A stretch of 56,808 bases of DNA, taken from positions 1 through 56,808 of the IMG/VR virus record IMGVR_UViG_3300020202_000006, one strand, 5' to 3'. Position 1 is the stretch's first letter. Every line of letters begins with the position of its first letter. Below are positions 1 to 56,808 of this stretch, piece by piece. The translations under genes were made by a program, and so were the position numbers. Below the pieces are notes generated by a model that saw nothing but the letters and a program-made list of their open reading frames with translations, made no database searches and was not told where the DNA came from. The DNA is from a virus (taxonomy: Duplodnaviria; Caudoviricetes).

Positions 1-106
1 CCGACCGCGAGTGCCGCGGCGCCTGGTACGGGGTGGGGTGGCCCAGGTCGGTGGCGAGCTTGGCGTCCGCGGCGGGGTTGCCGCCGGTCAGCACCTCGCC
101 GTTGGG
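1..106. repeat. Terminal overlap identical to 56703-56808 (circular assembly, genome about 56,702 bp)
   Basis: Exact 106-bp match; the minus-strand ORF starting at 535 stays in frame across the join. Confidence 0.9.
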
Positions 107-535
107 GACGGGCTTGTCGGCGGGCTCGGGCAGCCGAAGCCGCGCCCGCTCGTCGGCAGAGAGGCCGAACCGCAGCGCGTCGTCCAGCGACGAGGCGACG
201 AGCATCTGGTTGCCAGCTTGGCAATCCCAGCCCGTGTAGTCGCACCCGCCGGAGGCGACGAGGTAACGACCATCCTTGAGGCGGAAGAGGCCGAGCCAAT
301 CGGCCACGTCATTCTCGCCATTGACGGCGGCGATGATCTCTGCCACATCCGCACGATTGGCGGGCGTCGTGTCCACGGGCGATCCCGGGGGGACCGCCTC
401 GGTGTCCTTGCTCACGTTGCCAGAGTTCGCGTCGGCGAAGACCTCGGCCCAGTTCCAGTCCGCCAGCAGCTCCGCCAGCGTGATCTCTACGGCCGGTCCC
501 GCCTCACCCCGCCCTGCTGCCTCTGTGCCGCTCAT
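1..535 (-). CDS. Hypothetical protein, 191 aa, spanning the origin (continues 56702-56662)
   Basis: ATG at 535 reads MSGTEAAGRGEAG...GGCDYTGWDC...EPADKPVPNGEV...RSMTGGEE*; its stop overlaps the GTG of 56117-56665; missing from the ORF track because it crosses the origin. Confidence 0.8.
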   Translation of the reverse strand, partial: MSGTEAAGRGEAGPAVEITLAELLADWNWAEVFADANSGNVSKDTEAVPPGSPVDTTPANRADVAEIIAAVNGENDVADWLGLFRLKDGRYLVASGGCDYTGWDCQAGNQMLVASSLDDALRFGLSADERARLRLPEPADKPVPNGEVLTGGNPAADAKLATDLGHPTPYQAPRHSRS

Positions 536-2207
536 CGCCACCTGCTCCCCTGAGCAGGCGGGCGACGGACTCAAGCAGGTCGGCCAGGGCGCCCAGATCG
601 GGCGCCCCTACGGGAGTGGAAGTGGGCGTTATCGCGCCGATACTCGCGTGGCCAACCAGCCGGCCGAAGCCCGCCAGCGCAGATACCTGCGAATCCACAG
701 ATGCCGCCGCCCGCCCGATGACGGCAGTTGCGACTCCGGGGCAGAGCCCACGGGCAGCGGCATGAGGGGATTCTGGTTCAAAACGGCCATCTCGGGTGAT
801 TTCCGAAGTCGCACCCGGAGTATCGGCGATCCCATCCCGGCTGTCAACAGTATTTTGGACGTTTTTCCGAAAATCCTTCTCATCCCCAGAATCGGGGGGA
901 GTGTTTGGGACAGGAGTATCGGGCCCAGCGCTATCGCCGGGCCACAACCGTGGCAACTTAAGCAGCGCCTCCCACTGGTCCGTGAGCGTCGGCTTGTAGT
1001 ACCGGTGCTCCGGCCGCCCCCGGTGCCGCATCAGGAAGTCCACCATCTTCTCGGCGACGCCCTGGCGCGTCAGCTCGGTGGACAGGAACTTGCGGGCCGA
1101 GTGCGGCGTGTACGGCAGGCCCTGGCGGTCCCGCAGTTCGATCCCCGCCCGCTCCCGGTCGGCGGCGAAGATGTTGCGCGGGGGAACGCCGGGGAAGACG
1201 CGGTCGCCGGGCTGGGGCTTGAGGAGGTCGTGCCGCTCCCGCAGCTTCGCCGCCAGCTCCGGGGCCAGCGCGACCACGACGCGACGCTTGTTCTTGTGCA
1301 TCGTCGGACGCCACACCAGATGCGGCACCCGGTCCTCCTCGTACCGGCTCGCCGGGTCCACGTCCAGGTGCAGGTCGGACCAGAGCCAGCGCGTCGGCTC
1401 CTCGGCCCGGCACCCGGCGGCGTAGAGGCAGAGGTAGTACAGGGCGGTGGGGGCCTTGCGGCGCCCGTCCACCCGCTCGATGAGCGCCGCGGCGGAGAGG
1501 TGGGCGCGGGCCTCCTGGAGCGTCGCGGCCCGGCTCCCTTCCCCGTGCTCGCCCGACGACTTCTCCGCCTCGGCCAGCGGGTCCGCCGCCAGCACCCGCG
1601 CCCGGCACAGGTGCCGCGTGAAGCTCCGCAGGCAGACGAGGTAGGAGTTGTAGGTGGCGGGCGTCCAGCGTGGGTGCTGGCTCAGCCACGCCACCAGGCC
1701 CGAGTAGGTGAGCTGGTCCGGCCGCGCCCACCCCGTCTCGCGGATGACGCGGGCGATCAGGCGCCGGTACATCTCGATGGTGTTGAAGGTGCGGCCCTTG
1801 GCCGAGAGCGCGGTCAGCCACTCCTCGGCCAGGGCGACGAGGGGGTTCGCCGGCGCGTCGATGCGGCCGGCGACGGACTCGGTCTGTGGTCGCTCCCCCT
1901 CCGTGGGCAGCGGGCGTGCGGGCAGCCCCATCCCTTCCTCCTGGCGGAACTCTCTCGGGGCACCAGGTGCTTCATCATGCCCACTATCGGCCGCGTGGGC
2001 AAGCAGGCCGGCGATATTTTCGCGCCGGTAGCTCCGGGCGAAGGCGACCAGCTCCCGGATAACGTCGCGGTACAGCGCCTCGTGGGCGGGGTCGGCCGCG
2101 GCCTCGACGAACGCCCGGTCGATGGCATCGCTCACCCCCGGCGGGAGGGGGTTGGAACGTTCGTGGGGCGGCTCCCCTTCCCCGACCAGTTTCAGGTCGG
2201 TCAACAC
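504..2207 (-). CDS. int: Tyrosine recombinase/integrase with long C-terminal extension
   Basis: Catalytic residues R (GCRAEE), K (HKNK), HxxR (HSAR), H (LMRH), Y (HRYY); SAM-like core-binding region (TFNTIEMYRR, PATYNSYL); start uncertain. Confidence 0.9.
   Translation of the reverse strand: MLTDLKLVGEGEPPHERSNPLPPGVSDAIDRAFVEAAADPAHEALYRDVIRELVAFARSYRRENIAGLLAHAADSGHDEAPGAPREFRQEEGMGLPARPLPTEGERPQTESVAGRIDAPANPLVALAEEWLTALSAKGRTFNTIEMYRRLIARVIRETGWARPDQLTYSGLVAWLSQHPRWTPATYNSYLVCLRSFTRHLCRARVLAADPLAEAEKSSGEHGEGSRAATLQEARAHLSAAALIERVDGRRKAPTALYYLCLYAAGCRAEEPTRWLWSDLHLDVDPASRYEEDRVPHLVWRPTMHKNKRRVVVALAPELAAKLRERHDLLKPQPGDRVFPGVPPRNIFAADRERAGIELRDRQGLPYTPHSARKFLSTELTRQGVAEKMVDFLMRHRGRPEHRYYKPTLTDQWEALLKLPRLWPGDSAGPDTPVPNTPPDSGDEKDFRKNVQNTVDSRDGIADTPGATSEITRDGRFEPESPHAAARGLCPGVATAVIGRAAASVDSQVSALAGFGRLVGHASIGAITPTSTPVGAPDLGALADLLESVARLLRGAGGDERHRGSRAG
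819..847 (-). promoter_or_regulatory. Sigma70-type promoter TTGACA-17-GATACT inside the 3' part of int, facing the leftward early arm
   Basis: TGTCAA at 842-847, AGTATC at 819-824, AT-rich upstream tract at 850-880. Confidence 0.75.
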
Positions 2208-2365
2208 TCACCCCCGTGGGGTCCAGGGCACGCAATCCACTTATACCGCGGATAGTCCCGAAGGTTCCCGGGCTGTAAAGATTCCTTCCCGCGGCGATGG
2301 GAATATCCGCACCGGGGTATCGACTCCTAGCGCCGCGCGAGCGCGGGGCCGGGGACACTGGGCGC

Positions 2366-2584
2366 ATGGCCCGCCGCCGGCGCCGCTTGCGCCCGAGCAT
2401 CATCGAGGTGGTCAAGCGCGAGATGCGGTTGCAGGGCGTCACCCAGGGGGACATCGCGCGGCACTGCGTCGTCGCCACGTCGCAGCTCTCGCCGTGGCTG
2501 CGGGGCAAGCGGGGCCTGCGGCAGGAGACCATCGAGAGCGTGCTGGCCTACCTGGGCATCAGGCTGATGGGGCCGGGGGAGTAG
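2366..2584 (+). CDS. XRE-family helix-turn-helix regulator (Cro-like)
   Basis: GVTQGDIARHCVVATSQLSPWLRGKR HTH pattern; divergent from int. Confidence 0.8.
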   Translation: MARRRRRLRPSIIEVVKREMRLQGVTQGDIARHCVVATSQLSPWLRGKRGLRQETIESVLAYLGIRLMGPGE

Positions 2585-2592
2585 AATCGTGC

Positions 2593-2904
2593 ATGGACGA
2601 GCATGAACGTGTGCCGACAAAGGGGCCGCGCGCACTGGAACGGCGACTGGGCAACCGCGCAAGACTCCGCGAGGAGGTGTCGGAGGGATTGCGCGACCTG
2701 ATGCGGAAGCGTCGGATCGGCAAGGCCGCCCTCGCTCGCCGCGCCGGATGTTCTGAGGAGACCGTCGAGCGCGTGCTTGAGGGCTCGTACAGCTTCACGA
2801 TCGAGACGCTTGCCGACCTCTCCATCGCGCTCGGTCGCGGTGTCCACGTCGTCTTCGGTGCCGACGCCGAAGAGATGCGCCTGCCGCATGACGAGGCCGA
2901 CTAA
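2593..2904 (+). CDS. XRE-family helix-turn-helix regulator
   Basis: IGKAALARRAGCSEETVERVLEG..FTIETLADLSIALG pattern. Confidence 0.8.
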   Translation: MDEHERVPTKGPRALERRLGNRARLREEVSEGLRDLMRKRRIGKAALARRAGCSEETVERVLEGSYSFTIETLADLSIALGRGVHVVFGADAEEMRLPHDEAD

Positions 2905-2907
2905 CGA

Positions 2908-2934
2908 CAACGCCCGCCGGTGAGGCGGGCGTTG
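2908..2934. terminator. Hairpin between the converging HTH and tRNA transcripts
   Basis: CAACGCCCGCC-ggtga-GGCGGGCGTTG, 11-bp stem, no clear U-tract. Confidence 0.5.
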
Positions 2935-2952
2935 CCCGATCGCCGCTATATT

Positions 2953-3020
2953 CCGCCCGGGTCGGACTCGAACCGACGACCGCCCGCTCTGGGGACGCTC
3001 CACCACTGAGCTACCGGACG
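2953..3020 (-). tRNA. tRNA-like element with shortened, non-canonical anticodon arm (pseudo-tRNA)
   Basis: Acceptor CGTCCGG/CCGGGCG, D arm GCTC-AGTGGTG-GAGC, T arm GTCGG-TTCGAGT-CCGAC; anticodon stem only about 4 bp, no U33; 68 nt. Confidence 0.7.
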
Positions 3021-3199
3021 AGTCGGCGACGGCGGGTTGCGCACCCCGCGCCACCACTCTACGCCGCGCGATACGCTGGCGCCGTGGTCTATCAGAACTC
3101 TATCAATCGCGTTGATACTGATAGACTCGCGCCATGCCCTCCCTCCGCGACCGGCGCCTCGCCGCGCAAGGGGTTCTGGCTCTTCACCAGAACTCAAAG

Positions 3200-3272
3200 C
3201 CCTCGGGGCGGGACTCGAACCCGCGGCATCCCCGTTAGGACCGGGGCGCTCTGTCCGCTGAGCTACCCGAGA
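3200..3272 (-). tRNA. tRNA-Arg(CCT)
   Basis: Full cloverleaf; anticodon arm CCCCG-GTCCTAA-CGGGG; no encoded CCA. Confidence 0.85.
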
Positions 3273-3273
3273 A

Positions 3274-3344
3274 CTGACGGGGCAGGGTTTGAACCTGCAT
3301 CACCCGGATTTGGAATCCGGGGCATTGCCTTATGCTACCCGCCA
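3274..3344 (-). tRNA. tRNA-Trp(CCA)
   Basis: Full cloverleaf; anticodon arm CCGGA-TTCCAAA-TCCGG; 1 nt from tRNA-Arg; no encoded CCA. Confidence 0.85.
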
Positions 3345-3390
3345 GAGAAGGGTCCTTGTCCGCGCTCGGGCGCGGAGTCAGACCCACCCA

Positions 3391-3419
3391 ACTCTACACC
3401 CCCAACCCATCGCACTCAA
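3391..3419 (-). promoter_or_regulatory. Promoter of the tRNA cluster, TTGAGT-17-TAGAGT
   Basis: ACTCAA at 3414-3419 and ACTCTA at 3391-3396, about 45 bp upstream of tRNA-Trp. Confidence 0.6.
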
Positions 3420-3568
3420 GTCCAGGCGGCTACACTCCCTGTAGAAGACCGCACGGCGCGGGCCTGGAGCCTGCCTGCCGGTGGTCAGCGTCCCCCCACA
3501 GCCCGTCACGCACATAGCCGCGCCGCCGCGGTCTTCTCTCGCGCGCGCCTAACGGCTCGTGCGGGTTT

Positions 3569-4000
3569 ATGCCATTCCCCACTCGCCCCCGCTGCACCCT
3601 CCTGGGCTTCTGCCTGGGCACCATGACCGGCTGCCTCTTCGGCTTCGCCTCGGTGAAGATGATCGGCTGCACCGCCGATCAGCGGACCGACCTCGCCGCC
3701 ATCCGCGGCGCCGCGGTCGAGACCGACGCCCAGGTCGCCGCCCTCCCGCAGACCCCCGAGAACCAGGCCCTGGCCCGCGACGTGGCGAAGGTCTCCGCGC
3801 CCGTCCAGCTGGTGCTCAACCCCGACGGCACGGTCAACGTCGCCGGCGCCGTGCAGGCCACCGCCCAGGCGCTCCCGGCCCAATACGCCCAGTACGGCAC
3901 GCTGGCCATCCTGCTCGCCCACATGGCCCAGAGCGCGTGGCAGTCCCGCCGCCGCACCACGCCCCCCTCCACGCCCGTCCCGCCGGGAACGCCCCAATGA
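3569..4000 (+). CDS. Putative lipoprotein with C-terminal hydrophobic segment (unimolecular spanin-like)
   Basis: Hydrophobic N-terminus ending MIGC, Ala/Gln-rich middle, YGTLAILLAHMA followed by RRR. Confidence 0.55.
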   Translation: MPFPTRPRCTLLGFCLGTMTGCLFGFASVKMIGCTADQRTDLAAIRGAAVETDAQVAALPQTPENQALARDVAKVSAPVQLVLNPDGTVNVAGAVQATAQALPAQYAQYGTLAILLAHMAQSAWQSRRRTTPPSTPVPPGTPQ

Positions 4001-4305
4001 CCCCCGGCTGGCGCGAGGCCCCCTGCGTGACCTGCGGCGAGCCCACGCTCGTCATGGACGCGACGCGGCTCCTCGACGCCGCCTGCGGCAAGTGCGCCAT
4101 CGCCGAGGTCGATGCCGACCCCGCGAAGGTGTACAGCAAGCTGCGCCTCCTGCGGGCACACTCGCGCCGCGACTTTGCCCTGGATATGGCGTGGTACGAG
4201 GCCCGGTGGGGCGCGGCCTACTGCCCCGACTCACGCGACGGCGTCCCCGACGAGGTGAGCGCCATCCAGCAGAACGCCATCCGCCAGTTGGAGGACCCGG
4301 AGTGA
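3997..4305 (+). CDS. Small zinc-finger protein
   Basis: CVTC...CGKC; ATGA overlap with the upstream gene. Confidence 0.65.
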   Translation: MTPGWREAPCVTCGEPTLVMDATRLLDAACGKCAIAEVDADPAKVYSKLRLLRAHSRRDFALDMAWYEARWGAAYCPDSRDGVPDEVSAIQQNAIRQLEDPE

Positions 4306-4556
4306 CCGACATCTCGTCCCAGATCATGATCCCGCTCCTGGTCAGCGTGATCTCCTCGGCGATCATCGGCATCGCGGGCATCTTCGCCACCATCTACGTT
4401 GGCCAGCGCCTCTTCGCCCTGCGGCTGGACCGCGCCGAGCGCGACATCGAGGACAACAGGAACGAGATGGAGAAGCGGCTGGACACGGTCTCCACCGCGA
4501 TGGGCGAGGTGCGGGCCGACGTGGCGTGGATCCGCGGCAAGCTGGAGGGGAGGTAG
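4302..4556 (+). CDS. Holin-like membrane protein (one TM plus coiled coil)
   Basis: IMIPLLVSVISSAIIGIAGIFATIYV TM followed by a charged heptad region ending VAWIRGKLE. Confidence 0.6.
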   Translation: MTDISSQIMIPLLVSVISSAIIGIAGIFATIYVGQRLFALRLDRAERDIEDNRNEMEKRLDTVSTAMGEVRADVAWIRGKLEGR

Positions 4557-6737
4557 ATGAGCACCGTCCGGTCCCTTGAGCAGCGTCTGCGGCAGACCGG
4601 GGGCGTCGCCATCCTCCAGGACTGGGGCGACTCCACCTGCCAGCGCAACGGCTACGGCGTCGCCGGCGCCTTCGACGAGGCCCTGTCCCTCTTCATCTAC
4701 CGCCTGGGCGACTACGTGGGCGCCAACGAGACGTGGGCGGGCCTCACCGGCTCGCGCAACTACGTCCGGCGCCGCAACGGCACCCACTACGGACCCACCG
4801 CCACCACCGGCCTCCCCACCGCCTTCGCCGCCCTCGTCCCCCTCCCCAACAACGGCACCACCTCCGACGACTGGACCGGCCTGCGGGGCGCGTACATCCC
4901 CAAGGTCACCGTCGCCGCCGGCGGGTACGCCGCCACCGACACGTCCCTGGTCGTCAACGAGACCATCAGCGCCTGGCCCTCCACGGGGAACATCGCCGGC
5001 AGCAACTCCGACAACCGCAACTACTCCAGCTACAACGCGGGCACCAAGACGTTCACCCTCGCGGCCGGCGGCCTGGCCAGCAACTACAACCAGAACGACG
5101 TGCTGGGCCTGCGGTACTTCGCCGACTTCGGCATCCAGATCATGTGCGAGTCCGACCTGGCGATGAGCGGCGCCACGCTCGTGGGCTCCTGCTACTGGCT
5201 GGGCGTCAACGGCGCCGCCACCAACTACGACAACCTCCGCCTCGCCTGGTACAAGACGCTCGACCACACCGCCACCGGCGCCCTCACCGCCTTCTCCCCG
5301 GCCGTCGCGGGGACGGCCTTCAAGACGACCGACCCGGGCTACACCGACGGCGAGGTCCGCAGCACCGACCTGGAGCTGTCGGCGGCCCTGCGGCAGACGC
5401 CCAACATCAGCGTGGTCTTCAGCGTCGGCGCCATCGCCGCGTTCGTGGGTCCCGCCGCCATCCCCGGCTTCTCCGTCGTCAAGAAGGGCCCGCCCTACGG
5501 CTACATCCGCATGACGGGGCTGAACAAGGGCGGCCAGGGCCTGTGCGAGATGGCCGGGGCCATCGACTTCAAGACGGGCACGTTCAGCTACGCCACCGAA
5601 CTCCGCACCCACTACCGCTGCGCCATTAAGGCCGCCGTCAAGAGCCGCGGCTCGGGCACCCGCGTCCCCTTCGTCCCGCTCATCGTCTCGATGCACAACG
5701 ACACCGGCCGCTCCGTCGCGGGCATCCCGCTCACGGACCAGTCCTGGAGCATCGCGGCCACCACCACCACCACCAACGACGTGACCAGCGCCAGCACCGA
5801 GGTGCCGATCGCCGAGTGCTCGCAGTTCCTGGGCGCCTCGACCGCGCCGGGCCACGCGATCATCGACGACCTCTACCGCATCACCTACACCGGCGTCTCG
5901 GCCGCCAGCGGCGCGGGCAACCTCACGGGCGTGACCTGGGGCGTGCTGGGCTCGGACCCGCCCGCGGGCACCATCAGCAGCGGCGCCGGCATCAAGTGCG
6001 GCCACCGCCAGGACTCCGCCGCCGGCTACGCCGCCGACCTCATCCACGTCCTGCGGCGCCTCGCGGCCATTTACCAGCTCGCCGCCACCGACGAGAGCGC
6101 GACGTACAGCGAGGGGAGCGACTTCCGGCCGCTGATCCCCCGCGCCTGGCCGTGCTGGGACACGCCCGAGACCGACACCAGCGACCCCGACGGCAACCTC
6201 GCCAAGCGTGAGGGGACGTTCCAGCGGATGTGGGCCGAGGCCAAGAGCCGCGTCCGGGGCGTCTTCCCCAACGCCATCATGCTCGACCCCAGCGAGGTGA
6301 TGGACCTGGAGGAGATCGTCAAGGTCGGGTGGAACGACATGAGCGCCGCGCAGGCGACCACCGCCGCCATCAGCACCACCACCCAGAGCACCATCGGCGT
6401 GACCACGCTCCAGAGCCACGCGGACTACGGCGTGGGCGTCCTGGGCACGCAGGGCAGCCCCGAGATCGTGCGGTGGACGGCGCGCTCGGCGTCCTCGGGC
6501 GCCGGCAATATCACCTCCGTGTCCCGCGGGCAGTTCGGCACCACGGCCGCGACCCACGCGAGCGGGGTGCAGTTCTGCGAGATCGACCTCATCCACAACG
6601 GCGCGACGTGCTACCAGACGGGCGCGCTGCGGCTGGTGGTCGAGGACATGACGGGGGCGGCGTTCACCGACGGATCGGGCGTGCAGCAGTCGTACGGGCA
6701 GGGGCGGTTCGGCCGCGGACGCGGCGCGGGAGCGTGA
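4557..6737 (+). CDS. Virion-type protein with split SGNH/GDSL hydrolase motifs
   Basis: WGDS (block I), NKGGQG (II), MHND (III), DLIH (V); Thr/Gly/Ala-rich inserts. Confidence 0.65.
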   Translation: MSTVRSLEQRLRQTGGVAILQDWGDSTCQRNGYGVAGAFDEALSLFIYRLGDYVGANETWAGLTGSRNYVRRRNGTHYGPTATTGLPTAFAALVPLPNNGTTSDDWTGLRGAYIPKVTVAAGGYAATDTSLVVNETISAWPSTGNIAGSNSDNRNYSSYNAGTKTFTLAAGGLASNYNQNDVLGLRYFADFGIQIMCESDLAMSGATLVGSCYWLGVNGAATNYDNLRLAWYKTLDHTATGALTAFSPAVAGTAFKTTDPGYTDGEVRSTDLELSAALRQTPNISVVFSVGAIAAFVGPAAIPGFSVVKKGPPYGYIRMTGLNKGGQGLCEMAGAIDFKTGTFSYATELRTHYRCAIKAAVKSRGSGTRVPFVPLIVSMHNDTGRSVAGIPLTDQSWSIAATTTTTNDVTSASTEVPIAECSQFLGASTAPGHAIIDDLYRITYTGVSAASGAGNLTGVTWGVLGSDPPAGTISSGAGIKCGHRQDSAAGYAADLIHVLRRLAAIYQLAATDESATYSEGSDFRPLIPRAWPCWDTPETDTSDPDGNLAKREGTFQRMWAEAKSRVRGVFPNAIMLDPSEVMDLEEIVKVGWNDMSAAQATTAAISTTTQSTIGVTTLQSHADYGVGVLGTQGSPEIVRWTARSASSGAGNITSVSRGQFGTTAATHASGVQFCEIDLIHNGATCYQTGALRLVVEDMTGAAFTDGSGVQQSYGQGRFGRGRGAGA

Positions 6738-6742
6738 GCAGT

Positions 6743-6982
6743 ATGACCGACGAAGAACTCATCGACGAACTCGGCAAGCGGCACCCGCACGTGGTGGTGC
6801 TCATCCGGTACGACCGGGTCAGCGACGCCGAGCCGGCGCGGCTGATGCACCACCGCGGCAACGACCTGGACGCGACGGTGGGCCTGCTGCGGCTGGGCCT
6901 GCTGGGCGCGGAGCGCGAGGCGTCGGCCGAGGCCAAGGGCTACCTGCAAACCTGGGAGGCGGTCGGGAGCCTGCCGGTCTAG
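6743..6982 (+). CDS. Hypothetical protein
   Basis: MTDEELIDELGKRH..., normal codon bias, follows the SGNH gene. Confidence 0.65.
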   Translation: MTDEELIDELGKRHPHVVVLIRYDRVSDAEPARLMHHRGNDLDATVGLLRLGLLGAEREASAEAKGYLQTWEAVGSLPV

Positions 6983-7237
6983 GATGGCGCCACGCCCGAG
7001 TTCCCAGGCACACCCGAGGCGTTTCGCGCCGGCACAACCGCCTTCGCCCGCGAGCTGATGTTGCGGTGGAGCGGGCGGGGCAACGCGGTAAGCGCGCAGG
7101 GAGAGCCGTATCAGGTTGCCATGTTGGAGGCCATTCGGCCGACAATCCCGCTACGGGCCCGCTTGTTCTGCCGAATGCGTGCGGCCTCGATGCGCTTGGC
7201 TTCATCCTCCAGTGCCACGAGCCGCTCGGCAATCTGC

Positions 7238-7468
7238 TTACGGAGGTGCCGGAACTGCACGGATGACTGTGAGGACTTGCGGGTTGTCGATTTGGTATCC
7301 GGCAGCACTGGCTTCTCCCTTCCCTTTCCCGACCAGAACAGTATACCAGATCAATGCGACGACAAGCATCCCGAAGCTCAAGCCAAGGAAAAGTACGGCC
7401 CGACTGATTCGCAACAGCACCTTCAAGGTGTCAATCGGCTTGGGGTTCGACGCGCCATCGTCGGCCAT
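7238..7468 (-). CDS. Possible small membrane protein in a lower-GC island
   Basis: AVLFLGLSFGMLVVALIWYTVLV TM; atypical codon usage. Confidence 0.4.
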   Translation of the reverse strand: MADDGASNPKPIDTLKVLLRISRAVLFLGLSFGMLVVALIWYTVLVGKGKGEASAAGYQIDNPQVLTVIRAVPAPP

Positions 7469-7516
7469 GCACCAAGTGTACATTCCTGCCAGAGCTTTTG
7501 CTTGGCCGGGGCCCCC

Positions 7517-7587
7517 GATGCAACAAAGGGCTAAACACCGGGTTTTTCGTGCGCCCACCGCCTGATGCATCAAAGGGCTAAACACCG
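7517..7587. repeat. 24-bp direct repeat, two copies (7517-7540, 7564-7587)
   Basis: GATGCA(A/T)CAAAGGGCTAAACACCG, one mismatch, period 47 bp. Confidence 0.9.
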
Positions 7588-7611
7588 AAACAACCCCGTA
7601 CGCCGATCGGC

Positions 7612-10600
7612 CTACCTGACCGCCTCCAGCTGACGCGCGCCGTACTTGGGCACCTCGTCGCCCAGCCCCGCCTGCTCCATCTGCTCCCAGAGCTTCAGGA
7701 GCCGCGCCCGCTCGGGCAGCGAGTCCTGCCCCTCACGCTCCAGCAGGTTGATGCGCTTCCTGATCGCCCGCTCCTGCTCGCTGAACTGACGCAGCAGGCC
7801 GAAGCGCACCCGCTCGTCGTCCATCGGCTGGAACCGCCCGCCCAGCAGCAGGCGCCCGGCGCCCTCCCCCAGCCCCTGCTCGAAGGCGCGGACGGTGGGC
7901 CCGCGGCGCGCCTGACCGACGCCCAGCTCCCGCAGGGGGCGGACCTGGCCGAGCAGGTACTCCGAGGGCGTCAAATCTCCCTCGCCCTCCCGCGCCGAGA
8001 TGGTCCGCTTGGTGAAGAACTCCCGGCCCCCGCCAAGCTCGCCGATCACGCGCGGGACGGGCGCGAGGGACGACACGAAGTATTCCATGAGTTCCTGCGC
8101 CCCTTCGGCGCCCAGCAGCGCCGCGGCGGCGCGCATCCCCGTCTCCTGCGGGAGGGCCGAGCCCAGCGTGAGCCCGTAGCGCGTCTCCGGGTCGGTGCCG
8201 ATCTGCACCGCCATCTGGTCCCGCATCCACCGCGGGCGCAGGTGCTCGGGGATCGCCTCCTCACCCGCCGTCATCTCCTCCAGCGCGTGGGCCGTGTGCG
8301 GGGCGAGCGTCACGTACTTCGGGTCGCTGAGCAGCTGCCGCACGCCGTAGACGCCCGAGTTCTTCATCCACGAGTAGAAGGGGAAGAGCCGCCGGAAGAC
8401 CTGCGACTCGGCGCGGGTCAGGTCGGCCATGTCGAAGTGGGAGCGGACGACCTTCTCCGCCGCGCTCGCCACGTCGTCGCCCTGGTCGAGCAGCGCCAGG
8501 AGCGTCGTGGTGCGGATCCAGCTGTTGACCTTGGCGTTCAGGCGCCCCCAGGGCCCGAAGACGCGGCGCAGGTACGCCTCGTCGAGCACGAGCCCCTTCA
8601 TCTCGTGGATCTGCCTGAACCCCTTGACCTTCGCCATCCTCGACCCGACGGCCGCGATCTCGGTGTTCTTCTTCGCCGCCTCGCGGAGTTCCTTGAACCA
8701 CGGGCCGGTGAAGGGCGTGGCCTGCGAGGGCAGCCGCGCCGACCCGTCGGCCAGCATCTGCACCAGCGCCTCCTCGCCCATCGACCCCTCGGCCACGGCG
8801 CCCCGCACCGCCGGGTCCGTCAGAAGTTCGGCCACGTTTATCTGACGGCCCGCGACGCTGACCGTGGCGTCGCCCTTGCCGAAGGTCGCCCTGAGCGCCG
8901 GCAGCAGCCACTTGCCCACCCGCACGGGATCCCCCACCGCCGACAGGCTCTGGATGAGCCCGCCCACCGTGTCGAAGACCGTCCACGAGGGGGAGAGGAG
9001 GGTGGTGGCCTTCCACAGCTTCGTCGCCTCGTCGGACAGCTTCAGCAGCCCCCGCGCCGCGTCCTCGCTGGCGAAGGGGGCGAGGGTGTCCTCGACCACC
9101 CGCGCCATGTCGTCGGGCAGGTACGCCGTCTCGACGCGCGAGTCGTGCCCCAGCAGGTCCACCACGCCCTTGGCGACCTTGGGCTTGCGGTAGCGCACCC
9201 CGCCGATCTCGATGGCCTCCCCCCCGTCCAGGACGCGGGCGACGGCGCCGTTCTGGAGGCGGTACGTGAGCGGGCCCTCCCGCCGCGCGATGGTCATCAG
9301 CTCCTGGTCGTTGACCGGCAGGGCGTGCCGCTGGAGCAGCGACTCCATCATCTCGCGGCGGTACTTCCGCTCGCTCTGCATGGTGCGGCCGGCGAGCATG
9401 GTGGCGAGGTTGGTCTCAAAAAACCCCCGCCCCAGCTCCGCCCCGCCCGTCAGCGGCGCCAGCGCCCCGCGCCGGGCCAGGCGGTTGATCTCGAAGACCG
9501 AGAGCGGCTTCCACTCCATCGCGTCCGCGTCGAGCCCCAGCCCCGCGGCCGAGTCCTGCACCAGCTTCCAGCGGCGCTGCACGTCGGCGACGTGGGCGGC
9601 GGCGGCGGGCGTGAGCTGCGCCACGTCCTCGGGGCCGAAGGAGGTGTAGACCTTCTCGAACCCATAAAACCGCTCGGGCTGGCCCGTCTCCGGGTTGGGC
9701 ACGTCGAGGTAGAGGGTGGAGCGCGGGCGCTCGAACGCCTCGGCGACGCGGCCGGCGACGCCCCCGGCGGGGTTGGCGCCCCCGCGACGCAGCGTCTCGC
9801 CGAAGGCCCCGAACTGCCCCGTCAGCGCCCGGCGGGCCTCCGGCGTGAGCACGTTGGGGACGTACGCCTCGCGCCCCACGCCCACGGCGTCGAAGTCCGC
9901 CAGGTCGTCGAGGAGGTCGACGTTCTTCTTCGCCAGCTTCTCCAGCGCCGTCCGCAGGCCCGGATGCACCCGCTCGTCGAGCGTGGCCGAGGCCGCGGCG
10001 TCCTGGAGCACGTCCCACACCGCGTCGTCGGGCCCGAAGATCCCCATCGCCGGGTCGCGCTCCTTGTACGCGAGCACCGTGGCGAGTTCGAGGAGTTCGT
10101 CGGCCTTGGTGGCGGGCAGGCCGTGGGCCTTGGCCAGGTCCACCGCCTCGCGGTAGAGCCCGTTGAGCGCGTCCTGGCGGGCGTGGGAGGTGCGGGGGTT
10201 GCTCGCCCGCTTGAGGGCGCGGGCGCTCTCGCGCACGCGGCCGGGGGCCTCGCCGAAGACTCGCCGGACGCCCCCGCGCACGTCGTCGAGCACGTCGCCC
10301 AGGCCCAGGGCCACCCCGGAGTCCTTGCCGAAGACGGCGCGGGCGGCCATCTTGACGGGGCCGAACATGTCGTTGTTGTCCAGCCCCAGGAGCATCTTGG
10401 ACGCCCCGGCGAGGTCGGCGTCCCCCTTGGCCATCGTCTGGGCTAGCGGGCCCTTCATCACCTGGGCGAGGCGCGACGCGGCCTCGACGCGCTGATTGAG
10501 GAGGTCGGCGACCTTGGTGCGGGCCTCGACCTGCTCGGGGCTCATGTCCAGCAGCCGGGCGGCGCGCCCGTCGGCCTTCGCCATCGCGTCCTGGTGAACC

Positions 10601-12219
10601 AGGCGGGCGGCGTCGGCCCGCACCCGGGCATCGTCCACGTCCAGGCCCGCCGCCTTGAGCCGCGCCGTCTCCGCCGCGACCATCTCGTCGGTTCGCCTGC
10701 TGATCGGCCCCAGGAGGCGGTTCCGTTCGGCTAACGCCGACCGCCATTCATCGGTGTATTCCTGGGCTTTTGACGCCATGGCGTCGTAGCGGGCTTGTGC
10801 GGCCTCCCAGAGCCGGGCCTGGTGCAAGTGCAAGGCCGCCTCGGGGCTCTCAAGCGTCCCAGCGGCCATCGTAGGGCTTGCCTGCGCCTGCTTGAGACGT
10901 TCCAGCCCGGCCTCGAACCCCCGCTTCACCTCGTTGAGCCGTCCCAGGGTCTCGCCCCGGCGGAACTGCCGGGTCGCCTCGTCCATCTCGCCCGGGGCGT
11001 CGAGGGTGGGGAGCGCGGGGCGGTCCAGCCCCTCCAGGGCGTCGGTCAGGTCGTCCCACTCGTTGGCGTAGGCGTCGAGCTGGGCGGTGATGTCCTGGGC
11101 CGCGGCGGGCAGGGGGCCGATGGCGCGGGAGGGATCCCCGGCGTACTGCCCGGCGCGGGCGAGGGTGCCGGCGGCCATGCCCGTCAGCGCCGCCCCCGTG
11201 AACGCGGGGACGCGCAGCCCCACCTCGGTGAAGGGGATGTGGGCGAGGGTGGTGCCGGCGCGGATGCGGCCGGGGCCGCCCGAAGAGAACTCCACGCCCA
11301 TCCTGCCCGTGTTCACGTCGCGGCCGATGCGGACGCCGGGGGCTGCGTCGGGGCCGAACTCGCGGAGGAAGGCGCGGGCGGCGGGGTTCCCCTGCGGCTC
11401 CAGGGCGTCGGCGATGAGCCCGCCCTTGCGCGTGGGCTCCAGGCCGATGAACTCCGCGGCCTTCTTGGGCTTGCCGGCGCCCCCGAGCAGGCGCGTGGAC
11501 AGAGAGGAGCGCAGGCGCTTGGCCGCGTCCTCGGGCGAGACCCCGGCCTTGGCGTACGCCCCGCGCAGGCGGTCCACGGCGCCGGGCTTGGCCGCGGCGT
11601 CGATGACCCCCTGCACCACGGGGCTGCGGACGGCCTGGCCCCGCGCGTACGCCTTCACGCCCGTTTCGAGGGCCCTTCGGCCGCGGGCGCCGACCTGCGC
11701 GACCTTGCCGCCGCTGGAGACGGCGCGGGCGCCGAACCCGGCCCCGCCCGCGTAGGTGAGCGGGTCCATCGCCACGTCGCCCACGAAGCCCACGACGCCG
11801 CGGATGACGCGGTTCTCCACGCCCAGGTCGTCGAGGATGTCCGAGAACCGCACCGTCCCCATGCCGAAGGTGCCGGTGTCGCCCGACTCTCGCTTGCGGC
11901 GCGCGATGCCCGGGGCGATGACGTTGGCCAGCGTGTTGCGGGGGAGGTCGAGGAGATCGAGGAACTTGGTGACGGGGCCGCGCTGGTCGAGCTTGGTGGT
12001 GCGGAAACGCGACCGCAGCGCGTCGATGTCGCTGTCGTTCAGCTCCTCCACGCTCATGCGCGGGACGGCGCGGAGGTCCTGCACGCCCGGGGGCGCCTTC
12101 GCCCGCGTCTCGGCCACCAGCGAATCGACCATGAGCCGGCGGGCGGGCTTGGGTAGGTCAAGATTAGGGATTGCGTCGAGCGAGTCCGGCTGTAGGATTG
12201 ACGTTGAGAGCGTGGACAT
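7612..12219 (-). CDS. Large internal virion/DNA ejection protein, 1535 aa (LPD38-like C-terminal region)
   Basis: Ala-rich helical protein; C-terminal HFDMADLT..ESQVFRRLFPFYSWMK and GREFFTKRTI motifs recalled from large ejection proteins. Confidence 0.7.
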   Translation of the reverse strand: MSTLSTSILQPDSLDAIPNLDLPKPARRLMVDSLVAETRAKAPPGVQDLRAVPRMSVEELNDSDIDALRSRFRTTKLDQRGPVTKFLDLLDLPRNTLANVIAPGIARRKRESGDTGTFGMGTVRFSDILDDLGVENRVIRGVVGFVGDVAMDPLTYAGGAGFGARAVSSGGKVAQVGARGRRALETGVKAYARGQAVRSPVVQGVIDAAAKPGAVDRLRGAYAKAGVSPEDAAKRLRSSLSTRLLGGAGKPKKAAEFIGLEPTRKGGLIADALEPQGNPAARAFLREFGPDAAPGVRIGRDVNTGRMGVEFSSGGPGRIRAGTTLAHIPFTEVGLRVPAFTGAALTGMAAGTLARAGQYAGDPSRAIGPLPAAAQDITAQLDAYANEWDDLTDALEGLDRPALPTLDAPGEMDEATRQFRRGETLGRLNEVKRGFEAGLERLKQAQASPTMAAGTLESPEAALHLHQARLWEAAQARYDAMASKAQEYTDEWRSALAERNRLLGPISRRTDEMVAAETARLKAAGLDVDDARVRADAARLVHQDAMAKADGRAARLLDMSPEQVEARTKVADLLNQRVEAASRLAQVMKGPLAQTMAKGDADLAGASKMLLGLDNNDMFGPVKMAARAVFGKDSGVALGLGDVLDDVRGGVRRVFGEAPGRVRESARALKRASNPRTSHARQDALNGLYREAVDLAKAHGLPATKADELLELATVLAYKERDPAMGIFGPDDAVWDVLQDAAASATLDERVHPGLRTALEKLAKKNVDLLDDLADFDAVGVGREAYVPNVLTPEARRALTGQFGAFGETLRRGGANPAGGVAGRVAEAFERPRSTLYLDVPNPETGQPERFYGFEKVYTSFGPEDVAQLTPAAAAHVADVQRRWKLVQDSAAGLGLDADAMEWKPLSVFEINRLARRGALAPLTGGAELGRGFFETNLATMLAGRTMQSERKYRREMMESLLQRHALPVNDQELMTIARREGPLTYRLQNGAVARVLDGGEAIEIGGVRYRKPKVAKGVVDLLGHDSRVETAYLPDDMARVVEDTLAPFASEDAARGLLKLSDEATKLWKATTLLSPSWTVFDTVGGLIQSLSAVGDPVRVGKWLLPALRATFGKGDATVSVAGRQINVAELLTDPAVRGAVAEGSMGEEALVQMLADGSARLPSQATPFTGPWFKELREAAKKNTEIAAVGSRMAKVKGFRQIHEMKGLVLDEAYLRRVFGPWGRLNAKVNSWIRTTTLLALLDQGDDVASAAEKVVRSHFDMADLTRAESQVFRRLFPFYSWMKNSGVYGVRQLLSDPKYVTLAPHTAHALEEMTAGEEAIPEHLRPRWMRDQMAVQIGTDPETRYGLTLGSALPQETGMRAAAALLGAEGAQELMEYFVSSLAPVPRVIGELGGGREFFTKRTISAREGEGDLTPSEYLLGQVRPLRELGVGQARRGPTVRAFEQGLGEGAGRLLLGGRFQPMDDERVRFGLLRQFSEQERAIRKRINLLEREGQDSLPERARLLKLWEQMEQAGLGDEVPKYGARQLEAVR

Positions 12220-12247
12220 GGGGCAGAATCCCTACAGGAGCGGGGCC

Positions 12248-12577
12248 ATGAGCGCGAGACCGTTTACGTGGTGGTGGCCGTCGAGCACTCCCGGGAAGGC
12301 GGCGATGTGGGCCGTCATCGGGTTGTCGTCGCTCACGGTGCTCGTCGCCGGCCCGTTCGCGGTCATCAACGTCGCGTTCTGGTATCTGGTGGCCGTCGGA
12401 GCGAGATTCATCGGCATCAAGGCGACCCACGGCGGCGGCACGCCAAGCGAGCCCACCGCGAGACGCGGCCCTGACAGGTCATCGGAGGTCATTGCGGCCG
12501 TCGGTATGACCATCGGCGGGCTCGCGGTCATGGGCATGGTCGTCGCCGCTATGGCGTACCTGATGGCGTGGGCTTGA
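12248..12577 (+). CDS. Multi-pass membrane protein inserted antisense between the ejection genes
   Basis: Three hydrophobic segments; alternative start at 12218. Confidence 0.6.
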   Translation: MSARPFTWWWPSSTPGKAAMWAVIGLSSLTVLVAGPFAVINVAFWYLVAVGARFIGIKATHGGGTPSEPTARRGPDRSSEVIAAVGMTIGGLAVMGMVVAAMAYLMAWA

Positions 12578-14138
12578 CGAAGCCCTGGAGCGCCGACTTG
12601 ATGGCGCCATGCACCGAGCGGGCGACGTTGCTCTGCGTCGTGGCGATCCCGGCGCCGGGCTGAAGGAACGTCGACCCTAGGCCAGCGATGTTGAGACCCG
12701 CGAAGGCGCCGGGCTCCTCCATCTGGCCGAGGATGTCGCTCGCCTGCTGCGCCGCAAGAGCGGGATGCAGCTTGGCGAGTTGCTGAAGGCGCGGCAGCAC
12801 ACGCGTGTTGAACATCTCCATCGCCCGCTGAGGATCGGATCCGCCGGCAGCGCTAGCGATGTTGGCGGCGTCCTCCTTCCACGCGAGCATTTCGTCGGGG
12901 CTCGTGAACCCGGCCTGGATGATGGCGGCGTCTCGCGCTTGCTGGTCGTAGGCCGCGCCCTCGGGCGTGGCAGCGCCGGGGTTGGCGGCCTGGGCCTGCT
13001 GACGGCGCCGGTACTCGGCCTCGGCGATGCGGTTGCCTAGCGCGATCTGGTCCGTCTGCGCGCCCACGAGCCCGGCCTGCGCCGTCTTGAGCGGGTCGCC
13101 CTGCGCCCGCGCCGCCGCGGCCTCGGCGAGCTTGCGCCCCTCCAGGTCCAGCTCGGCCTGCTGCCAGGGCTGCAACGGCTGGATGCCCAGCGTGCGGTTC
13201 TTCTCCGCCTCCTGCTGCGCCAGCGCCTGCCCGCGGTTCCCCTCCGCCAGCGCCCCCGCGTGCTGCCCGCGCCCCTCGCGCTCGCGGGCCCAGATGTTGT
13301 ACTCCAGCATCGCCTCCTGCATCCGCGCCTGGTCCGCGAGCCTCGCCTTCTCCGCGTTCTCGCGCTGCGCCGAGGTCGTCTCGGGGCCCACCGGCCTGTT
13401 GAAGTACGCCTCCCCCTCCTTCATGCGCCTCAGGAGATCGTCGGCCTGCCGCGCGTACTCGCCCGCCTGGGGCGTCCCCGGCGTCGCGCCCGCGAGGTTC
13501 CTGGCGACCCCCGCGGCGTCGTCGCGCAGGATGCCCTGGAGCTGCCCGCCCAGCCGCCGGCGGTTGGCGGTGTTCTCCTCGGGGCTGAGCACCTTCTTGG
13601 GGGCGCCGGGCGTGGTGGCCCGGCGGTAGGCGTCCATCTCGGACCCCATCGCGCGCACCTCGTCGGCCCGCGCCGAGAACTCGGTCTCGCGCGGCCCGCC
13701 CACGGGCGTCATGATCTTGTCGTTGATGAGCTGGCGTTGGGCCGCCTTGTGCCGCGCCCGCAGCTCGGCCAGCTCCCGTCCGGTGTCCGGGGCGCCGCGC
13801 TCGGCCATCCTCACGTCGCCCGCGCCCGCGGCGGGGGCCATCGGGCTCGCCTGGGTGGGCGGGGCCGCGTTGGGCCTCATGGCGCCGTAGGGACCGACGC
13901 CCAGGCGCCGGTCCTCGGCCATGATGGCGCCCTGCTTCATCAGGTCGGCGCGCCACCCCTCGTTGCTGTTCGGATCCAGGGGCCCGCGGGTGAGCGACGG
14001 GCCGGCGGGCGCCGTGGGCCGCCCCTCACGGATGTCGGCGGTCTGGAGGGCCGGGCCGCCGGGGGGCACGGGCTTCTTCTTCTTGGGCTGGGTGCCGAAC
14101 CTGCCGATGCCGTAGTCCGTGGCGCCTTCATAGGTCAT
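12549..14138 (-). CDS. Putative ejection/pilot protein, 529 aa
   Basis: Ala/Gln/Gly-rich, coiled-coil, no Cys; directly upstream of the 1535-aa gene. Confidence 0.6.
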   Translation of the reverse strand: MTYEGATDYGIGRFGTQPKKKKPVPPGGPALQTADIREGRPTAPAGPSLTRGPLDPNSNEGWRADLMKQGAIMAEDRRLGVGPYGAMRPNAAPPTQASPMAPAAGAGDVRMAERGAPDTGRELAELRARHKAAQRQLINDKIMTPVGGPRETEFSARADEVRAMGSEMDAYRRATTPGAPKKVLSPEENTANRRRLGGQLQGILRDDAAGVARNLAGATPGTPQAGEYARQADDLLRRMKEGEAYFNRPVGPETTSAQRENAEKARLADQARMQEAMLEYNIWAREREGRGQHAGALAEGNRGQALAQQEAEKNRTLGIQPLQPWQQAELDLEGRKLAEAAAARAQGDPLKTAQAGLVGAQTDQIALGNRIAEAEYRRRQQAQAANPGAATPEGAAYDQQARDAAIIQAGFTSPDEMLAWKEDAANIASAAGGSDPQRAMEMFNTRVLPRLQQLAKLHPALAAQQASDILGQMEEPGAFAGLNIAGLGSTFLQPGAGIATTQSNVARSVHGAIKSALQGFVKPTPSGTP

Positions 14139-14245
14139 CAGAGAACCCCTTGCTGGGTCCTCGCTCGGTGAATCCTAGGCGTAGAAACGACAACGCCCCG
14201 CCTTTCGACGGGGCGCGAACACTCCACCTACGCATGGCAGGCGAG

Positions 14246-14560
14246 CTAAGGGACTTTACCCACGTCGATGCCCAGCTTCCGCCACGCCCGCGCGAGGGTG
14301 GCGCGGGGCACGCCCGTTTCCTTGCTCGCCCGCACGCGGCTCATGCCCCCCTTGACGAGTTCGGCGGCCCTGCGGACGGCGGCCTCGTCGAAGGCGGGCT
14401 TGCGGCCGGGACTCTTGCGCCGCGGCCCCCGCACGGCCTCGCGGGCGACCTTGCGCACCACCGCCATGAAGTCGCGGTAGAACTCCGCCGTCCAGCCCGG
14501 GGGCAGCGGGAACGTGTCGGGGTCGGGCTCCGGCCCCCTTTCGAGGTCTGGCGCCGTCAT
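14246..14560 (-). CDS. HTH DNA-binding protein (resolvase/Hin-type HTH)
   Basis: GRKPAF...LVKGGMSRVRASKETGVPRATL. Confidence 0.7.
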   Translation of the reverse strand: MTAPDLERGPEPDPDTFPLPPGWTAEFYRDFMAVVRKVAREAVRGPRRKSPGRKPAFDEAAVRRAAELVKGGMSRVRASKETGVPRATLARAWRKLGIDVGKVP

Positions 14561-14742
14561 GGGCTCACCCGCGCGAGGAGGGCGCGCAGCGGGGCCACGT
14601 CGCCGGCCTCTCTGAAGGCGTCCCATTTGCACTCGTCGTACTTCTCCTCGCCGGCGCGGTCGAACGCATCGACCACAAGGCGGAGGGCGGCGATGGCCTC
14701 TTCCAGCGTCGGGGGGCCCACTTTGGGGGTCTGGTCGCTCAT
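14557..14742 (-). CDS. Hypothetical protein
   Basis: MSDQTPKV..., overlapping stop/start with neighbours. Confidence 0.6.
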   Translation of the reverse strand: MSDQTPKVGPPTLEEAIAALRLVVDAFDRAGEEKYDECKWDAFREAGDVAPLRALLARVSP

Positions 14743-14942
14743 TGATGCTCCGCGTTGAGCCTGGCGACGTCCTTGAGCGCGCGCTGATAGTGGCGGCCCC
14801 TGTTCGCCCCCCATGTTCCATCTGGCAAGACGGCCCGGTAGCCGGCACGGTGGCCGCAGAGAACCCCGACCCAGGCGAGGCCCCGTTGCCTCCGCGCCCT
14901 GTCGCGCCCCGTTGCCGGGACCATGCCATCGTCAAGCCGCAT
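14739..14942 (-). CDS. Hypothetical early protein
   Basis: SD GGAG upstream; MRLDDG... Confidence 0.55.
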   Translation of the reverse strand: MRLDDGMVPATGRDRARRQRGLAWVGVLCGHRAGYRAVLPDGTWGANRGRHYQRALKDVARLNAEHQ

Positions 14943-15009
14943 TGCTCGCTCTCCTGGGTATACTCGCTCGCCCGCGGGGGGGCGTTCTCCACCCTCGGGC
15001 ACTGCCGGG

Positions 15010-15047
15010 GCCCCGGGCGTTGTCAAGTGCCGCCCGGGGCTCTTTTC
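15010..15047 (+). terminator. Intrinsic terminator facing against the early array
   Basis: GCCCCGGGCG...CGCCCGGGGC followed by TCTTTT. Confidence 0.55.
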
Positions 15048-15083
15048 AATCCGCCCCGCCGAGTTCCCCCGGCGGAGTGGGGT

Positions 15084-15302
15084 TTACCAGCCTTTCGCGT
15101 TCCACTCGGCGAACGTGGAGTTGGCAGGCTCGCGGGATTCCTCCACCGTCGGGGCGCGGCCGTTGCGGTCCTTCGGCCCGTAGGCATCCGTGAGCACCGC
15201 CAGCGCCTGCGCCGCCTCTTCGCGGGTCGGGAACCGCGTGCGTCGGTCCAGCCCCGTGTTCTCCATCGCGCCGCTTTCCACGTACCAGCTCGTCGCTTCC
15301 AT
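15084..15302 (-). CDS. Hypothetical early protein
   Basis: AAGGAGCGAGCG-ATG; MEATSWYVES...FPTREEA. Confidence 0.7.
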   Translation of the reverse strand: MEATSWYVESGAMENTGLDRRTRFPTREEAAQALAVLTDAYGPKDRNGRAPTVEESREPANSTFAEWNAKGW

Positions 15303-15331
15303 CGCTCGCTCCTTTCTGGGCGGGAGGGGGA

Positions 15332-15559
15332 TTAGTCGAACATGATCCATCCGACCTCGACGGGGCCGCGCTCTTTGTACCTCTTCCACAGTCCGGGGCC
15401 GTCCAACCCCCGCTTCTTCGCGCCGTTGTAGAGCATTTCGGCGCTGTACGCCGGATTTGCGGACGCGAGGGCTTGGCAGACCACCGACAGCTCCGCGTTC
15501 CCTTTGGCGCGGGATACTCCGGCCTTCTTCACGGCGCCCTTGGCCTTGGCAAACGTCAT
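15332..15559 (-). CDS. Small basic early protein
   Basis: AAGGAGCGAGC-ATG. Confidence 0.7.
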   Translation of the reverse strand: MTFAKAKGAVKKAGVSRAKGNAELSVVCQALASANPAYSAEMLYNGAKKRGLDGPGLWKRYKERGPVEVGWIMFD

Positions 15560-15623
15560 GCTCGCTCCTTTGGATGAGAGTCTAAACCACGCCGGGCCCG
15601 GTGGGGCGCGGCGGGGTGGGGGC

Positions 15624-16028
15624 TCACTCGCGCTCTGTGTTGAAGAGCAGGTTCCGGTACTCGTCGTCGCCCAGGAACACCTTGAGCTTCACGGACTGCT
15701 GAACGCACGTCTTGTACGTCTTCTCGGCCTTGCGGCTGTCGGTGTCTAGTCCGAACTCGCCCGCCCAGTCCTCGAAGCCCTTGGCGTTCTCGACGCTCGC
15801 GGCGTCCGACCCCACGCAGTCAAGCACGGTCGCCAGGCCGGGCGGCTCCCCGTGGTGCCCGCGGCCCATGCTGAAGGGGATGGTGAGCATCCGACGCCCC
15901 TTGCGGATCCGGCAGCGCCAATGGTCCATGTCGGCCCCGTCGTCCATGTTCGGGTTGCTGTCCGCCCACTCCGCCTTCATCGTCAGCCCCAGTCGCGCAA
16001 TGAAAGCCGCTACAGTCTCGGTTGCCAT
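15624..16028 (-). CDS. Conserved-looking phage early protein
   Basis: GGAGG SD; PFSMGRGH..PP...VLDC..SDA...FEDWAGEFG.DTDSRKA motif recalled from phage hypothetical proteins. Confidence 0.8.
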   Translation of the reverse strand: MATETVAAFIARLGLTMKAEWADSNPNMDDGADMDHWRCRIRKGRRMLTIPFSMGRGHHGEPPGLATVLDCVGSDAASVENAKGFEDWAGEFGLDTDSRKAEKTYKTCVQQSVKLKVFLGDDEYRNLLFNTERE

Positions 16029-16149
16029 ACCGGGTTACCTCCGGTTGTGGTCCGGGGCGCTTCCGTTCCAGCGGTCGCGCCCCTTTGATGTCCGCCCACG
16101 GCGGGCGGGAAGCGCCCCGTTCCCCGTCGGGGGAGCGGGGCGGGGTGGG

Positions 16150-16251
16150 TTAGAGGACCGATGTTCGCCATCCGAAGCCGACGGCGCGCGACGCTAGGTG
16201 TGACGCTATCTCAACGGGCCCCATGCGGGTCATGGGATGCATGTTCCCCAT
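16150..16251 (-). CDS. Possible 33-aa cassette ORF
   Basis: Flanked on both sides by array-type intergenic elements; no SD. Confidence 0.3.
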   Translation of the reverse strand: MGNMHPMTRMGPVEIASHLASRAVGFGWRTSVL

Positions 16252-16307
16252 ACCGCCCCGCCGGGGCGGGAAACCTCCCCCGCGCCGGTGGGCGCGGGGC
16301 GGGTGGG

Positions 16308-16562
16308 TCAGGCGCCAAGCCTCTTTGCCAGCCCTGCCACCGACCCGGCGCAGAGCGTGAGCCCGTCGTCGAAGGCGTAGCACAGGGCATCGGGCATGGT
16401 CTTCGCCAGCCACCGCACGCACTCTTTGCGGTTACGGAAGTCGTGGCGCCATCCGCCGTCGGCGGTCAGGCCCATGCGGCCGCCCTCGGGCATCGACACA
16501 TAGGCGCGGCCGCCGGGGATGGACGGGTGTTCAACGTACTCGGCGTAGACCGATGCGAACAT
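16308..16562 (-). CDS. Hypothetical early protein
   Basis: AAGGAGAAC SD after the conserved hairpin. Confidence 0.75.
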   Translation of the reverse strand: MFASVYAEYVEHPSIPGGRAYVSMPEGGRMGLTADGGWRHDFRNRKECVRWLAKTMPDALCYAFDDGLTLCAGSVAGLAKRLGA

Positions 16563-16632
16563 GTTCGTTCTCCTTGTGTCCCTGCCAGGGACAAACCGAC
16601 CCGGCCCCGTTGGGGGTCGGGTGGGTGGGGGG
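16563..16632 (-). repeat. Array intergenic element (C-tract, hairpin 1, GTCCCTGGCAGGGAC, SD)
   Basis: Near-identical to 17428-17499. Confidence 0.9.
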
Positions 16633-17091
16633 TTAGACGCACGACCAGAGCAAGGACCACTTGCCATCGTCGCGCCGGTACAACTCCAGGTTGCCGTGGT
16701 CAGAGACGTGCAGGAACAGGGAGCCGTTCTGCGCGTCCTCCGGGAGCTCATCCCCGCTGTCGAGGCTCCCGTCGCGCCGGTCCTCGTCCACCCTATCGAG
16801 GTCGGGCCACCACCCGAAATCGGCGCCGTCGCCGGGGTGAGTGCCGAAGTACACGTAGTCCGGGGCGAATCCATTTAGCGCGTCCTGAAGATCGGCCAAG
16901 AGTTCGTCGGCATCCTCCTCCGAGCGAACGTCGCCGGTCTCCTCGTCGAGCCCGTCCCAGCCGTCCGCTTCCTTGACGAGCCTGTGGTCGGGATCGAGCC
17001 TGCGGAGTTCGTCGGCGAACACAGGCAGGAGGTCAGAAAAGCGGAGGGTGCCCAAGGAGACGCTGCCGAGGGTGATGTGTACGCCGGTCAT
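16633..17091 (-). CDS. Highly acidic early protein
   Basis: GSVSLGTLR..DLLPVF and YFGTHPGDGADFGWW motifs; Asp/Glu-rich. Confidence 0.8.
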   Translation of the reverse strand: MTGVHITLGSVSLGTLRFSDLLPVFADELRRLDPDHRLVKEADGWDGLDEETGDVRSEEDADELLADLQDALNGFAPDYVYFGTHPGDGADFGWWPDLDRVDEDRRDGSLDSGDELPEDAQNGSLFLHVSDHGNLELYRRDDGKWSLLWSCV

Positions 17092-17121
17092 GTTCGGACC
17101 TTTCAGAGAGGTTCGGACCTC

Positions 17122-17156
17122 GCCCCGGGACGCGCCAACGTCGCCGGGGCTTTTTC
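17122..17156 (+). terminator. Intrinsic terminator facing against the early array
   Basis: GCCCCGG...CCGGGGC followed by TTTTT. Confidence 0.6.
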
Positions 17157-17220
17157 ATGCTCCCGCCAAGGAGTATGGTCACAAGCCGACCCGGCCCCTT
17201 TCGGGGCAGGGTGGGTGGGG

Positions 17221-17427
17221 TTAGCAGTACGCGCTCTCGCGCTTCAGCTTGTCCTCGTCCTCGTCGCGCCGCGTCGCGCGGAGGGTGTGCGGCTCGCGGT
17301 TGAAGTCGCGGGCGTGCATCCGTATCGCGTCCTCCGCGGACGCCACGCGGTAGTACCGCCCTTCGCGCCACGTCCCGTCGGCGTTGCGGATCTCGACGAG
17401 GTACAGGTGGGTCTGGGTCGTCATCAT
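17221..17427 (-). CDS. Hypothetical early protein
   Basis: AAGGAGAAC SD after the conserved hairpin. Confidence 0.75.
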   Translation of the reverse strand: MMTTQTHLYLVEIRNADGTWREGRYYRVASAEDAIRMHARDFNREPHTLRATRRDEDEDKLKRESAYC

Positions 17428-17499
17428 CGCCGTTCTCCTTGTCGTCCCTGCCAGGGACAAGCCGACCCGGCCCCGTTGGGGGTCGGGGAGGGGTGAGGG
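17428..17499 (-). repeat. Array intergenic element
   Basis: CCCGACCCCCAACGGGGCCGGGTCGG-CTT-GTCCCTGGCAGGGAC-GACAAGGAGAAC. Confidence 0.9.
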
Positions 17500-17739
17500 T
17501 CAGTTGGCGAAGTGGTACTGGCCGGCGGGGTCGGGCGTGAGAGCGAACACCTCGCAAGGCCGGGCGCTGTCCGTCATCATCACCGGAACCCCGCCGAGCA
17601 GGTAGGTGGTCCACGTCCGCGCGTCGGGCGTCCCCTCGCCCATCGTGCAGCGGCGGATGCGCCACCCGTCCGCGGGCTTGCCCTTCAGGAACGCATCCAC
17701 CTGACCCTTGCTACGCATCGACGTTTCACTGTACCGCAT
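17500..17739 (-). CDS. First gene of the early array, hypothetical
   Basis: GGAGAAC SD; directly after the promoter and hairpin 17755-17769. Confidence 0.7.
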   Translation of the reverse strand: MRYSETSMRSKGQVDAFLKGKPADGWRIRRCTMGEGTPDARTWTTYLLGGVPVMMTDSARPCEVFALTPDPAGQYHFAN

Positions 17740-17776
17740 CGGTGTTCTCCATTCGTCCCTGCCAGGGACTGACCAC

Positions 17777-17806
17777 AATATACCGCACTCCATCGGGCAG
17801 TGTCAA
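17777..17806 (-). promoter_or_regulatory. Strong sigma70-type early promoter TTGACA-18-TATATT
   Basis: TGTCAA at 17801-17806, AATATA at 17777-17782, AT-rich upstream tract. Confidence 0.8.
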
Positions 17807-17957
17807 CGACAAATCCCCAGAATCCAAAAGAATTCTGTCCACATCGCACCAACCCCAGGGTGGAAATCCGACTTTTGCCCTAATACGATCAGGAAAAAAG
17901 CAGTACTGCTCCTCCTCGGGAGCGGAGCGGACGAGAAGAAGGACTCGGGTGCGCGCA

Positions 17958-18290
17958 CTACTCCCCGTAGACAGCAGGACGCGCCCGGACAACCACATCG
18001 TCCATGCCGCCTGACGGCGGAGAAGTAGAAGAAGCAGGAGCGCGCGAGGCCCAATAGCCGCGCACGACGTCGAGAGGGTCACGGCCGGACTGGCGACAAC
18101 GCCGGTTCAGCTGCTTGGCGTAGTTCGACAGCGCACGCGCGAGTACGTCGTCGGCCGTCGTCCCTGGCTCCAGGACACGCGCGATCGCGCACAGCTCGTA
18201 GAAACGACGACGGGTCGAGTCCGATACCCAGCCGATGCTCCCCGATGATGTAGTTCGACGACGGGTCGAACGCGACATCGGAGAGGGCAT
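17958..18290 (-). CDS. Hypothetical protein, possibly ribbon-helix-helix-like
   Basis: WVSDSTRRRFYELC...TADDVLARAL pattern; start uncertain. Confidence 0.45.
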   Translation of the reverse strand: MPSPMSRSTRRRTTSSGSIGWVSDSTRRRFYELCAIARVLEPGTTADDVLARALSNYAKQLNRRCRQSGRDPLDVVRGYWASRAPASSTSPPSGGMDDVVVRARPAVYGE

Positions 18291-18376
18291 GGATGAGAAC
18301 CTTCAATCTCGCGTGTTCTCGCGTCGGTTCACCCCGTCACCGTCATCGTCCCCAAGTGCGATACCCCCATCAACGA

Positions 18377-18404
18377 TGTCCCGATAACAGCGTTTATGTA
18401 AAGC
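18377..18404. other. dif-like XerC/XerD recombination site
   Basis: TGTCCCGATAA-CAGCGT-TTATGTAAAGC: 11-6-11 layout with the ATAA-N6-TTATGT core of dif. Confidence 0.7.
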
Positions 18405-18554
18405 AGATGCGTTCGGGACAAGGGGCGTAACCGACCGTGGGATAAGGGGTTGCGTGTTCGGGTGCGGAGACGTGAGTGCTGGCGAGTGTACCGCGGACGG
18501 GGTGACGAAGAGGGGGGGACCAACCCCACACGGGGGGCCTCTTCACGATGATGA

Positions 18555-18836
18555 TTACCGCCTCTCACAACTCGAAAGCGGTTTTGGGAAGTTGGTCCCG
18601 TCGGTGAGATCGGCGACGAGTCCGCCGAGGGTGTGGGTGCCACGGGCGCTCTCCAGCAAGTTGGCGTAGTGCTGCTGGACGACGCGCAGGGCGTCCGGGG
18701 TGCAGGCAGACGGGGGCGGGTTGGTGTTCATCGACGGGTCCGGGTAGGCGTGACGCCAGGGATCGGGCGTGACCGGGTCGGGAGTGAAGACGACGCGCCC
18801 GTGCTCGGGGTCGTGGTAGACGAGGTCGTCGTTCAT
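18555..18836 (-). CDS. Hypothetical protein
   Basis: ATGA overlap; C-terminus TNFP...SSCER shared with the upstream gene. Confidence 0.6.
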   Translation of the reverse strand: MNDDLVYHDPEHGRVVFTPDPVTPDPWRHAYPDPSMNTNPPPSACTPDALRVVQQHYANLLESARGTHTLGGLVADLTDGTNFPKPLSSCERR

Positions 18837-19033
18837 CGCTGCTCCCTCTCACAACTGGAGACCAAAACGGGGAAGTTGGTGTCGCCGGGGCCGGGCCACC
18901 CGAACTCGATGTGGACGCGGTGGCCGGGGATGCGAGACCAGCCGGAGGCCGCGGGGGGCGTCGGTGGCGGGGTGGGCGCCGACTTCCAGGGGTGAGAGAC
19001 CCAGGCGGGTCGGTTGTCGTCGATGGCGTTCAT
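18833..19033 (-). CDS. Hypothetical Pro-rich protein
   Basis: GGAGCAGCG-ATGA overlap. Confidence 0.55.
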   Translation of the reverse strand: MNAIDDNRPAWVSHPWKSAPTPPPTPPAASGWSRIPGHRVHIEFGWPGPGDTNFPVLVSSCEREQR

Positions 19034-19368
19034 CGCTGCTCCGAACGTTGGGGGTCTCGGGGGAGGGGGAGCCACGACGGGGTCCACGGCGCGGGTTCAA
19101 CATGGAAGACTGCGCCAGGCTCGGCGATCCGGGCAAGCTCGTCGTACAGGGCTGCCGTGTCCTCGGCCTCGGCGAGACGGCGGAGGAGGCGTTCGGCCTC
19201 GACGCGGACATTGCGGAGGTTGCAGCCCAGAAGGGAGCACCCGCAGGGTCGCAGGTCGTCCGAGATGGTGTGGACGGCCTGGTCGCCGATCTTGTGCCGC
19301 AAAACCGCCTCGAAGGCGTCCAGGGCGGAGAGGATGGGCTGGGGCACGGGGTTGCGGTTCTGGCTCAC
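19030..19368 (-). CDS. Hypothetical protein
   Basis: GTGA overlap with upstream stop. Confidence 0.6.
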   Translation of the reverse strand: MSQNRNPVPQPILSALDAFEAVLRHKIGDQAVHTISDDLRPCGCSLLGCNLRNVRVEAERLLRRLAEAEDTAALYDELARIAEPGAVFHVEPAPWTPSWLPLPRDPQRSEQR

Positions 19369-20318
19369 CGGCGGGCTCCCTTCGGCTTGGGCTTGGCCTT
19401 CTTCTCCAGGGCGTCCAGCCGCATCTGCATCATGTCGAGGGCGTGGTCCCAGCAGGTGGGGAGTTCGCCAAGAAGTGCGGTCATGGCCTCCAAGCCCTTG
19501 AGCCGCTGGGCGTTGCCATTGACCGTCTGGCGGAGTTCCGCGATGGCCCGCTCCGCCCCCTCGGCCTTGTTCTTGGCGACGGTGACCATCGCCTGGAGGG
19601 CCTTGACCGCCTCCTGCTGGAGCTTCAGGTGCTCCGCGGCCTGGGCTTCGAGGGCGGTGATGCGGTGGTTCAGCGCGGCTACCGCGTCGGCTGTGCCGTT
19701 GGCCCAGGCGGCGGACTTCGTCAGGTTGTAGACCTTCTCATCCAGGGCGGCGATGCGGGCCAGGGTTTCGAGCAGCCGGCCCTCGGCCTGATCCAGCCGT
19801 CGGCCTATGGCCTCCCGTCTGTAGGCGCCGTTCTCGACGGCCATCTCCATCCGCCGCTCCATCTCCGCCATCGCCGCCGCCTGCGCCTTCATCTTCCCCT
19901 CCACGGCCGCGATCCGCTCCTCGGGGGTGGGCTTGGCGGGCCGCTGGAGGTCGGCGTGACAGGCTTTGTTGACGTAGTCGACATCGGCGTGCAGCAGCCC
20001 TCGCTCGTCGGTCGAGGGCTTGGCGGCCTTCTCGGCCTCCGCCGCCTTCGCGCCGGCCTGCTCCGCCATCCACTCCTCGGCGGTGATCCAGCCAGTCCCG
20101 GGGGACCAGTACGACTTGGTCCCGTTGGCCTTCCAGCCCTCGATCTTTATGTCCACCGACGGCTGGCTCGTGAAGGTCAGCGTGCCCCCGGTGCCGGAGA
20201 CGGTCTTGCCAGCAGCGGGGGGCGGCGGCGGCTCCAGCCGGCGGATGCGGCCGAAGGCGTCCGCGATGTCGCGGCGAAGGTCGCCCACCTGACGACGAAG
20301 TTCTTTGATCCCGAACAT
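19365..20318 (-). CDS. Long coiled-coil protein
   Basis: CAGGAGCGAGCACC-ATG; heptad-rich. Confidence 0.75.
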   Translation of the reverse strand: MFGIKELRRQVGDLRRDIADAFGRIRRLEPPPPPAAGKTVSGTGGTLTFTSQPSVDIKIEGWKANGTKSYWSPGTGWITAEEWMAEQAGAKAAEAEKAAKPSTDERGLLHADVDYVNKACHADLQRPAKPTPEERIAAVEGKMKAQAAAMAEMERRMEMAVENGAYRREAIGRRLDQAEGRLLETLARIAALDEKVYNLTKSAAWANGTADAVAALNHRITALEAQAAEHLKLQQEAVKALQAMVTVAKNKAEGAERAIAELRQTVNGNAQRLKGLEAMTALLGELPTCWDHALDMMQMRLDALEKKAKPKPKGARR

Positions 20319-20448
20319 GGTGCTCGCTCCTGAGAACCGGACAGCATAGGCGGGTGGACGCAATTCGTCCACGCGGCAGGGGTATACTCTACGGCGGGGA
20401 TGTTGTGTCCACCATTGCTTCGGGCCCGTTGCTTGCGGGGGTATCGCC

Positions 20449-20886
20449 ATGCCGTCGTACCAGGAAATGACCTTCACCGCGGCGAGCGCCAACATCACGG
20501 CGGGCGCGTCGTGGCAGAAGCTCGTCTACACGCCCGGCAACGACCTGCCCGGCTCGGCGGCGGGCGGCCACCAGTCCTGCGTGGTGCTGGCCACGTCGAA
20601 CCAGTCGTCGGGGAGCGCCACCATCGCCTTCCGCTGGGCCCTGAAGAACCAGTCGCTCGACTGCGTGTGGCAGGACAAGAGCGCGTCGGTGACGGTCACG
20701 ACGACGCGGACGGACCTGGACGGGGACAGCGGGAACTACATCTGCACGGTCGCGTTCGACGACGGGTCCAACTTCGTGGACCTGGCGCCCCAGGGGCAGG
20801 AGTTCGACATCTGGGTCGGCTGCTCGGCGCTCACGACCATCACGTCGCTGGCCGTCCGCGTCCAGCCCAAGCGGGTGACGGGATGA
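20449..20886 (+). CDS. Hypothetical beta-rich protein, first gene of the late operon
   Basis: Strong GC3 bias; Thr/Ser/Val-rich. Confidence 0.75.
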   Translation: MPSYQEMTFTAASANITAGASWQKLVYTPGNDLPGSAAGGHQSCVVLATSNQSSGSATIAFRWALKNQSLDCVWQDKSASVTVTTTRTDLDGDSGNYICTVAFDDGSNFVDLAPQGQEFDIWVGCSALTTITSLAVRVQPKRVTG

Positions 20887-21035
20887 CCTTCACCGACCCC
20901 CTCTGCTACGGCGTCTTCTCGCTGTGCGGCCTGCGGCTGTCCGTGCTCGTCGCGCAGCGCGAGACGTGGACGTGGTGGGACGGCGACCCCGACCCCCTCT
21001 TCCCCGACGCCCCCCACGTGGAGCGAGCCCGATGA
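20883..21035 (+). CDS. Small hypothetical protein
   Basis: ATGA overlaps at both ends. Confidence 0.55.
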   Translation: MTFTDPLCYGVFSLCGLRLSVLVAQRETWTWWDGDPDPLFPDAPHVERAR

Positions 21036-21238
21036 CCATCAGCCGCGTCATCTACGACGACCGCGAGTTCCTGTCGGCCGTCACCGGAGACCGCGACGAG
21101 GCGCTGCGCTTCGAGGCCCCCGAGGGCTTCCGGCCGTTCCCGCCCGCCGGCGTGCGGTGGTACTGGGCGCCCGGCGATCGGGGCGGCGGGTGGCGCTTCG
21201 ACCTGTACCGCGACCGCGTGGCGGAGGGCGCGGACTGA
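21032..21238 (+). CDS. Small hypothetical protein
   Basis: ATGA overlap; ends 1 nt before the terminase gene. Confidence 0.6.
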   Translation: MTISRVIYDDREFLSAVTGDRDEALRFEAPEGFRPFPPAGVRWYWAPGDRGGGWRFDLYRDRVAEGAD

Positions 21239-21239
21239 G

Positions 21240-23543
21240 ATGTCCAAGCCCCGCGACGAGTCCGCGCTCCTCAACGCCGACATCCCGGAGGGGTTGCAGG
21301 CCATCCTCGACGAGATCGGCCGCGCCCCCCCGCGCGTCGACGGCCACGCCAACCCCGAGCACTACCGCCGCCGCCTCGCCCGCCTCTCCGCCACCAGCGA
21401 GTGGTTCAACGAGCGCGGGGGCGCCATCCCCTTCAACCTCGAATCCGCCCACAAGATGATCTACCGCGAGGCGGAACTCGCCGGCATCGACGCCAAATCG
21501 CTGGCCGACGCCCGCTCCGAGGGCGACAAGATCCGCGACGCCGCGGAGATGCTGAAGGAGATCCCCGACGCCGTGTGGGAGGTCCCCTCCGCCGAACTCC
21601 GGCGCATCCTTGAAGAGATGGAGTCGGCCAAGGACCTCGCCAAGAACCTCATCGACTCCCGCCGCAAGCCCATGACCAGCGAGGAAGAGATGCGCTGGCA
21701 GGCCATGACGCACGCCGAGAAGCAGCGAGAACGCCGGGGAAAAGCCCTTTGCGCCCTGATGCGGGGAGTGCTCAGGGCGCGGGAGCTGGCGAGCAACCCG
21801 AACCCCCCGGGAGTCAAGAACGGCCCGTGGTGGGAGGCGACGCACGTGCTCCGGGTGATGCTCTACGTGGGCCGGAGCAACATGACCAAGAGCAGGGCGG
21901 CCGATGAGGCGGGCGGCGCGACCGTCTTCCTCATGGCCCCGCACCTCGTGCGCTACGCCGTGGACACCTGGGAGGCGCGCAACGGCGTCCAGTACGACCA
22001 GCACGGCCCCCGCCGCGGCGTCTTTGACTACAAGGGCGTCGTGCTCATCGCCCCGATGGGCCACTCCAAGACGGAGTACGCCGAGCACTGGCTGGGCACC
22101 GAGATCGCCATGAACCACCGCACGCAGGCGGCGTACCTGCACGCGATCGAGGAGAAGGCGATCGAGCCCAAGGAGTACGTCCACAACCTCTTCCGCACCT
22201 CCACGGCGTCCGGCCGACGCATGGCCGCGCTCTTCGGGCGGGTCGAGTTCGACAGGAAGGACAACAACTCGACGACGATGAGGCTGAGGCTCGACAGGCG
22301 GCTCAAGAGCCCCACACTCCAGGCGTGCGGCGTGATGAAGAAGGGCCTGGGCGGGAACACCAACATCCAGATATGGGACGACGTGGTCCCCCAGAGCGAC
22401 CGCGACAGCGAGAGCGAGCGCGAGCGCCGCAAGAAGCAGCTCCACATGACCTGGGCCAGCCGCCAGCGCGGCAACGGCACGTTCATCCTCGCCATCGGCA
22501 CGCTCTGGCACAACGACGACGCCCTGTCCGAACTCGTCAAGCAGGGGAAGAAGGGCTCGTTCCTCATCTCGGTGCAGCGCACGGGCGGCCCCACGAGCAG
22601 CCCGCCGTTCTTCCCGCTCTGGCCGGAGGTGTACCCGGCGGCGGAGCTGCGGAAGAAGTACAACAACCTCCGCGACCGGGCGCTCTGGGCGGCGTGCTAC
22701 GAGGCCAACCCCATCGCGGAGGACATGCGGGTCGTCAAAAGGATCCGCTTCTACGACCCCGACAGCCCCGAGCACCGCCGGTTCGTGGACTCGTGCTTCA
22801 AGGCCCTGTCCCTGGACCCAGCCGCCACGGCGAAGGTCGAGAACGACAAGGCGGGGTTCCTCTACGCGGGCATCGGCGAGGTCTCCGTGGAAACAGACCG
22901 CGACGGCGTGAAGGTCCGCGAGTACCAGAACCGCGTGCGGATCCTCCAGGCCCGCCAGTTCCACGCGACCCAGAGCGCGCTGGTCACGGAGGCCGAGGCG
23001 TTCCTCGCCTCCCATGCCGTGGACAGCGTTCTGGTCGAGACCCGCGGCGGGTATCACGCCACGGCGGAGATGTTCGAGAACAGGTACGGGCTGCCTGTCG
23101 AGCGGCGCGACCCCACGAACACGAAGAAGCTGCAACGTCTCAAGCAGTGCGCGGGGCTCATCGAGCACGGGAACCCCGGCATCGACGCCGTGGTGGAGTT
23201 CCCGGGCAAGTGGAACGAGGACCGCACGGAACTCGTGCCCGACGAGAACTTCAGGGACCTCTACAAGCAGATCCTCGACTTCGGCATCGAGTCCGAGGAC
23301 CACCTGATCGACACGCTGACCCAGCTGCTGATCTGGGCGATGGAGGAGGGGCGGGTCACGGCGGGCGTGGGGATGGCGAGCGCCCTGGTGCGCCGGGCCG
23401 TGGCGGAGGCGGGGGATTCGCGGCTGCTGGGGATGTACAAGCAGGCCGAGGCCCCCGAGAACCACAGGAAGACGGTGGAGGAGGAGGACGGCGACTTTCT
23501 CTGCAACCGCCTCGCGCCCTACTTCGGCGCGACGCTCAACTGA
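21240..23543 (+). CDS. terL: Terminase large subunit with long N-terminal extension
   Basis: Walker A-like APMGHSKT, Walker B IQIWDD, coupling motif IGTLWHNDD, nuclease LSLDPA and DHLIDTLTQ. Confidence 0.9.
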   Translation: MSKPRDESALLNADIPEGLQAILDEIGRAPPRVDGHANPEHYRRRLARLSATSEWFNERGGAIPFNLESAHKMIYREAELAGIDAKSLADARSEGDKIRDAAEMLKEIPDAVWEVPSAELRRILEEMESAKDLAKNLIDSRRKPMTSEEEMRWQAMTHAEKQRERRGKALCALMRGVLRARELASNPNPPGVKNGPWWEATHVLRVMLYVGRSNMTKSRAADEAGGATVFLMAPHLVRYAVDTWEARNGVQYDQHGPRRGVFDYKGVVLIAPMGHSKTEYAEHWLGTEIAMNHRTQAAYLHAIEEKAIEPKEYVHNLFRTSTASGRRMAALFGRVEFDRKDNNSTTMRLRLDRRLKSPTLQACGVMKKGLGGNTNIQIWDDVVPQSDRDSESERERRKKQLHMTWASRQRGNGTFILAIGTLWHNDDALSELVKQGKKGSFLISVQRTGGPTSSPPFFPLWPEVYPAAELRKKYNNLRDRALWAACYEANPIAEDMRVVKRIRFYDPDSPEHRRFVDSCFKALSLDPAATAKVENDKAGFLYAGIGEVSVETDRDGVKVREYQNRVRILQARQFHATQSALVTEAEAFLASHAVDSVLVETRGGYHATAEMFENRYGLPVERRDPTNTKKLQRLKQCAGLIEHGNPGIDAVVEFPGKWNEDRTELVPDENFRDLYKQILDFGIESEDHLIDTLTQLLIWAMEEGRVTAGVGMASALVRRAVAEAGDSRLLGMYKQAEAPENHRKTVEEEDGDFLCNRLAPYFGATLN

Positions 23544-23557
23544 AAGCGAGGACAGCG

Positions 23558-23806
23558 ATGGACGAGTTTTGGAGGTGGATGCTGGCGCTGGCGACGTTTT
23601 ACTGCGTGTTTGTCGGGATCTACGCGCCGGCGTTCCTCATCGAAAGCGGATGGAAGAACCGCGCGGTCGGCAGAGTCGCCGGAGGCGTGGTGCTGCTTTT
23701 TCTCTGGATGCTGGGACTCCTGGCGTTTTCCGTGCGCGAGGACGCGGCCCAGAAGGACACCAAGAAGAGCGAGACGACCCAAACGAGCGAGGTGACCAAT
23801 GGCTAA
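23558..23806 (+). CDS. Two-TM membrane protein
   Basis: Two hydrophobic segments and a charged tail. Confidence 0.65.
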   Translation: MDEFWRWMLALATFYCVFVGIYAPAFLIESGWKNRAVGRVAGGVVLLFLWMLGLLAFSVREDAAQKDTKKSETTQTSEVTNG

Positions 23807-24086
23807 GACCCTGAAGAAGACGGAGGCCGCCCCCACGCGGACGGCGACGCACACGGCGGAGTTCCGCGACGGCGCGTGGCGCCTGCGCGAACGGGCCACC
23901 CTCAACGCCCGCAACTCGCACCCCATGCAGACCGCGGTGGAGCAGGCCGCCCTCTCCGCCGCCACCGTCGCCCTGGACGCGCTCATCGGCGGCGACCTCG
24001 CCGGCGTGGGCGCCCTGGCCGGCGACGGGCGGCCCGTCGAGGTGACCGTCACCATCTCCATCCCCGAGCCCGCGGAGGTGGAGTGA
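23799..24086 (+). CDS. Hypothetical protein
   Basis: GAGGTG SD; coupled ORF. Confidence 0.65.
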   Translation: MAKTLKKTEAAPTRTATHTAEFRDGAWRLRERATLNARNSHPMQTAVEQAALSAATVALDALIGGDLAGVGALAGDGRPVEVTVTISIPEPAEVE

Positions 24087-24307
24087 TGGACCCCCTCGAA
24101 CCGCGCGACGAGGCCGTGGGCACGGCTCTCTATACGTTGCAACTCCCGATGACCGACGACGCGCTGCGAGAGCTGTGCGTCACCCTCACGCGAAACGCCA
24201 TCAATGACATGCGGGAGGAAGACGCGAACTACGGGCGGCTCATGGCGTCGGGCAGCCGCCTGGATGTATCGGTCATGGTGACCGTGCGGAAGGCGGTGGA
24301 GGCGTGA
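24086..24307 (+). CDS. Hypothetical protein
   Basis: TGATG coupling. Confidence 0.6.
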   Translation: MDPLEPRDEAVGTALYTLQLPMTDDALRELCVTLTRNAINDMREEDANYGRLMASGSRLDVSVMVTVRKAVEA

Positions 24308-24492
24308 ACATCGAAGTCACCAACGAGAAGCGGTACGCGACCAAGGACGATTCCGTCGTCCTGGTCGTTCACGGCGACGGCTCGGCCTCCCTGACGGTGG
24401 ACGACATCAGCCTGGACGAGATGTTCCTGACCCCCGACGCCGTGGAGGCGCTGGACGCCATCTTCGCCAAGGTGCGGGAGGCACGCCAGTGA
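24304..24492 (+). CDS. Hypothetical protein
   Basis: GTGA coupling, GGAGG SD. Confidence 0.6.
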   Translation: MNIEVTNEKRYATKDDSVVLVVHGDGSASLTVDDISLDEMFLTPDAVEALDAIFAKVREARQ

Positions 24493-24737
24493 TGAACTTC
24501 TCACTCGAAGCGCAGGCCACACTGAACCGTCTCGTCGGAGTGGTGCCCGGGATCCCCGCGCACGACACCGATGCGTACCGGACGCTGGCGTCGGCGTTTG
24601 TGCAGAGGCTTGAAAAGGCGTTCAAGGCGGGGTATGAGCGGGCCCAGCAGGACTTCGGCAAGAAGTGGCCCGTCGCGGACCCGGCATGGGACGAGGTGGT
24701 CCGCAAGGCGTACGCCGACGAGGAGGTGGCCCCATGA
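24489..24737 (+). CDS. Hypothetical protein
   Basis: Coupled ORF. Confidence 0.55.
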   Translation: MMNFSLEAQATLNRLVGVVPGIPAHDTDAYRTLASAFVQRLEKAFKAGYERAQQDFGKKWPVADPAWDEVVRKAYADEEVAP

Positions 24738-25045
24738 CCTCCGCCCTCTGGATCCTCGCCGGGCTCTGCGTCGTCTTCGTCGTGGCGATGGCCCTCAACG
24801 CCTGGAGCGAGCGCGAGTTCCGCAAGGCCCTCGCCGAGCGCGACGAGCGCCTGCTCGAACGCTTCGCCGACGCCGCCCTCGCCATCTCCGATCAGCACCG
24901 CGAGCTTCAGCAGCTCCGCATCTCGGCAGAGCACGCGGCACGGCGCCCCCCGGCAGCGTCGCCGGGGGGCCTGCCGTTCGTCCCCGCCGGCGCGGCGGAC
25001 ATGAACGACACCGTCGTCGCCTACCGCGGCGAGGAAGGCCCGTAG
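24734..25045 (+). CDS. Membrane-anchored coiled-coil protein
   Basis: N-terminal TM ALWILAGLCVVFVVAMAL followed by a charged helix. Confidence 0.65.
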   Translation: MTSALWILAGLCVVFVVAMALNAWSEREFRKALAERDERLLERFADAALAISDQHRELQQLRISAEHAARRPPAASPGGLPFVPAGAADMNDTVVAYRGEEGP

Positions 25046-25061
25046 TCCCTGGGGGTGAGGC

Positions 25062-27119
25062 GTGCAGTTCAAGAACCCGGCGCAGTTCAAAGACTTCATC
25101 ACCGAGGCCCGCAGGAGCGCCGAGGGCTATCGCCTCGCCCTGGCCCAGCGCACCGCCATCGACGAGTGTTATTACGAGGCCGTCCAGTGGCTCACCGACG
25201 CGGCCTCCCGCTACGGCCACCTCAACACCTCCACCGGCCAGCTCTACACCTCCATCAACCCCGACATCCCCAAGCTCCGCGTCACCCGCAACCGCGTCAC
25301 CCGCTACATCTCGCAGGTCGCCGTCGCCACCCGCCCCGAGCGGCTGGAGTACAGCGTCCCCCCCTCGCCCCGCGACGCCGGGCCCGCCGGCGCCCACAAG
25401 GCCCAGCTCCTCGAAGACCTGCTCACCGCCGCGTCCGACGCCTGCGGGCTCGTCGAGGCCGCCCGCGTCGCCAACTTCCGCCGCTGCGTCACCGGCACCT
25501 ACGGCCTGGGCCTGGCCGCCAAGATCCAGCCCCGCCGCCTCTCCATCGCCGGGCAGGACGTGCAGATGCGGGACTCCAAGGTGGAGGCGTTCGCCTTCCA
25601 CCCCCTGCGGCTGGTCCTGGACCCCCACAACCAGAGCCCCGACCTGCGGCGACACGAGTACGTCGCGTACACCGACGTGTGGTCCGCCGCCAAGATCCGC
25701 CGGATGTACCCCGGCGTCACGCTCGACGAGAACATGCTCAAGACCGTGGGGAGCCTGACGCCCCACGAGCAGAACGCCCACGCGCTCAGCGCCGGGCGTC
25801 TCTTCCGGCGCTACGCCGACATGGCGAGCACCAAGGGCGCCCGCGTCTACCAGCTGCACTGCAAGGACGAGACGGGCCGCTTCGGGCTGATGTACTGCGC
25901 CATCGAGACCGCCGACGGCGAGTACCGGGTCGTCAATATGGAGGAGCCCGTCAGCCCCTTCGGCGGGTGCGGGCTCCCCCTGGTCCTGCTGCACGCGACC
26001 CCCCGCGCGGACGCGATGTGGTCCGTCTCGGACGTGTCGCTCATCAAGGACGACCAGGACTCGGTCAACCTGGCCTACTCGATGTGGTGGCGGACGCTCC
26101 AGCGGTACACCGCCCCGCAGTGGGTGGTGGACCTGCGGTTCTTCGGGAACCCCTCCCAGACCGAGGACGTCACCCACCTCTTCCACAACAAGGTCGGCGC
26201 CATCATCCAGGGCAAGCCGACGATGGACGCCAAGCCCCCGCAGCTCGTGGCGCCCCCGCCCCCGCAGGCGGCGATCATGGAGTCCGCCGACCGCGCCGAC
26301 CGGGACATGGCGGCCAACACCAGCGTCCCCGACCAGAAGTACGGCCAGGGCGTCAAGAGCCACGTCCCCGACGCCGCGTACCAGACCCTCCTCCGCCAGG
26401 CCGACCACAAGCACGCCGCCCGCGTCAGCGACGACAGCGCGGCCTACGTCGCCTTCGCCCAGATGCTCCTGGGCACCACCCTCCGCGAGGTCCACGCGCA
26501 GACCCCCTCGACGCTGGCGATGCTCGCCAAGGCCGGATTCGACGGGGAGGATTTCTCGGCCCTCCTGGAGTGCGACCCCGGCGCCGACTACGCCGTCGAA
26601 CTCAGCGAGAGCAGCGTGCGGTTCCGGTCGGCGGCCGAGAAGCGCGAGGAGTTGCAGACCGCCGCCCAGGTCCAGATGGTCACGCCGTACCAGTACCGCC
26701 GGGCGATGGCGGACCTGGACATGGCGCTCACCACCGAGGACGCGGAGATGACGCGGAAGATCCAGCGCGCCATCGTCCGCCTCTTGCAGGGCGTCCCCTG
26801 GCGGCCCCTGGACCTGGGGGAGTTCAACGAGTGGTGCCTGGCCGAACTCCGCAAGGCCCAGTTCGACCGCCGGGCCGAGCAGGACGAGTCCGTGGCGACG
26901 CTGGTGCAGGAGGCCATCGCCGTCCAGACCCAGCTCGGCGTCCAGGCGGCCATGATGCAGGCCCAGGCCGAGGCCCCCCCGGCCCCGCAGGCGGCCCCCG
27001 GGGCGGATACGCAACAGAATACGCAACAGCCGCCCCAACTCCTGTCCGATGTGTTGGCTATGCTATCGGGTGAGACAAGCAATAGCGGCGGCCAGGCGGC
27101 CCAACCCGCTGTTGCGTAA
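25062..27119 (+). CDS. Portal protein (large, P22-like)
   Basis: 685 aa between terminase and scaffold; TRNRVTRYISQV and Gln/Ala/Pro-rich C-terminal tail. Confidence 0.8.
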   Translation: MQFKNPAQFKDFITEARRSAEGYRLALAQRTAIDECYYEAVQWLTDAASRYGHLNTSTGQLYTSINPDIPKLRVTRNRVTRYISQVAVATRPERLEYSVPPSPRDAGPAGAHKAQLLEDLLTAASDACGLVEAARVANFRRCVTGTYGLGLAAKIQPRRLSIAGQDVQMRDSKVEAFAFHPLRLVLDPHNQSPDLRRHEYVAYTDVWSAAKIRRMYPGVTLDENMLKTVGSLTPHEQNAHALSAGRLFRRYADMASTKGARVYQLHCKDETGRFGLMYCAIETADGEYRVVNMEEPVSPFGGCGLPLVLLHATPRADAMWSVSDVSLIKDDQDSVNLAYSMWWRTLQRYTAPQWVVDLRFFGNPSQTEDVTHLFHNKVGAIIQGKPTMDAKPPQLVAPPPPQAAIMESADRADRDMAANTSVPDQKYGQGVKSHVPDAAYQTLLRQADHKHAARVSDDSAAYVAFAQMLLGTTLREVHAQTPSTLAMLAKAGFDGEDFSALLECDPGADYAVELSESSVRFRSAAEKREELQTAAQVQMVTPYQYRRAMADLDMALTTEDAEMTRKIQRAIVRLLQGVPWRPLDLGEFNEWCLAELRKAQFDRRAEQDESVATLVQEAIAVQTQLGVQAAMMQAQAEAPPAPQAAPGADTQQNTQQPPQLLSDVLAMLSGETSNSGGQAAQPAVA

Positions 27120-27176
27120 GAGCCGGACCCAACCCGCGGCCTGTTGCTTGTGGCGGTCCTGCTTCGGAGACGTTCC

Positions 27177-27998
27177 GTGAGCGATCTTGCTAGCCAGGGT
27201 GTCGGTGCGGCCGGGCAACCCGCGCAATCCGCGGCCCCGCAACCCGCGCAGGCCGGAGGCGTGCAGGCGCCGTCTTTCAACCCCGAGGAGGTCGGGCGTT
27301 GGAAGCGAGGGGCCGAGCAGTACGAGGGCGTGCGGGGCTTTGTGACCAAGGCCCAGCAGTTCGGGATCAAGGGCGAGAAGGAACTCGAAGCGTGGGGTCC
27401 GTTGGTGACCCACGCGCAGAGGCAAGGCTGGGGGCCCGACCGGCTCATGGCCGCCTTCTTTCCCCAGCAGCCCGAGCCGCAGCACGCCCAGAGCCAGTTC
27501 GACCCCGAGGAGTTCGAGAAGGGCCTGATGGAGAAGCTGTCGGCGCGGGAACGCGAGAGGATGGAGAAGGAGCATCAGCGGGCGCTGGACGCCGAGTACG
27601 GCGAGCTGGCGGACGAAAAGCTCTTCGCCTCCCACCTCAAGGGCGTCCCCAAGCCGCTCCAGCCCCTCTACGCCGAACTGCTCCGCGCGCGGTATTCCGC
27701 GGCGCGCCAGCCGTACCCCGAGGACCACGCCCTGAAAGGGATGCACGGGCCCGCGGGGCGGACCTTCCTGGACTCCGTCCCCAAGACCATCGCGGAGTGG
27801 GACAAGGCCGTCAAGGCCGCCCAGATGAACGCGATCGCGGAGGCCGCGCAGAAGCCCGGCGCCGCGCCCCCCGCCGGGAGTGCCGGCGGCCAGGGGGCAC
27901 CTGACAAGACCAAAGACCCTCGGCGGGCCCAGGGCCTGCCGAGCAGAGAGGAGATCGAGGCGTCGCACGCGCAGCGGGTTGCCGCGCGGTCGCGCTGA
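27177..27998 (+). CDS. Capsid scaffolding protein
   Basis: Low-complexity ends, helical charged core, directly before the capsid gene. Confidence 0.7.
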   Translation: MSDLASQGVGAAGQPAQSAAPQPAQAGGVQAPSFNPEEVGRWKRGAEQYEGVRGFVTKAQQFGIKGEKELEAWGPLVTHAQRQGWGPDRLMAAFFPQQPEPQHAQSQFDPEEFEKGLMEKLSARERERMEKEHQRALDAEYGELADEKLFASHLKGVPKPLQPLYAELLRARYSAARQPYPEDHALKGMHGPAGRTFLDSVPKTIAEWDKAVKAAQMNAIAEAAQKPGAAPPAGSAGGQGAPDKTKDPRRAQGLPSREEIEASHAQRVAARSR

Positions 27999-28018
27999 GG
28001 CTCCGGGAGTGAAGGCTC

Positions 28019-29422
28019 ATGGCCGAGCCCCTTGACAGTGCAGTCTTTCTGGAAGACGCGACCGCGATCGTCCAGCAGCAATACTTCGGGAAGTACGAGG
28101 AGCAGTACGCCGACCGCTTCGGCTCGGTGACCAACAAGCTCTTCACGCCCGAGTCCGAGGCGATCTCGGGCGACGGCAAGACCATGCAGTTCGAGCTGGG
28201 GCCCGCCGACAGCGTGCGCTTCCAGATCGACCCGCTGGGCAACATCGCCAACCCCCAGAACCTGGAGGCCGGCACGCTCAAGGTGCGGTGGAACCGCACC
28301 AACACGGCGCTGCACGACTTCACGCTGGCGACCGCCCGCGTGCAGTTCGACATCTACACGATCGAGAACCACGCCAGGGGCACCATCGTCGACCTGGCCG
28401 ACCGGATCTACCGCTCGGTGCAGGACGACTTCGACGAGAAGCTGGCGATCATGCGGCACGCCGGTCGCACCGCCCAGCTCTGCCTCGTCGACGGCACGCC
28501 CCGGCAGAACGACCGCGAGACGTGGGCCGACGCCGCCGCCACGCCCACCAACACCACGGGGATGCGGGTCAAGATCGACACCGGCTCGATCGCCACCATC
28601 CGCCCCAACGGCCGCTACGACTTCATCCGCCCCGCCACCGGCGCCGTCATCGCCGGCAACGTGCGCTGCACGGACATCCCCAACTTCACCGAGAAGTCCG
28701 CGGGCTTCGAGTTCATCACCTCGGGCCTGACGGGCGAGCTGTCCACCGGCAACCTGGCCAACGTCGCGGACAACGACATCGTCGTCTTCTCCGGCACGTA
28801 CAACCAGGGCATCTGGTCCTTCGGCGCGTACTTCTCGGCCCCCTCCGCGGGCGAGACGTTCATCGGCGGCATGGACCGCACCGACGCCGGCAACCGCTGG
28901 GCGATCACCCAGCGGCTCGACGCGGCCAGCGCGCGGATCAACAAGTCGCACTTCAACGACATGGCCATCGCCATGGGCTTCCTCTCCGAGAAGCGCCGCG
29001 CCGGCACGGTGTGGATGTCGGACCCGACCCAGCACCAGCGCCTCCGCGAGGAGCTGGGCGAGGAGTCGTTCATCCAGCTCCCCATCGGCGACGACCGCGC
29101 CGAGCGCTTTATGAACTTCGGGTCCGTCGGCCTGAACTACCAGCACGGCACGTTCGGCACGGTGAAGATCGTGTCCGACGGCCTGGCGCGGCAGGACCGC
29201 ATCCTGATCCTCCAGAACGACACGTGGAAGGCGCTGTACTACGGCTGGAAGGGCCTGCGCGCCCTGCCCGCCGACGGCGGCGGCCACTGGTACCGGATGA
29301 ACCAGGGCACGCCCAACACCGGCCGCGGCCTCATCAAGTGCGCGGACTGGGCCGGCAACTGCTGCGATTGGTGCACCCGCCCGTGGCAGAACGGCGTCAT
29401 CCACAGCCTCGCGGTCTCCTGA
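28019..29422 (+). CDS. Major capsid protein
   Basis: 467 aa, extreme codon bias, follows scaffold, followed by a terminator. Confidence 0.8.
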   Translation: MAEPLDSAVFLEDATAIVQQQYFGKYEEQYADRFGSVTNKLFTPESEAISGDGKTMQFELGPADSVRFQIDPLGNIANPQNLEAGTLKVRWNRTNTALHDFTLATARVQFDIYTIENHARGTIVDLADRIYRSVQDDFDEKLAIMRHAGRTAQLCLVDGTPRQNDRETWADAAATPTNTTGMRVKIDTGSIATIRPNGRYDFIRPATGAVIAGNVRCTDIPNFTEKSAGFEFITSGLTGELSTGNLANVADNDIVVFSGTYNQGIWSFGAYFSAPSAGETFIGGMDRTDAGNRWAITQRLDAASARINKSHFNDMAIAMGFLSEKRRAGTVWMSDPTQHQRLREELGEESFIQLPIGDDRAERFMNFGSVGLNYQHGTFGTVKIVSDGLARQDRILILQNDTWKALYYGWKGLRALPADGGGHWYRMNQGTPNTGRGLIKCADWAGNCCDWCTRPWQNGVIHSLAVS

Positions 29423-29436
29423 TCTGCTGTTCTCGC

Positions 29437-29472
29437 TCCCCCTCGCGCTTCGCAAGGAGCGCGGGGGGTTTC
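29437..29472 (+). terminator. Terminator after the capsid gene
   Basis: CCCCCTCGCGCT...AGCGCGGGGGG-TTT. Confidence 0.55.
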
Positions 29473-29474
29473 AG

Positions 29475-29933
29475 ATGACGTACGACCGACGCTATCCGTG
29501 GATGGCCCCCATCGACCGCGCGGGCTTCCGCTTCGGACTCGACGCCCTGCGCGTGCGCAGGAACGCGGGCGAGGTGGCCAAGCGCACCGGCACCAACGCC
29601 TTCTACAACGCCGCGCGCGACGAGGTGCTGTTCGCCTACGGCGACGAGCCCTGCGGCGGGCCGCTGGCGGTGGGCGCCGAGGAGGTGCAGCGCTGGCACC
29701 AGGGCCGCATCGACGACGCCGTGCTCTACGTGAACATGGGCAAGGCCGACCGGCGCGAGAAGGACCGCATCGCCGAGCGGAACGCGCGGCTGGAGAAGCG
29801 GCAGCGGGAAGAGAAGCGCGACAAGGAGCTGGCCGACCGTCGGCCGGACGCAACCGACTACGCCGGCTTCCTCGACCGGGAGCGGCGCGGCACCCGCAAG
29901 GTGGTGTCGTGTAGTGCAGGAGTGACCCCATGA
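29475..29933 (+). CDS. Hypothetical protein
   Basis: Charged C-terminal helix; ATGA coupling. Confidence 0.7.
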   Translation: MTYDRRYPWMAPIDRAGFRFGLDALRVRRNAGEVAKRTGTNAFYNAARDEVLFAYGDEPCGGPLAVGAEEVQRWHQGRIDDAVLYVNMGKADRREKDRIAERNARLEKRQREEKRDKELADRRPDATDYAGFLDRERRGTRKVVSCSAGVTP

Positions 29934-30268
29934 GCATGTGGAGCCGTCTCAAGTCCCTGGCCGGCGGCGACCGGACGCGGTACACGCTGGCCTCCGCCGC
30001 GGCCCTCGCCATCCCCGACGACACCAACTTCGTCACCGTCACGGGCACCACCGCCGTCACGTCCCTGAGCGTGACGGCGAGCGCGCGCAACCGTGAGATC
30101 ACGATCCTCGGCGGCGCCAGCGCGGCCGTCAGTTTCACCAACACCAACAGCCCCTCGGCGGGACAGATGTACCTCCGCGGGTCCGACCGGCTTGTGTCGG
30201 AGGATGTCGTGCTCAAGCTGCTTGTGAAGGCGGACGGCACGGTCACGCTCATCAGTTTCACCGGCTGA
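29930..30268 (+). CDS. Putative head decoration/fibre protein
   Basis: LASAAALAIP..TNFVTVTGTTAVTSL beta-rich motif. Confidence 0.6.
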   Translation: MSMWSRLKSLAGGDRTRYTLASAAALAIPDDTNFVTVTGTTAVTSLSVTASARNREITILGGASAAVSFTNTNSPSAGQMYLRGSDRLVSEDVVLKLLVKADGTVTLISFTG

Positions 30269-30338
30269 ACCCCGGCTCGTCGCCGGGGCCGACACCCAGG
30301 GCGCGGGGTAACGCGCCGTCAGTTGCAAGGAGCGCAAC

Positions 30339-30962
30339 ATGTCCGCACCGTCCACCACCCCCAGCACCACCTTCGAGTCGAGCGCCGCGTGGTACAGCGG
30401 CCGGAAGGCCATCCGCTACCGCCAGCGCGTGACCCTCACGCACGGCCAGAGCATCATCGCCTGCGGCTTCAACATCCCGGCCAAGAGCCGGGTCATCCAC
30501 TCCCACGTCCGCAACGCCGGCACCAACAACGCCGTCTCGGGCGCCATCGGCGGCACGGCCCCCAACGCCGTCGCGCTGGTGATGTTCCCGACCTCCAACG
30601 CCGCGGCCACCTCGGTCCTGACCGCCTCGCCCACCACGGCGAGCCAGTCCAACCCCGGCGGCACCAACGGCTACATGCTCGCCATCACGCCCGGCACCGG
30701 CACGTCCGAGACCAACGGCGTCTGGCGCGGGCCCCCGCTCATCGAGACGATGGCGACCAACGCCCCCGGCGTCAACCGCAACCCCGTCGACGCCTTCCTC
30801 GCGCTCGTGCCGGCGCACACCTCGTCCAACCGCATCCAGGTCAACAGCGCCGCGACCGACTCGGGGTACTACTTCGGCACCACCAACGCCGCGAACACCA
30901 GCTCCCCGGGCTCGGTCGACGTGGTCCTCTACGTCGAGACGTACGACGACTACCCGTCCTGA
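30339..30962 (+). CDS. Putative virion structural protein
   Basis: AAGGAG SD; Thr/Ser/Asn/Gly-rich. Confidence 0.7.
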   Translation: MSAPSTTPSTTFESSAAWYSGRKAIRYRQRVTLTHGQSIIACGFNIPAKSRVIHSHVRNAGTNNAVSGAIGGTAPNAVALVMFPTSNAAATSVLTASPTTASQSNPGGTNGYMLAITPGTGTSETNGVWRGPPLIETMATNAPGVNRNPVDAFLALVPAHTSSNRIQVNSAATDSGYYFGTTNAANTSSPGSVDVVLYVETYDDYPS

Positions 30963-31002
30963 GCGGGCGGGCCGGATCCTGTATCAAAAGGGAAACACAG
31001 GA

Positions 31003-33042
31003 ATGGACCCTCAGACTCTCACGGGCTCAACGGCCCCTTTTGATGGACCGGGCGGCGGGGTCGCTCCCCGCGCCGGTCTTCCTTCCTCTGGGCCGCCCCT
31101 CGACGAGGGGTGCGTCTGGGTTGCCCTGCACGCCAAGGGGTGGCAGGAGGGCGAGCAGGGCGTCATCGAGACGATCATCGACCACCTCGAAGACCACATC
31201 CCCGCCGAGCAGCGGTGGGTGGTCGAGTTCGGCGCCGGCGAGGGCTCGGCCGCGCTCCCCGTCACCGTCGCCCCCCTCTGCGTGCGCGAGGGGTGGAAGT
31301 CGCTGCTCATCGAGCCCCACCCGCAGGTCCGCCAGCGGCTGACGCGCAACGCCCCCTCGCGGTGCGTCATCGACGGCTCGTGCGTCCTGCCCGACGGCGA
31401 GAACACCATCGACGCCATCATGGCCCGCCACGAGTGCCACCCCAATCCGGCGGTGATGGTGGTGGACGTGGACTCGATCGAGTACCACATCGTCGAGGCG
31501 ATGGAGAGCCGGCCGATCGTGCTCTGCGTCGAGACGCTGGACCTGAACAGCCCCAGGCACAGGGAGTCGCCGCTGGAGCCGTACGTGCCCGAGCGGCACG
31601 AGTCGGGCACCATCCTCGACGACGACTTCGGCACCCAGCTCCAGGCCAACGCCGCGGCGTTCGACGCCCTGCTGGGCGCCCGCGGGTACAAGCTGGTCTT
31701 CCGCACCCGATTCAACAGCGTCTACGTGCGGGACGACCTGACGCCCCGCCTGCGCAAGCGCAAGCTCAACCTGGGCGCGGGCCCCACCGTCTTCCCGGGC
31801 TACGAGGCCCTGGACATCAAGACCGGCACCGACATCCGCAAGCTCGACCTGCCCGACTGCTCGGTGGACGAGGTCTACTGCTCGCACGTCCTGGAGCACT
31901 TCCCCTACGAGGAGCGCCTGGCGATCGTGAAGGAGTGGGTGCGGGTCCTCAAGCCCTGGGGCTCGCTCAAGATCGCGGTCCCCGACATGACCAAGCTGGC
32001 CAGGGCCATCGTCTCCGACGAGCCCGAGCAGCCCCTCTCGTACCTGGAGTCGGTGGTCTACGGCGGGCACAACGACGCCAACGACCACCACCGGGCGATG
32101 TTCACGGCGGCGACGCTGGCGAAGCTGATGAACGACGCGGGCGTGGGGTCGGTCGCCCCCTTCAAGCCCTTCATGCCCGACTGCTCGCAGAACCCCTACT
32201 CGCTGAACCTGGAGGGCGTGAAGCGCTGGTATCCCAGGGTGGAGAAGCCCCGGATCGCGCTGGTGATGAGCCAGCCCGAGCTGACGCACACCTGCCACGA
32301 GGAGAGCCTGGTCCGGCTGGCGCAGAGGATCGGCTTCGAGATCGTCCCCTGCAAGGGCGCGTTCTGGGACCGCGACGTGACGATCGGCACGCAGCACGCC
32401 ATCGCCACGCACAACCCCGACTTCCTGCTCTACAGCGACTACGACAGCGTCTTCGAGCCCGAGGACGTGCAGAAGCTCATCGACGCGATGAACGCCGACC
32501 CCACGCTGGCGGCGATCGGCAGCGTGCAGATGAGCCGGCACAACGACGCGCCGCTGGTCTTCGACCCCGAGTGGGACTACTCGGGGGAGATCTGCCGGGT
32601 GCGCTACTCGCACTTCGGGCTGACGCTGATCCGCCGCGAGGTCTTCGAGGAGATGCCCCAGCCGTGGTTCTGGTCCGTGCCGGGCCGGACGCCCGAGGGC
32701 GGGTGGGACTGGCAGGCGTGGGGCCGCACGGACGCGGACATCACGTTCTGGCGGAACTGCGACATCCTGGGGCTGAAGGTCTGCCAGCACAACGGCGTGT
32801 GCATCGGGCACAGCATCCGCGCCATCAAGTACCCCTGCGACAAGGGCAAGGGCGTGATGCTCGTGCCCATCGAGAACTACCGCCGGCAGGGCAAGCCCAA
32901 GGCCGCGGCGTTCAACCCCGCGCTGTACCGCAAGAGGCCCGAGCCGGCGCCGGTGCCGGCGCCCCCCGCCGACTTCCTGGCCGCGGCGACCAACGCCGTG
33001 CGTCCCGAGCCGCAAACCCCCGACGTGAGCGCGAGCCCGTGA
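31003..33042 (+). CDS. Three-domain enzyme: FkbM-like methyltransferase, class I SAM methyltransferase, GT-A glycosyltransferase
   Basis: VEFGAGEG and VDVDS; KLNLGAG, SHVLEH and RVLKPWG; YSDYDS (DxD), HFGLTLIRREVFE, DADITFW. Confidence 0.8.
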   Translation: MDPQTLTGSTAPFDGPGGGVAPRAGLPSSGPPLDEGCVWVALHAKGWQEGEQGVIETIIDHLEDHIPAEQRWVVEFGAGEGSAALPVTVAPLCVREGWKSLLIEPHPQVRQRLTRNAPSRCVIDGSCVLPDGENTIDAIMARHECHPNPAVMVVDVDSIEYHIVEAMESRPIVLCVETLDLNSPRHRESPLEPYVPERHESGTILDDDFGTQLQANAAAFDALLGARGYKLVFRTRFNSVYVRDDLTPRLRKRKLNLGAGPTVFPGYEALDIKTGTDIRKLDLPDCSVDEVYCSHVLEHFPYEERLAIVKEWVRVLKPWGSLKIAVPDMTKLARAIVSDEPEQPLSYLESVVYGGHNDANDHHRAMFTAATLAKLMNDAGVGSVAPFKPFMPDCSQNPYSLNLEGVKRWYPRVEKPRIALVMSQPELTHTCHEESLVRLAQRIGFEIVPCKGAFWDRDVTIGTQHAIATHNPDFLLYSDYDSVFEPEDVQKLIDAMNADPTLAAIGSVQMSRHNDAPLVFDPEWDYSGEICRVRYSHFGLTLIRREVFEEMPQPWFWSVPGRTPEGGWDWQAWGRTDADITFWRNCDILGLKVCQHNGVCIGHSIRAIKYPCDKGKGVMLVPIENYRRQGKPKAAAFNPALYRKRPEPAPVPAPPADFLAAATNAVRPEPQTPDVSASP

Positions 33043-34160
33043 GCAGCATCTCCTACGCCGCCGCCTTCCAGGACGAGATCGCCCTGCTGCTGACGGGCGG
33101 GCTGTACGCCGCCTGCACGACGGAGCAGAAGACGCTCATCGACGGCAACTCCACGGCCAGCCCCCCCACGCGGGGCGCGGCCAAGGGGGCGTGGGACAAG
33201 GCCGTCCTGACCGACTACTGGGTGCAGCGCGTGGCCGCGGGGTCCACGGCCCCGGACCTCGACGCGCGGCGGTGGTTCATCTGGGAGGCCGTCAAGCAGG
33301 CCGGGGTGCAGATGCGCCCCAACATGCTCGACGTGTACACCAAGAACGCCGCGGAGGCCGAGGCGCAGTACGTCGAGCAGGCCGCGCGCCTGGCCATCGA
33401 CGCCAGCCCGGCCAGCTCCACCGAGCCCTGGGCCGTCAACCAGCAGAACATCCGCCTCTACTGCCTCGCGCACCTCATCCGCCGCACGCCCCGCGTGCTC
33501 GCCCCCGTCGAGACCATCGACGCCGCGACCTACGCGGTGCTCGCCGAGCTGTGGGACGGCTTCGACTGGCCCTTCCGCCGGCGCCTGGTGACGATGGCGA
33601 TCACCACCAGCGAGACGGTGACGTTCTCGGTGGGGACCAACACGCAGAGCATCGACCGCCCCGCGACGCGGGAGTTCTACTACGGGCCCGACGACGAGGA
33701 GGAGTCGTGCCTGAAGTGGGCGGACGGGGACGACTTCGCGCAGCGCCGCGCGGCCAACGACGGGGACACGGGCCAGCCCCGCTGGTGGCGCTTCCAGTCC
33801 GCGGGCGACACGCTCACGCACTACTTCGTCCCGATCCCCGACGCCGCGTACGAGCTGACGGGCGAAATCTACATCACCGGCCCGGGCAACCCCAGCAGCG
33901 CGACGGACACGACCCCCTTCGCCCGGTTCCCCGCCAGCGTGCAGCCGCTCATCCGCGAGCTGGTGCTGGCCCGCGTGCTCAAGGAGATGCGGGCCGACGG
34001 CGGGCGGGAGGAGTGGGAGAAGGAGTGGGCGCGGGCGACGGAGATGTGCCTGCGGCTCGCCGACCAGGGGCGGCAGGACGACGTGCAGGTGGTCCGCGAC
34101 GAGGCCCGCGACTTCCTGGAGTACGACGGCGTGGGCGGGATGCTGGGGGGGCCGCTGTGA
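33039..34160 (+). CDS. Head-tail adaptor protein
   Basis: GTGA coupling; DWPF, GQPRWW and PIPDAAY motifs typical of adaptor proteins. Confidence 0.7.
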   Translation: MSSISYAAAFQDEIALLLTGGLYAACTTEQKTLIDGNSTASPPTRGAAKGAWDKAVLTDYWVQRVAAGSTAPDLDARRWFIWEAVKQAGVQMRPNMLDVYTKNAAEAEAQYVEQAARLAIDASPASSTEPWAVNQQNIRLYCLAHLIRRTPRVLAPVETIDAATYAVLAELWDGFDWPFRRRLVTMAITTSETVTFSVGTNTQSIDRPATREFYYGPDDEEESCLKWADGDDFAQRRAANDGDTGQPRWWRFQSAGDTLTHYFVPIPDAAYELTGEIYITGPGNPSSATDTTPFARFPASVQPLIRELVLARVLKEMRADGGREEWEKEWARATEMCLRLADQGRQDDVQVVRDEARDFLEYDGVGGMLGGPL

Positions 34161-34423
34161 ATCCCCCCACGCTCATGGACGCGCTGCTCCCCGCCGTCCG
34201 CAGGATGGCGGACGGGGCCGCATTGGACGTGGCCCGGCGGGTGCAGCGCGAGATGCTGGCCCCGACCAGGGGCGCCGCGTCCATCGAGCGCGTGGGCGAG
34301 GGGATGTACCTCGTCAGCGCGACCGGCCCCGGGCTGGCGGACAGGGAGTACGGGAACACGGGCGTGCCCGCCGAGCCCTTCGTGATGGACGCGGTCGGCC
34401 GCGCCGGGGGGGTGCTCTCGTGA
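34157..34423 (+). CDS. HK97 gp10-like neck protein (short)
   Basis: REYGNTGVPAEPFV matches the EYGT...A.PF motif. Confidence 0.6.
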   Translation: MNPPTLMDALLPAVRRMADGAALDVARRVQREMLAPTRGAASIERVGEGMYLVSATGPGLADREYGNTGVPAEPFVMDAVGRAGGVLS

Positions 34424-34872
34424 CGCTGGAGGAGGCGGTGTACTCGGCGGTCAGCGACGCCATCACGGGGGACACCGTGGCGGCGACGGGGCTGTTCAAC
34501 ACCACCAACCAGTACTACGTGCGGCGCCTCTCCCGCCAGGGGCACGGCGACGACCGCGACACGCACAACTACCCGCGCATCGAGGTGCAGTTCCCCCTGG
34601 ACGCGGCGGAGGACTCCTTCGCCCGCGGGTCCAACGCGGTGCTGTTCCGCCTCGTCGTCGTCACGCAGCGCGACGGGCACTTCCCGGCGGAGGACGCGGT
34701 GTGCAAGCGGGTGCGCGAGCTGCTGCACAACCAGACGCTCAACACGGACCCGACGGACTGGTCGCTCAACAAGCCGACCATCGTGCGCACGCTCCGCGGG
34801 CCCATCTCCGACACGGAAAAGCGCAAGGTGTTCGAGTTCAGGATCGGCGCCAGCCGCGATTCGGGGGCATGA
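34420..34872 (+). CDS. Tail terminator-like protein
   Basis: LEEAVYSAV, YPRI, VRELLHNQTL pattern and position. Confidence 0.65.
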   Translation: MTLEEAVYSAVSDAITGDTVAATGLFNTTNQYYVRRLSRQGHGDDRDTHNYPRIEVQFPLDAAEDSFARGSNAVLFRLVVVTQRDGHFPAEDAVCKRVRELLHNQTLNTDPTDWSLNKPTIVRTLRGPISDTEKRKVFEFRIGASRDSGA

Positions 34873-34875
34873 CCT

Positions 34876-35271
34876 ATGGCGATTCTCCGGGGCAACCAGG
34901 CGGCCTTCTCCTTCGCGGGGCAGACCATCACCACCATCGAGCACCACGCCTGGGAGGCCGACTTCCAGCGCCCGCAGCACGAGTCCACGCCCTTCGGCTA
35001 CGAGGGCACCCGCAACGAGATCGGCACCATCACCATCCGCGGCACCGTCCGCGGGTTCCGCGACTCCGCGGCCAACACCGCCGTCGTGCCGGACGGGACG
35101 GCGGGGACCATGACGCTGACGACGGTGAGCGGCAAGTCGTACGCCTTCAACGCCCGGCTCTACGGCATGGGCATCAGCGCCCTGTCGCTCAACGGCGGGC
35201 CCAACCAGCCCACGCAGTACTCCTTCATCTCCTCCGCCGCCAGCTCGGCGGCGCCGGTGACCACCGCCTGA
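34876..35271 (+). CDS. Tail tube protein (131 aa)
   Basis: GNQA..WEAD...ESTPFG...IG...GTVRG pattern of tube proteins. Confidence 0.7.
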   Translation: MAILRGNQAAFSFAGQTITTIEHHAWEADFQRPQHESTPFGYEGTRNEIGTITIRGTVRGFRDSAANTAVVPDGTAGTMTLTTVSGKSYAFNARLYGMGISALSLNGGPNQPTQYSFISSAASSAAPVTTA

Positions 35272-35684
35272 TGGAAGACAACGCCCCCATCTTCGAGGTC
35301 TCCAAGGTCACGGTCCCCGTGGGGATGGACGTGTCGGAGGCCGAGCGCGCCGTGGACGCCCTAGAGGAGCGGGTGGCGGCGCTGCACGCGCAGGCCGGCA
35401 AGGTGGGCGAAGCGCTGACCAAGGGCCTGGAGGCGGCGGAGGAGGCGGCGGGCCGGTTGCTGGAGACGCTGGGCAAGATGGCGGACATCCGCGTCCCCGA
35501 GATGCCCGAGGCCCAGGAGCCGCGGCGCGAGCCAGGCGGTGACGTGGAGGCGGCGCTCGACGACGAGTCGCGCCGGCCGGTGACGGACCAGGAGTTCCAG
35601 AACTTCCGCGCCGACTTCGAGAGGCGCCTGGACGAGATCGCCACGCTCCTGGGCAACATCGACGCGAACACGGAGGGCCGGTGA
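35271..35684 (+). CDS. Putative miniature tape measure protein (137 aa)
   Basis: N-terminal VTVPVGMDVSEAER and C-terminal LLGNIDANT resemble TMP termini; directly after the tube gene. Confidence 0.5.
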   Translation: MEDNAPIFEVSKVTVPVGMDVSEAERAVDALEERVAALHAQAGKVGEALTKGLEAAEEAAGRLLETLGKMADIRVPEMPEAQEPRREPGGDVEAALDDESRRPVTDQEFQNFRADFERRLDEIATLLGNIDANTEGR

Positions 35685-36431
35685 GTGCCCGCCGAACGCA
35701 TCAAGCCCGCCCAGTACGGCACGGCCCCGCGGACCCTGGCCTGGGAGACGTGGCGCGTCACCGACCGCAACTGGGACGACTGCCACGCCGACCCGCAGCT
35801 CCCCCAGCGCGGGACGCCCCACCCGGCCAACACCAACCTCGTGGTCTACGACATCCAGCCCTTCAAGGAGGTGCGGCCCGGCGTCCACTTCGTCCGGCTG
35901 CTCTACCTCCCGCCCAGCTTCAACCTGCCGCAGATCCGCGGGTCGGAGGCGGAGGTCACGGCCGACGAGGACTTCGAGCTTCCGGTCCTGTCGAGCGACA
36001 CGGGCACGGGCCCGCTCGCCCAGATCAAGCGGCGCTTCGTGAAGCGCGGGCGGATGATCTCGGTCGAGTCGCGGCTGGTGGGCGCGGGCGAGGGCGAGCT
36101 GCGCGCGGCCAAGTCGCTGCTGCTGAACAACCTGGGGTGCTGGTATCTGCTCCCCCGCGGGCAGACGTTCAACCAGATCCCCGGCATCCTGATCTCCTCG
36201 CGGCTGCGGCTGGACCGCTCGAACCTCGTCTTCGCCGACGTGCGGTTCCTGACGACGGGCTGGGTGCGGGCCATCCCCGCCGGCTCGTACCTGGGGCAGA
36301 CGCTCGCGCTCCCGGAGCTGCCCCCGCTGGCGGAGTACAACGCCGACTTCAACGCCAGCGGCGTCGCGTCCGTGGCCGTCAAGCTCTACACGGACATCTA
36401 CCGCCAAGGGCAGGTGATCCCGTGGCTCTAG
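35685..36431 (+). CDS. Putative tail tip/hub protein
   Basis: LPQRGTPHP motif; position after the TMP-like gene. Confidence 0.6.
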   Translation: MPAERIKPAQYGTAPRTLAWETWRVTDRNWDDCHADPQLPQRGTPHPANTNLVVYDIQPFKEVRPGVHFVRLLYLPPSFNLPQIRGSEAEVTADEDFELPVLSSDTGTGPLAQIKRRFVKRGRMISVESRLVGAGEGELRAAKSLLLNNLGCWYLLPRGQTFNQIPGILISSRLRLDRSNLVFADVRFLTTGWVRAIPAGSYLGQTLALPELPPLAEYNADFNASGVASVAVKLYTDIYRQGQVIPWL

Positions 36432-36781
36432 ACGCCGCCACCAACTTCGACGTGGCGATGGGCGTCGTGCGCACGGCGAGCGCCCAGGCCGGGCCCGCCG
36501 ACACGGTGCGGTACTCGGGCTACGCCATCTCGCTGGTCACGGGCGCCCAGTCGCCCTTCACGAACATGCTCCCGTACCGCTGGGGCGGCCCCTCGGACGT
36601 GATGATCCAGGCCGCGGCGCCCGCGGGGTCGCTCGCCATCGTCTCGGTGTACAACGGCACCCGCCGGCTCTACGTCTTCGAGGAGCGGTTCGAGCCCGCC
36701 GACTGCGACGACAACCCCGGCGCGCGGCAGGCCGCCGCGCTGGCCGCGGCCTTCGCCGCTCAGCCCGGAGGTGCGACGTGA
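36422..36781 (+). CDS. Putative tail protein
   Basis: GTG start; good codon bias. Confidence 0.6.
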   Translation: MALDAATNFDVAMGVVRTASAQAGPADTVRYSGYAISLVTGAQSPFTNMLPYRWGGPSDVMIQAAAPAGSLAIVSVYNGTRRLYVFEERFEPADCDDNPGARQAAALAAAFAAQPGGAT

Positions 36782-37134
36782 AGATCCTGCCCCCGCTCAA
36801 CCCGGGGAAGACGACCATCGACCTGGGCGTGCCCGAGGACGCACTGGACTACCGCGTGCCCAACGACGTGGAGCACGTCGTGGTGCAACGCGACATGCGC
36901 GACGGGGGCGCGTGGCCCACGGGCACCGTGCCGATCGTCACGCTCAAGCACAGCCTCGACGGCGGGAGTTATCACGCCTTCGCCGCCGGGGCCGTCACGT
37001 ACAACACCGAGGGCATCGGCGCGGCCGTGTCGGTCGTGCCGGGCTCGTACCTGCGTCTGTATGTCTCGACCATCGCGGCCTCCACCGGCGAGACCATGCG
37101 CCCGGTGCTCCGTGGGTACAAGGACACCGACTGA
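36778..37134 (+). CDS. Small beta-sandwich virion protein
   Basis: LKHSLDGGSY...YLRL motif. Confidence 0.65.
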   Translation: MKILPPLNPGKTTIDLGVPEDALDYRVPNDVEHVVVQRDMRDGGAWPTGTVPIVTLKHSLDGGSYHAFAAGAVTYNTEGIGAAVSVVPGSYLRLYVSTIAASTGETMRPVLRGYKDTD

Positions 37135-37150
37135 TTTTCGGGGGTGACTT

Positions 37151-38020
37151 ATGGCGAACTTTCGCTGGACAGGAGCTGCGGGCGACGGGAACATCCAGAC
37201 CGCGGGCAACTACGCGGGCGGTGCGGCGCCCAGCGCCGACGCCGACAACCTGTACTTCGACACCAACGTCGACCCGAACACGGGCCACCCGACGAACGGC
37301 ACGCTGGCGTTCGCCTTCGGCGAGATCGTCGTCTCCCCGGGCGTGAACGTCGCCATCGGCAACGACTCGGGACAGCCGACCTTCGGCGGCGCAGGCGACA
37401 CCATCCCGCTCATCCGCCTCGCGGGCACGGCCCGGCGCCACCGGCTGGCCTGCGGCGCCGACGCCGTGACCAGGCTCTCCTGCGAGCTGGGCACCGGCCA
37501 GCAGGTCCACCTCATCAGCGGGACCTACACCACGACCGTGGCCGAGCGGTGCGAGGTGCTGCCCGGCGCCTCCGCGGTCACCACGAACATCCGCGTCATG
37601 CGCGGCGGCAAGGTCGTGGCCGCCACGAACGGCACGGCCATCACGCTCCTGGAGCTGGACGACGCCTCCAGCGCCGAGGTGACGAGCCGCGCCATCACCA
37701 CGGTCTACGTCGAGGGGGCGTCGAACCTGACGACCAAGGGCTCGACGGTGGTGACGACCGGCCACTGCACGAGTGGTTCCACGTACAACAAGCAGTCGGC
37801 CGCCACCGACACGACCTGGAACCTCCGCGGCCGGGGCAGCAAGATCACCCCCGCGGGCTACGCGAGCCCGGCGACGGCCAACACCATCACGACCCTGAAC
37901 CGCCACGGCACGGCGACGCTCATCAAGAGCGCCGGCGGCGCCACACTGACCGTCACGAACGACAACCTCTTCGGCACCGAGTCGGACACCAACAACACGC
38001 CCATCACGTTCAACCCGTGA
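37151..38020 (+). CDS. Beta-helix-like tail fibre/adhesin
   Basis: WTGAAGDGN...AGNY..G..P...D.LYF cap followed by Thr/Gly-rich repeats. Confidence 0.65.
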   Translation: MANFRWTGAAGDGNIQTAGNYAGGAAPSADADNLYFDTNVDPNTGHPTNGTLAFAFGEIVVSPGVNVAIGNDSGQPTFGGAGDTIPLIRLAGTARRHRLACGADAVTRLSCELGTGQQVHLISGTYTTTVAERCEVLPGASAVTTNIRVMRGGKVVAATNGTAITLLELDDASSAEVTSRAITTVYVEGASNLTTKGSTVVTTGHCTSGSTYNKQSAATDTTWNLRGRGSKITPAGYASPATANTITTLNRHGTATLIKSAGGATLTVTNDNLFGTESDTNNTPITFNP

Positions 38021-38025
38021 GATGA

Positions 38026-39165
38026 ATGCAGCGTCCCCTGTACAGAGCCGGTGAGAGCGGGCGCCGCCGGTTGCACCGGGGCGGGAGGCCCGCCACCGAC
38101 GCGGCCAGGGACTGCTGCTGCGGGGAGGGCGAGTGGCACGCCCTGCACAACTGCTGCTTCCCCTCCCGGCGGGTCTGGGTGCTCGCCGACCGCGTCCCCG
38201 CCGGGTGCTCCGTCGTGGTCGCGCACCTCGACGGGAGCAACTGCTGGACCGTGGTGCGCTCGGGGCTCACGCGCGAGCAGGTGCTCGCCGTCGACCCCCG
38301 GGCGGTGTTCATCGAGCCGGGCCCGCCCTTCGAGTGCGCGCCCGACTGCGACGACGCCCGCTGCACGCCGCGGGCCGACTGCGACTGCTGCCTGTTCGCC
38401 GACGTGTCCCGCCCCTGCGGCTATCCCGGCGGCGAGAACACGACGGTCTGCTGCACCTACGGCCAGCGCTTCCGCGTGCGGTTCTACGGGACGCGGCGGG
38501 AGGTCTTCCGCACCTGGGGGTCCTCCAGCTCCATCTGCTGCCCGATGACCGCCGAGACCGTGACCAACACGGCCTGGGACGAGACGTACGAGTACCGCGT
38601 CGTCCCCGGCTGCACCTACGAGCGGGAGTGCCTGAACCGCTTCGTCACGGTGGTCACCCGCGGGTTCACGTCGGACCAGTCGCCCGGCGGCCCCCTGTGC
38701 GGCACCCGCAACCCGCCCTTCGAGAGCATCAACAACTACCGCTGTGACGAGGGCGGCCAGAGCGCCGTCGGCTGGAACTTCAGCGTCTCCCCGGCGGGCG
38801 GCCTCATCTACGGGGACGTGCGGAACCTCTCGCTGACGACGTGCCACTCCGACGTGGAGCCCCGGCCCTGCAACTTCTCCTGCCGGCAGACCACCACCGT
38901 CAACGGCATCGAGCACGTCAGCCACGAGCGGTCGGCCGAGGCCGGTTGCTTCGAGGGGCGGCTGACGCTCCGGGAGCTGTACCACCGCGACTTCGTCGTC
39001 GGTGACGACCAGCACCTGTGCAACGACTACGAGATCGGCCAGGAGGTCGTCTCCAACTTCCAGATCACGGTGAACGAGGAGTGCGCGCGGTCGCCGTGCT
39101 CGGGGCCGGACCGGCGCGGCCCGCGCGACGAGCCCCCGGCGCTGGGGACGGGGGACCTGCTATGA
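38026..39165 (+). CDS. Cysteine-rich putative tail/receptor-binding protein
   Basis: About 29 Cys in 379 aa, including CCC and several CC. Confidence 0.7.
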   Translation: MQRPLYRAGESGRRRLHRGGRPATDAARDCCCGEGEWHALHNCCFPSRRVWVLADRVPAGCSVVVAHLDGSNCWTVVRSGLTREQVLAVDPRAVFIEPGPPFECAPDCDDARCTPRADCDCCLFADVSRPCGYPGGENTTVCCTYGQRFRVRFYGTRREVFRTWGSSSSICCPMTAETVTNTAWDETYEYRVVPGCTYERECLNRFVTVVTRGFTSDQSPGGPLCGTRNPPFESINNYRCDEGGQSAVGWNFSVSPAGGLIYGDVRNLSLTTCHSDVEPRPCNFSCRQTTTVNGIEHVSHERSAEAGCFEGRLTLRELYHRDFVVGDDQHLCNDYEIGQEVVSNFQITVNEECARSPCSGPDRRGPRDEPPALGTGDLL

Positions 39166-39536
39166 CGTGCGGATGCGCCCCGGGCACCGTCCCTCTGCCC
39201 CCGGGCGCCCGGGAGGCGGCGGCGCTGTGCCACCTGTGCCTCTACGCGGAGCACGCGCCCGTGTCGGCGGCGGTCAAGGGCATGGTGGCCTGCACCCTCG
39301 ACGGCGCCCCGATGCTGGCGGCGGTGACGCGCCCGTGCCCGGCGGGGCTGCACCCCGACCGCGACGGCGTCGTGCGGTGGATGGGCGTGCGGTGGGAGGG
39401 CGTGCCGGCGCCGATCCGCTGGTGGCTCTGGGCGTTCCACCCCAGGCACCCCCGTCCCGGCTCGTTCGCGGGCTGCGGGTGCGTCCGGGTTCTGAAGCGG
39501 GCATGGCGGCGTTTGAGGGGAGCGAAGCATGGCTGA
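39162..39536 (+). CDS. Small cysteine-rich protein
   Basis: CGC, CHLC, CP and GCGC; ATGA coupling. Confidence 0.7.
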   Translation: MTCGCAPGTVPLPPGAREAAALCHLCLYAEHAPVSAAVKGMVACTLDGAPMLAAVTRPCPAGLHPDRDGVVRWMGVRWEGVPAPIRWWLWAFHPRHPRPGSFAGCGCVRVLKRAWRRLRGAKHG

Positions 39537-40404
39537 GGGCGTTCCGTTCTCTGTGCGCCGGGGCGGGTCCGGCGTCACCATCGTCACCCAGGACATCGCC
39601 TCCCGCGCGAGCTGGGAGCAGTGGTATCTGGTCCGCAGCGACGTGCACCACGACAACGCCAAGAGCAGGCGGGACCTGGAGCGGCGGCACCTCGAAGAGG
39701 CCCGCGCCCGCAACGCCGGCATCCTCGACATCGGCGACCTGTTCTGCGCCATGCAGGGCAAGTACGACAAGCGCTCGGACAAGGGGGCCCTGCGGGAGGA
39801 GCACAAGCAGGGCGACTACCTCGACGCGCTGGTGCGCACGGCGGCGGACTTCTACGAGCCCTTCGCCCGCCACTTCGTGATGATCGCCCCCGGCAACCAC
39901 GAGTCGTCGGTCCACGCCCGGCACGAGACGGACCTGACGACGCGGCTGGTGGAGCGGCTGAACGACAGGGCCGGGGCGGGCATCGTCCGCGGCGGGTACT
40001 CGGGCTGGGTGTGGTTCCAGTACACCCAGAGCGGCAAGGCCAAGGCGTCGCGGCGGCTCTGGTACATCCACGGCTACGGCGGGGGCGGGCCGGTCACCCT
40101 CGACACCATCCAGGCCCAGAGGCAGGCGGTCTACGTCGAGAACGCCGACTACATCGTGAGCGGGCACGTCCACGAGTGCTGGGCGGCCGAGCGGCCCCGC
40201 ATCCGCCTGGACATGGAGGGGAACGTCGAGACGCGGACGGTGTGGCTGGTCAAGTGCCCCACGTACAAGGACGAGTACGGCGCCGGGGAGGGCGGGTGGC
40301 ACGTCGAGACGGGCAAGGCGCCCAAGCCCCTGGGGTGCTGGTGGCTGCGTCACTGGTGGGACGGGGAGCGGGGGCTGCGCGAGCAATGGATACGGGCGGA
40401 CTGA
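39529..40404 (+). CDS. Calcineurin-like metallophosphoesterase
   Basis: SDVH, GDL, GNHE, HG and GHVH motifs. Confidence 0.85.
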   Translation: MAEGVPFSVRRGGSGVTIVTQDIASRASWEQWYLVRSDVHHDNAKSRRDLERRHLEEARARNAGILDIGDLFCAMQGKYDKRSDKGALREEHKQGDYLDALVRTAADFYEPFARHFVMIAPGNHESSVHARHETDLTTRLVERLNDRAGAGIVRGGYSGWVWFQYTQSGKAKASRRLWYIHGYGGGGPVTLDTIQAQRQAVYVENADYIVSGHVHECWAAERPRIRLDMEGNVETRTVWLVKCPTYKDEYGAGEGGWHVETGKAPKPLGCWWLRHWWDGERGLREQWIRAD

Positions 40405-40595
40405 TGCCGAGCGACCCCCCATGCCGCAACTGCAACCGCCGCGGGGCCGCCTTCGAGCGGGCCTGGTGCTGGGACTGTCTCAACCAGTTCATGGAGTGGC
40501 TGCACGAGCGCAAGTCGCTGCCGCTCTCGCCGGCGCGGCAGAAGGACGAGCAGCGGATGAAGGACCGGGGGCACAAGACGGAGCAGGAGCCATGA
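40404..40595 (+). CDS. Small zinc-finger protein
   Basis: CRNC...CWDC. Confidence 0.6.
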   Translation: MPSDPPCRNCNRRGAAFERAWCWDCLNQFMEWLHERKSLPLSPARQKDEQRMKDRGHKTEQEP

Positions 40596-40822
40596 GCGAC
40601 ACGACGCCCGAGCCCGCGCCCAAGCCCCGCAAGCACCCCACGGAGCGGGCGCTCACCATCCTGGCCGAGCACCACGCGGCGGCGGTCATCATCGTCGCCA
40701 ACCCGGCGCCCGACGGCGAGAAGGTGCTGCGGTTCATGCACGGCCCGCGGGTCTACTGCGAGGCGCTGGTGCGCGAGGCGGCGGCGCTGGTGGACCCCGA
40801 CGAGGGCGAGGACGAGGACTGA
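40592..40822 (+). CDS. Hypothetical protein
   Basis: ATGA coupling. Confidence 0.6.
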   Translation: MSDTTPEPAPKPRKHPTERALTILAEHHAAAVIIVANPAPDGEKVLRFMHGPRVYCEALVREAAALVDPDEGEDED

Positions 40823-41331
40823 TCCGTGGCGACCTCGACCTCGACACCGACGGCCTTCAGAGCGGCCAGGCAGACGGCGAGGGGCATGGCGTCTTCGTTG
40901 GCGTTGGCCCAGCGGCAGCCCGAGCCGATCTCGCATTGTCCGTGGACGCAGCCCGTGCCGTGCCGTCCGAACTCGACGGTGTGGAACCCGTCGCCATCGC
41001 CCATGCGGTACTCCCAGCCGTCCGCCCGCATCTTCTTCACCACCGACCACGCCGCGGCGGGATCAGTCGAGTATTCCGGCACCACGTCCACCCACGACAG
41101 CGGAACGCCGCCGATGGATTCGTCGTCCGTGGTGGGCACTTCGCCCACGGGCCAGAAGGGGCTCTGGGCCACTGGTTGCAGGTGGCACGACTCGCCGTCG
41201 TGGATGGGCTTGAGCCGGAGAATCCAGTCCCCATCAACGCCATATGCATGGACCTTCCCGAGCACCCTCAGCCCCATGATGTGCACGGCGACCAGCGCGT
41301 CGATCTCCCGCAACGTCTTCTTCTCGGCCAT
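40753..41331 (-). CDS. Phage ABA sandwich domain protein
   Basis: REIDALVA..IMG...PEYSTDPAAAWSVV...PLAVCLAALKA. Confidence 0.75.
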   Translation of the reverse strand: MAEKKTLREIDALVAVHIMGLRVLGKVHAYGVDGDWILRLKPIHDGESCHLQPVAQSPFWPVGEVPTTDDESIGGVPLSWVDVVPEYSTDPAAAWSVVKKMRADGWEYRMGDGDGFHTVEFGRHGTGCVHGQCEIGSGCRWANANEDAMPLAVCLAALKAVGVEVEVATDQSSSSPSSGSTSAAASRTSASQ

Positions 41332-41356
41332 GCTTGACTCCCTGAAAGGTTAGACC

Positions 41357-42022
41357 ATGCCCCTGCTCTATGCCGCCGCGTACGCCGTCGCCCTGCACCA
41401 GACGCCCGTGGTGCCCGAGCGCTTCGAGGCGTGGATCAACCCCGAGGCCGTCGCCGGCATCCCCGACGACCTCTCCGCCTTCGGCACCCGCCGCACCGTC
41501 GCCGGGGTGCTCTCCGTCCCCCTCCCCGCCCACATCCCCTCCTCCGCCGTCGAGGCGCTGGTCGTCACCCTCTACGGCTGGTCCGAGGGCCCCTGCGCCG
41601 TCACCATCGCCGTGGGCGCCGAGTCGGCGCGGGTGTGCAACGGGGGGTTCTCCGACACGGTGAGCTTTTCGGTGGAGTTCTCGCAATCGGCTCTTCTCGG
41701 CCCTGTTTCCGGCCTCGCGGTGACGGTGTCGATCGAGCCCCCGGGCGAGTGCGGGCCGGACCTGTTCGACTACGCCGGGGTCGACGCGCTGCTGGCGGAG
41801 GCGGTGTACCGCAAGTGCGAGGCGGACCTGGACAACGGGTCGGGGGTGGGCGTGCCCGACGGCGTGGTGGGCGTGGACGACCTGGCGTACGTGCTGGAGC
41901 GGTGGCCCGAGGGCGACCCGCGGTGCGACCTGGACGACGGGAGCGGGACGGGGGACAGCGACGGCGCCGTCACGGTCGATGACCTCCTGCACTTCCTGGA
42001 TCGGTACTCGCGGGGGTGCTAG
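41357..42022 (+). CDS. Secreted protein with C-terminal GC-type dockerin domain
   Basis: Signal-like N-terminus; CEADLDNGSGVG.PDG.V.VDDL and DLDDGSGTG..DGAVTVDDLLHFL...GC* duplicated EF-hand-like repeat. Confidence 0.8.
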   Translation: MPLLYAAAYAVALHQTPVVPERFEAWINPEAVAGIPDDLSAFGTRRTVAGVLSVPLPAHIPSSAVEALVVTLYGWSEGPCAVTIAVGAESARVCNGGFSDTVSFSVEFSQSALLGPVSGLAVTVSIEPPGECGPDLFDYAGVDALLAEAVYRKCEADLDNGSGVGVPDGVVGVDDLAYVLERWPEGDPRCDLDDGSGTGDSDGAVTVDDLLHFLDRYSRGC

Positions 42023-42212
42023 AGCCGTCGGCATTGGCCATTGCGGTCTCTTCGCGCACAAGGACGAGCAGCGCGAACGATGAAGCGACGACCGCGAACA
42101 CGCCGAACGCGATTGTCGTCCAGTCGGTCGATCGGCAGACGATCCACACGGCGAAGATGACGGCGAACGTCAGAACCAGCCGCAGCAGAAACAAGAAGGT
42201 CCTCATCTGCAT
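41970..42212 (-). CDS. Two-TM membrane protein
   Basis: AAGGAG SD; two hydrophobic segments. Confidence 0.6.
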   Translation of the reverse strand: MQMRTFLFLLRLVLTFAVIFAVWIVCRSTDWTTIAFGVFAVVASSFALLVLVREETAMANADGSSTPASTDPGSAGGHRP

Positions 42213-42222
42213 TCTCCTTTCG

Positions 42223-42690
42223 TCACCACGTTCTCACTATCCCCTCCACGTCGACGCCGTGCCGGTGACCCCCGGCGCTGCACTTGACCACGACGCGCCC
42301 GTCGTTGGGCGAGACCTCGGGGCACCCCCGCCGCATCGCGTGCCGCAGCAGCGCCCGGATCTGCCCGTCGCCCTCGTAGCTGCTCCGCCCCGGGCGCCGT
42401 GGGTCGTCCACCCACAGCCGGTCCCCGGGGCACCGCAGCACCCCCGGGGGCAGGCCGTACCACGCGCCCAGCTCCGCCACGGTGGCGTAGTCGGGCCACG
42501 AGGGGGCCTGCTGGTAGTCGTGGACGTACTGGATGAGCACGGTGCCGATGCCGCGGAGGTTGGTGGCGCAGCGGGTGCGCTGGGCGTGGAGCCGGGCGCG
42601 GGCCAGCCCGGGGGCCAGGACCGCCAGCAACAGGGCGATGGTGAGCACGACGATGAGCAGTTCGATGAGCGTGAACGCGCGCGTTCGCAT
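42223..42690 (-). CDS. Prepilin N-terminal cleavage/methylation protein (DUF1559-like, short)
   Basis: RAFTLIELLIVV..IALLLAVLAPGLARAR..A.R..C..NLR.IG.....Y..DY. Confidence 0.85.
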   Translation of the reverse strand: MRTRAFTLIELLIVVLTIALLLAVLAPGLARARLHAQRTRCATNLRGIGTVLIQYVHDYQQAPSWPDYATVAELGAWYGLPPGVLRCPGDRLWVDDPRRPGRSSYEGDGQIRALLRHAMRRGCPEVSPNDGRVVVKCSAGGHRHGVDVEGIVRTW

Positions 42691-42726
42691 GGTGTCCTCC
42701 CCGCGGGAACGCAGCGGATGGGTGGG

Positions 42727-43014
42727 TTATGCCTTGAGGGCGGCGCGGGCGATATCGCGCACGGCGTCCATGCGGTCGGGCAGGCTGATGACCCAATCGC
42801 AGTCCCGCAGGCGTTCCAGCGCCGCCCGCAGCCTGTCGCGTTCGGCGCGGAGGGCGTCGAGCTCGGCATAGAGAGGGTCGGCAACCTGCTCGACGGTGAG
42901 GCTGAGGCTCCGGACGTTGATGCACACGGTGTCGATGTTCTCAGGGTCGTCGGGCTCGCGGTCGCACACCGCCTGTATCAAAGCGTTGGCGAGGTCGAGG
43001 GTCCTATCGCTCAT
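42727..43014 (-). CDS. Hypothetical protein
   Basis: AAGGAG SD; LRAERDRLRAALE...ARAAL motif. Confidence 0.7.
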   Translation of the reverse strand: MSDRTLDLANALIQAVCDREPDDPENIDTVCINVRSLSLTVEQVADPLYAELDALRAERDRLRAALERLRDCDWVISLPDRMDAVRDIARAALKA

Positions 43015-43026
43015 GCATCTCTCCTT

Positions 43027-43845
43027 TCAGTTGTCATCCCCCGGCGCCGGCGACACGCCGGGCAGGGCCCTGGCAAAGTCCGTGGCCCGCACGCTCTCCC
43101 ACCGCACGACCTCCCACCGCTCGCCCGCCTCGTCCATCTGGATCCGGCCCGGCAGCCAGTCCACCACCGCGTCGTCGGGCTCCAGCAGCGACCGGACGTG
43201 CGCCACGTCGTCCTGGTACATCCCGTCGGGCAGCCACGTCCACGCGCCGTAGGTGTTGGGGAGCATCCTGATGGGCGAGAGCAGGACGCGCAGGGGCAGC
43301 CCCCACCACCGCGCCATCCTGATGTTGTGCCCGGCGAAGTCCCGCCAGTAGCGGTCGTAGTCCTCGCCCTTGCGGTAGAAGTCGAAGCAGACGAAGGCGC
43401 TGTTGGCCGCGGCGCCCATCTCCTTCAGGGCGGCGTACCCGCCCCTGACCGCCGCCTCGTAGGTCGCGGTGCTCAGGCCGTGGTAGTGCGGTCGGTGCAG
43501 GAGGTTGTAGAAGGACAGGGCCTGGCGGGCCTCGGCGTTCTGGCAGCGGCGGCCCATCTCGCGGGCCTTGAGGACGCAGGAGCGTGCGAGGGCCAGCGTG
43601 GGGGACTGGGTGGGGTCGGACTGCCAGAAGTCGGGGTGGGCGTCCGTGTACTCCACGTCGATGCAGAGTTCGACCCCGGCGAGGTCGTCGTCGATGAGGT
43701 CGAGCGTGTCGTAGTCGATGACCGGCGTGCCGTCGGGCCGGCGGGCGGTGATCTCGTTGGCGTAGACCATGCGCACGGGGGGGAGCGCCGGGGTCTGCGG
43801 GAAGTCCTCGATGCCGATGGCGTGGAGGCGCTGGGTGGTGGGCAT
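43027..43845 (-). CDS. Hypothetical protein (possible TIM-barrel-like enzyme)
   Basis: Strong codon bias; CIDVE and FDFY strand-like motifs. Confidence 0.7.
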   Translation of the reverse strand: MPTTQRLHAIGIEDFPQTPALPPVRMVYANEITARRPDGTPVIDYDTLDLIDDDLAGVELCIDVEYTDAHPDFWQSDPTQSPTLALARSCVLKAREMGRRCQNAEARQALSFYNLLHRPHYHGLSTATYEAAVRGGYAALKEMGAAANSAFVCFDFYRKGEDYDRYWRDFAGHNIRMARWWGLPLRVLLSPIRMLPNTYGAWTWLPDGMYQDDVAHVRSLLEPDDAVVDWLPGRIQMDEAGERWEVVRWESVRATDFARALPGVSPAPGDDN

Positions 43846-43920
43846 GGGGTCAGGGTCTCCGGGGTTGGGGCTGCGAATCGACGACCTGCTCTACTACCTC
43901 ACGCGGTTCGGGGAGGGGTG

Positions 43921-44283
43921 CTAGGGGGCGGCGTCATCCGGAACGCGCTGGATGTCCACACACACGCCGTCCGTGAACTTGGCGTTGAACTCAAACCAGC
44001 GGTCGCCGTCGTCTTCGTAGTGGTAGAAGTTGAGCATCCCGTGGTGGTTCTGGTCCACCACGCGCTCGGACCCCTTTACGCGACGGAGAATGGGAAGGCC
44101 GTTCGCGTCCTTCTCGTCATCAGGGACGCCCTCCATCTTGTAGCGATTGCAAACAAGACGCCCCTCCGCGGTTATTTCGTAGACCCAGAGGCAGCAGTCA
44201 AGGCCTTTCGTCTGAAAAGTCGGGTACGGCTTCTCCATCCCGGGAAGCGGCATGTGACACAGCACCTCATCAAACATTCCCAT
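43921..44283 (-). CDS. Conserved phage hypothetical protein
   Basis: MGMFD...FQTKGLDC....YEIT..GRL...FNAKFTDG. Confidence 0.75.
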   Translation of the reverse strand: MGMFDEVLCHMPLPGMEKPYPTFQTKGLDCCLWVYEITAEGRLVCNRYKMEGVPDDEKDANGLPILRRVKGSERVVDQNHHGMLNFYHYEDDGDRWFEFNAKFTDGVCVDIQRVPDDAAP

Positions 44284-44710
44284 CGGTCTTCTCCTCGCCC
44301 ACCGCCGCCGCGAAGGCGGCGAGGGCTTCAGCTAGTGCGGGGTGCTTCCCCGTTCCGTTGCAACGATGGCAGCGGTAATCCGGTGCCTGGGGAATCGGCA
44401 CGGTGCGGGCGTAGCAGACGGGGCACGGAAGGCTCGCCGCCGCCTCCACCACCGCCAGCAAAGCGGGCAGGGCGTTGCGGGCGAGAACATAGCCGCGTGC
44501 GTTGGGACCTGGCGCCCGGAAGTCGCCGTCGTAAAAGGACGCGATCCACTCCATCCCCGCCGGGTCGTCCGCGCTTGGGTTCGTTCCCGGCTCGGACATA
44601 ATGCACCAGCTCTCGTCCTTCGGCCTGGCGCTGATGTGCAGGGGCCCTTGCGTCCCGTGACGCAAAGCCTCCCGCAGCCTCGCAATCGCCGCCGTCACGT
44701 CGTCCATCAT
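44270..44710 (-). CDS. Ead/Ea22-like protein with zinc finger
   Basis: TQGPL...ARNALPALL followed by CPVC...CHRCNGTG. Confidence 0.6.
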   Translation of the reverse strand: MMDDVTAAIARLREALRHGTQGPLHISARPKDESWCIMSEPGTNPSADDPAGMEWIASFYDGDFRAPGPNARGYVLARNALPALLAVVEAAASLPCPVCYARTVPIPQAPDYRCHRCNGTGKHPALAEALAAFAAAVGEEKTDGNV

Positions 44711-44901
44711 TCGTCCTCCTCTCCCTCTTCGCAGGCGAAGCATCGCACGTTCTTGCCAGCAATGCAGCGGCAGCAGCAACGGTCGAAGCACTCTGGGCAC
44801 TCGATGAGCCCCGGCTCGTCGGGGGGTGGCGGCTGGCCGCATGAGTCGCACACGTCTACGAGCGAAGTGCGCAGCACGGGCGGCGCGTCACTTGGCATCA
44901 T
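44707..44901 (-). CDS. Cys-rich zinc-binding protein
   Basis: CDSC, CPEC, CCCRC, CFAC. Confidence 0.6.
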   Translation of the reverse strand: MMPSDAPPVLRTSLVDVCDSCGQPPPPDEPGLIECPECFDRCCCRCIAGKNVRCFACEEGEEDE

Positions 44902-45245
44902 TCGTCCTCCTTGAGCAGCCCCGCCGCGCGCAGCACGGCCGTGGTGATGTCGCGGGGCGAGGCGGTGAGCAGGAACCAACTGAACCCCTGCGCACGTGCG
45001 GCCGCGTCGTAGGTGATAGCCAGAACGTCCGCAATCGCGTCCTGCATCCCCCTCTTCTCCGCCTCCGCGAGCAGGGCGCGGGCGTGGTCGATGGTGGTGG
45101 CCGGGTTCCAGTGGACGCGGAAGTCTCCTGTAGGACCGATCAGTCCCGGCGCCATCGCACTCCGTCCCTCAAGCACGTCCTTCACGGTGACGCGCTTGTA
45201 CCCCATCCACTCCGCCGCCTTGGCGTTGAGTTCTGCGTCGGTCAT
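44898..45245 (-). CDS. ABA sandwich-like protein
   Basis: MTDAELNAKAAEWMGY...WNPATTIDHA...ASPR. Confidence 0.65.
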   Translation of the reverse strand: MTDAELNAKAAEWMGYKRVTVKDVLEGRSAMAPGLIGPTGDFRVHWNPATTIDHARALLAEAEKRGMQDAIADVLAITYDAAARAQGFSWFLLTASPRDITTAVLRAAGLLKEDE

Positions 45246-46171
45246 GTGGGCTCCTGGGGCTGGGGCGGGCGGAGCGTGTCATGCAGGGCGTTCCTCGCCA
45301 TGTTGGCGGAGTGAACCACCTTGCGATAGAGGACGTACGGGAAGTCGTCCTCGCTCCCGCGGTTGTTGTCGATGGCCGTGAGCGTCGCCCGCATCCGGGC
45401 GTTCTCCGCTTCGAGGGCGGCGATGCGGGCGCGGAGGTCCTGCGTCTGCGTCTTGACGGCGGCGTTGAGCGCAATGGCGTTCCAGAGACGGACATGCTCA
45501 GGACTACCAACGTCCCGCAGCGCCTCGGCCGTGGGCGCGGGGCGGGCACGCAGGGCGGCGAGTTCGGCCTCGGCCTTGTTCGCGCGTTGCCGCTCCCTGT
45601 CCCGCTCGGCCTCGGCCTTCTCGGCGCGGGCGCGGAGGGTGTCGAAGGCGTCGGGACATGGCACGGCGACTTGAGCGGGGCCCGCCTCCCGGTCCTCGTA
45701 AGGCCACCGCTCACTGCGCGACTCGATTGCCTTGGCCCTCTCGCGGGTGTAGCGGCCCGCAGACTTGATGTGGGCGGTGTAACCGCTGCTATTACCACGC
45801 CACCACAGCCCGTCCTCACGGTCGTAGATGAGCCAGTCCGCCGCTTCCCCCGCGGGCTCAACCTGTAAGGGGGGCTTACACGTTGCGGGCTCCCCCTCAG
45901 TCACCCGTGAATCAGCCGGTACAGGCTGTAGAGCAGCAGCGCCAGGAACGCCAGCGGGAGCAGGACCGGCAGGCACGCCAGCAGCAGCCCCAGCAGGCCC
46001 ATCGCCGCAATGACCAGCAGCGCCGCCGCCAGCGCCAAGTATTCGCCCAGCCTCGCAAGCACAGTCCACCTCCGTCTTGGTGTCGCCGTTGCCGTACACG
46101 GTGATGCGCAGCACGCCGCGCTCCACGACGCAGAGCACGCTGTTGGGGGCGGTGATGGTGGGGGTCAACAT
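45242..46171 (-). CDS. Mosaic hypothetical protein
   Basis: WWRGNSSGYT....AGRY module and RARAEKAEAERD coiled coil. Confidence 0.65.
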   Translation of the reverse strand: MLTPTITAPNSVLCVVERGVLRITVYGNGDTKTEVDCACEAGRILGAGGGAAGHCGDGPAGAAAGVPAGPAPAGVPGAAALQPVPADSRVTEGEPATCKPPLQVEPAGEAADWLIYDREDGLWWRGNSSGYTAHIKSAGRYTRERAKAIESRSERWPYEDREAGPAQVAVPCPDAFDTLRARAEKAEAERDRERQRANKAEAELAALRARPAPTAEALRDVGSPEHVRLWNAIALNAAVKTQTQDLRARIAALEAENARMRATLTAIDNNRGSEDDFPYVLYRKVVHSANMARNALHDTLRPPQPQEPT

Positions 46172-47136
46172 TGGGTCTCCTGTGCTTCGAGTATCACTCT
46201 GCCGATTGCTTCCGCGACATCCGGGACGACGCTGTTGCCGTAAGCCCGGAGAGCACTTCGGCGGGCAAGTGACACCAATCGGGCGGGTAGCCCATCAGCG
46301 TCGCCACCCAGTCGGGGTTGAGCGAGCCGCGCAACCAGTCGGGGCGGCTCCCATCTGTGCTGGGGCTCTCCGGGGCGGGAGGGCCAGACTTGATGCGCCC
46401 CAGCAGGTTCCCGCCCCCGTCGTGGTTCTCCGTTGCGCCGTAGTCCGGTCCCCGGTTCGCGTCCGCCGAGCGCGGCGTCGGCCACGTCGCCTCCTGCGGC
46501 TCCAGGCAGTCCTTCCCGCCCCGCTTCCAGTCGCGCGAGCGGGGGGTGTTCCAGGCCAGTACTTGCGCGGGCAGGTTCGGTTGGCCCCCATCCTTCCGCT
46601 CCGGGTGATGAATCACAGGGCGATCGCCGTTGCTCGCCTTCGGCGTATTCCACTCGTCCGACGATCCACACCCGGTCCCGCCTGTGCGGGGCTCCGACCG
46701 CCCAAGCACCCACCACGAGCGGCCAGCAGGCGTACCCGAGTCCTTCCAGCGCAGCGAGCGCGTCGTCAGCCCCGCGAGTCCGGAGAGCAGGGACGTTCTC
46801 AGCCAGCACCCAAGCGGGTCGCACGGCCTCGATGACGCGCCGCATCTCCCACCACAGCCCGGAGCGCTCCCCGCCGAGACCGGCGCCCTTCCCGGCGCAG
46901 GAAATGTCCTGGCAGGGGAAGCCTCCACAAACAACATCGACTGGCCCACAGCGTCGCGCCACCTCATCGCCGGTCACCTCACGCACGTCGTCCCAGCAGG
47001 GCACCCCGGGCCAGTGCTTCGCCAGCACCGCGCGGGCGAAGGGGTCGATCTCGCACTGACCCACCACCGTCATGCCCGCCCTTTCAAGGCCCAGGTCGAG
47101 CCCGCCGATGCCGGAGAAGAGGGACAGGACACGCAT
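46165..47136 (-). CDS. dcm: DNA cytosine-5 methyltransferase (alpha chain)
   Basis: LFSGIGG (I), GGFPCQ (IV), ENV (VI), HRRDR (VIII), YGNSVVP (X). Confidence 0.9.
   Translation of the reverse strand: MRVLSLFSGIGGLDLGLERAGMTVVGQCEIDPFARAVLAKHWPGVPCWDDVREVTGDEVARRCGPVDVVCGGFPCQDISCAGKGAGLGGERSGLWWEMRRVIEAVRPAWVLAENVPALRTRGADDALAALEGLGYACWPLVVGAWAVGAPHRRDRVWIVGRVEYAEGEQRRSPCDSSPGAEGWGPTEPARASTGLEHPPLARLEAGREGLPGAAGGDVADAALGGREPGTGLRRNGEPRRGREPAGAHQVWPSRPGEPQHRWEPPRLVARLAQPRLGGDADGLPARLVSLARRSALRAYGNSVVPDVAEAIGRVILEAQETQC
46194..46967 (-). CDS. Nested alternative-frame methyltransferase beta chain
   Basis: W(N/P)TP repeats and LNPDWVATLMGYP (motif IX), which the alpha frame lacks; start uncertain. 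Confidence 0.65.
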   Translation of the reverse strand: MRWRDAVGQSMLFVEASPARTFPAPGRAPVSAGSAPGCGGRCGASSRPCDPLGCWLRTSLLSGLAGLTTRSLRWKDSGTPAGRSWWVLGRSEPRTGGTGCGSSDEWNTPKASNGDRPVIHHPERKDGGQPNLPAQVLAWNTPRSRDWKRGGKDCLEPQEATWPTPRSADANRGPDYGATENHDGGGNLLGRIKSGPPAPESPSTDGSRPDWLRGSLNPDWVATLMGYPPDWCHLPAEVLSGLTATASSRMSRKQSAE

Positions 47137-47137
47137 A

Positions 47138-47359
47138 TCAGCTCGCCGTCTTCGCCCACACCCGCGTCGTACTCGTCAGGCTGGGAGTGCTCGCCCAGAA
47201 CCGCTTGCTCCTCAGCCGCGGCAGGAGGGTGATGGCCCACGCGATGAGGCAGAGCGTGAGCACCACGCGCCCCCACCGCCTCGCCGTGTTCCACCGACGG
47301 CGCCGGTCCAGCGGCGCCCGCCTCTGCCTCAACGCCTCGCGTATCTCGTGCGTCTCCAT
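47138..47359 (-). CDS. Small membrane protein
   Basis: AAGGAG SD; VVLTLCLIAWAITLL. Confidence 0.5.
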   Translation of the reverse strand: METHEIREALRQRRAPLDRRRRWNTARRWGRVVLTLCLIAWAITLLPRLRSKRFWASTPSLTSTTRVWAKTAS

Positions 47360-47379
47360 GCTGCTCTCCTTCGCCGCGG

Positions 47380-47562
47380 TCACGCACGCGGGGTTGGTTG
47401 CTTCCTCCGTTGGCTCCGGCTCACGAACGTCCCCGTGACCACCCGATACCGACCGGTGCTCCATCCGTTCAGATGCCGACATCTCGCGTCGGCCAACCCC
47501 TTGTTTCGGAACGCCTCGACGGGGCGGCCCTGACACGCGAGCATGTACACCCGGGCCCTCAT
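47380..47562 (-). CDS. Hypothetical protein
   Basis: GGAGG SD; ATGA coupling. Confidence 0.5.
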   Translation of the reverse strand: MRARVYMLACQGRPVEAFRNKGLADARCRHLNGWSTGRYRVVTGTFVSRSQRRKQPTPRA

Positions 47563-48026
47563 GCCACCTCCCTGTTGCGGGTCACGGCGTCGTCCGACTC
47601 GACGCGCGGGGCCCACTGCCTGTAGGAGTCGTCCGCGGCCTGGCCGCTGATGTGGTGCAGCAGGTCCACGGGCGCGTGCGGGTCGAAGAGTTCGCGGCCC
47701 TGGTAGCGGAAGGCGTGGAACAACTCGTGGCGGACGACGAGTTCGACCTGCATCCACAGCGTCTTGACGACGCCGCTCTTGCCGGTGCCCGCCCAGAGCA
47801 CCACGTCGCGCCCGCGCCCGCGGCCGAACGAACCGTCGTCCACGTTCACGCGGTCGAACGTGACCCACAGCAACCAGCCCTTGCGCTCGCCGCCCACGTC
47901 GGGGAGGCGGAAGGGCTTCCACTCGAACGCCCAGTGCCAGTTGGTCGGTCCGATGCGCGACATCTCGACCTGCGAGATGACCTCGGCCAAGTCCGCGTCG
48001 GTGTAGACCATCTTCTCGGTGTGCAT
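47559..48026 (-). CDS. Hypothetical protein
   Basis: AGGAG SD; G.GR....HE...AFRY.G..LFDPH motif. Confidence 0.75.
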   Translation of the reverse strand: MHTEKMVYTDADLAEVISQVEMSRIGPTNWHWAFEWKPFRLPDVGGERKGWLLWVTFDRVNVDDGSFGRGRGRDVVLWAGTGKSGVVKTLWMQVELVVRHELFHAFRYQGRELFDPHAPVDLLHHISGQAADDSYRQWAPRVESDDAVTRNREVA

Positions 48027-48035
48027 CCGTCGCTC

Positions 48036-48449
48036 CTACGCCGCGTCCGCGGCCTTGGGGGATTCGGGGAACCGCTCCTTGTGCAGCGCCACCCGCCGCA
48101 CCAGGGCCATCACGTCCGGGCGGCCCAGGCCCTCCTCGCGCCGCTTGATCCAGGCGCCGTGGTCGGACCCGCTCCCGCCCGTGATGGCGATGGCGATGCT
48201 GCTCCACGACGGGACCGCCTCGCCCTCGCCCACGTCGTCCCGGCAGAGGACGGCCAGGGCCCGCCGCGACTGCACCTGCGCGGTGGAGCGTCCGGGCGGG
48301 GACACGTCCCCGAGATGGTCGAGGTAGCGCATGATGCGGGCGCGGAGGGCGCGGACGGCGGGCGGCGCGTCCGCGATGGGCGCGCCGCACTCGCGCCTGG
48401 CCCAGTGGGCGCCGCAGGTCGGGCAGACGCCGGGGGACATGGGCGTCAT
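48036..48449 (-). CDS. DnaA C-terminal HTH-like protein
   Basis: GRS...VQSRR....LCR...SWSSIA...GG..SDH pattern. Confidence 0.55.
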   Translation of the reverse strand: MTPMSPGVCPTCGAHWARRECGAPIADAPPAVRALRARIMRYLDHLGDVSPPGRSTAQVQSRRALAVLCRDDVGEGEAVPSWSSIAIAITGGSGSDHGAWIKRREEGLGRPDVMALVRRVALHKERFPESPKAADAA

Positions 48450-48652
48450 TGCGCGTCCTCCGGGGCGGGGGCGGCAATCTCCTCGGGTCCGCCGTCGATG
48501 TAGTTCCAAGCCCATTCTGTCCAGTGCTCCTGGACGGCCTTGTCGCGGGCATCAGCGTCCAGCCCCGCCAGTTCCTCGTCGTCGATCTCGTACTCCGTGT
48601 CATGGCGAGCGCCGGCGAAGCCGATCCCGAGCGTGAACCTGAACCATGCCAT
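48446..48652 (-). CDS. Small acidic protein
   Basis: GGAGG SD; GIGFAG...EWAWNYID. Confidence 0.7.
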   Translation of the reverse strand: MAWFRFTLGIGFAGARHDTEYEIDDEELAGLDADARDKAVQEHWTEWAWNYIDGGPEEIAAPAPEDAQ

Positions 48653-48653
48653 G

Positions 48654-49016
48654 TCAGTCCTCCGGGTTGACAACCTTCGTCTCGAATCCGCCGCCCTCGC
48701 GCTGGGGCTTGGGCCGCACCAGCACGGCGCGGAAGGGGAAGAGGGACGCCGCCACCTTGAGCTTGACCCAGGCGTCGTCCTCCATGTGCCCCTTGACCTC
48801 GTGGATCTCCAGCGTGCCGTCGGGCAGCATGACCACGAAGTCGGGGGTGTACCGCGTGTCCGGGGCGAGCTTGAACGTGAACGCCTCGAACCAGTACGCG
48901 GCGACCTTGCCCTCCAGCCTGAGCGCGGCGAGCACGTCGGCGTAGCGGGCCTCGGACTTGTTCATGGTGCCGGGGGTGCGGCGGGCGGTGCGGCCACGGG
49001 CGAAGATGCGCGTCAC
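48654..49016 (-). CDS. PD-(D/E)xK nuclease (DUF1064-like, possible Holliday junction resolvase)
   Basis: MNKSEARY, YTPDF, HEVKG. Confidence 0.8.
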   Translation of the reverse strand: MTRIFARGRTARRTPGTMNKSEARYADVLAALRLEGKVAAYWFEAFTFKLAPDTRYTPDFVVMLPDGTLEIHEVKGHMEDDAWVKLKVAASLFPFRAVLVRPKPQREGGGFETKVVNPED

Positions 49017-49267
49017 GTGCTGCCCTCCCTGCCGAACAGCGCCGCCCCCGCGTCGCTCTCGTCCGCCTGCGCCTGTCGCTTGCGGAGCACGCGGTCGGAC
49101 GGCGCAACCTTGTTCGTCTCCTGCAGCCAGACGAGGTACGGGTAGCGCTCACGGGTCGCCCAGGGGAAGGCGTTGAGGAGCATCGCGCGAAGCTCGGCGC
49201 GGCTGGCGCGTGGGTTGTCCCGCACGATCGCGGCGATGCGGCGGGCTGCGTCTTCTCGCCAGGTCAC
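49013..49267 (-). CDS. Hypothetical protein
   Basis: AFPW..RE.YPY.VW..E motif; GTGA coupling. Confidence 0.65.
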   Translation of the reverse strand: MTWREDAARRIAAIVRDNPRASRAELRAMLLNAFPWATRERYPYLVWLQETNKVAPSDRVLRKRQAQADESDAGAALFGREGST

Positions 49268-49488
49268 GTGAACAGCCCTCCTTTGTTCGCTTCCGGCTTC
49301 TCCGCCGCCGGCACCATCGCCCTGAACCTGTCCCGCTCCGTGGGGCCGATGGAGAACCACGTCGCCTTGGGGTCGTACAAGCCCGCCTGCTTGAGCGCCA
49401 TGTACCGGCCGATGGCCGCCTCCTCCGCGGGCGTGCCCGCGTGCGCGTCGAAGTCGTCGAGGTTGCTGCGGGTGGGGGTGGCGGTCAT
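49264..49488 (-). CDS. Hypothetical protein
   Basis: ATGA coupling. Confidence 0.55.
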   Translation of the reverse strand: MTATPTRSNLDDFDAHAGTPAEEAAIGRYMALKQAGLYDPKATWFSIGPTERDRFRAMVPAAEKPEANKGGLFT

Positions 49489-49838
49489 GCGGACGGCCCA
49501 TCCTCCCGGTGCGTCTCTGTGGCAAGCCGAGCGGTGAGCCACCGGATAGCGGCGTCCCGGCGTCCGCTCTCGACGGGGATAGACAGCATGGCCGCCAGCG
49601 CCTCCGCCATGTAGTGAACGTCGGTGCATCCGGCGCTCTCGGCGTGCAGCCGCGTCAGGTCGTCGACCGTCATGCCGAACGCCTTGGCATAGCGGCGGAG
49701 CGCGGTCGGCTTGATGGGGGCGCCCTTCTCATGCTTGCACACCGACGACTGCGACACGCCGGACCGCTTGGACAACTCACACTGGGTGAGCCCGCGAGCC
49801 TTCCGCAACATCCGTACGACAGCACCTGTGCCGCTCAT
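49485..49838 (-). CDS. XRE-family HTH protein
   Basis: LRKARGLTQCELSKRSGVSQSSVCKHEKG. Confidence 0.85.
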   Translation of the reverse strand: MSGTGAVVRMLRKARGLTQCELSKRSGVSQSSVCKHEKGAPIKPTALRRYAKAFGMTVDDLTRLHAESAGCTDVHYMAEALAAMLSIPVESGRRDAAIRWLTARLATETHREDGPSA

Positions 49839-50029
49839 AACTCAGACCTCCTCTCCCTCGGCAACCGCTCGCGCTTGCTCGGCACCGGCAGCGTGCGCAC
49901 GGCCACGCCGACGCAGGCGCAGTGCCCGCGCACGCGCCCGCAGCCGGGGCACACCACCGGCGCCGACGTGCCCACCACGGGGCTGGGCCGCGCGGGCGGG
50001 GGCTTGGGGGCTATCTCGCGGTGCCTCAT
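49835..50029 (-). CDS. Small zinc-finger-like protein
   Basis: CPGC...HCAC; coupled ORF. Confidence 0.5.
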   Translation of the reverse strand: MRHREIAPKPPPARPSPVVGTSAPVVCPGCGRVRGHCACVGVAVRTLPVPSKRERLPRERRSEL

Positions 50030-50250
50030 CGCCCGCCCCTCCGGTGGTGCCGCTTGTACTGCTCCCAGGCGGCGTCAATGTCGGAAATGACTACTGACGC
50101 CTCCACAATCGCCCGTCGGCTGCTCCGCGCCATCGCGGCGTCGCTGCTGATGTACCGCTCCCCCGCCACGTACCCCACCAGCACGCCCTGGGCGAGCTTG
50201 CGGAGCGTCGCGGCCGACAGGGGGCGCTTGCGCTGTCTCTTGGCCATCAC
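50026..50250 (-). CDS. Hypothetical basic protein
   Basis: GGAGG SD; coupled ORF. Confidence 0.55.
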   Translation of the reverse strand: MMAKRQRKRPLSAATLRKLAQGVLVGYVAGERYISSDAAMARSSRRAIVEASVVISDIDAAWEQYKRHHRRGGR

Positions 50251-50585
50251 CGCACCTCCATCTCGGACTCATGGGCGAAGACCAGCGCGCCGGGCACCGG
50301 GCCCAGCGGCTCCAGTTGCAGCAGGTACAGGCCCGCCCCGTCCCGCACCGGCGCCGTCCGCCGCGGGTCGTTGGGGGCGTACGTGTGCTCGGGGCCCGGC
50401 ACGTCCAGCACCCGCCCCGCGTGGCGGCGCAGCACCTTGGCGGGCAGCCGGTGCCCGTCGGCCACCAGCGTCACGCGCTGGAACTCCCGGAACAGCGGCT
50501 CGGCCGGGCGCACGAACCGGGCCACGAAGCGGAACCGCGGGGGCTTGCGCGTGGCGGCGGGGTTCGTCATGTTCATCAGAGTCAT
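50247..50585 (-). CDS. Hypothetical protein
   Basis: ATGA coupling to the loader gene. Confidence 0.6.
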   Translation of the reverse strand: MTLMNMTNPAATRKPPRFRFVARFVRPAEPLFREFQRVTLVADGHRLPAKVLRRHAGRVLDVPGPEHTYAPNDPRRTAPVRDGAGLYLLQLEPLGPVPGALVFAHESEMEVR

Positions 50586-51154
50586 CGCTCGTCTCTCCTG
50601 AAGCTCGGCCAGTCGCACACGATCACCACCCCCGTCTCCCGCATCCGGTCGGCGACGCTCGGACCCAGCGACTTGGCCAGTTCCTCGGGCCGGTGGTTGC
50701 TCACGAGCACGGTGTCCAGCATCGCCGCGTACCGGCGGTCGATGATGTGGGTGAGCACGTTGTCCTCCCACGCCGACTCCCCCCGCACCTGCGCCTCGTC
50801 GATCACCAGCACCCCGGGCCGGGCGTAGCGGTCCACCAGCGCCCGCTCGGTCGCCTCCGCGCCCTGCCGGAACGCCTCGCGGATGCGGAGGAACATCCCC
50901 ACCGCCGTCGTGTACAGGATCGAGCGCCCGTTCTCGCCGGCGTGCCGCAGCGCGGTGCAGACCATGTGCGACTTGCCCGTGCCCCGGTTCCCCACGACGG
51001 CCGCCACGGCGCCGGTGCCGAAGGTCGCCCACAAGCGTCCGCCGGCCTCGATCCATCGCGTCCCCCGGGCGTCGCCGGGCGGCAGGTCCCTAGGTGGATC
51101 CCAGTACCGCCGGGGGATGTCCGCCGCGCGGAGCCTGTCGCGGATGTCAGCCAC
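50582..51154 (-). CDS. DnaC/IstB-like AAA+ helicase loader
   Basis: GNRGTGKS, LVIDE, IIDRRY, VSN, DRMRE. Confidence 0.85.
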   Translation of the reverse strand: MADIRDRLRAADIPRRYWDPPRDLPPGDARGTRWIEAGGRLWATFGTGAVAAVVGNRGTGKSHMVCTALRHAGENGRSILYTTAVGMFLRIREAFRQGAEATERALVDRYARPGVLVIDEAQVRGESAWEDNVLTHIIDRRYAAMLDTVLVSNHRPEELAKSLGPSVADRMRETGVVIVCDWPSFRRDER

Positions 51155-51989
51155 GGGAGTCCTCCCCGGGCCGCACGACGGGCAGGGTCGCCCAGTCGTC
51201 CGGCTCGTCGAAGTCGCGCCCACGCTGCTGGGCCCGCCGCTGCTCGGCGGCGCCCGGCGCCGGGCCGGTCGCACGGGGCGCGGCGTGCCGCATGTCCCCG
51301 CCGCGGTCCTGCTCCCGCTTGAGCCAGCCGGTCAGGAACCGGTCCCAGTTGCTCTTGTGCGCCCGCTCGGGGTTGGCCCGCAGCCACACGTCGGCCGCGG
51401 CGAGCTGGCGGTCGATGTCGCACGCCGGGAACGCCAGGGCCCAGCGGCGGCGGTCCTCGTCGGCGATGCCCGTCCACCCCCCGGCGGGCGTCCACGCGAT
51501 CGCGGCCTCGCGCGTCTTCTCCTTCTTCTTCTTCTTATCTCTTAAGGGGGAGGGGGGAGCGGGGGGCGGGGGAACCAAAGTTGAACCAACCGTGAACCAA
51601 GGTTGAACCACCGTTGAACCACCGTTCGTTTCGTCGCGCACGCCGTCCTTCCGTGCTCGCCGTGCTTCCCCGCTGGCCCGTCCGTTCGCCGCCTGCGCCA
51701 CGCTGCGCTGTCGCTCGCGTTCGTACGCGGCGGCCAGCAACGGGTGGACGTATCCGCTGCCACGCCGCGCGAAGTGCGCGAGCACCGACGATTCCACTGA
51801 CGGCCAGTCGGACGAACTCACGCCGGCAAGGCGGGCGAGAGCGGGGCCGCTGGGGGGCAGGGCGGGGTCGGGTTGGCTAGCGAAACGAATCACCAGTCGC
51901 ACCAGGGCCGCGAGCGCGTCGTTGTCGAGCGCGTCGACGGTGTTGGGCGGGAACAGCCGCAGCAGCGACTCACGGAATCCGTCGGCCAC
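51147..51989 (-). CDS. Replication initiator protein
   Basis: YdaU/DUF1376-like N-terminus (LARLAG....W), linker with iterons, C-terminal NWDRFLTGWLKR; upstream of the loader. Confidence 0.75.
   Translation of the reverse strand: MADGFRESLLRLFPPNTVDALDNDALAALVRLVIRFASQPDPALPPSGPALARLAGVSSSDWPSVESSVLAHFARRGSGYVHPLLAAAYERERQRSVAQAANGRASGEARRARKDGVRDETNGGSTVVQPWFTVGSTLVPPPPAPPSPLRDKKKKKEKTREAAIAWTPAGGWTGIADEDRRRWALAFPACDIDRQLAAADVWLRANPERAHKSNWDRFLTGWLKREQDRGGDMRHAAPRATGPAPGAAEQRRAQQRGRDFDEPDDWATLPVVRPGEDSRG
51572..51626. repeat. Iterons: five GAACCA cores at 11-bp period (candidate origin of replication)
   Basis: GAACCA at 51572, 51583, 51594, 51605 and 51616; pyrimidine/AT tract at 51522-51545. 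Confidence 0.75.
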
Positions 51990-51999
51990 GTCGGCGTCC

Positions 52000-52345
52000 T
52001 GCCGGGGTGAGAACCGCGCTCACAGAGGCTCCCCGCGCGCGTCAGCACCAAGTACCTCTCTCGGTGCGTCGCGGGGCTATGAGCTATTGGAATCCCGCGT
52101 TCCGGGCTCTCGCCCGTTCCGCGGAAGGCGGACGCTGTTCCAAGCAGCCCCGCCCCGCCGTCATTGCCGCCGATCGGGCACCCGCGATGACGGACGCGGG
52201 CTCCTACGACGCCCGTTTATGGACGCGCCGGTCTCCATTCGGACGGCCGGACTTCCCAAGGCTCAGCGGCTCACCTGGTGTCTTCAATGCGGCGTCTAGG
52301 AGGGCTCCGCGACGCCGCGGGGTTGCCGGAGATTCGGGCTCTCCG
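52000..52345 (-). ncRNA. Putative structured RNA upstream of the initiator
   Basis: Chain of hairpins including CGGGC-GAGA-GCCCG (GNRA loop); no convincing ORF. Confidence 0.4.
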
Positions 52346-52360
52346 GCGGCCAGGCGATAC

Positions 52361-53275
52361 TCAGGCGGCGGCGACGCTCGGCGCGAGGCCGCGGGGGAGG
52401 GGGAACGCCTCGCTGGGCTTGAAGGCCAGGAGGCTGATCTGGCTCCCCGAGCGGTGGGCGTTCCACGCCTTGATGAACCACGCCAGCGTGTTGCGGTAGT
52501 CCCCGATGGTGCGGCGGGCGGGGGCGTTGAGCAGCACGCGGCGGAGGATCAGGCGCGGGTCGCGCGCCCCCAGGTTCGCGCCCTCGACGGTGCTGTTGAT
52601 GAAGTAGTCCGCCGCGCCGTGGTCGATCCGGCGGAGGAGCCAGATCGTGAACGCCATGACGCTGGGTGGGGCGATCGTCCGGTGCTCGCGGCTGCCGCTC
52701 ACCACGGCGACGGCCTCGCGGATGCCGGGGGTGCGGGCCAAGATCCCCATCAACTCGGCGTTGGAGACGCGGCGGTCGCGTCCCCCCTGGAGCCCCGCCT
52801 CGTCGCTCCACCGTGCCACCAGCCGCAGCGTGGACGCGAGTATGGAGGTGTTCACCTCCCCCGCCATCGCCAGCGAGTCGCTGCCCTTGCGGACGCGCCC
52901 GGTGTCGATCACGTCCTTGGCCGCGACCGGGAGCCCATAGACCACCAGCACGTCGAGCGGGACGCCCGAGCGGACCACGGCGTGGCAGCGGTGCTGGCCG
53001 TCGATCAGCTCCCCGTTCACGTCGAAGCGGATGGGGGTGGCGTCGTAGATCGCGCGACCGGCCAGCAGCTCCGCCTCGATGGAGAGGATGTTGCCCTCGG
53101 AGAGTGGCCGGTTCGCCACGTTGCGGGAGAGGAACGCCTCGGCCTGCTCGGGCGTCATGGTCAGGCGACGGGTGCCCACCTCGCCGGGGGCGGGGAGCCA
53201 GGCATGGGCGGGCGCGGGCGAGAGGCGGTGATTCGACGGTCGGGCCGGGGGCGTTCGTTCCAGAACTGCTGTCAT
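52361..53275 (-). CDS. ParB-like (DGQHR) protein
   Basis: TPEQA..FL..N..NR, LIDGQHRC.A, IDTG..R. Confidence 0.8.
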   Translation of the reverse strand: MTAVLERTPPARPSNHRLSPAPAHAWLPAPGEVGTRRLTMTPEQAEAFLSRNVANRPLSEGNILSIEAELLAGRAIYDATPIRFDVNGELIDGQHRCHAVVRSGVPLDVLVVYGLPVAAKDVIDTGRVRKGSDSLAMAGEVNTSILASTLRLVARWSDEAGLQGGRDRRVSNAELMGILARTPGIREAVAVVSGSREHRTIAPPSVMAFTIWLLRRIDHGAADYFINSTVEGANLGARDPRLILRRVLLNAPARRTIGDYRNTLAWFIKAWNAHRSGSQISLLAFKPSEAFPLPRGLAPSVAAA

Positions 53276-53341
53276 GTGTCGCTCCGTTGCAGAGGGAACA
53301 CTCGGGAACCGGCCGGATCTCGGGGACGAGCCCGGCCACAA

Positions 53342-53372
53342 AGCTTGGCGCCGCGGTCCCGCGACGCCAAGC
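53342..53372 (-). terminator. Terminator-like hairpin
   Basis: GCTTGGCGTCGCG-GGAC-CGCGGCGCCAAGC-TTTGT. Confidence 0.55.
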
Positions 53373-53392
53373 AAGGAGAGAGGATGAGGCCG

Positions 53393-53488
53393 TTACTCGC
53401 CCACGAAGATGAGCGCGATGAACTTGAGGAAGGCGAGCGCCACGAAGGCCGCCCACTCCCGGGCGCTGAGGTCGTCGTGGCGGCTCAC
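53393..53488 (-). CDS. 31-aa hydrophobic peptide
   Basis: MSRHDDLSAREWAAFVALAFLKFIALIFVGE*; GTGA coupling. Confidence 0.5.
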   Translation of the reverse strand: MSRHDDLSAREWAAFVALAFLKFIALIFVGE

Positions 53489-53583
53489 TGCGCGTCCTCG
53501 CTTTCGTGGCCCTGTTCGCTATGCGCGACGGGCGAGAAGAGGCGGAAGACGAGGTGCCAGAGCGTGACGAGGGGATGGAGCAT
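53485..53583 (-). CDS. 32-aa peptide
   Basis: AGGAG SD; MLHPLVTLWHLVFRLF... Confidence 0.45.
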   Translation of the reverse strand: MLHPLVTLWHLVFRLFSPVAHSEQGHESEDAQ

Positions 53584-53648
53584 GACGGGTCTCCTGGTTC
53601 GAGAAACCCCGGCACCCGCGGAGGCGAGCGCCGGAGCAGTGAGGAAGG

Positions 53649-54089
53649 TCAGAACGGGGGATCGCTGTCGTCCATCTCGATCGGCTGCGTGCGGGTGAGC
53701 GCCGCCTGCGTGCGCGGGGACGCCCTGGGCGGGGCCGCCTTGGGCGCGGGCGCGGCGCTCTCCTCGCGGGGGCCGACGAACTGGAACTCCTCGACGACGA
53801 CGGAGAGCTTGGACCGCCGCTGGCCGTCGGACTCCCACTGGTCGAGCTTGAGGCGGCCCTCGATCAGCACCTCGCGGCCCTTGGACAGGTGCTGGGCCAT
53901 CACCTCCGCCGTCTTGCCGAAGGCGGTGCAGTCGACGAACAGCACCTCCTCCTTCGCCTCGCCGTCGCGGCCCTTGGAGCGGCGGTTGACGGCGAGCCCG
54001 ACGGTGGCGACGGAGACGCCGCTGCTGGTGTTCTTGAGTTCGATGTCGCGGACCAGACGCCCGCCGAGGATGACCTTGTTGTAGTTCAC
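53649..54089 (-). CDS. ssb: Single-stranded DNA-binding protein
   Basis: NKVILGGRLVRD, KGREVLIEGRL and DSDPPF tail. Confidence 0.95.
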   Translation of the reverse strand: MNYNKVILGGRLVRDIELKNTSSGVSVATVGLAVNRRSKGRDGEAKEEVLFVDCTAFGKTAEVMAQHLSKGREVLIEGRLKLDQWESDGQRRSKLSVVVEEFQFVGPREESAAPAPKAAPPRASPRTQAALTRTQPIEMDDSDPPF

Positions 54090-54319
54090 GCCGCACCTCC
54101 TTCGCGGGCCGCGAGCATCGCGTCGGCGAACCCCAGCGCCGCTGCGGCGACCGTGCGCTCTAGGTCGCGGTGTTGCTCGTGCGGAAGGCTCACCGCTTTG
54201 AGGTAGAAGCTTGCCAGCATCCCCTGCATCGCCTGCCCCGCGAACCAGTCGCGGAGGGACATCCCGTCCGAGCCCGAGGCTCCGGCGAACGCCGGTCCGC
54301 CGTCGTCCTTCTTATCCAC
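54086..54319 (-). CDS. Conserved small phage protein
   Basis: GGPAF...GMSLRDWFAGQAM...ADAMLAAR. Confidence 0.8.
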   Translation of the reverse strand: MDKKDDGGPAFAGASGSDGMSLRDWFAGQAMQGMLASFYLKAVSLPHEQHRDLERTVAAAALGFADAMLAAREGGAA

Positions 54320-55106
54320 GCGCCACCGCCTTCCTGCCCCTGGGGGCCTTGCCGTTCCCGATCGCCTTGTCCGCGTGCGCCTCCTCGCGCTCGACGTGGT
54401 CCTGCAAGTCGTTCTTGAGCGCCGCGTCCTGCGCCGCCTCGTCCATCACCTCGCCCGTCGCGGTGTCGACGCGCTTGCCGTCCAGATCCGCCAGGAACTC
54501 GGCGCCGCTCTGGACTGGCTTGGGCTCGGGCTGGTCCTTGAGCCACGCCGTCAGCACGGGCCGCAGGGTCACGGGCCACTTGCTCGCGGGCAGAGTCAGC
54601 CCCAGCGCCGCCGCGGCGTCCGCGAGCGTGAGGTTCTTGGATTTGAAGTGGGCCCGCATCTTCTCCTCGCCCTCGGCGCCGAAGGTCTCGGGCGGGCGGT
54701 CGTACTTGACCTCCTGGTCCTGGTCGGGGTCGTCGCCCGTCTCCAGCCCCAGCGTCTTGAGGAGGGCGTACTTGACGGCGTAGCTGATCGCCTTGCCGGG
54801 GCCCTTGTCCTGGTCGTCGATGCCGTAGCCGAACATGTCCACCGACAGCCTGTCGGCGGGCTGGTCGGAGTTGACGAACGTGACGGTCACGACGGCCTCG
54901 GTGCGGTTGCCCGTCTGCGCCCGTTCCTTGACGCAGGCGAAGTAGACCACGCCCTGGTTGACGAGCGCCGGGCGGACCTTGGCGGTGACCGCGTCGTGGG
55001 AGACGATCGAGTACCGCATCCCCTGCTTGGACTCTTTGCGGACGTAGGTCACGTCCTTCATCACCGCCAGCAGCCGCTGGTACAGGTTCCGTGTGTCGCG
55101 TTCCAT
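54312..55106 (-). CDS. ERF-family ssDNA annealing protein
   Basis: NLYQRL..VM, DKGPGKAISYAVKYAL..TL...TGDDPD. Confidence 0.85.
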   Translation of the reverse strand: MERDTRNLYQRLLAVMKDVTYVRKESKQGMRYSIVSHDAVTAKVRPALVNQGVVYFACVKERAQTGNRTEAVVTVTFVNSDQPADRLSVDMFGYGIDDQDKGPGKAISYAVKYALLKTLGLETGDDPDQDQEVKYDRPPETFGAEGEEKMRAHFKSKNLTLADAAAALGLTLPASKWPVTLRPVLTAWLKDQPEPKPVQSGAEFLADLDGKRVDTATGEVMDEAAQDAALKNDLQDHVEREEAHADKAIGNGKAPRGRKAVARG

Positions 55107-55109
55107 CGT

Positions 55110-55265
55110 TCAGCCCTCGTCTCGTGCCCGCCGCAGCGCCGCCGCGGCCTTCGCCATCTCCGCCAGCCTCTCCGCCGTCCAGCGGACCTCCTCCGCCGCC
55201 TCGCGCCGCGCCTGCTCGGCGTCGTGCTCGTCGGCGAGGGCGATGACGCGGGGGTCCTGGCTCAT
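55110..55265 (-). CDS. Small helical protein
   Basis: ATGA coupling. Confidence 0.55.
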   Translation of the reverse strand: MSQDPRVIALADEHDAEQARREAAEEVRWTAERLAEMAKAAAALRRARDEG

Positions 55266-55618
55266 CGCCCACCCCCCCGCGCCGCCTCTCGCGCGCCGCG
55301 CACCGAGACGCCGACGAGGTCGGCCGTCACGTGCAGCCGCTTCGCCAGCAAATCGGCCTCGTTCAGGTTGGATTCGGTGACGGGATCCAGCAGCAGCAGG
55401 TCCATCCGCCGCAGGCTGTCGCGCATGAGCAGCACGTGCGCCCGCGCGAGGTCCAGGTCCGGGGCCTCGTCCATGTCCGCCGCGATGCGGTCCATACACC
55501 GGCGGTTCGCGGCGTCGCTCATGCGTGTGACGAGGGTGTCGAACCGGGACGCGAGCACGTCGGCGTCCTCGGGGCGGAGGCGTTCGGGCTCGGCGATGGG
55601 GCTGGTGAGTTCACCCAC
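55262..55618 (-). CDS. Hypothetical protein
   Basis: GGAGG SD, GTG start. Confidence 0.55.
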   Translation of the reverse strand: MGELTSPIAEPERLRPEDADVLASRFDTLVTRMSDAANRRCMDRIAADMDEAPDLDLARAHVLLMRDSLRRMDLLLLDPVTESNLNEADLLAKRLHVTADLVGVSVRGAREAARGGGR

Positions 55619-56120
55619 GGCCCACCTCCTCGGCCTTGGCCGCATCGGTGGCAGGGCGGAGAAGAACGGCGCGGGCGCGGATGATGTCAGAGAGGGCGAG
55701 CCGCACCAGCCCCTTGACCTTCCTGCCGGGCAGGATGAGGTCCACGTTGGATTCGCCGTCCCAGGCGTCGAAGTTGAACGCGGAATGCACGCAGGCGAAG
55801 GGACGCAGCGCCTCCACCGCCGCGTCCCGCTGGCGCTCGGCCTCTTCGGCGCGGCGGAGGAGGGCGGCGGGGTCAACGGGGGGCGCGGGCGGCTCGTACC
55901 ACTGGCCGCCGGACTCCGCGACGATGGCGCGGGCATCTGTCTCGGTGATGCGCTCGCCGTTGCCGAACACTCCTTGCGGGTACTCCGACTGAAGCCACTG
56001 CCGGCCGGAGCGGCCGTAGTACAGGCCGCCGACCGGAAACGCCCCGCCGAAGGCCCAGAAGCCCATTCCGTTCGCGGCGCCGAAGAACTCCGTCCCTGTC
56101 GTCGTGGGTGTGCCGCTCAT
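55611..56120 (-). CDS. Hypothetical protein
   Basis: Starts MSGT; EALRPFA...IIRARA motif. Confidence 0.65.
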   Translation of the reverse strand: MSGTPTTTGTEFFGAANGMGFWAFGGAFPVGGLYYGRSGRQWLQSEYPQGVFGNGERITETDARAIVAESGGQWYEPPAPPVDPAALLRRAEEAERQRDAAVEALRPFACVHSAFNFDAWDGESNVDLILPGRKVKGLVRLALSDIIRARAVLLRPATDAAKAEEVGRG

Positions 56121-56665
56121 TGCTCACCCCCGACGCTGGAGCGGCGTGCGGCCTCGGCCGACCGCGAGTGCCGCGGCGCCTGGTACGGGGTGGGGTGGCC
56201 CAGGTCGGTGGCGAGCTTGGCGTCCGCGGCGGGGTTGCCGCCGGTCAGCACCTCGCCGTTGGGGACGGGCTTGTCGGCGGGCTCAGCAAAGCCGAAGCAG
56301 TGGACGGGAGCCGTGCCCGCCTCGCCCGCAATGCGAACGGGACTGAATCGGAGCAGGCCGTAGCCCGCATAGTCACATGGCCCCTTGCCCTTGACGGACC
56401 CCGCCTCACCAAACGCCTTGGCCGCGCCCGCGACATAGCGGCCGATGCACTCGTTGGTGACGCTGCTGGGGGTGGCGCCCTGATCCTTGAATGGGCGGAA
56501 GTCCTCGGGGGTGGCGACGTTCCCGCAAAGCGGGCACTCAAAGCGCCACTTCATCTTGTCGGGGCCGAAGCGGCGCGAGCCCTCCGCGGCCCACTCTGCC
56601 TCCGTCATCGTGACGGGCTTCGCCGTCCCCGCCTCACCCCGCCCTGCTTGGTTGGTGCCGCTCAC
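56117..56665 (-). CDS. VVA0879-like Cys protein with shared terminal modules
   Basis: EW.AEG.RRFG.D...W.F.CP.CG, CIGR, PCDYAG.GL. Confidence 0.75.
   Translation of the reverse strand: MSGTNQAGRGEAGTAKPVTMTEAEWAAEGSRRFGPDKMKWRFECPLCGNVATPEDFRPFKDQGATPSSVTNECIGRYVAGAAKAFGEAGSVKGKGPCDYAGYGLLRFSPVRIAGEAGTAPVHCFGFAEPADKPVPNGEVLTGGNPAADAKLATDLGHPTPYQAPRHSRSAEAARRSSVGGEQ
56137..56284. repeat. 148-bp exact direct repeat; second copy 56682-56808 continuing into 107-127
   Basis: Direct comparison; offset 545 bp. Confidence 0.9.
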
Positions 56666-56808
56666 TCCTCACCCCCCGTCATGGAGCGGCGTGCGGCCTC
56701 GGCCGACCGCGAGTGCCGCGGCGCCTGGTACGGGGTGGGGTGGCCCAGGTCGGTGGCGAGCTTGGCGTCCGCGGCGGGGTTGCCGCCGGTCAGCACCTCG
56801 CCGTTGGG

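Follow-up and report, generated by a model that had tools for sequence, protein, structure and literature searches.

The closest precedents for the gene array described here are the early operon of phage T7, the promoter-early stem-loop (PeSL) cassettes of T4-type phages and the SAS and ESAS elements of cluster K mycobacteriophages. In T7, host-type promoters yield one polycistronic early RNA, which RNase III cuts at hairpins located between the cistrons, each a single, long and irregular hairpin, and the processed mRNAs retain a 3′ hairpin. The PeSL cassettes of T4-type phages are reportedly also the subject of a 2014 study by Comeau and coworkers (PMC4122927). In the parts of the published account drawn on here, each PeSL has its own sigma-70-like promoter and a stem-loop, often with a poly-G/poly-C stem, that serves as a terminator or attenuator; there are about 50 per genome, and PeSLs are proposed to be joints for gene shuffling, as demonstrated for phi1/RB49 (Arbiol et al. 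2010, PMC2839356). The SAS is described, in the portion of the account used, as a conserved sequence that includes the Shine-Dalgarno (SD) sequence and is found immediately before the start codons of some of the non-structural genes, in a single orientation and with an inverted repeat preceding it across a variable spacer in about half of the cases; SAS and ESAS are thought to act in translation initiation (Pope et al. 2011, PMC3203893). In cluster A mycobacteriophages, stoperators are presented in a similarly excerpted source as asymmetric sites for a monomeric repressor, found at many places in the genome (PMC9283540).

The window, meaning the whole stretch of DNA that was analysed, is the complete record of a soil phage, IMGVR_UViG_3300020202_000006 (56.8 kb), and the genes and elements of the array all lie on its minus strand (Table 1). 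A sequence-only reading had placed a TTGACA-18-TATATT promoter ahead of about nine short ORFs. The promoter was borne out as the top of three sigma-70-like matches genome-wide and the sole one in 12000-21500, and it lies in a GC trough (0.515 in 17700-17899 vs. ~0.70) with an AT-rich stretch upstream of it (17807-17900). The array was likewise upheld, but the gene number was not, as 10-11 small ORFs were counted behind the promoter, with the 30-aa g5 a doubtful member. Public gene calls match eight of the nine array ORFs that were looked up letter for letter, and nine of ten proteins looked up (these eight and a 529-aa neighbour) are present in the collection, all as singleton clusters. Family matches were found for g3 (phrog_29605, E 1.1e-7; virus-only families of unknown function), for g6, whose family is common across unrelated phages and whose confidently predicted structure gave no match when compared with solved folds, and for g11 (HTH_7, E 3.9e-4, below the cut-off; phrog_664, E 1.4e-4). 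No spacers of the array type separate the distal genes g9-g11 or those of the right arm, which are tightly packed with overlapping stops and starts. The collections searched contained no close relative of the phage, the nearest terminase being 43% identical, and nothing in the analysis indicates a host; the earlier mention of Planctomycete phages is therefore unsupported.

Table 1. Features of the array, in the order of transcription
Feature	Position	Strand	Description
Promoter	17806-17777	-	sigma-70-like, TTGACA-18-TATATT; score 11/12
H2 copy 1	17755-17769	-	exact; then GAAU-GGAGAAC-N4-ATG
g1	17500-17739	-	79 aa; no family; exact public gene call
H1 of S1	17462-17491	-	CAAC loop between C-rich 5′ and G-rich 3′ arms, then CUU
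H2 copy 2	17444-17458	-	exact; then GACAA-GGAGAAC-N4-ATG
g2	17221-17427	-	68 aa; no family
H1 of S2	17186-17215	-	GAAA loop, then CUU
H2 variant of S2	17160-17173	-	CUCCU-UGGC-GGGAG; 5 pairs, one G-U
H3 of S2	17122-17150	+	GC hairpin, then TTTTT
g3	16633-17091	-	152 aa; acidic, pI 4.1
H1 of S3	16595-16626	-	12/12 model pairs formed, then UUU
H2 copy 3	16578-16592	-	exact; then ACAA-GGAGAAC-N4-ATG
g4	16308-16562	-	84 aa; no family
H1 of S4	16273-16304	-	CACC loop, then UUU
H2 variant of S4	16253-16269	-	17-nt perfect palindrome; 7 pairs, GGC loop
g5	16150-16242	-	doubtful 30-aa ORF; GC3 0.71, poor start context
H1 of S5	16113-16142	-	7+5 pairs, one 1x1 mismatch, then CUU
H2 variant of S5	16092-16108	-	6 pairs, 5-nt loop; stem sequence in common with S4 variant
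H3 of S5	16054-16083	+	hairpin, then TTTG
g6	15624-16028	-	134 aa; phrog_4273 (function unknown)
H1 of S6	15586-15617	-	S3 shape; 12/12 pairs, then UUU; without H2
g7	15332-15559	-	75 aa; start context GGAGCGAGC-ATG
S7	15303-15331	-	short spacer; C-tract and SD, without hairpin
g8	15084-15302	-	72 aa
H1 of S8	15051-15080	-	12 pairs, two G-U among them, then AUU
H3 of S8	15007-15043	+	hairpin, then CTCTTTTC
g9	14942-14739	-	spacer-free; ATGA overlap with g10
g10	14742-14557	-	spacer-free; ATGA overlaps
g11	14569-14246	-	ATGA overlap; weak helix-turn-helix match
Terminator-like site	14193-14216	-	operon end; 10-pair stem, GAAA loop, T-rich tail

Behind this one strong promoter the genes are separated by a real, strand-specific, repeated spacer design. 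Its full pattern, consisting of stop codon, C-tract, hairpin H1, NUU, hairpin H2, SD and ATG, occurs in five of the eight spacers (S1-S5), H1 is found in seven and the C-tract in all eight, while H2 is missing from three, which agrees with the earlier statement that most spacers have two hairpins. An H1-like hairpin followed by TT within 15 nt of the stop marks 7/8 gene ends in the array vs. 1/73 elsewhere (Fisher p = 1.8e-8, for a descriptor written after the array was seen and gene ends outside the array taken from our own rough gene calls), and a tract with at least 7 C in 12 is present at 8/8 vs. 11/73 of them. Folding energy by itself is unremarkable in this DNA of 70% GC, with Z-scores of -1.52 for the promoter-bearing S0, +0.26 for S1, -1.37 for S3, -0.75 for S7 and -2.2 to -3.2 for the remaining five spacers; the spacers that hold exact copies of H2 fold no better than shuffles. 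The homology between S1 and S3 spans the interval from stop codon to ATG, and the adjoining genes are unrelated. Since one of these two spacers nearly duplicates the other, the exact copies of H2 should not be counted as three independent events.

H1 starts 3-8 nt after the stop and combines a tract rich in C with a tetraloop hairpin of 12-13 bp; NUU always comes next, and on the minus strand only. The pairing has been kept: 55 of 60 pair cells are standard across five ungapped 34-nt copies, and five of the 12 pairs are altered on both sides yet still paired. The H1 of S6, which is identical to that of S3 at 25 of 34 bases, was detected by model R1 from outside its training set (28.5 bits, E 1.6e-4). 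The spacer anatomy is restricted to the array. The H1 design of pyrimidine tract, GC hairpin, tetraloop and UUU is found behind other genes of the phage as well, for example at 53636-53607, at 53372-53343 and, after a capsid-region gene, at 29439-29468. The tail of H1 has 2-3 U, and all seven H1 hairpins were passed over by a terminator scan that requires 5 T in 8.

The 15-mer palindrome of H2 is exact at each of the three minus-strand sites at which it had been reported, the two variants noted near 17160 and 16255 are in place, and one more was found in S5. No further copy with up to two mismatches exists, plus-strand matches being the same palindromes, and shuffled sequences contained 0.27 matches on average, with 0/100 reaching six. 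In all three exact copies H2 stands 4-5 nt from GGAG, which stands 7 nt from the ATG. A hairpin begins 0-10 nt after the U run in five of the seven H1-bearing spacers, as compared with 19/81 background H1-like matches. In the S4 form, three of six pairs depart from the main form, each on both sides. Support for H2 pairing comes down to two sequence families of putative common origin. Copy 1 begins 8 nt past the -10 hexamer. This is the predicted +2, and initiation at A 17770 would thus leave one unpaired base before the stem; its position at the predicted transcription start, also put forward earlier, agrees as a matter of geometry.

As in the PeSL cassettes, the repeated unit is bounded by the stop codon of the gene before it and by the SD and start of the gene after it, and it places a stem-loop, here a predicted terminator (H1), between small ORFs of early type, and the promoter-bearing S0 has a stem-loop downstream of its -10. 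Unlike what the available account describes for PeSLs, the array has a promoter in the first of nine gaps only, and a scan of the spacers for sigma-70-like promoters scoring at least 9/12 found none beyond it; moreover, its repeat combines a terminator-like hairpin with a leader hairpin and a ribosome site. The array resembles SAS/ESAS in having an SD-containing motif before start codons, a hairpin upstream of it and one orientation. In the sections of the SAS/ESAS account used here, by contrast, the ESAS arms are 17 bp long vs. 6-7 in H2, the sites number 11-19 over half a genome vs. 3-6 in one operon, and coupling to terminators is not described; the 13-bp SAS itself, at 3 mismatches, gave 18 matches in the genome vs. 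25.6 expected, none of them in the spacers (PMC3203893). With the T7 early operon the array has in common a host-type promoter, a predicted single polycistronic RNA of early type and hairpins between cistrons; it differs in that a U run separates two short hairpins, and neither H1 (12-13 pairs with 1x1 mismatches) nor H2 (5-7 pairs) provides the roughly two helical turns of a T7-type RNase III site. As stoperators do in lytic operons, H2 recurs as a short sequence in intergenic gaps with one copy at the early promoter, but it differs from them in being symmetric and in having its three copies together within 1.2 kb.

The array is not an integron, and the earlier description of it as integron-like holds as a loose analogy at most. 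Both have promoterless genes after a single promoter, with imperfect hairpin-forming repeats between them; the array lacks an integron integrase, an attC core and attI, and its hairpins are oriented and tailed like terminators. The core motif of attC is GTTRRRY, which matches the genome 54 times vs. 47 expected and is absent from the spacers on the gene strand. The only recombinase (504-2207) was rejected as an integron integrase, as it lies 12 kb from the array and its highest NCBIfam score, 25 bits, falls far short of the cut-off of 220.

The reading that we favour, to which we would give an even chance, is that the array is a host-polymerase operon of a novel phage in which H1 acts as a leaky terminator and H2 belongs to a duplicated leader module. 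The operon is probably immediate-early, to judge from its promoter alone, which would produce a transcript of ~3.6 kb from ~17770 to the terminator at 14193. H1 would be a factor-independent terminator of the form usual in this phage, with a short U tail, and we infer from this anatomy that it halts only part of the polymerases, such that expression would fall along the array and RNAs ending at H1 would keep a protective 3′ hairpin. With H1 beginning 3-8 nt after the stop, its 5′ arm would be covered by a ribosome ending the upstream gene, so that translation may govern read-through. H2 and the conserved GGAGAAC-N4-ATG ribosome site would jointly form the 5′ leader of the primary transcript, copied before internal genes. 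At the 5′ end of the transcript H2 may protect the mRNA, internally it may shield the ribosome site from the upstream terminator, and if the U run were cut, the downstream piece of RNA would begin with the same protected leader.

Such cutting is the core of a different and unlikely scheme, the one put forward in the earlier reading, in which an endoribonuclease cleaves the U run to release monocistronic mRNAs that extend from an H2 leader to an H1 end. The geometry would suit it: in S1, S3, S4 and S5 a (C/U)UU forms the sole U-rich stretch left unpaired between two stable stems, and the internal H2 and ribosome site duplicate the leader of the primary transcript. RNase III prefers about two helical turns of double-stranded RNA, and both hairpins fall short of this; a search for a nuclease gene in the operon recognised none; and the lack of H2 from three spacers means that cleavage would account for only part of the array. 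A DNA operator is a more serious candidate, though we consider it doubtful: a dimeric phage regulator, either the HTH protein g11 or an Xre-type protein (2423-2584) encoded beside the recombinase, would bind the 15-bp palindrome at +1 and shut the promoter, the internal copies serving as auxiliary looping sites or as elongation roadblocks like stoperators. An RNA hairpin needs no perfect DNA palindrome, and the 7-1-7 symmetry of H2 is perfect even at the bases of the RNA loop, as is that of the S4 variant, so that stem changes that keep the pairing also keep the palindrome and the earlier argument for RNA over operator, drawn from the retained GGC loop, is not settled. The three copies are identical at 15/15 positions, with no degenerate copies elsewhere, and copy 1 overlaps the start of the sole strong promoter, one that would have to be silenced in a temperate phage; a recombinase is encoded at 504-2207, and HTH genes lie both at the end of the operon and at 2423-2584. 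There is no H2 copy near either HTH gene or anywhere outside the array, the sites are single and never clustered, and S2, S4 and S5 carry hairpins of other sequence at the same place, which one protein could not all read. Copies 2 and 3 occupy a near-duplicate spacer, and their identity may reflect recent copying rather than selection. Stoperators, as partially described, are repressor sites in intergenic gaps that halt elongation, but they are asymmetric and numerous, unlike the three H2 sites (PMC9283540).

It is improbable, in our view, that the spacers exist as joints for homologous recombination by which small genes are gained, lost or swapped, as in PeSL cassettes, for which shuffling and mini-circles are documented in the portion of that account used (PMC2839356). 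The S1/S3 likeness ends where the unrelated genes begin, and g6 has relatives up to 60% identical, as compared with at most 43% for the terminase, with no other array gene within 4 kb at any of 80 such loci; g3 is likewise a member of families found virus-wide. Should g5 prove not to be a gene, two H1-H2 modules would follow each other directly. Against this, no relative is close enough to display gain or loss, identical sequence is borne by two runs, and at 50-70 nt the repeats are short for homologous exchange to be efficient. The flanks of the 18 best g6 relatives are without such spacers, indicating that the element does not travel with g6, and phage early regions commonly have mosaic small genes with no special joint involved. 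More remote still is antitermination, in which H2 would make polymerase resist the H1 terminators in the manner of boxB of the lambda nut sites or the put RNAs of HK022. A hairpin at the transcript start that is repeated along a terminator-studded operon follows the logic of a nut site and would solve the problem of terminators in series. The stem of H2, however, has 6-7 pairs and its loop 3 nt, as opposed to 5 pairs and a GNRA-like pentaloop; it is accompanied by no conserved linear box, its S4 and S5 variants are of differing sequence, and a search for N-like or Q-like genes recognised none.

The model of leaky terminators and copied leaders does not explain H3, a third hairpin in the three long spacers that is shaped as a terminator of the opposite strand. 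The H3 of S2 resembles that of S8 (4/500 shuffles) and, with its GC hairpin and TTTTT on the plus strand, has the form of a terminator aimed against the array. In the operon that we favour, the distal genes would be starved by seven consecutive terminators with no promoter between them, if these were not weak or overridden.

The array is a real and neatly built regulatory arrangement, carried by a highly novel phage. Most likely it combines leaky terminators with copies of a leader hairpin and its ribosome site (SD), the mode of action of which we infer. At its head lies the sigma-70-like promoter TTGACA-18-TATATT announced by the sequence-only reading, which matches at 11 of 12 positions, is the sole such site between 12000 and 21500, ranks first among three genome-wide, and lies where the GC content of the region is lowest (0.515). 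It leads into g1–g11, ORFs of 30 to 152 aa that are all on the minus strand; an array of short ORFs was thus rightly proposed, its count of about nine was too low, and the 30-aa g5 is doubtful (GC3 0.71). Public gene calls were letter-for-letter identical for 8 of the 9 array ORFs looked up, and Pfam and PHROGs offered no family for 7 of the 10 array proteins scanned. The last genes, g9–g11, are joined by ATGA overlaps and have no spacers, and g7–g9 share a second conserved start context, GGAG(A)GCGAGC.

Coordinates of features of the array and of the rest of the window (positions of minus-strand hairpins and sites in reading order where so recorded)
Feature	Positions	Strand
Array promoter	17806-17777	-
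H2 variants	17173-17160; 16269-16253; 16108-16092 (added)	-
G-quadruplex motifs	15594-15622; 16129-16149; 16290-16307; 16612-16632; 17203-17220; 17478-17499	+
H3 hairpins (GC stem, then T run)	17122-17150; 16054-16083; 15007-15043	+
Terminator-like site closing array	14216-14193	-
H1 design after other genes	53636-53607; 53372-53343; 29439-29468	
Spacer-like gap outside array	42691-42726	-
g6	15624-16028	-
HTH genes	14569-14246; 2423-2584	
1535-aa protein	7612-12219	-
Tyrosine recombinase, weak match	504-2207	
Large terminase	21240-23543	
Portal	25062-27119	
Copies of left-end sequence	1-127; 56158-56284; 56703-56808 (terminal)	

All eight spacers that follow g1–g8 open with a C-rich tract (C at 8 or more of 12 positions); a tract with C at 7 or more of 12 is found at 8/8 gene ends in the array vs 11/73 elsewhere. 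In seven of the eight, the terminator-like hairpin H1 begins 3–8 nt past the stop codon and forms 12–13 pairs with 0–2 single mismatches, a tetraloop, a C-rich 5′ arm and a G-rich 3′ arm, followed by CUU, UUU or AUU. Five spacers (S1–S5) then carry the second hairpin, H2, 0–10 nt downstream of the U run. The design exceeds chance by position: an H1-like hairpin with TT within 15 nt of the stop occurs at 7/8 array gene ends vs 1/73 others (Fisher p = 1.8e-8), with a descriptor drawn up after the data had been seen and rough gene calls outside the array. By folding energy it does so only partly, with Z-scores of −2.2 to −3.2 for S2, S4, S5, S6 and S8, and of −1.5, +0.3, −1.4 and −0.75 for S0 (the promoter-bearing gap), S1, S3 and S7, respectively; C-runs and G-runs fold well in any shuffled order. 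Outside the array, a single spacer opens with a stop-CCCACCC tract; a small hairpin and an SD come next. Six of the eight spacers also hold a canonical four-run G-quadruplex motif (loops of 1–3 nt) on the template strand, five of these ending at the base adjoining the stop codon and the one at 15594-15622 one base short of it; genome-wide, such motifs number 23 on the plus strand and 7 on the minus strand. The C-rich tract and hairpin arm may give rise to them incidentally, or they may constitute an independent block.

The changes in H1 pairing provide real, if small, backing for H1 as a structure. Pairs were counted by script on ungapped 34-nt windows, as the MAFFT alignment (A2) had S5 and S8 misaligned. 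Five copies align gaplessly over the 34 nt with pairwise identities of 21–30 positions, and 55 of 60 pair cells hold standard pairs, the five unpaired cells falling in S1 (two), S2 (two) and S4 (one); changes on both sides are seen at 5 of the 12 pairs (AU to CG, CG to GC, GC to CG). A covariance model, R1, built from S1–S5, recovered its five training copies as well as the unseen S6 (28.5 bits, E 1.6e-4); elsewhere in the genome, reverse-strand hits to these elements excepted, it found nothing better than E 0.2. Its U tail, present on one strand only, indicates that H1 acts in the gene orientation; strand bias of G-U vs A-C pairs, considered as a test of RNA sense, was dropped as uninformative, the two being roughly equal in number (by-eye count). 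The same design follows other genes of the phage, and H1 therefore appears to be its ordinary terminator form, which the array crowds sevenfold into 2.5 kb. Since no promoter was found inside the spacers, the predicted H1 terminators must be leaky or overridden. Given the closeness of H1 to the stop codon, the ribosome terminating the upstream gene would cover its 5′ arm, and read-through could in this way depend on translation.

The 15-nt H2 is exact in all three places at which it had been reported, and the genome contains no further copy with two or fewer mismatches (shuffle mean 0.27). The variants noted near 17160 and 16255 are also present, and one more was added to them. Each exact copy is followed, 4–5 nt on, by GGAGAAC-N4-ATG, and transcription starting at the A of 17770 would, by geometry, leave one free base before the H2 stem, which is the known arrangement of 5′-terminal stabilising hairpins. 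Because the internal copies are accompanied by the same ribosome site as the first, and because S1 and S3 are exactly alike from stop to ATG with unrelated adjoining genes, we take H2 and its ribosome site to be the putative leader of the primary transcript, of which copies now precede internal genes. The exact 15-mer gave 33 single matches among viral contigs, all unrelated and in dissimilar contexts, and H2 with SD gave 41 single matches in metagenome contigs, mostly within genes and none related. Two further candidates were dropped: a sigma-54 promoter in H2 (TGGCA), for which no GC element lies at the right spacing, and a decayed remnant of H2 and its ribosome site in S8, the similarity of which was no better than that of shuffles (161/500).

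The main rival to a copied leader is that H2 is a repressor operator at +1, with the two internal copies as auxiliary or roadblock sites. The sequence-only reading had favoured an RNA structure over a DNA operator. The S4 hairpin, taken as a variant of the main form, has other bases at 3 of 6 pairs, each changed on both sides so that pairing is kept; however, both forms are perfect DNA palindromes, and these changes therefore fit a DNA site as well as an RNA hairpin. The perfection of the palindrome, the exactness of the copies and the HTH genes in the window speak for an operator, but no H2 copy is found near either HTH gene or elsewhere, and other hairpins hold the H2 position in S2, S4 and S5.

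The three long spacers S2, S5 and S8 each contain a third hairpin, H3, which has the form of a terminator pointing against the array, and no plus-strand gene or promoter was seen at these sites. The H3 of S2 resembles that of S8 (4/500 shuffles); homology of the S5 hairpin to these two was not supported. H3 could mark the ends of antisense RNAs, be left over from inverted genes, or form a block in both directions.

The earlier likening of the array to an integron was not borne out, as neither an IntI nor an attC core was found. Section 13 of PMC2839356 describes the promoter-early stem-loop (PeSL) cassettes of T4-type phages as intergenic stem-loops that extend from stop to start, have a proposed role in shuffling and carry their own promoters. 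The spacers share with PeSLs their place, stem-loop, stop-to-start extent and proposed shuffling role, whereas every PeSL has a promoter and the spacers have none. In PMC3203893, SAS/ESAS elements combine a conserved ribosome-site motif with an upstream inverted repeat, their role being not known; both traits recur here, but the SAS/ESAS motif itself is absent here. The processed early RNA of T7 and stoperators are functional analogies only, and a full-text literature search found no description of this terminator-plus-leader-hairpin layout. It seems rather unlikely to us that the two-hairpin spacer works at the RNA level as a PeSL does, but without a promoter. In this scheme, an H2-guided host or phage nuclease would cleave a single immediate-early transcript within the U run; all genes would thereby share one protected 5′ leader and end in a terminator hairpin, and new host-takeover or anti-defence genes would be inserted at the repeats.

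Among the array genes, g6 belongs to phrog_4273 (E 4.9e-22), with relatives up to 60% identical and matches in 112 viral stretches, 80 of them retained for analysis; the phages of the first 20 loci listed have 39–66% GC. No second array gene lies within 4 kb of a g6 relative in any of the 80 loci, and g3 falls in virus-only families, a distribution which argues that the genes of the array travel independently and form a mosaic, a common situation in early regions. The 18 best g6 relatives have tightly packed flanks without such spacers, and the two-hairpin element therefore belongs to the operon of this phage and not to g6. Exchange may take place at the repeats. The g6 model is predicted with confidence (pLDDT 92.8) as a three-stranded sheet packed on helices and had no match among solved structures at E <= 0.001; g6 is a widespread phage protein without a recognised fold class, and its family has an invariant DTDSR motif. 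Downstream of the array is a 1535-aa protein without a Pfam family, the nearest Atlas clusters of which are virus-only, the nearest named one having LPD38 (score 0.95, a lead only). LPD38 is a domain of large polyvalent phage proteins, and the 1535-aa protein could be an injected counter-defence protein.

The window is an entire IMG/VR virus record of 56,808 bases. The genome (70% GC, three tRNA genes) ends in direct terminal repeats with an exact 106-bp match. A further copy of its first 127 bases lies 545 bp short of the right end, either as a tandem-like duplication or as an artefact of assembling a circular or concatemeric genome. The top terminase match is 43% identical among 5.8 billion proteins, and no close relative was found in any collection searched: viral contigs with the single terminase protein or the 1535-aa protein, genome_contigs (185,579 species genomes) with the terminase alignment, and GenBank phages by tblastn all gave no match. 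The terminase alignment retrieved two viral loci at 43% identity, both without such an array upstream, and R1 had no match in 83 phage loci or in the whole records of both relatives. The nearest relative with terminal repeats (L161, G002) has its own 13-nt repeat, in three copies at ~14031, 17021 and 17139, in a non-coding stretch adjoining that genome's only strong sigma-70-like promoter; its sequence is unrelated to the element described here. The stretch is present with zero differences in two soil DNA runs, either of which is a possible source of the record, and no RNA run is listed as holding the phage. The assignment to a Planctomycete host is unsupported, no host being named by any evidence.

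Phage early regions are home to most unknown host-takeover and anti-defence genes, and the expression and exchange of such small genes are understood for few model phages only. With neither a host nor a close relative known for this phage, the value of the array at present is that of a clear, testable design and not of a demonstrated mechanism. With a single promoter, a terminator-like hairpin for each gene and a copied leader for some, it is a tidy counterpart to the cassettes of T4-type phages, where each gene has its own promoter. Should the hairpins tune expression or undergo cleavage, they would be naturally occurring insulators like the hand-built ones of synthetic operons.
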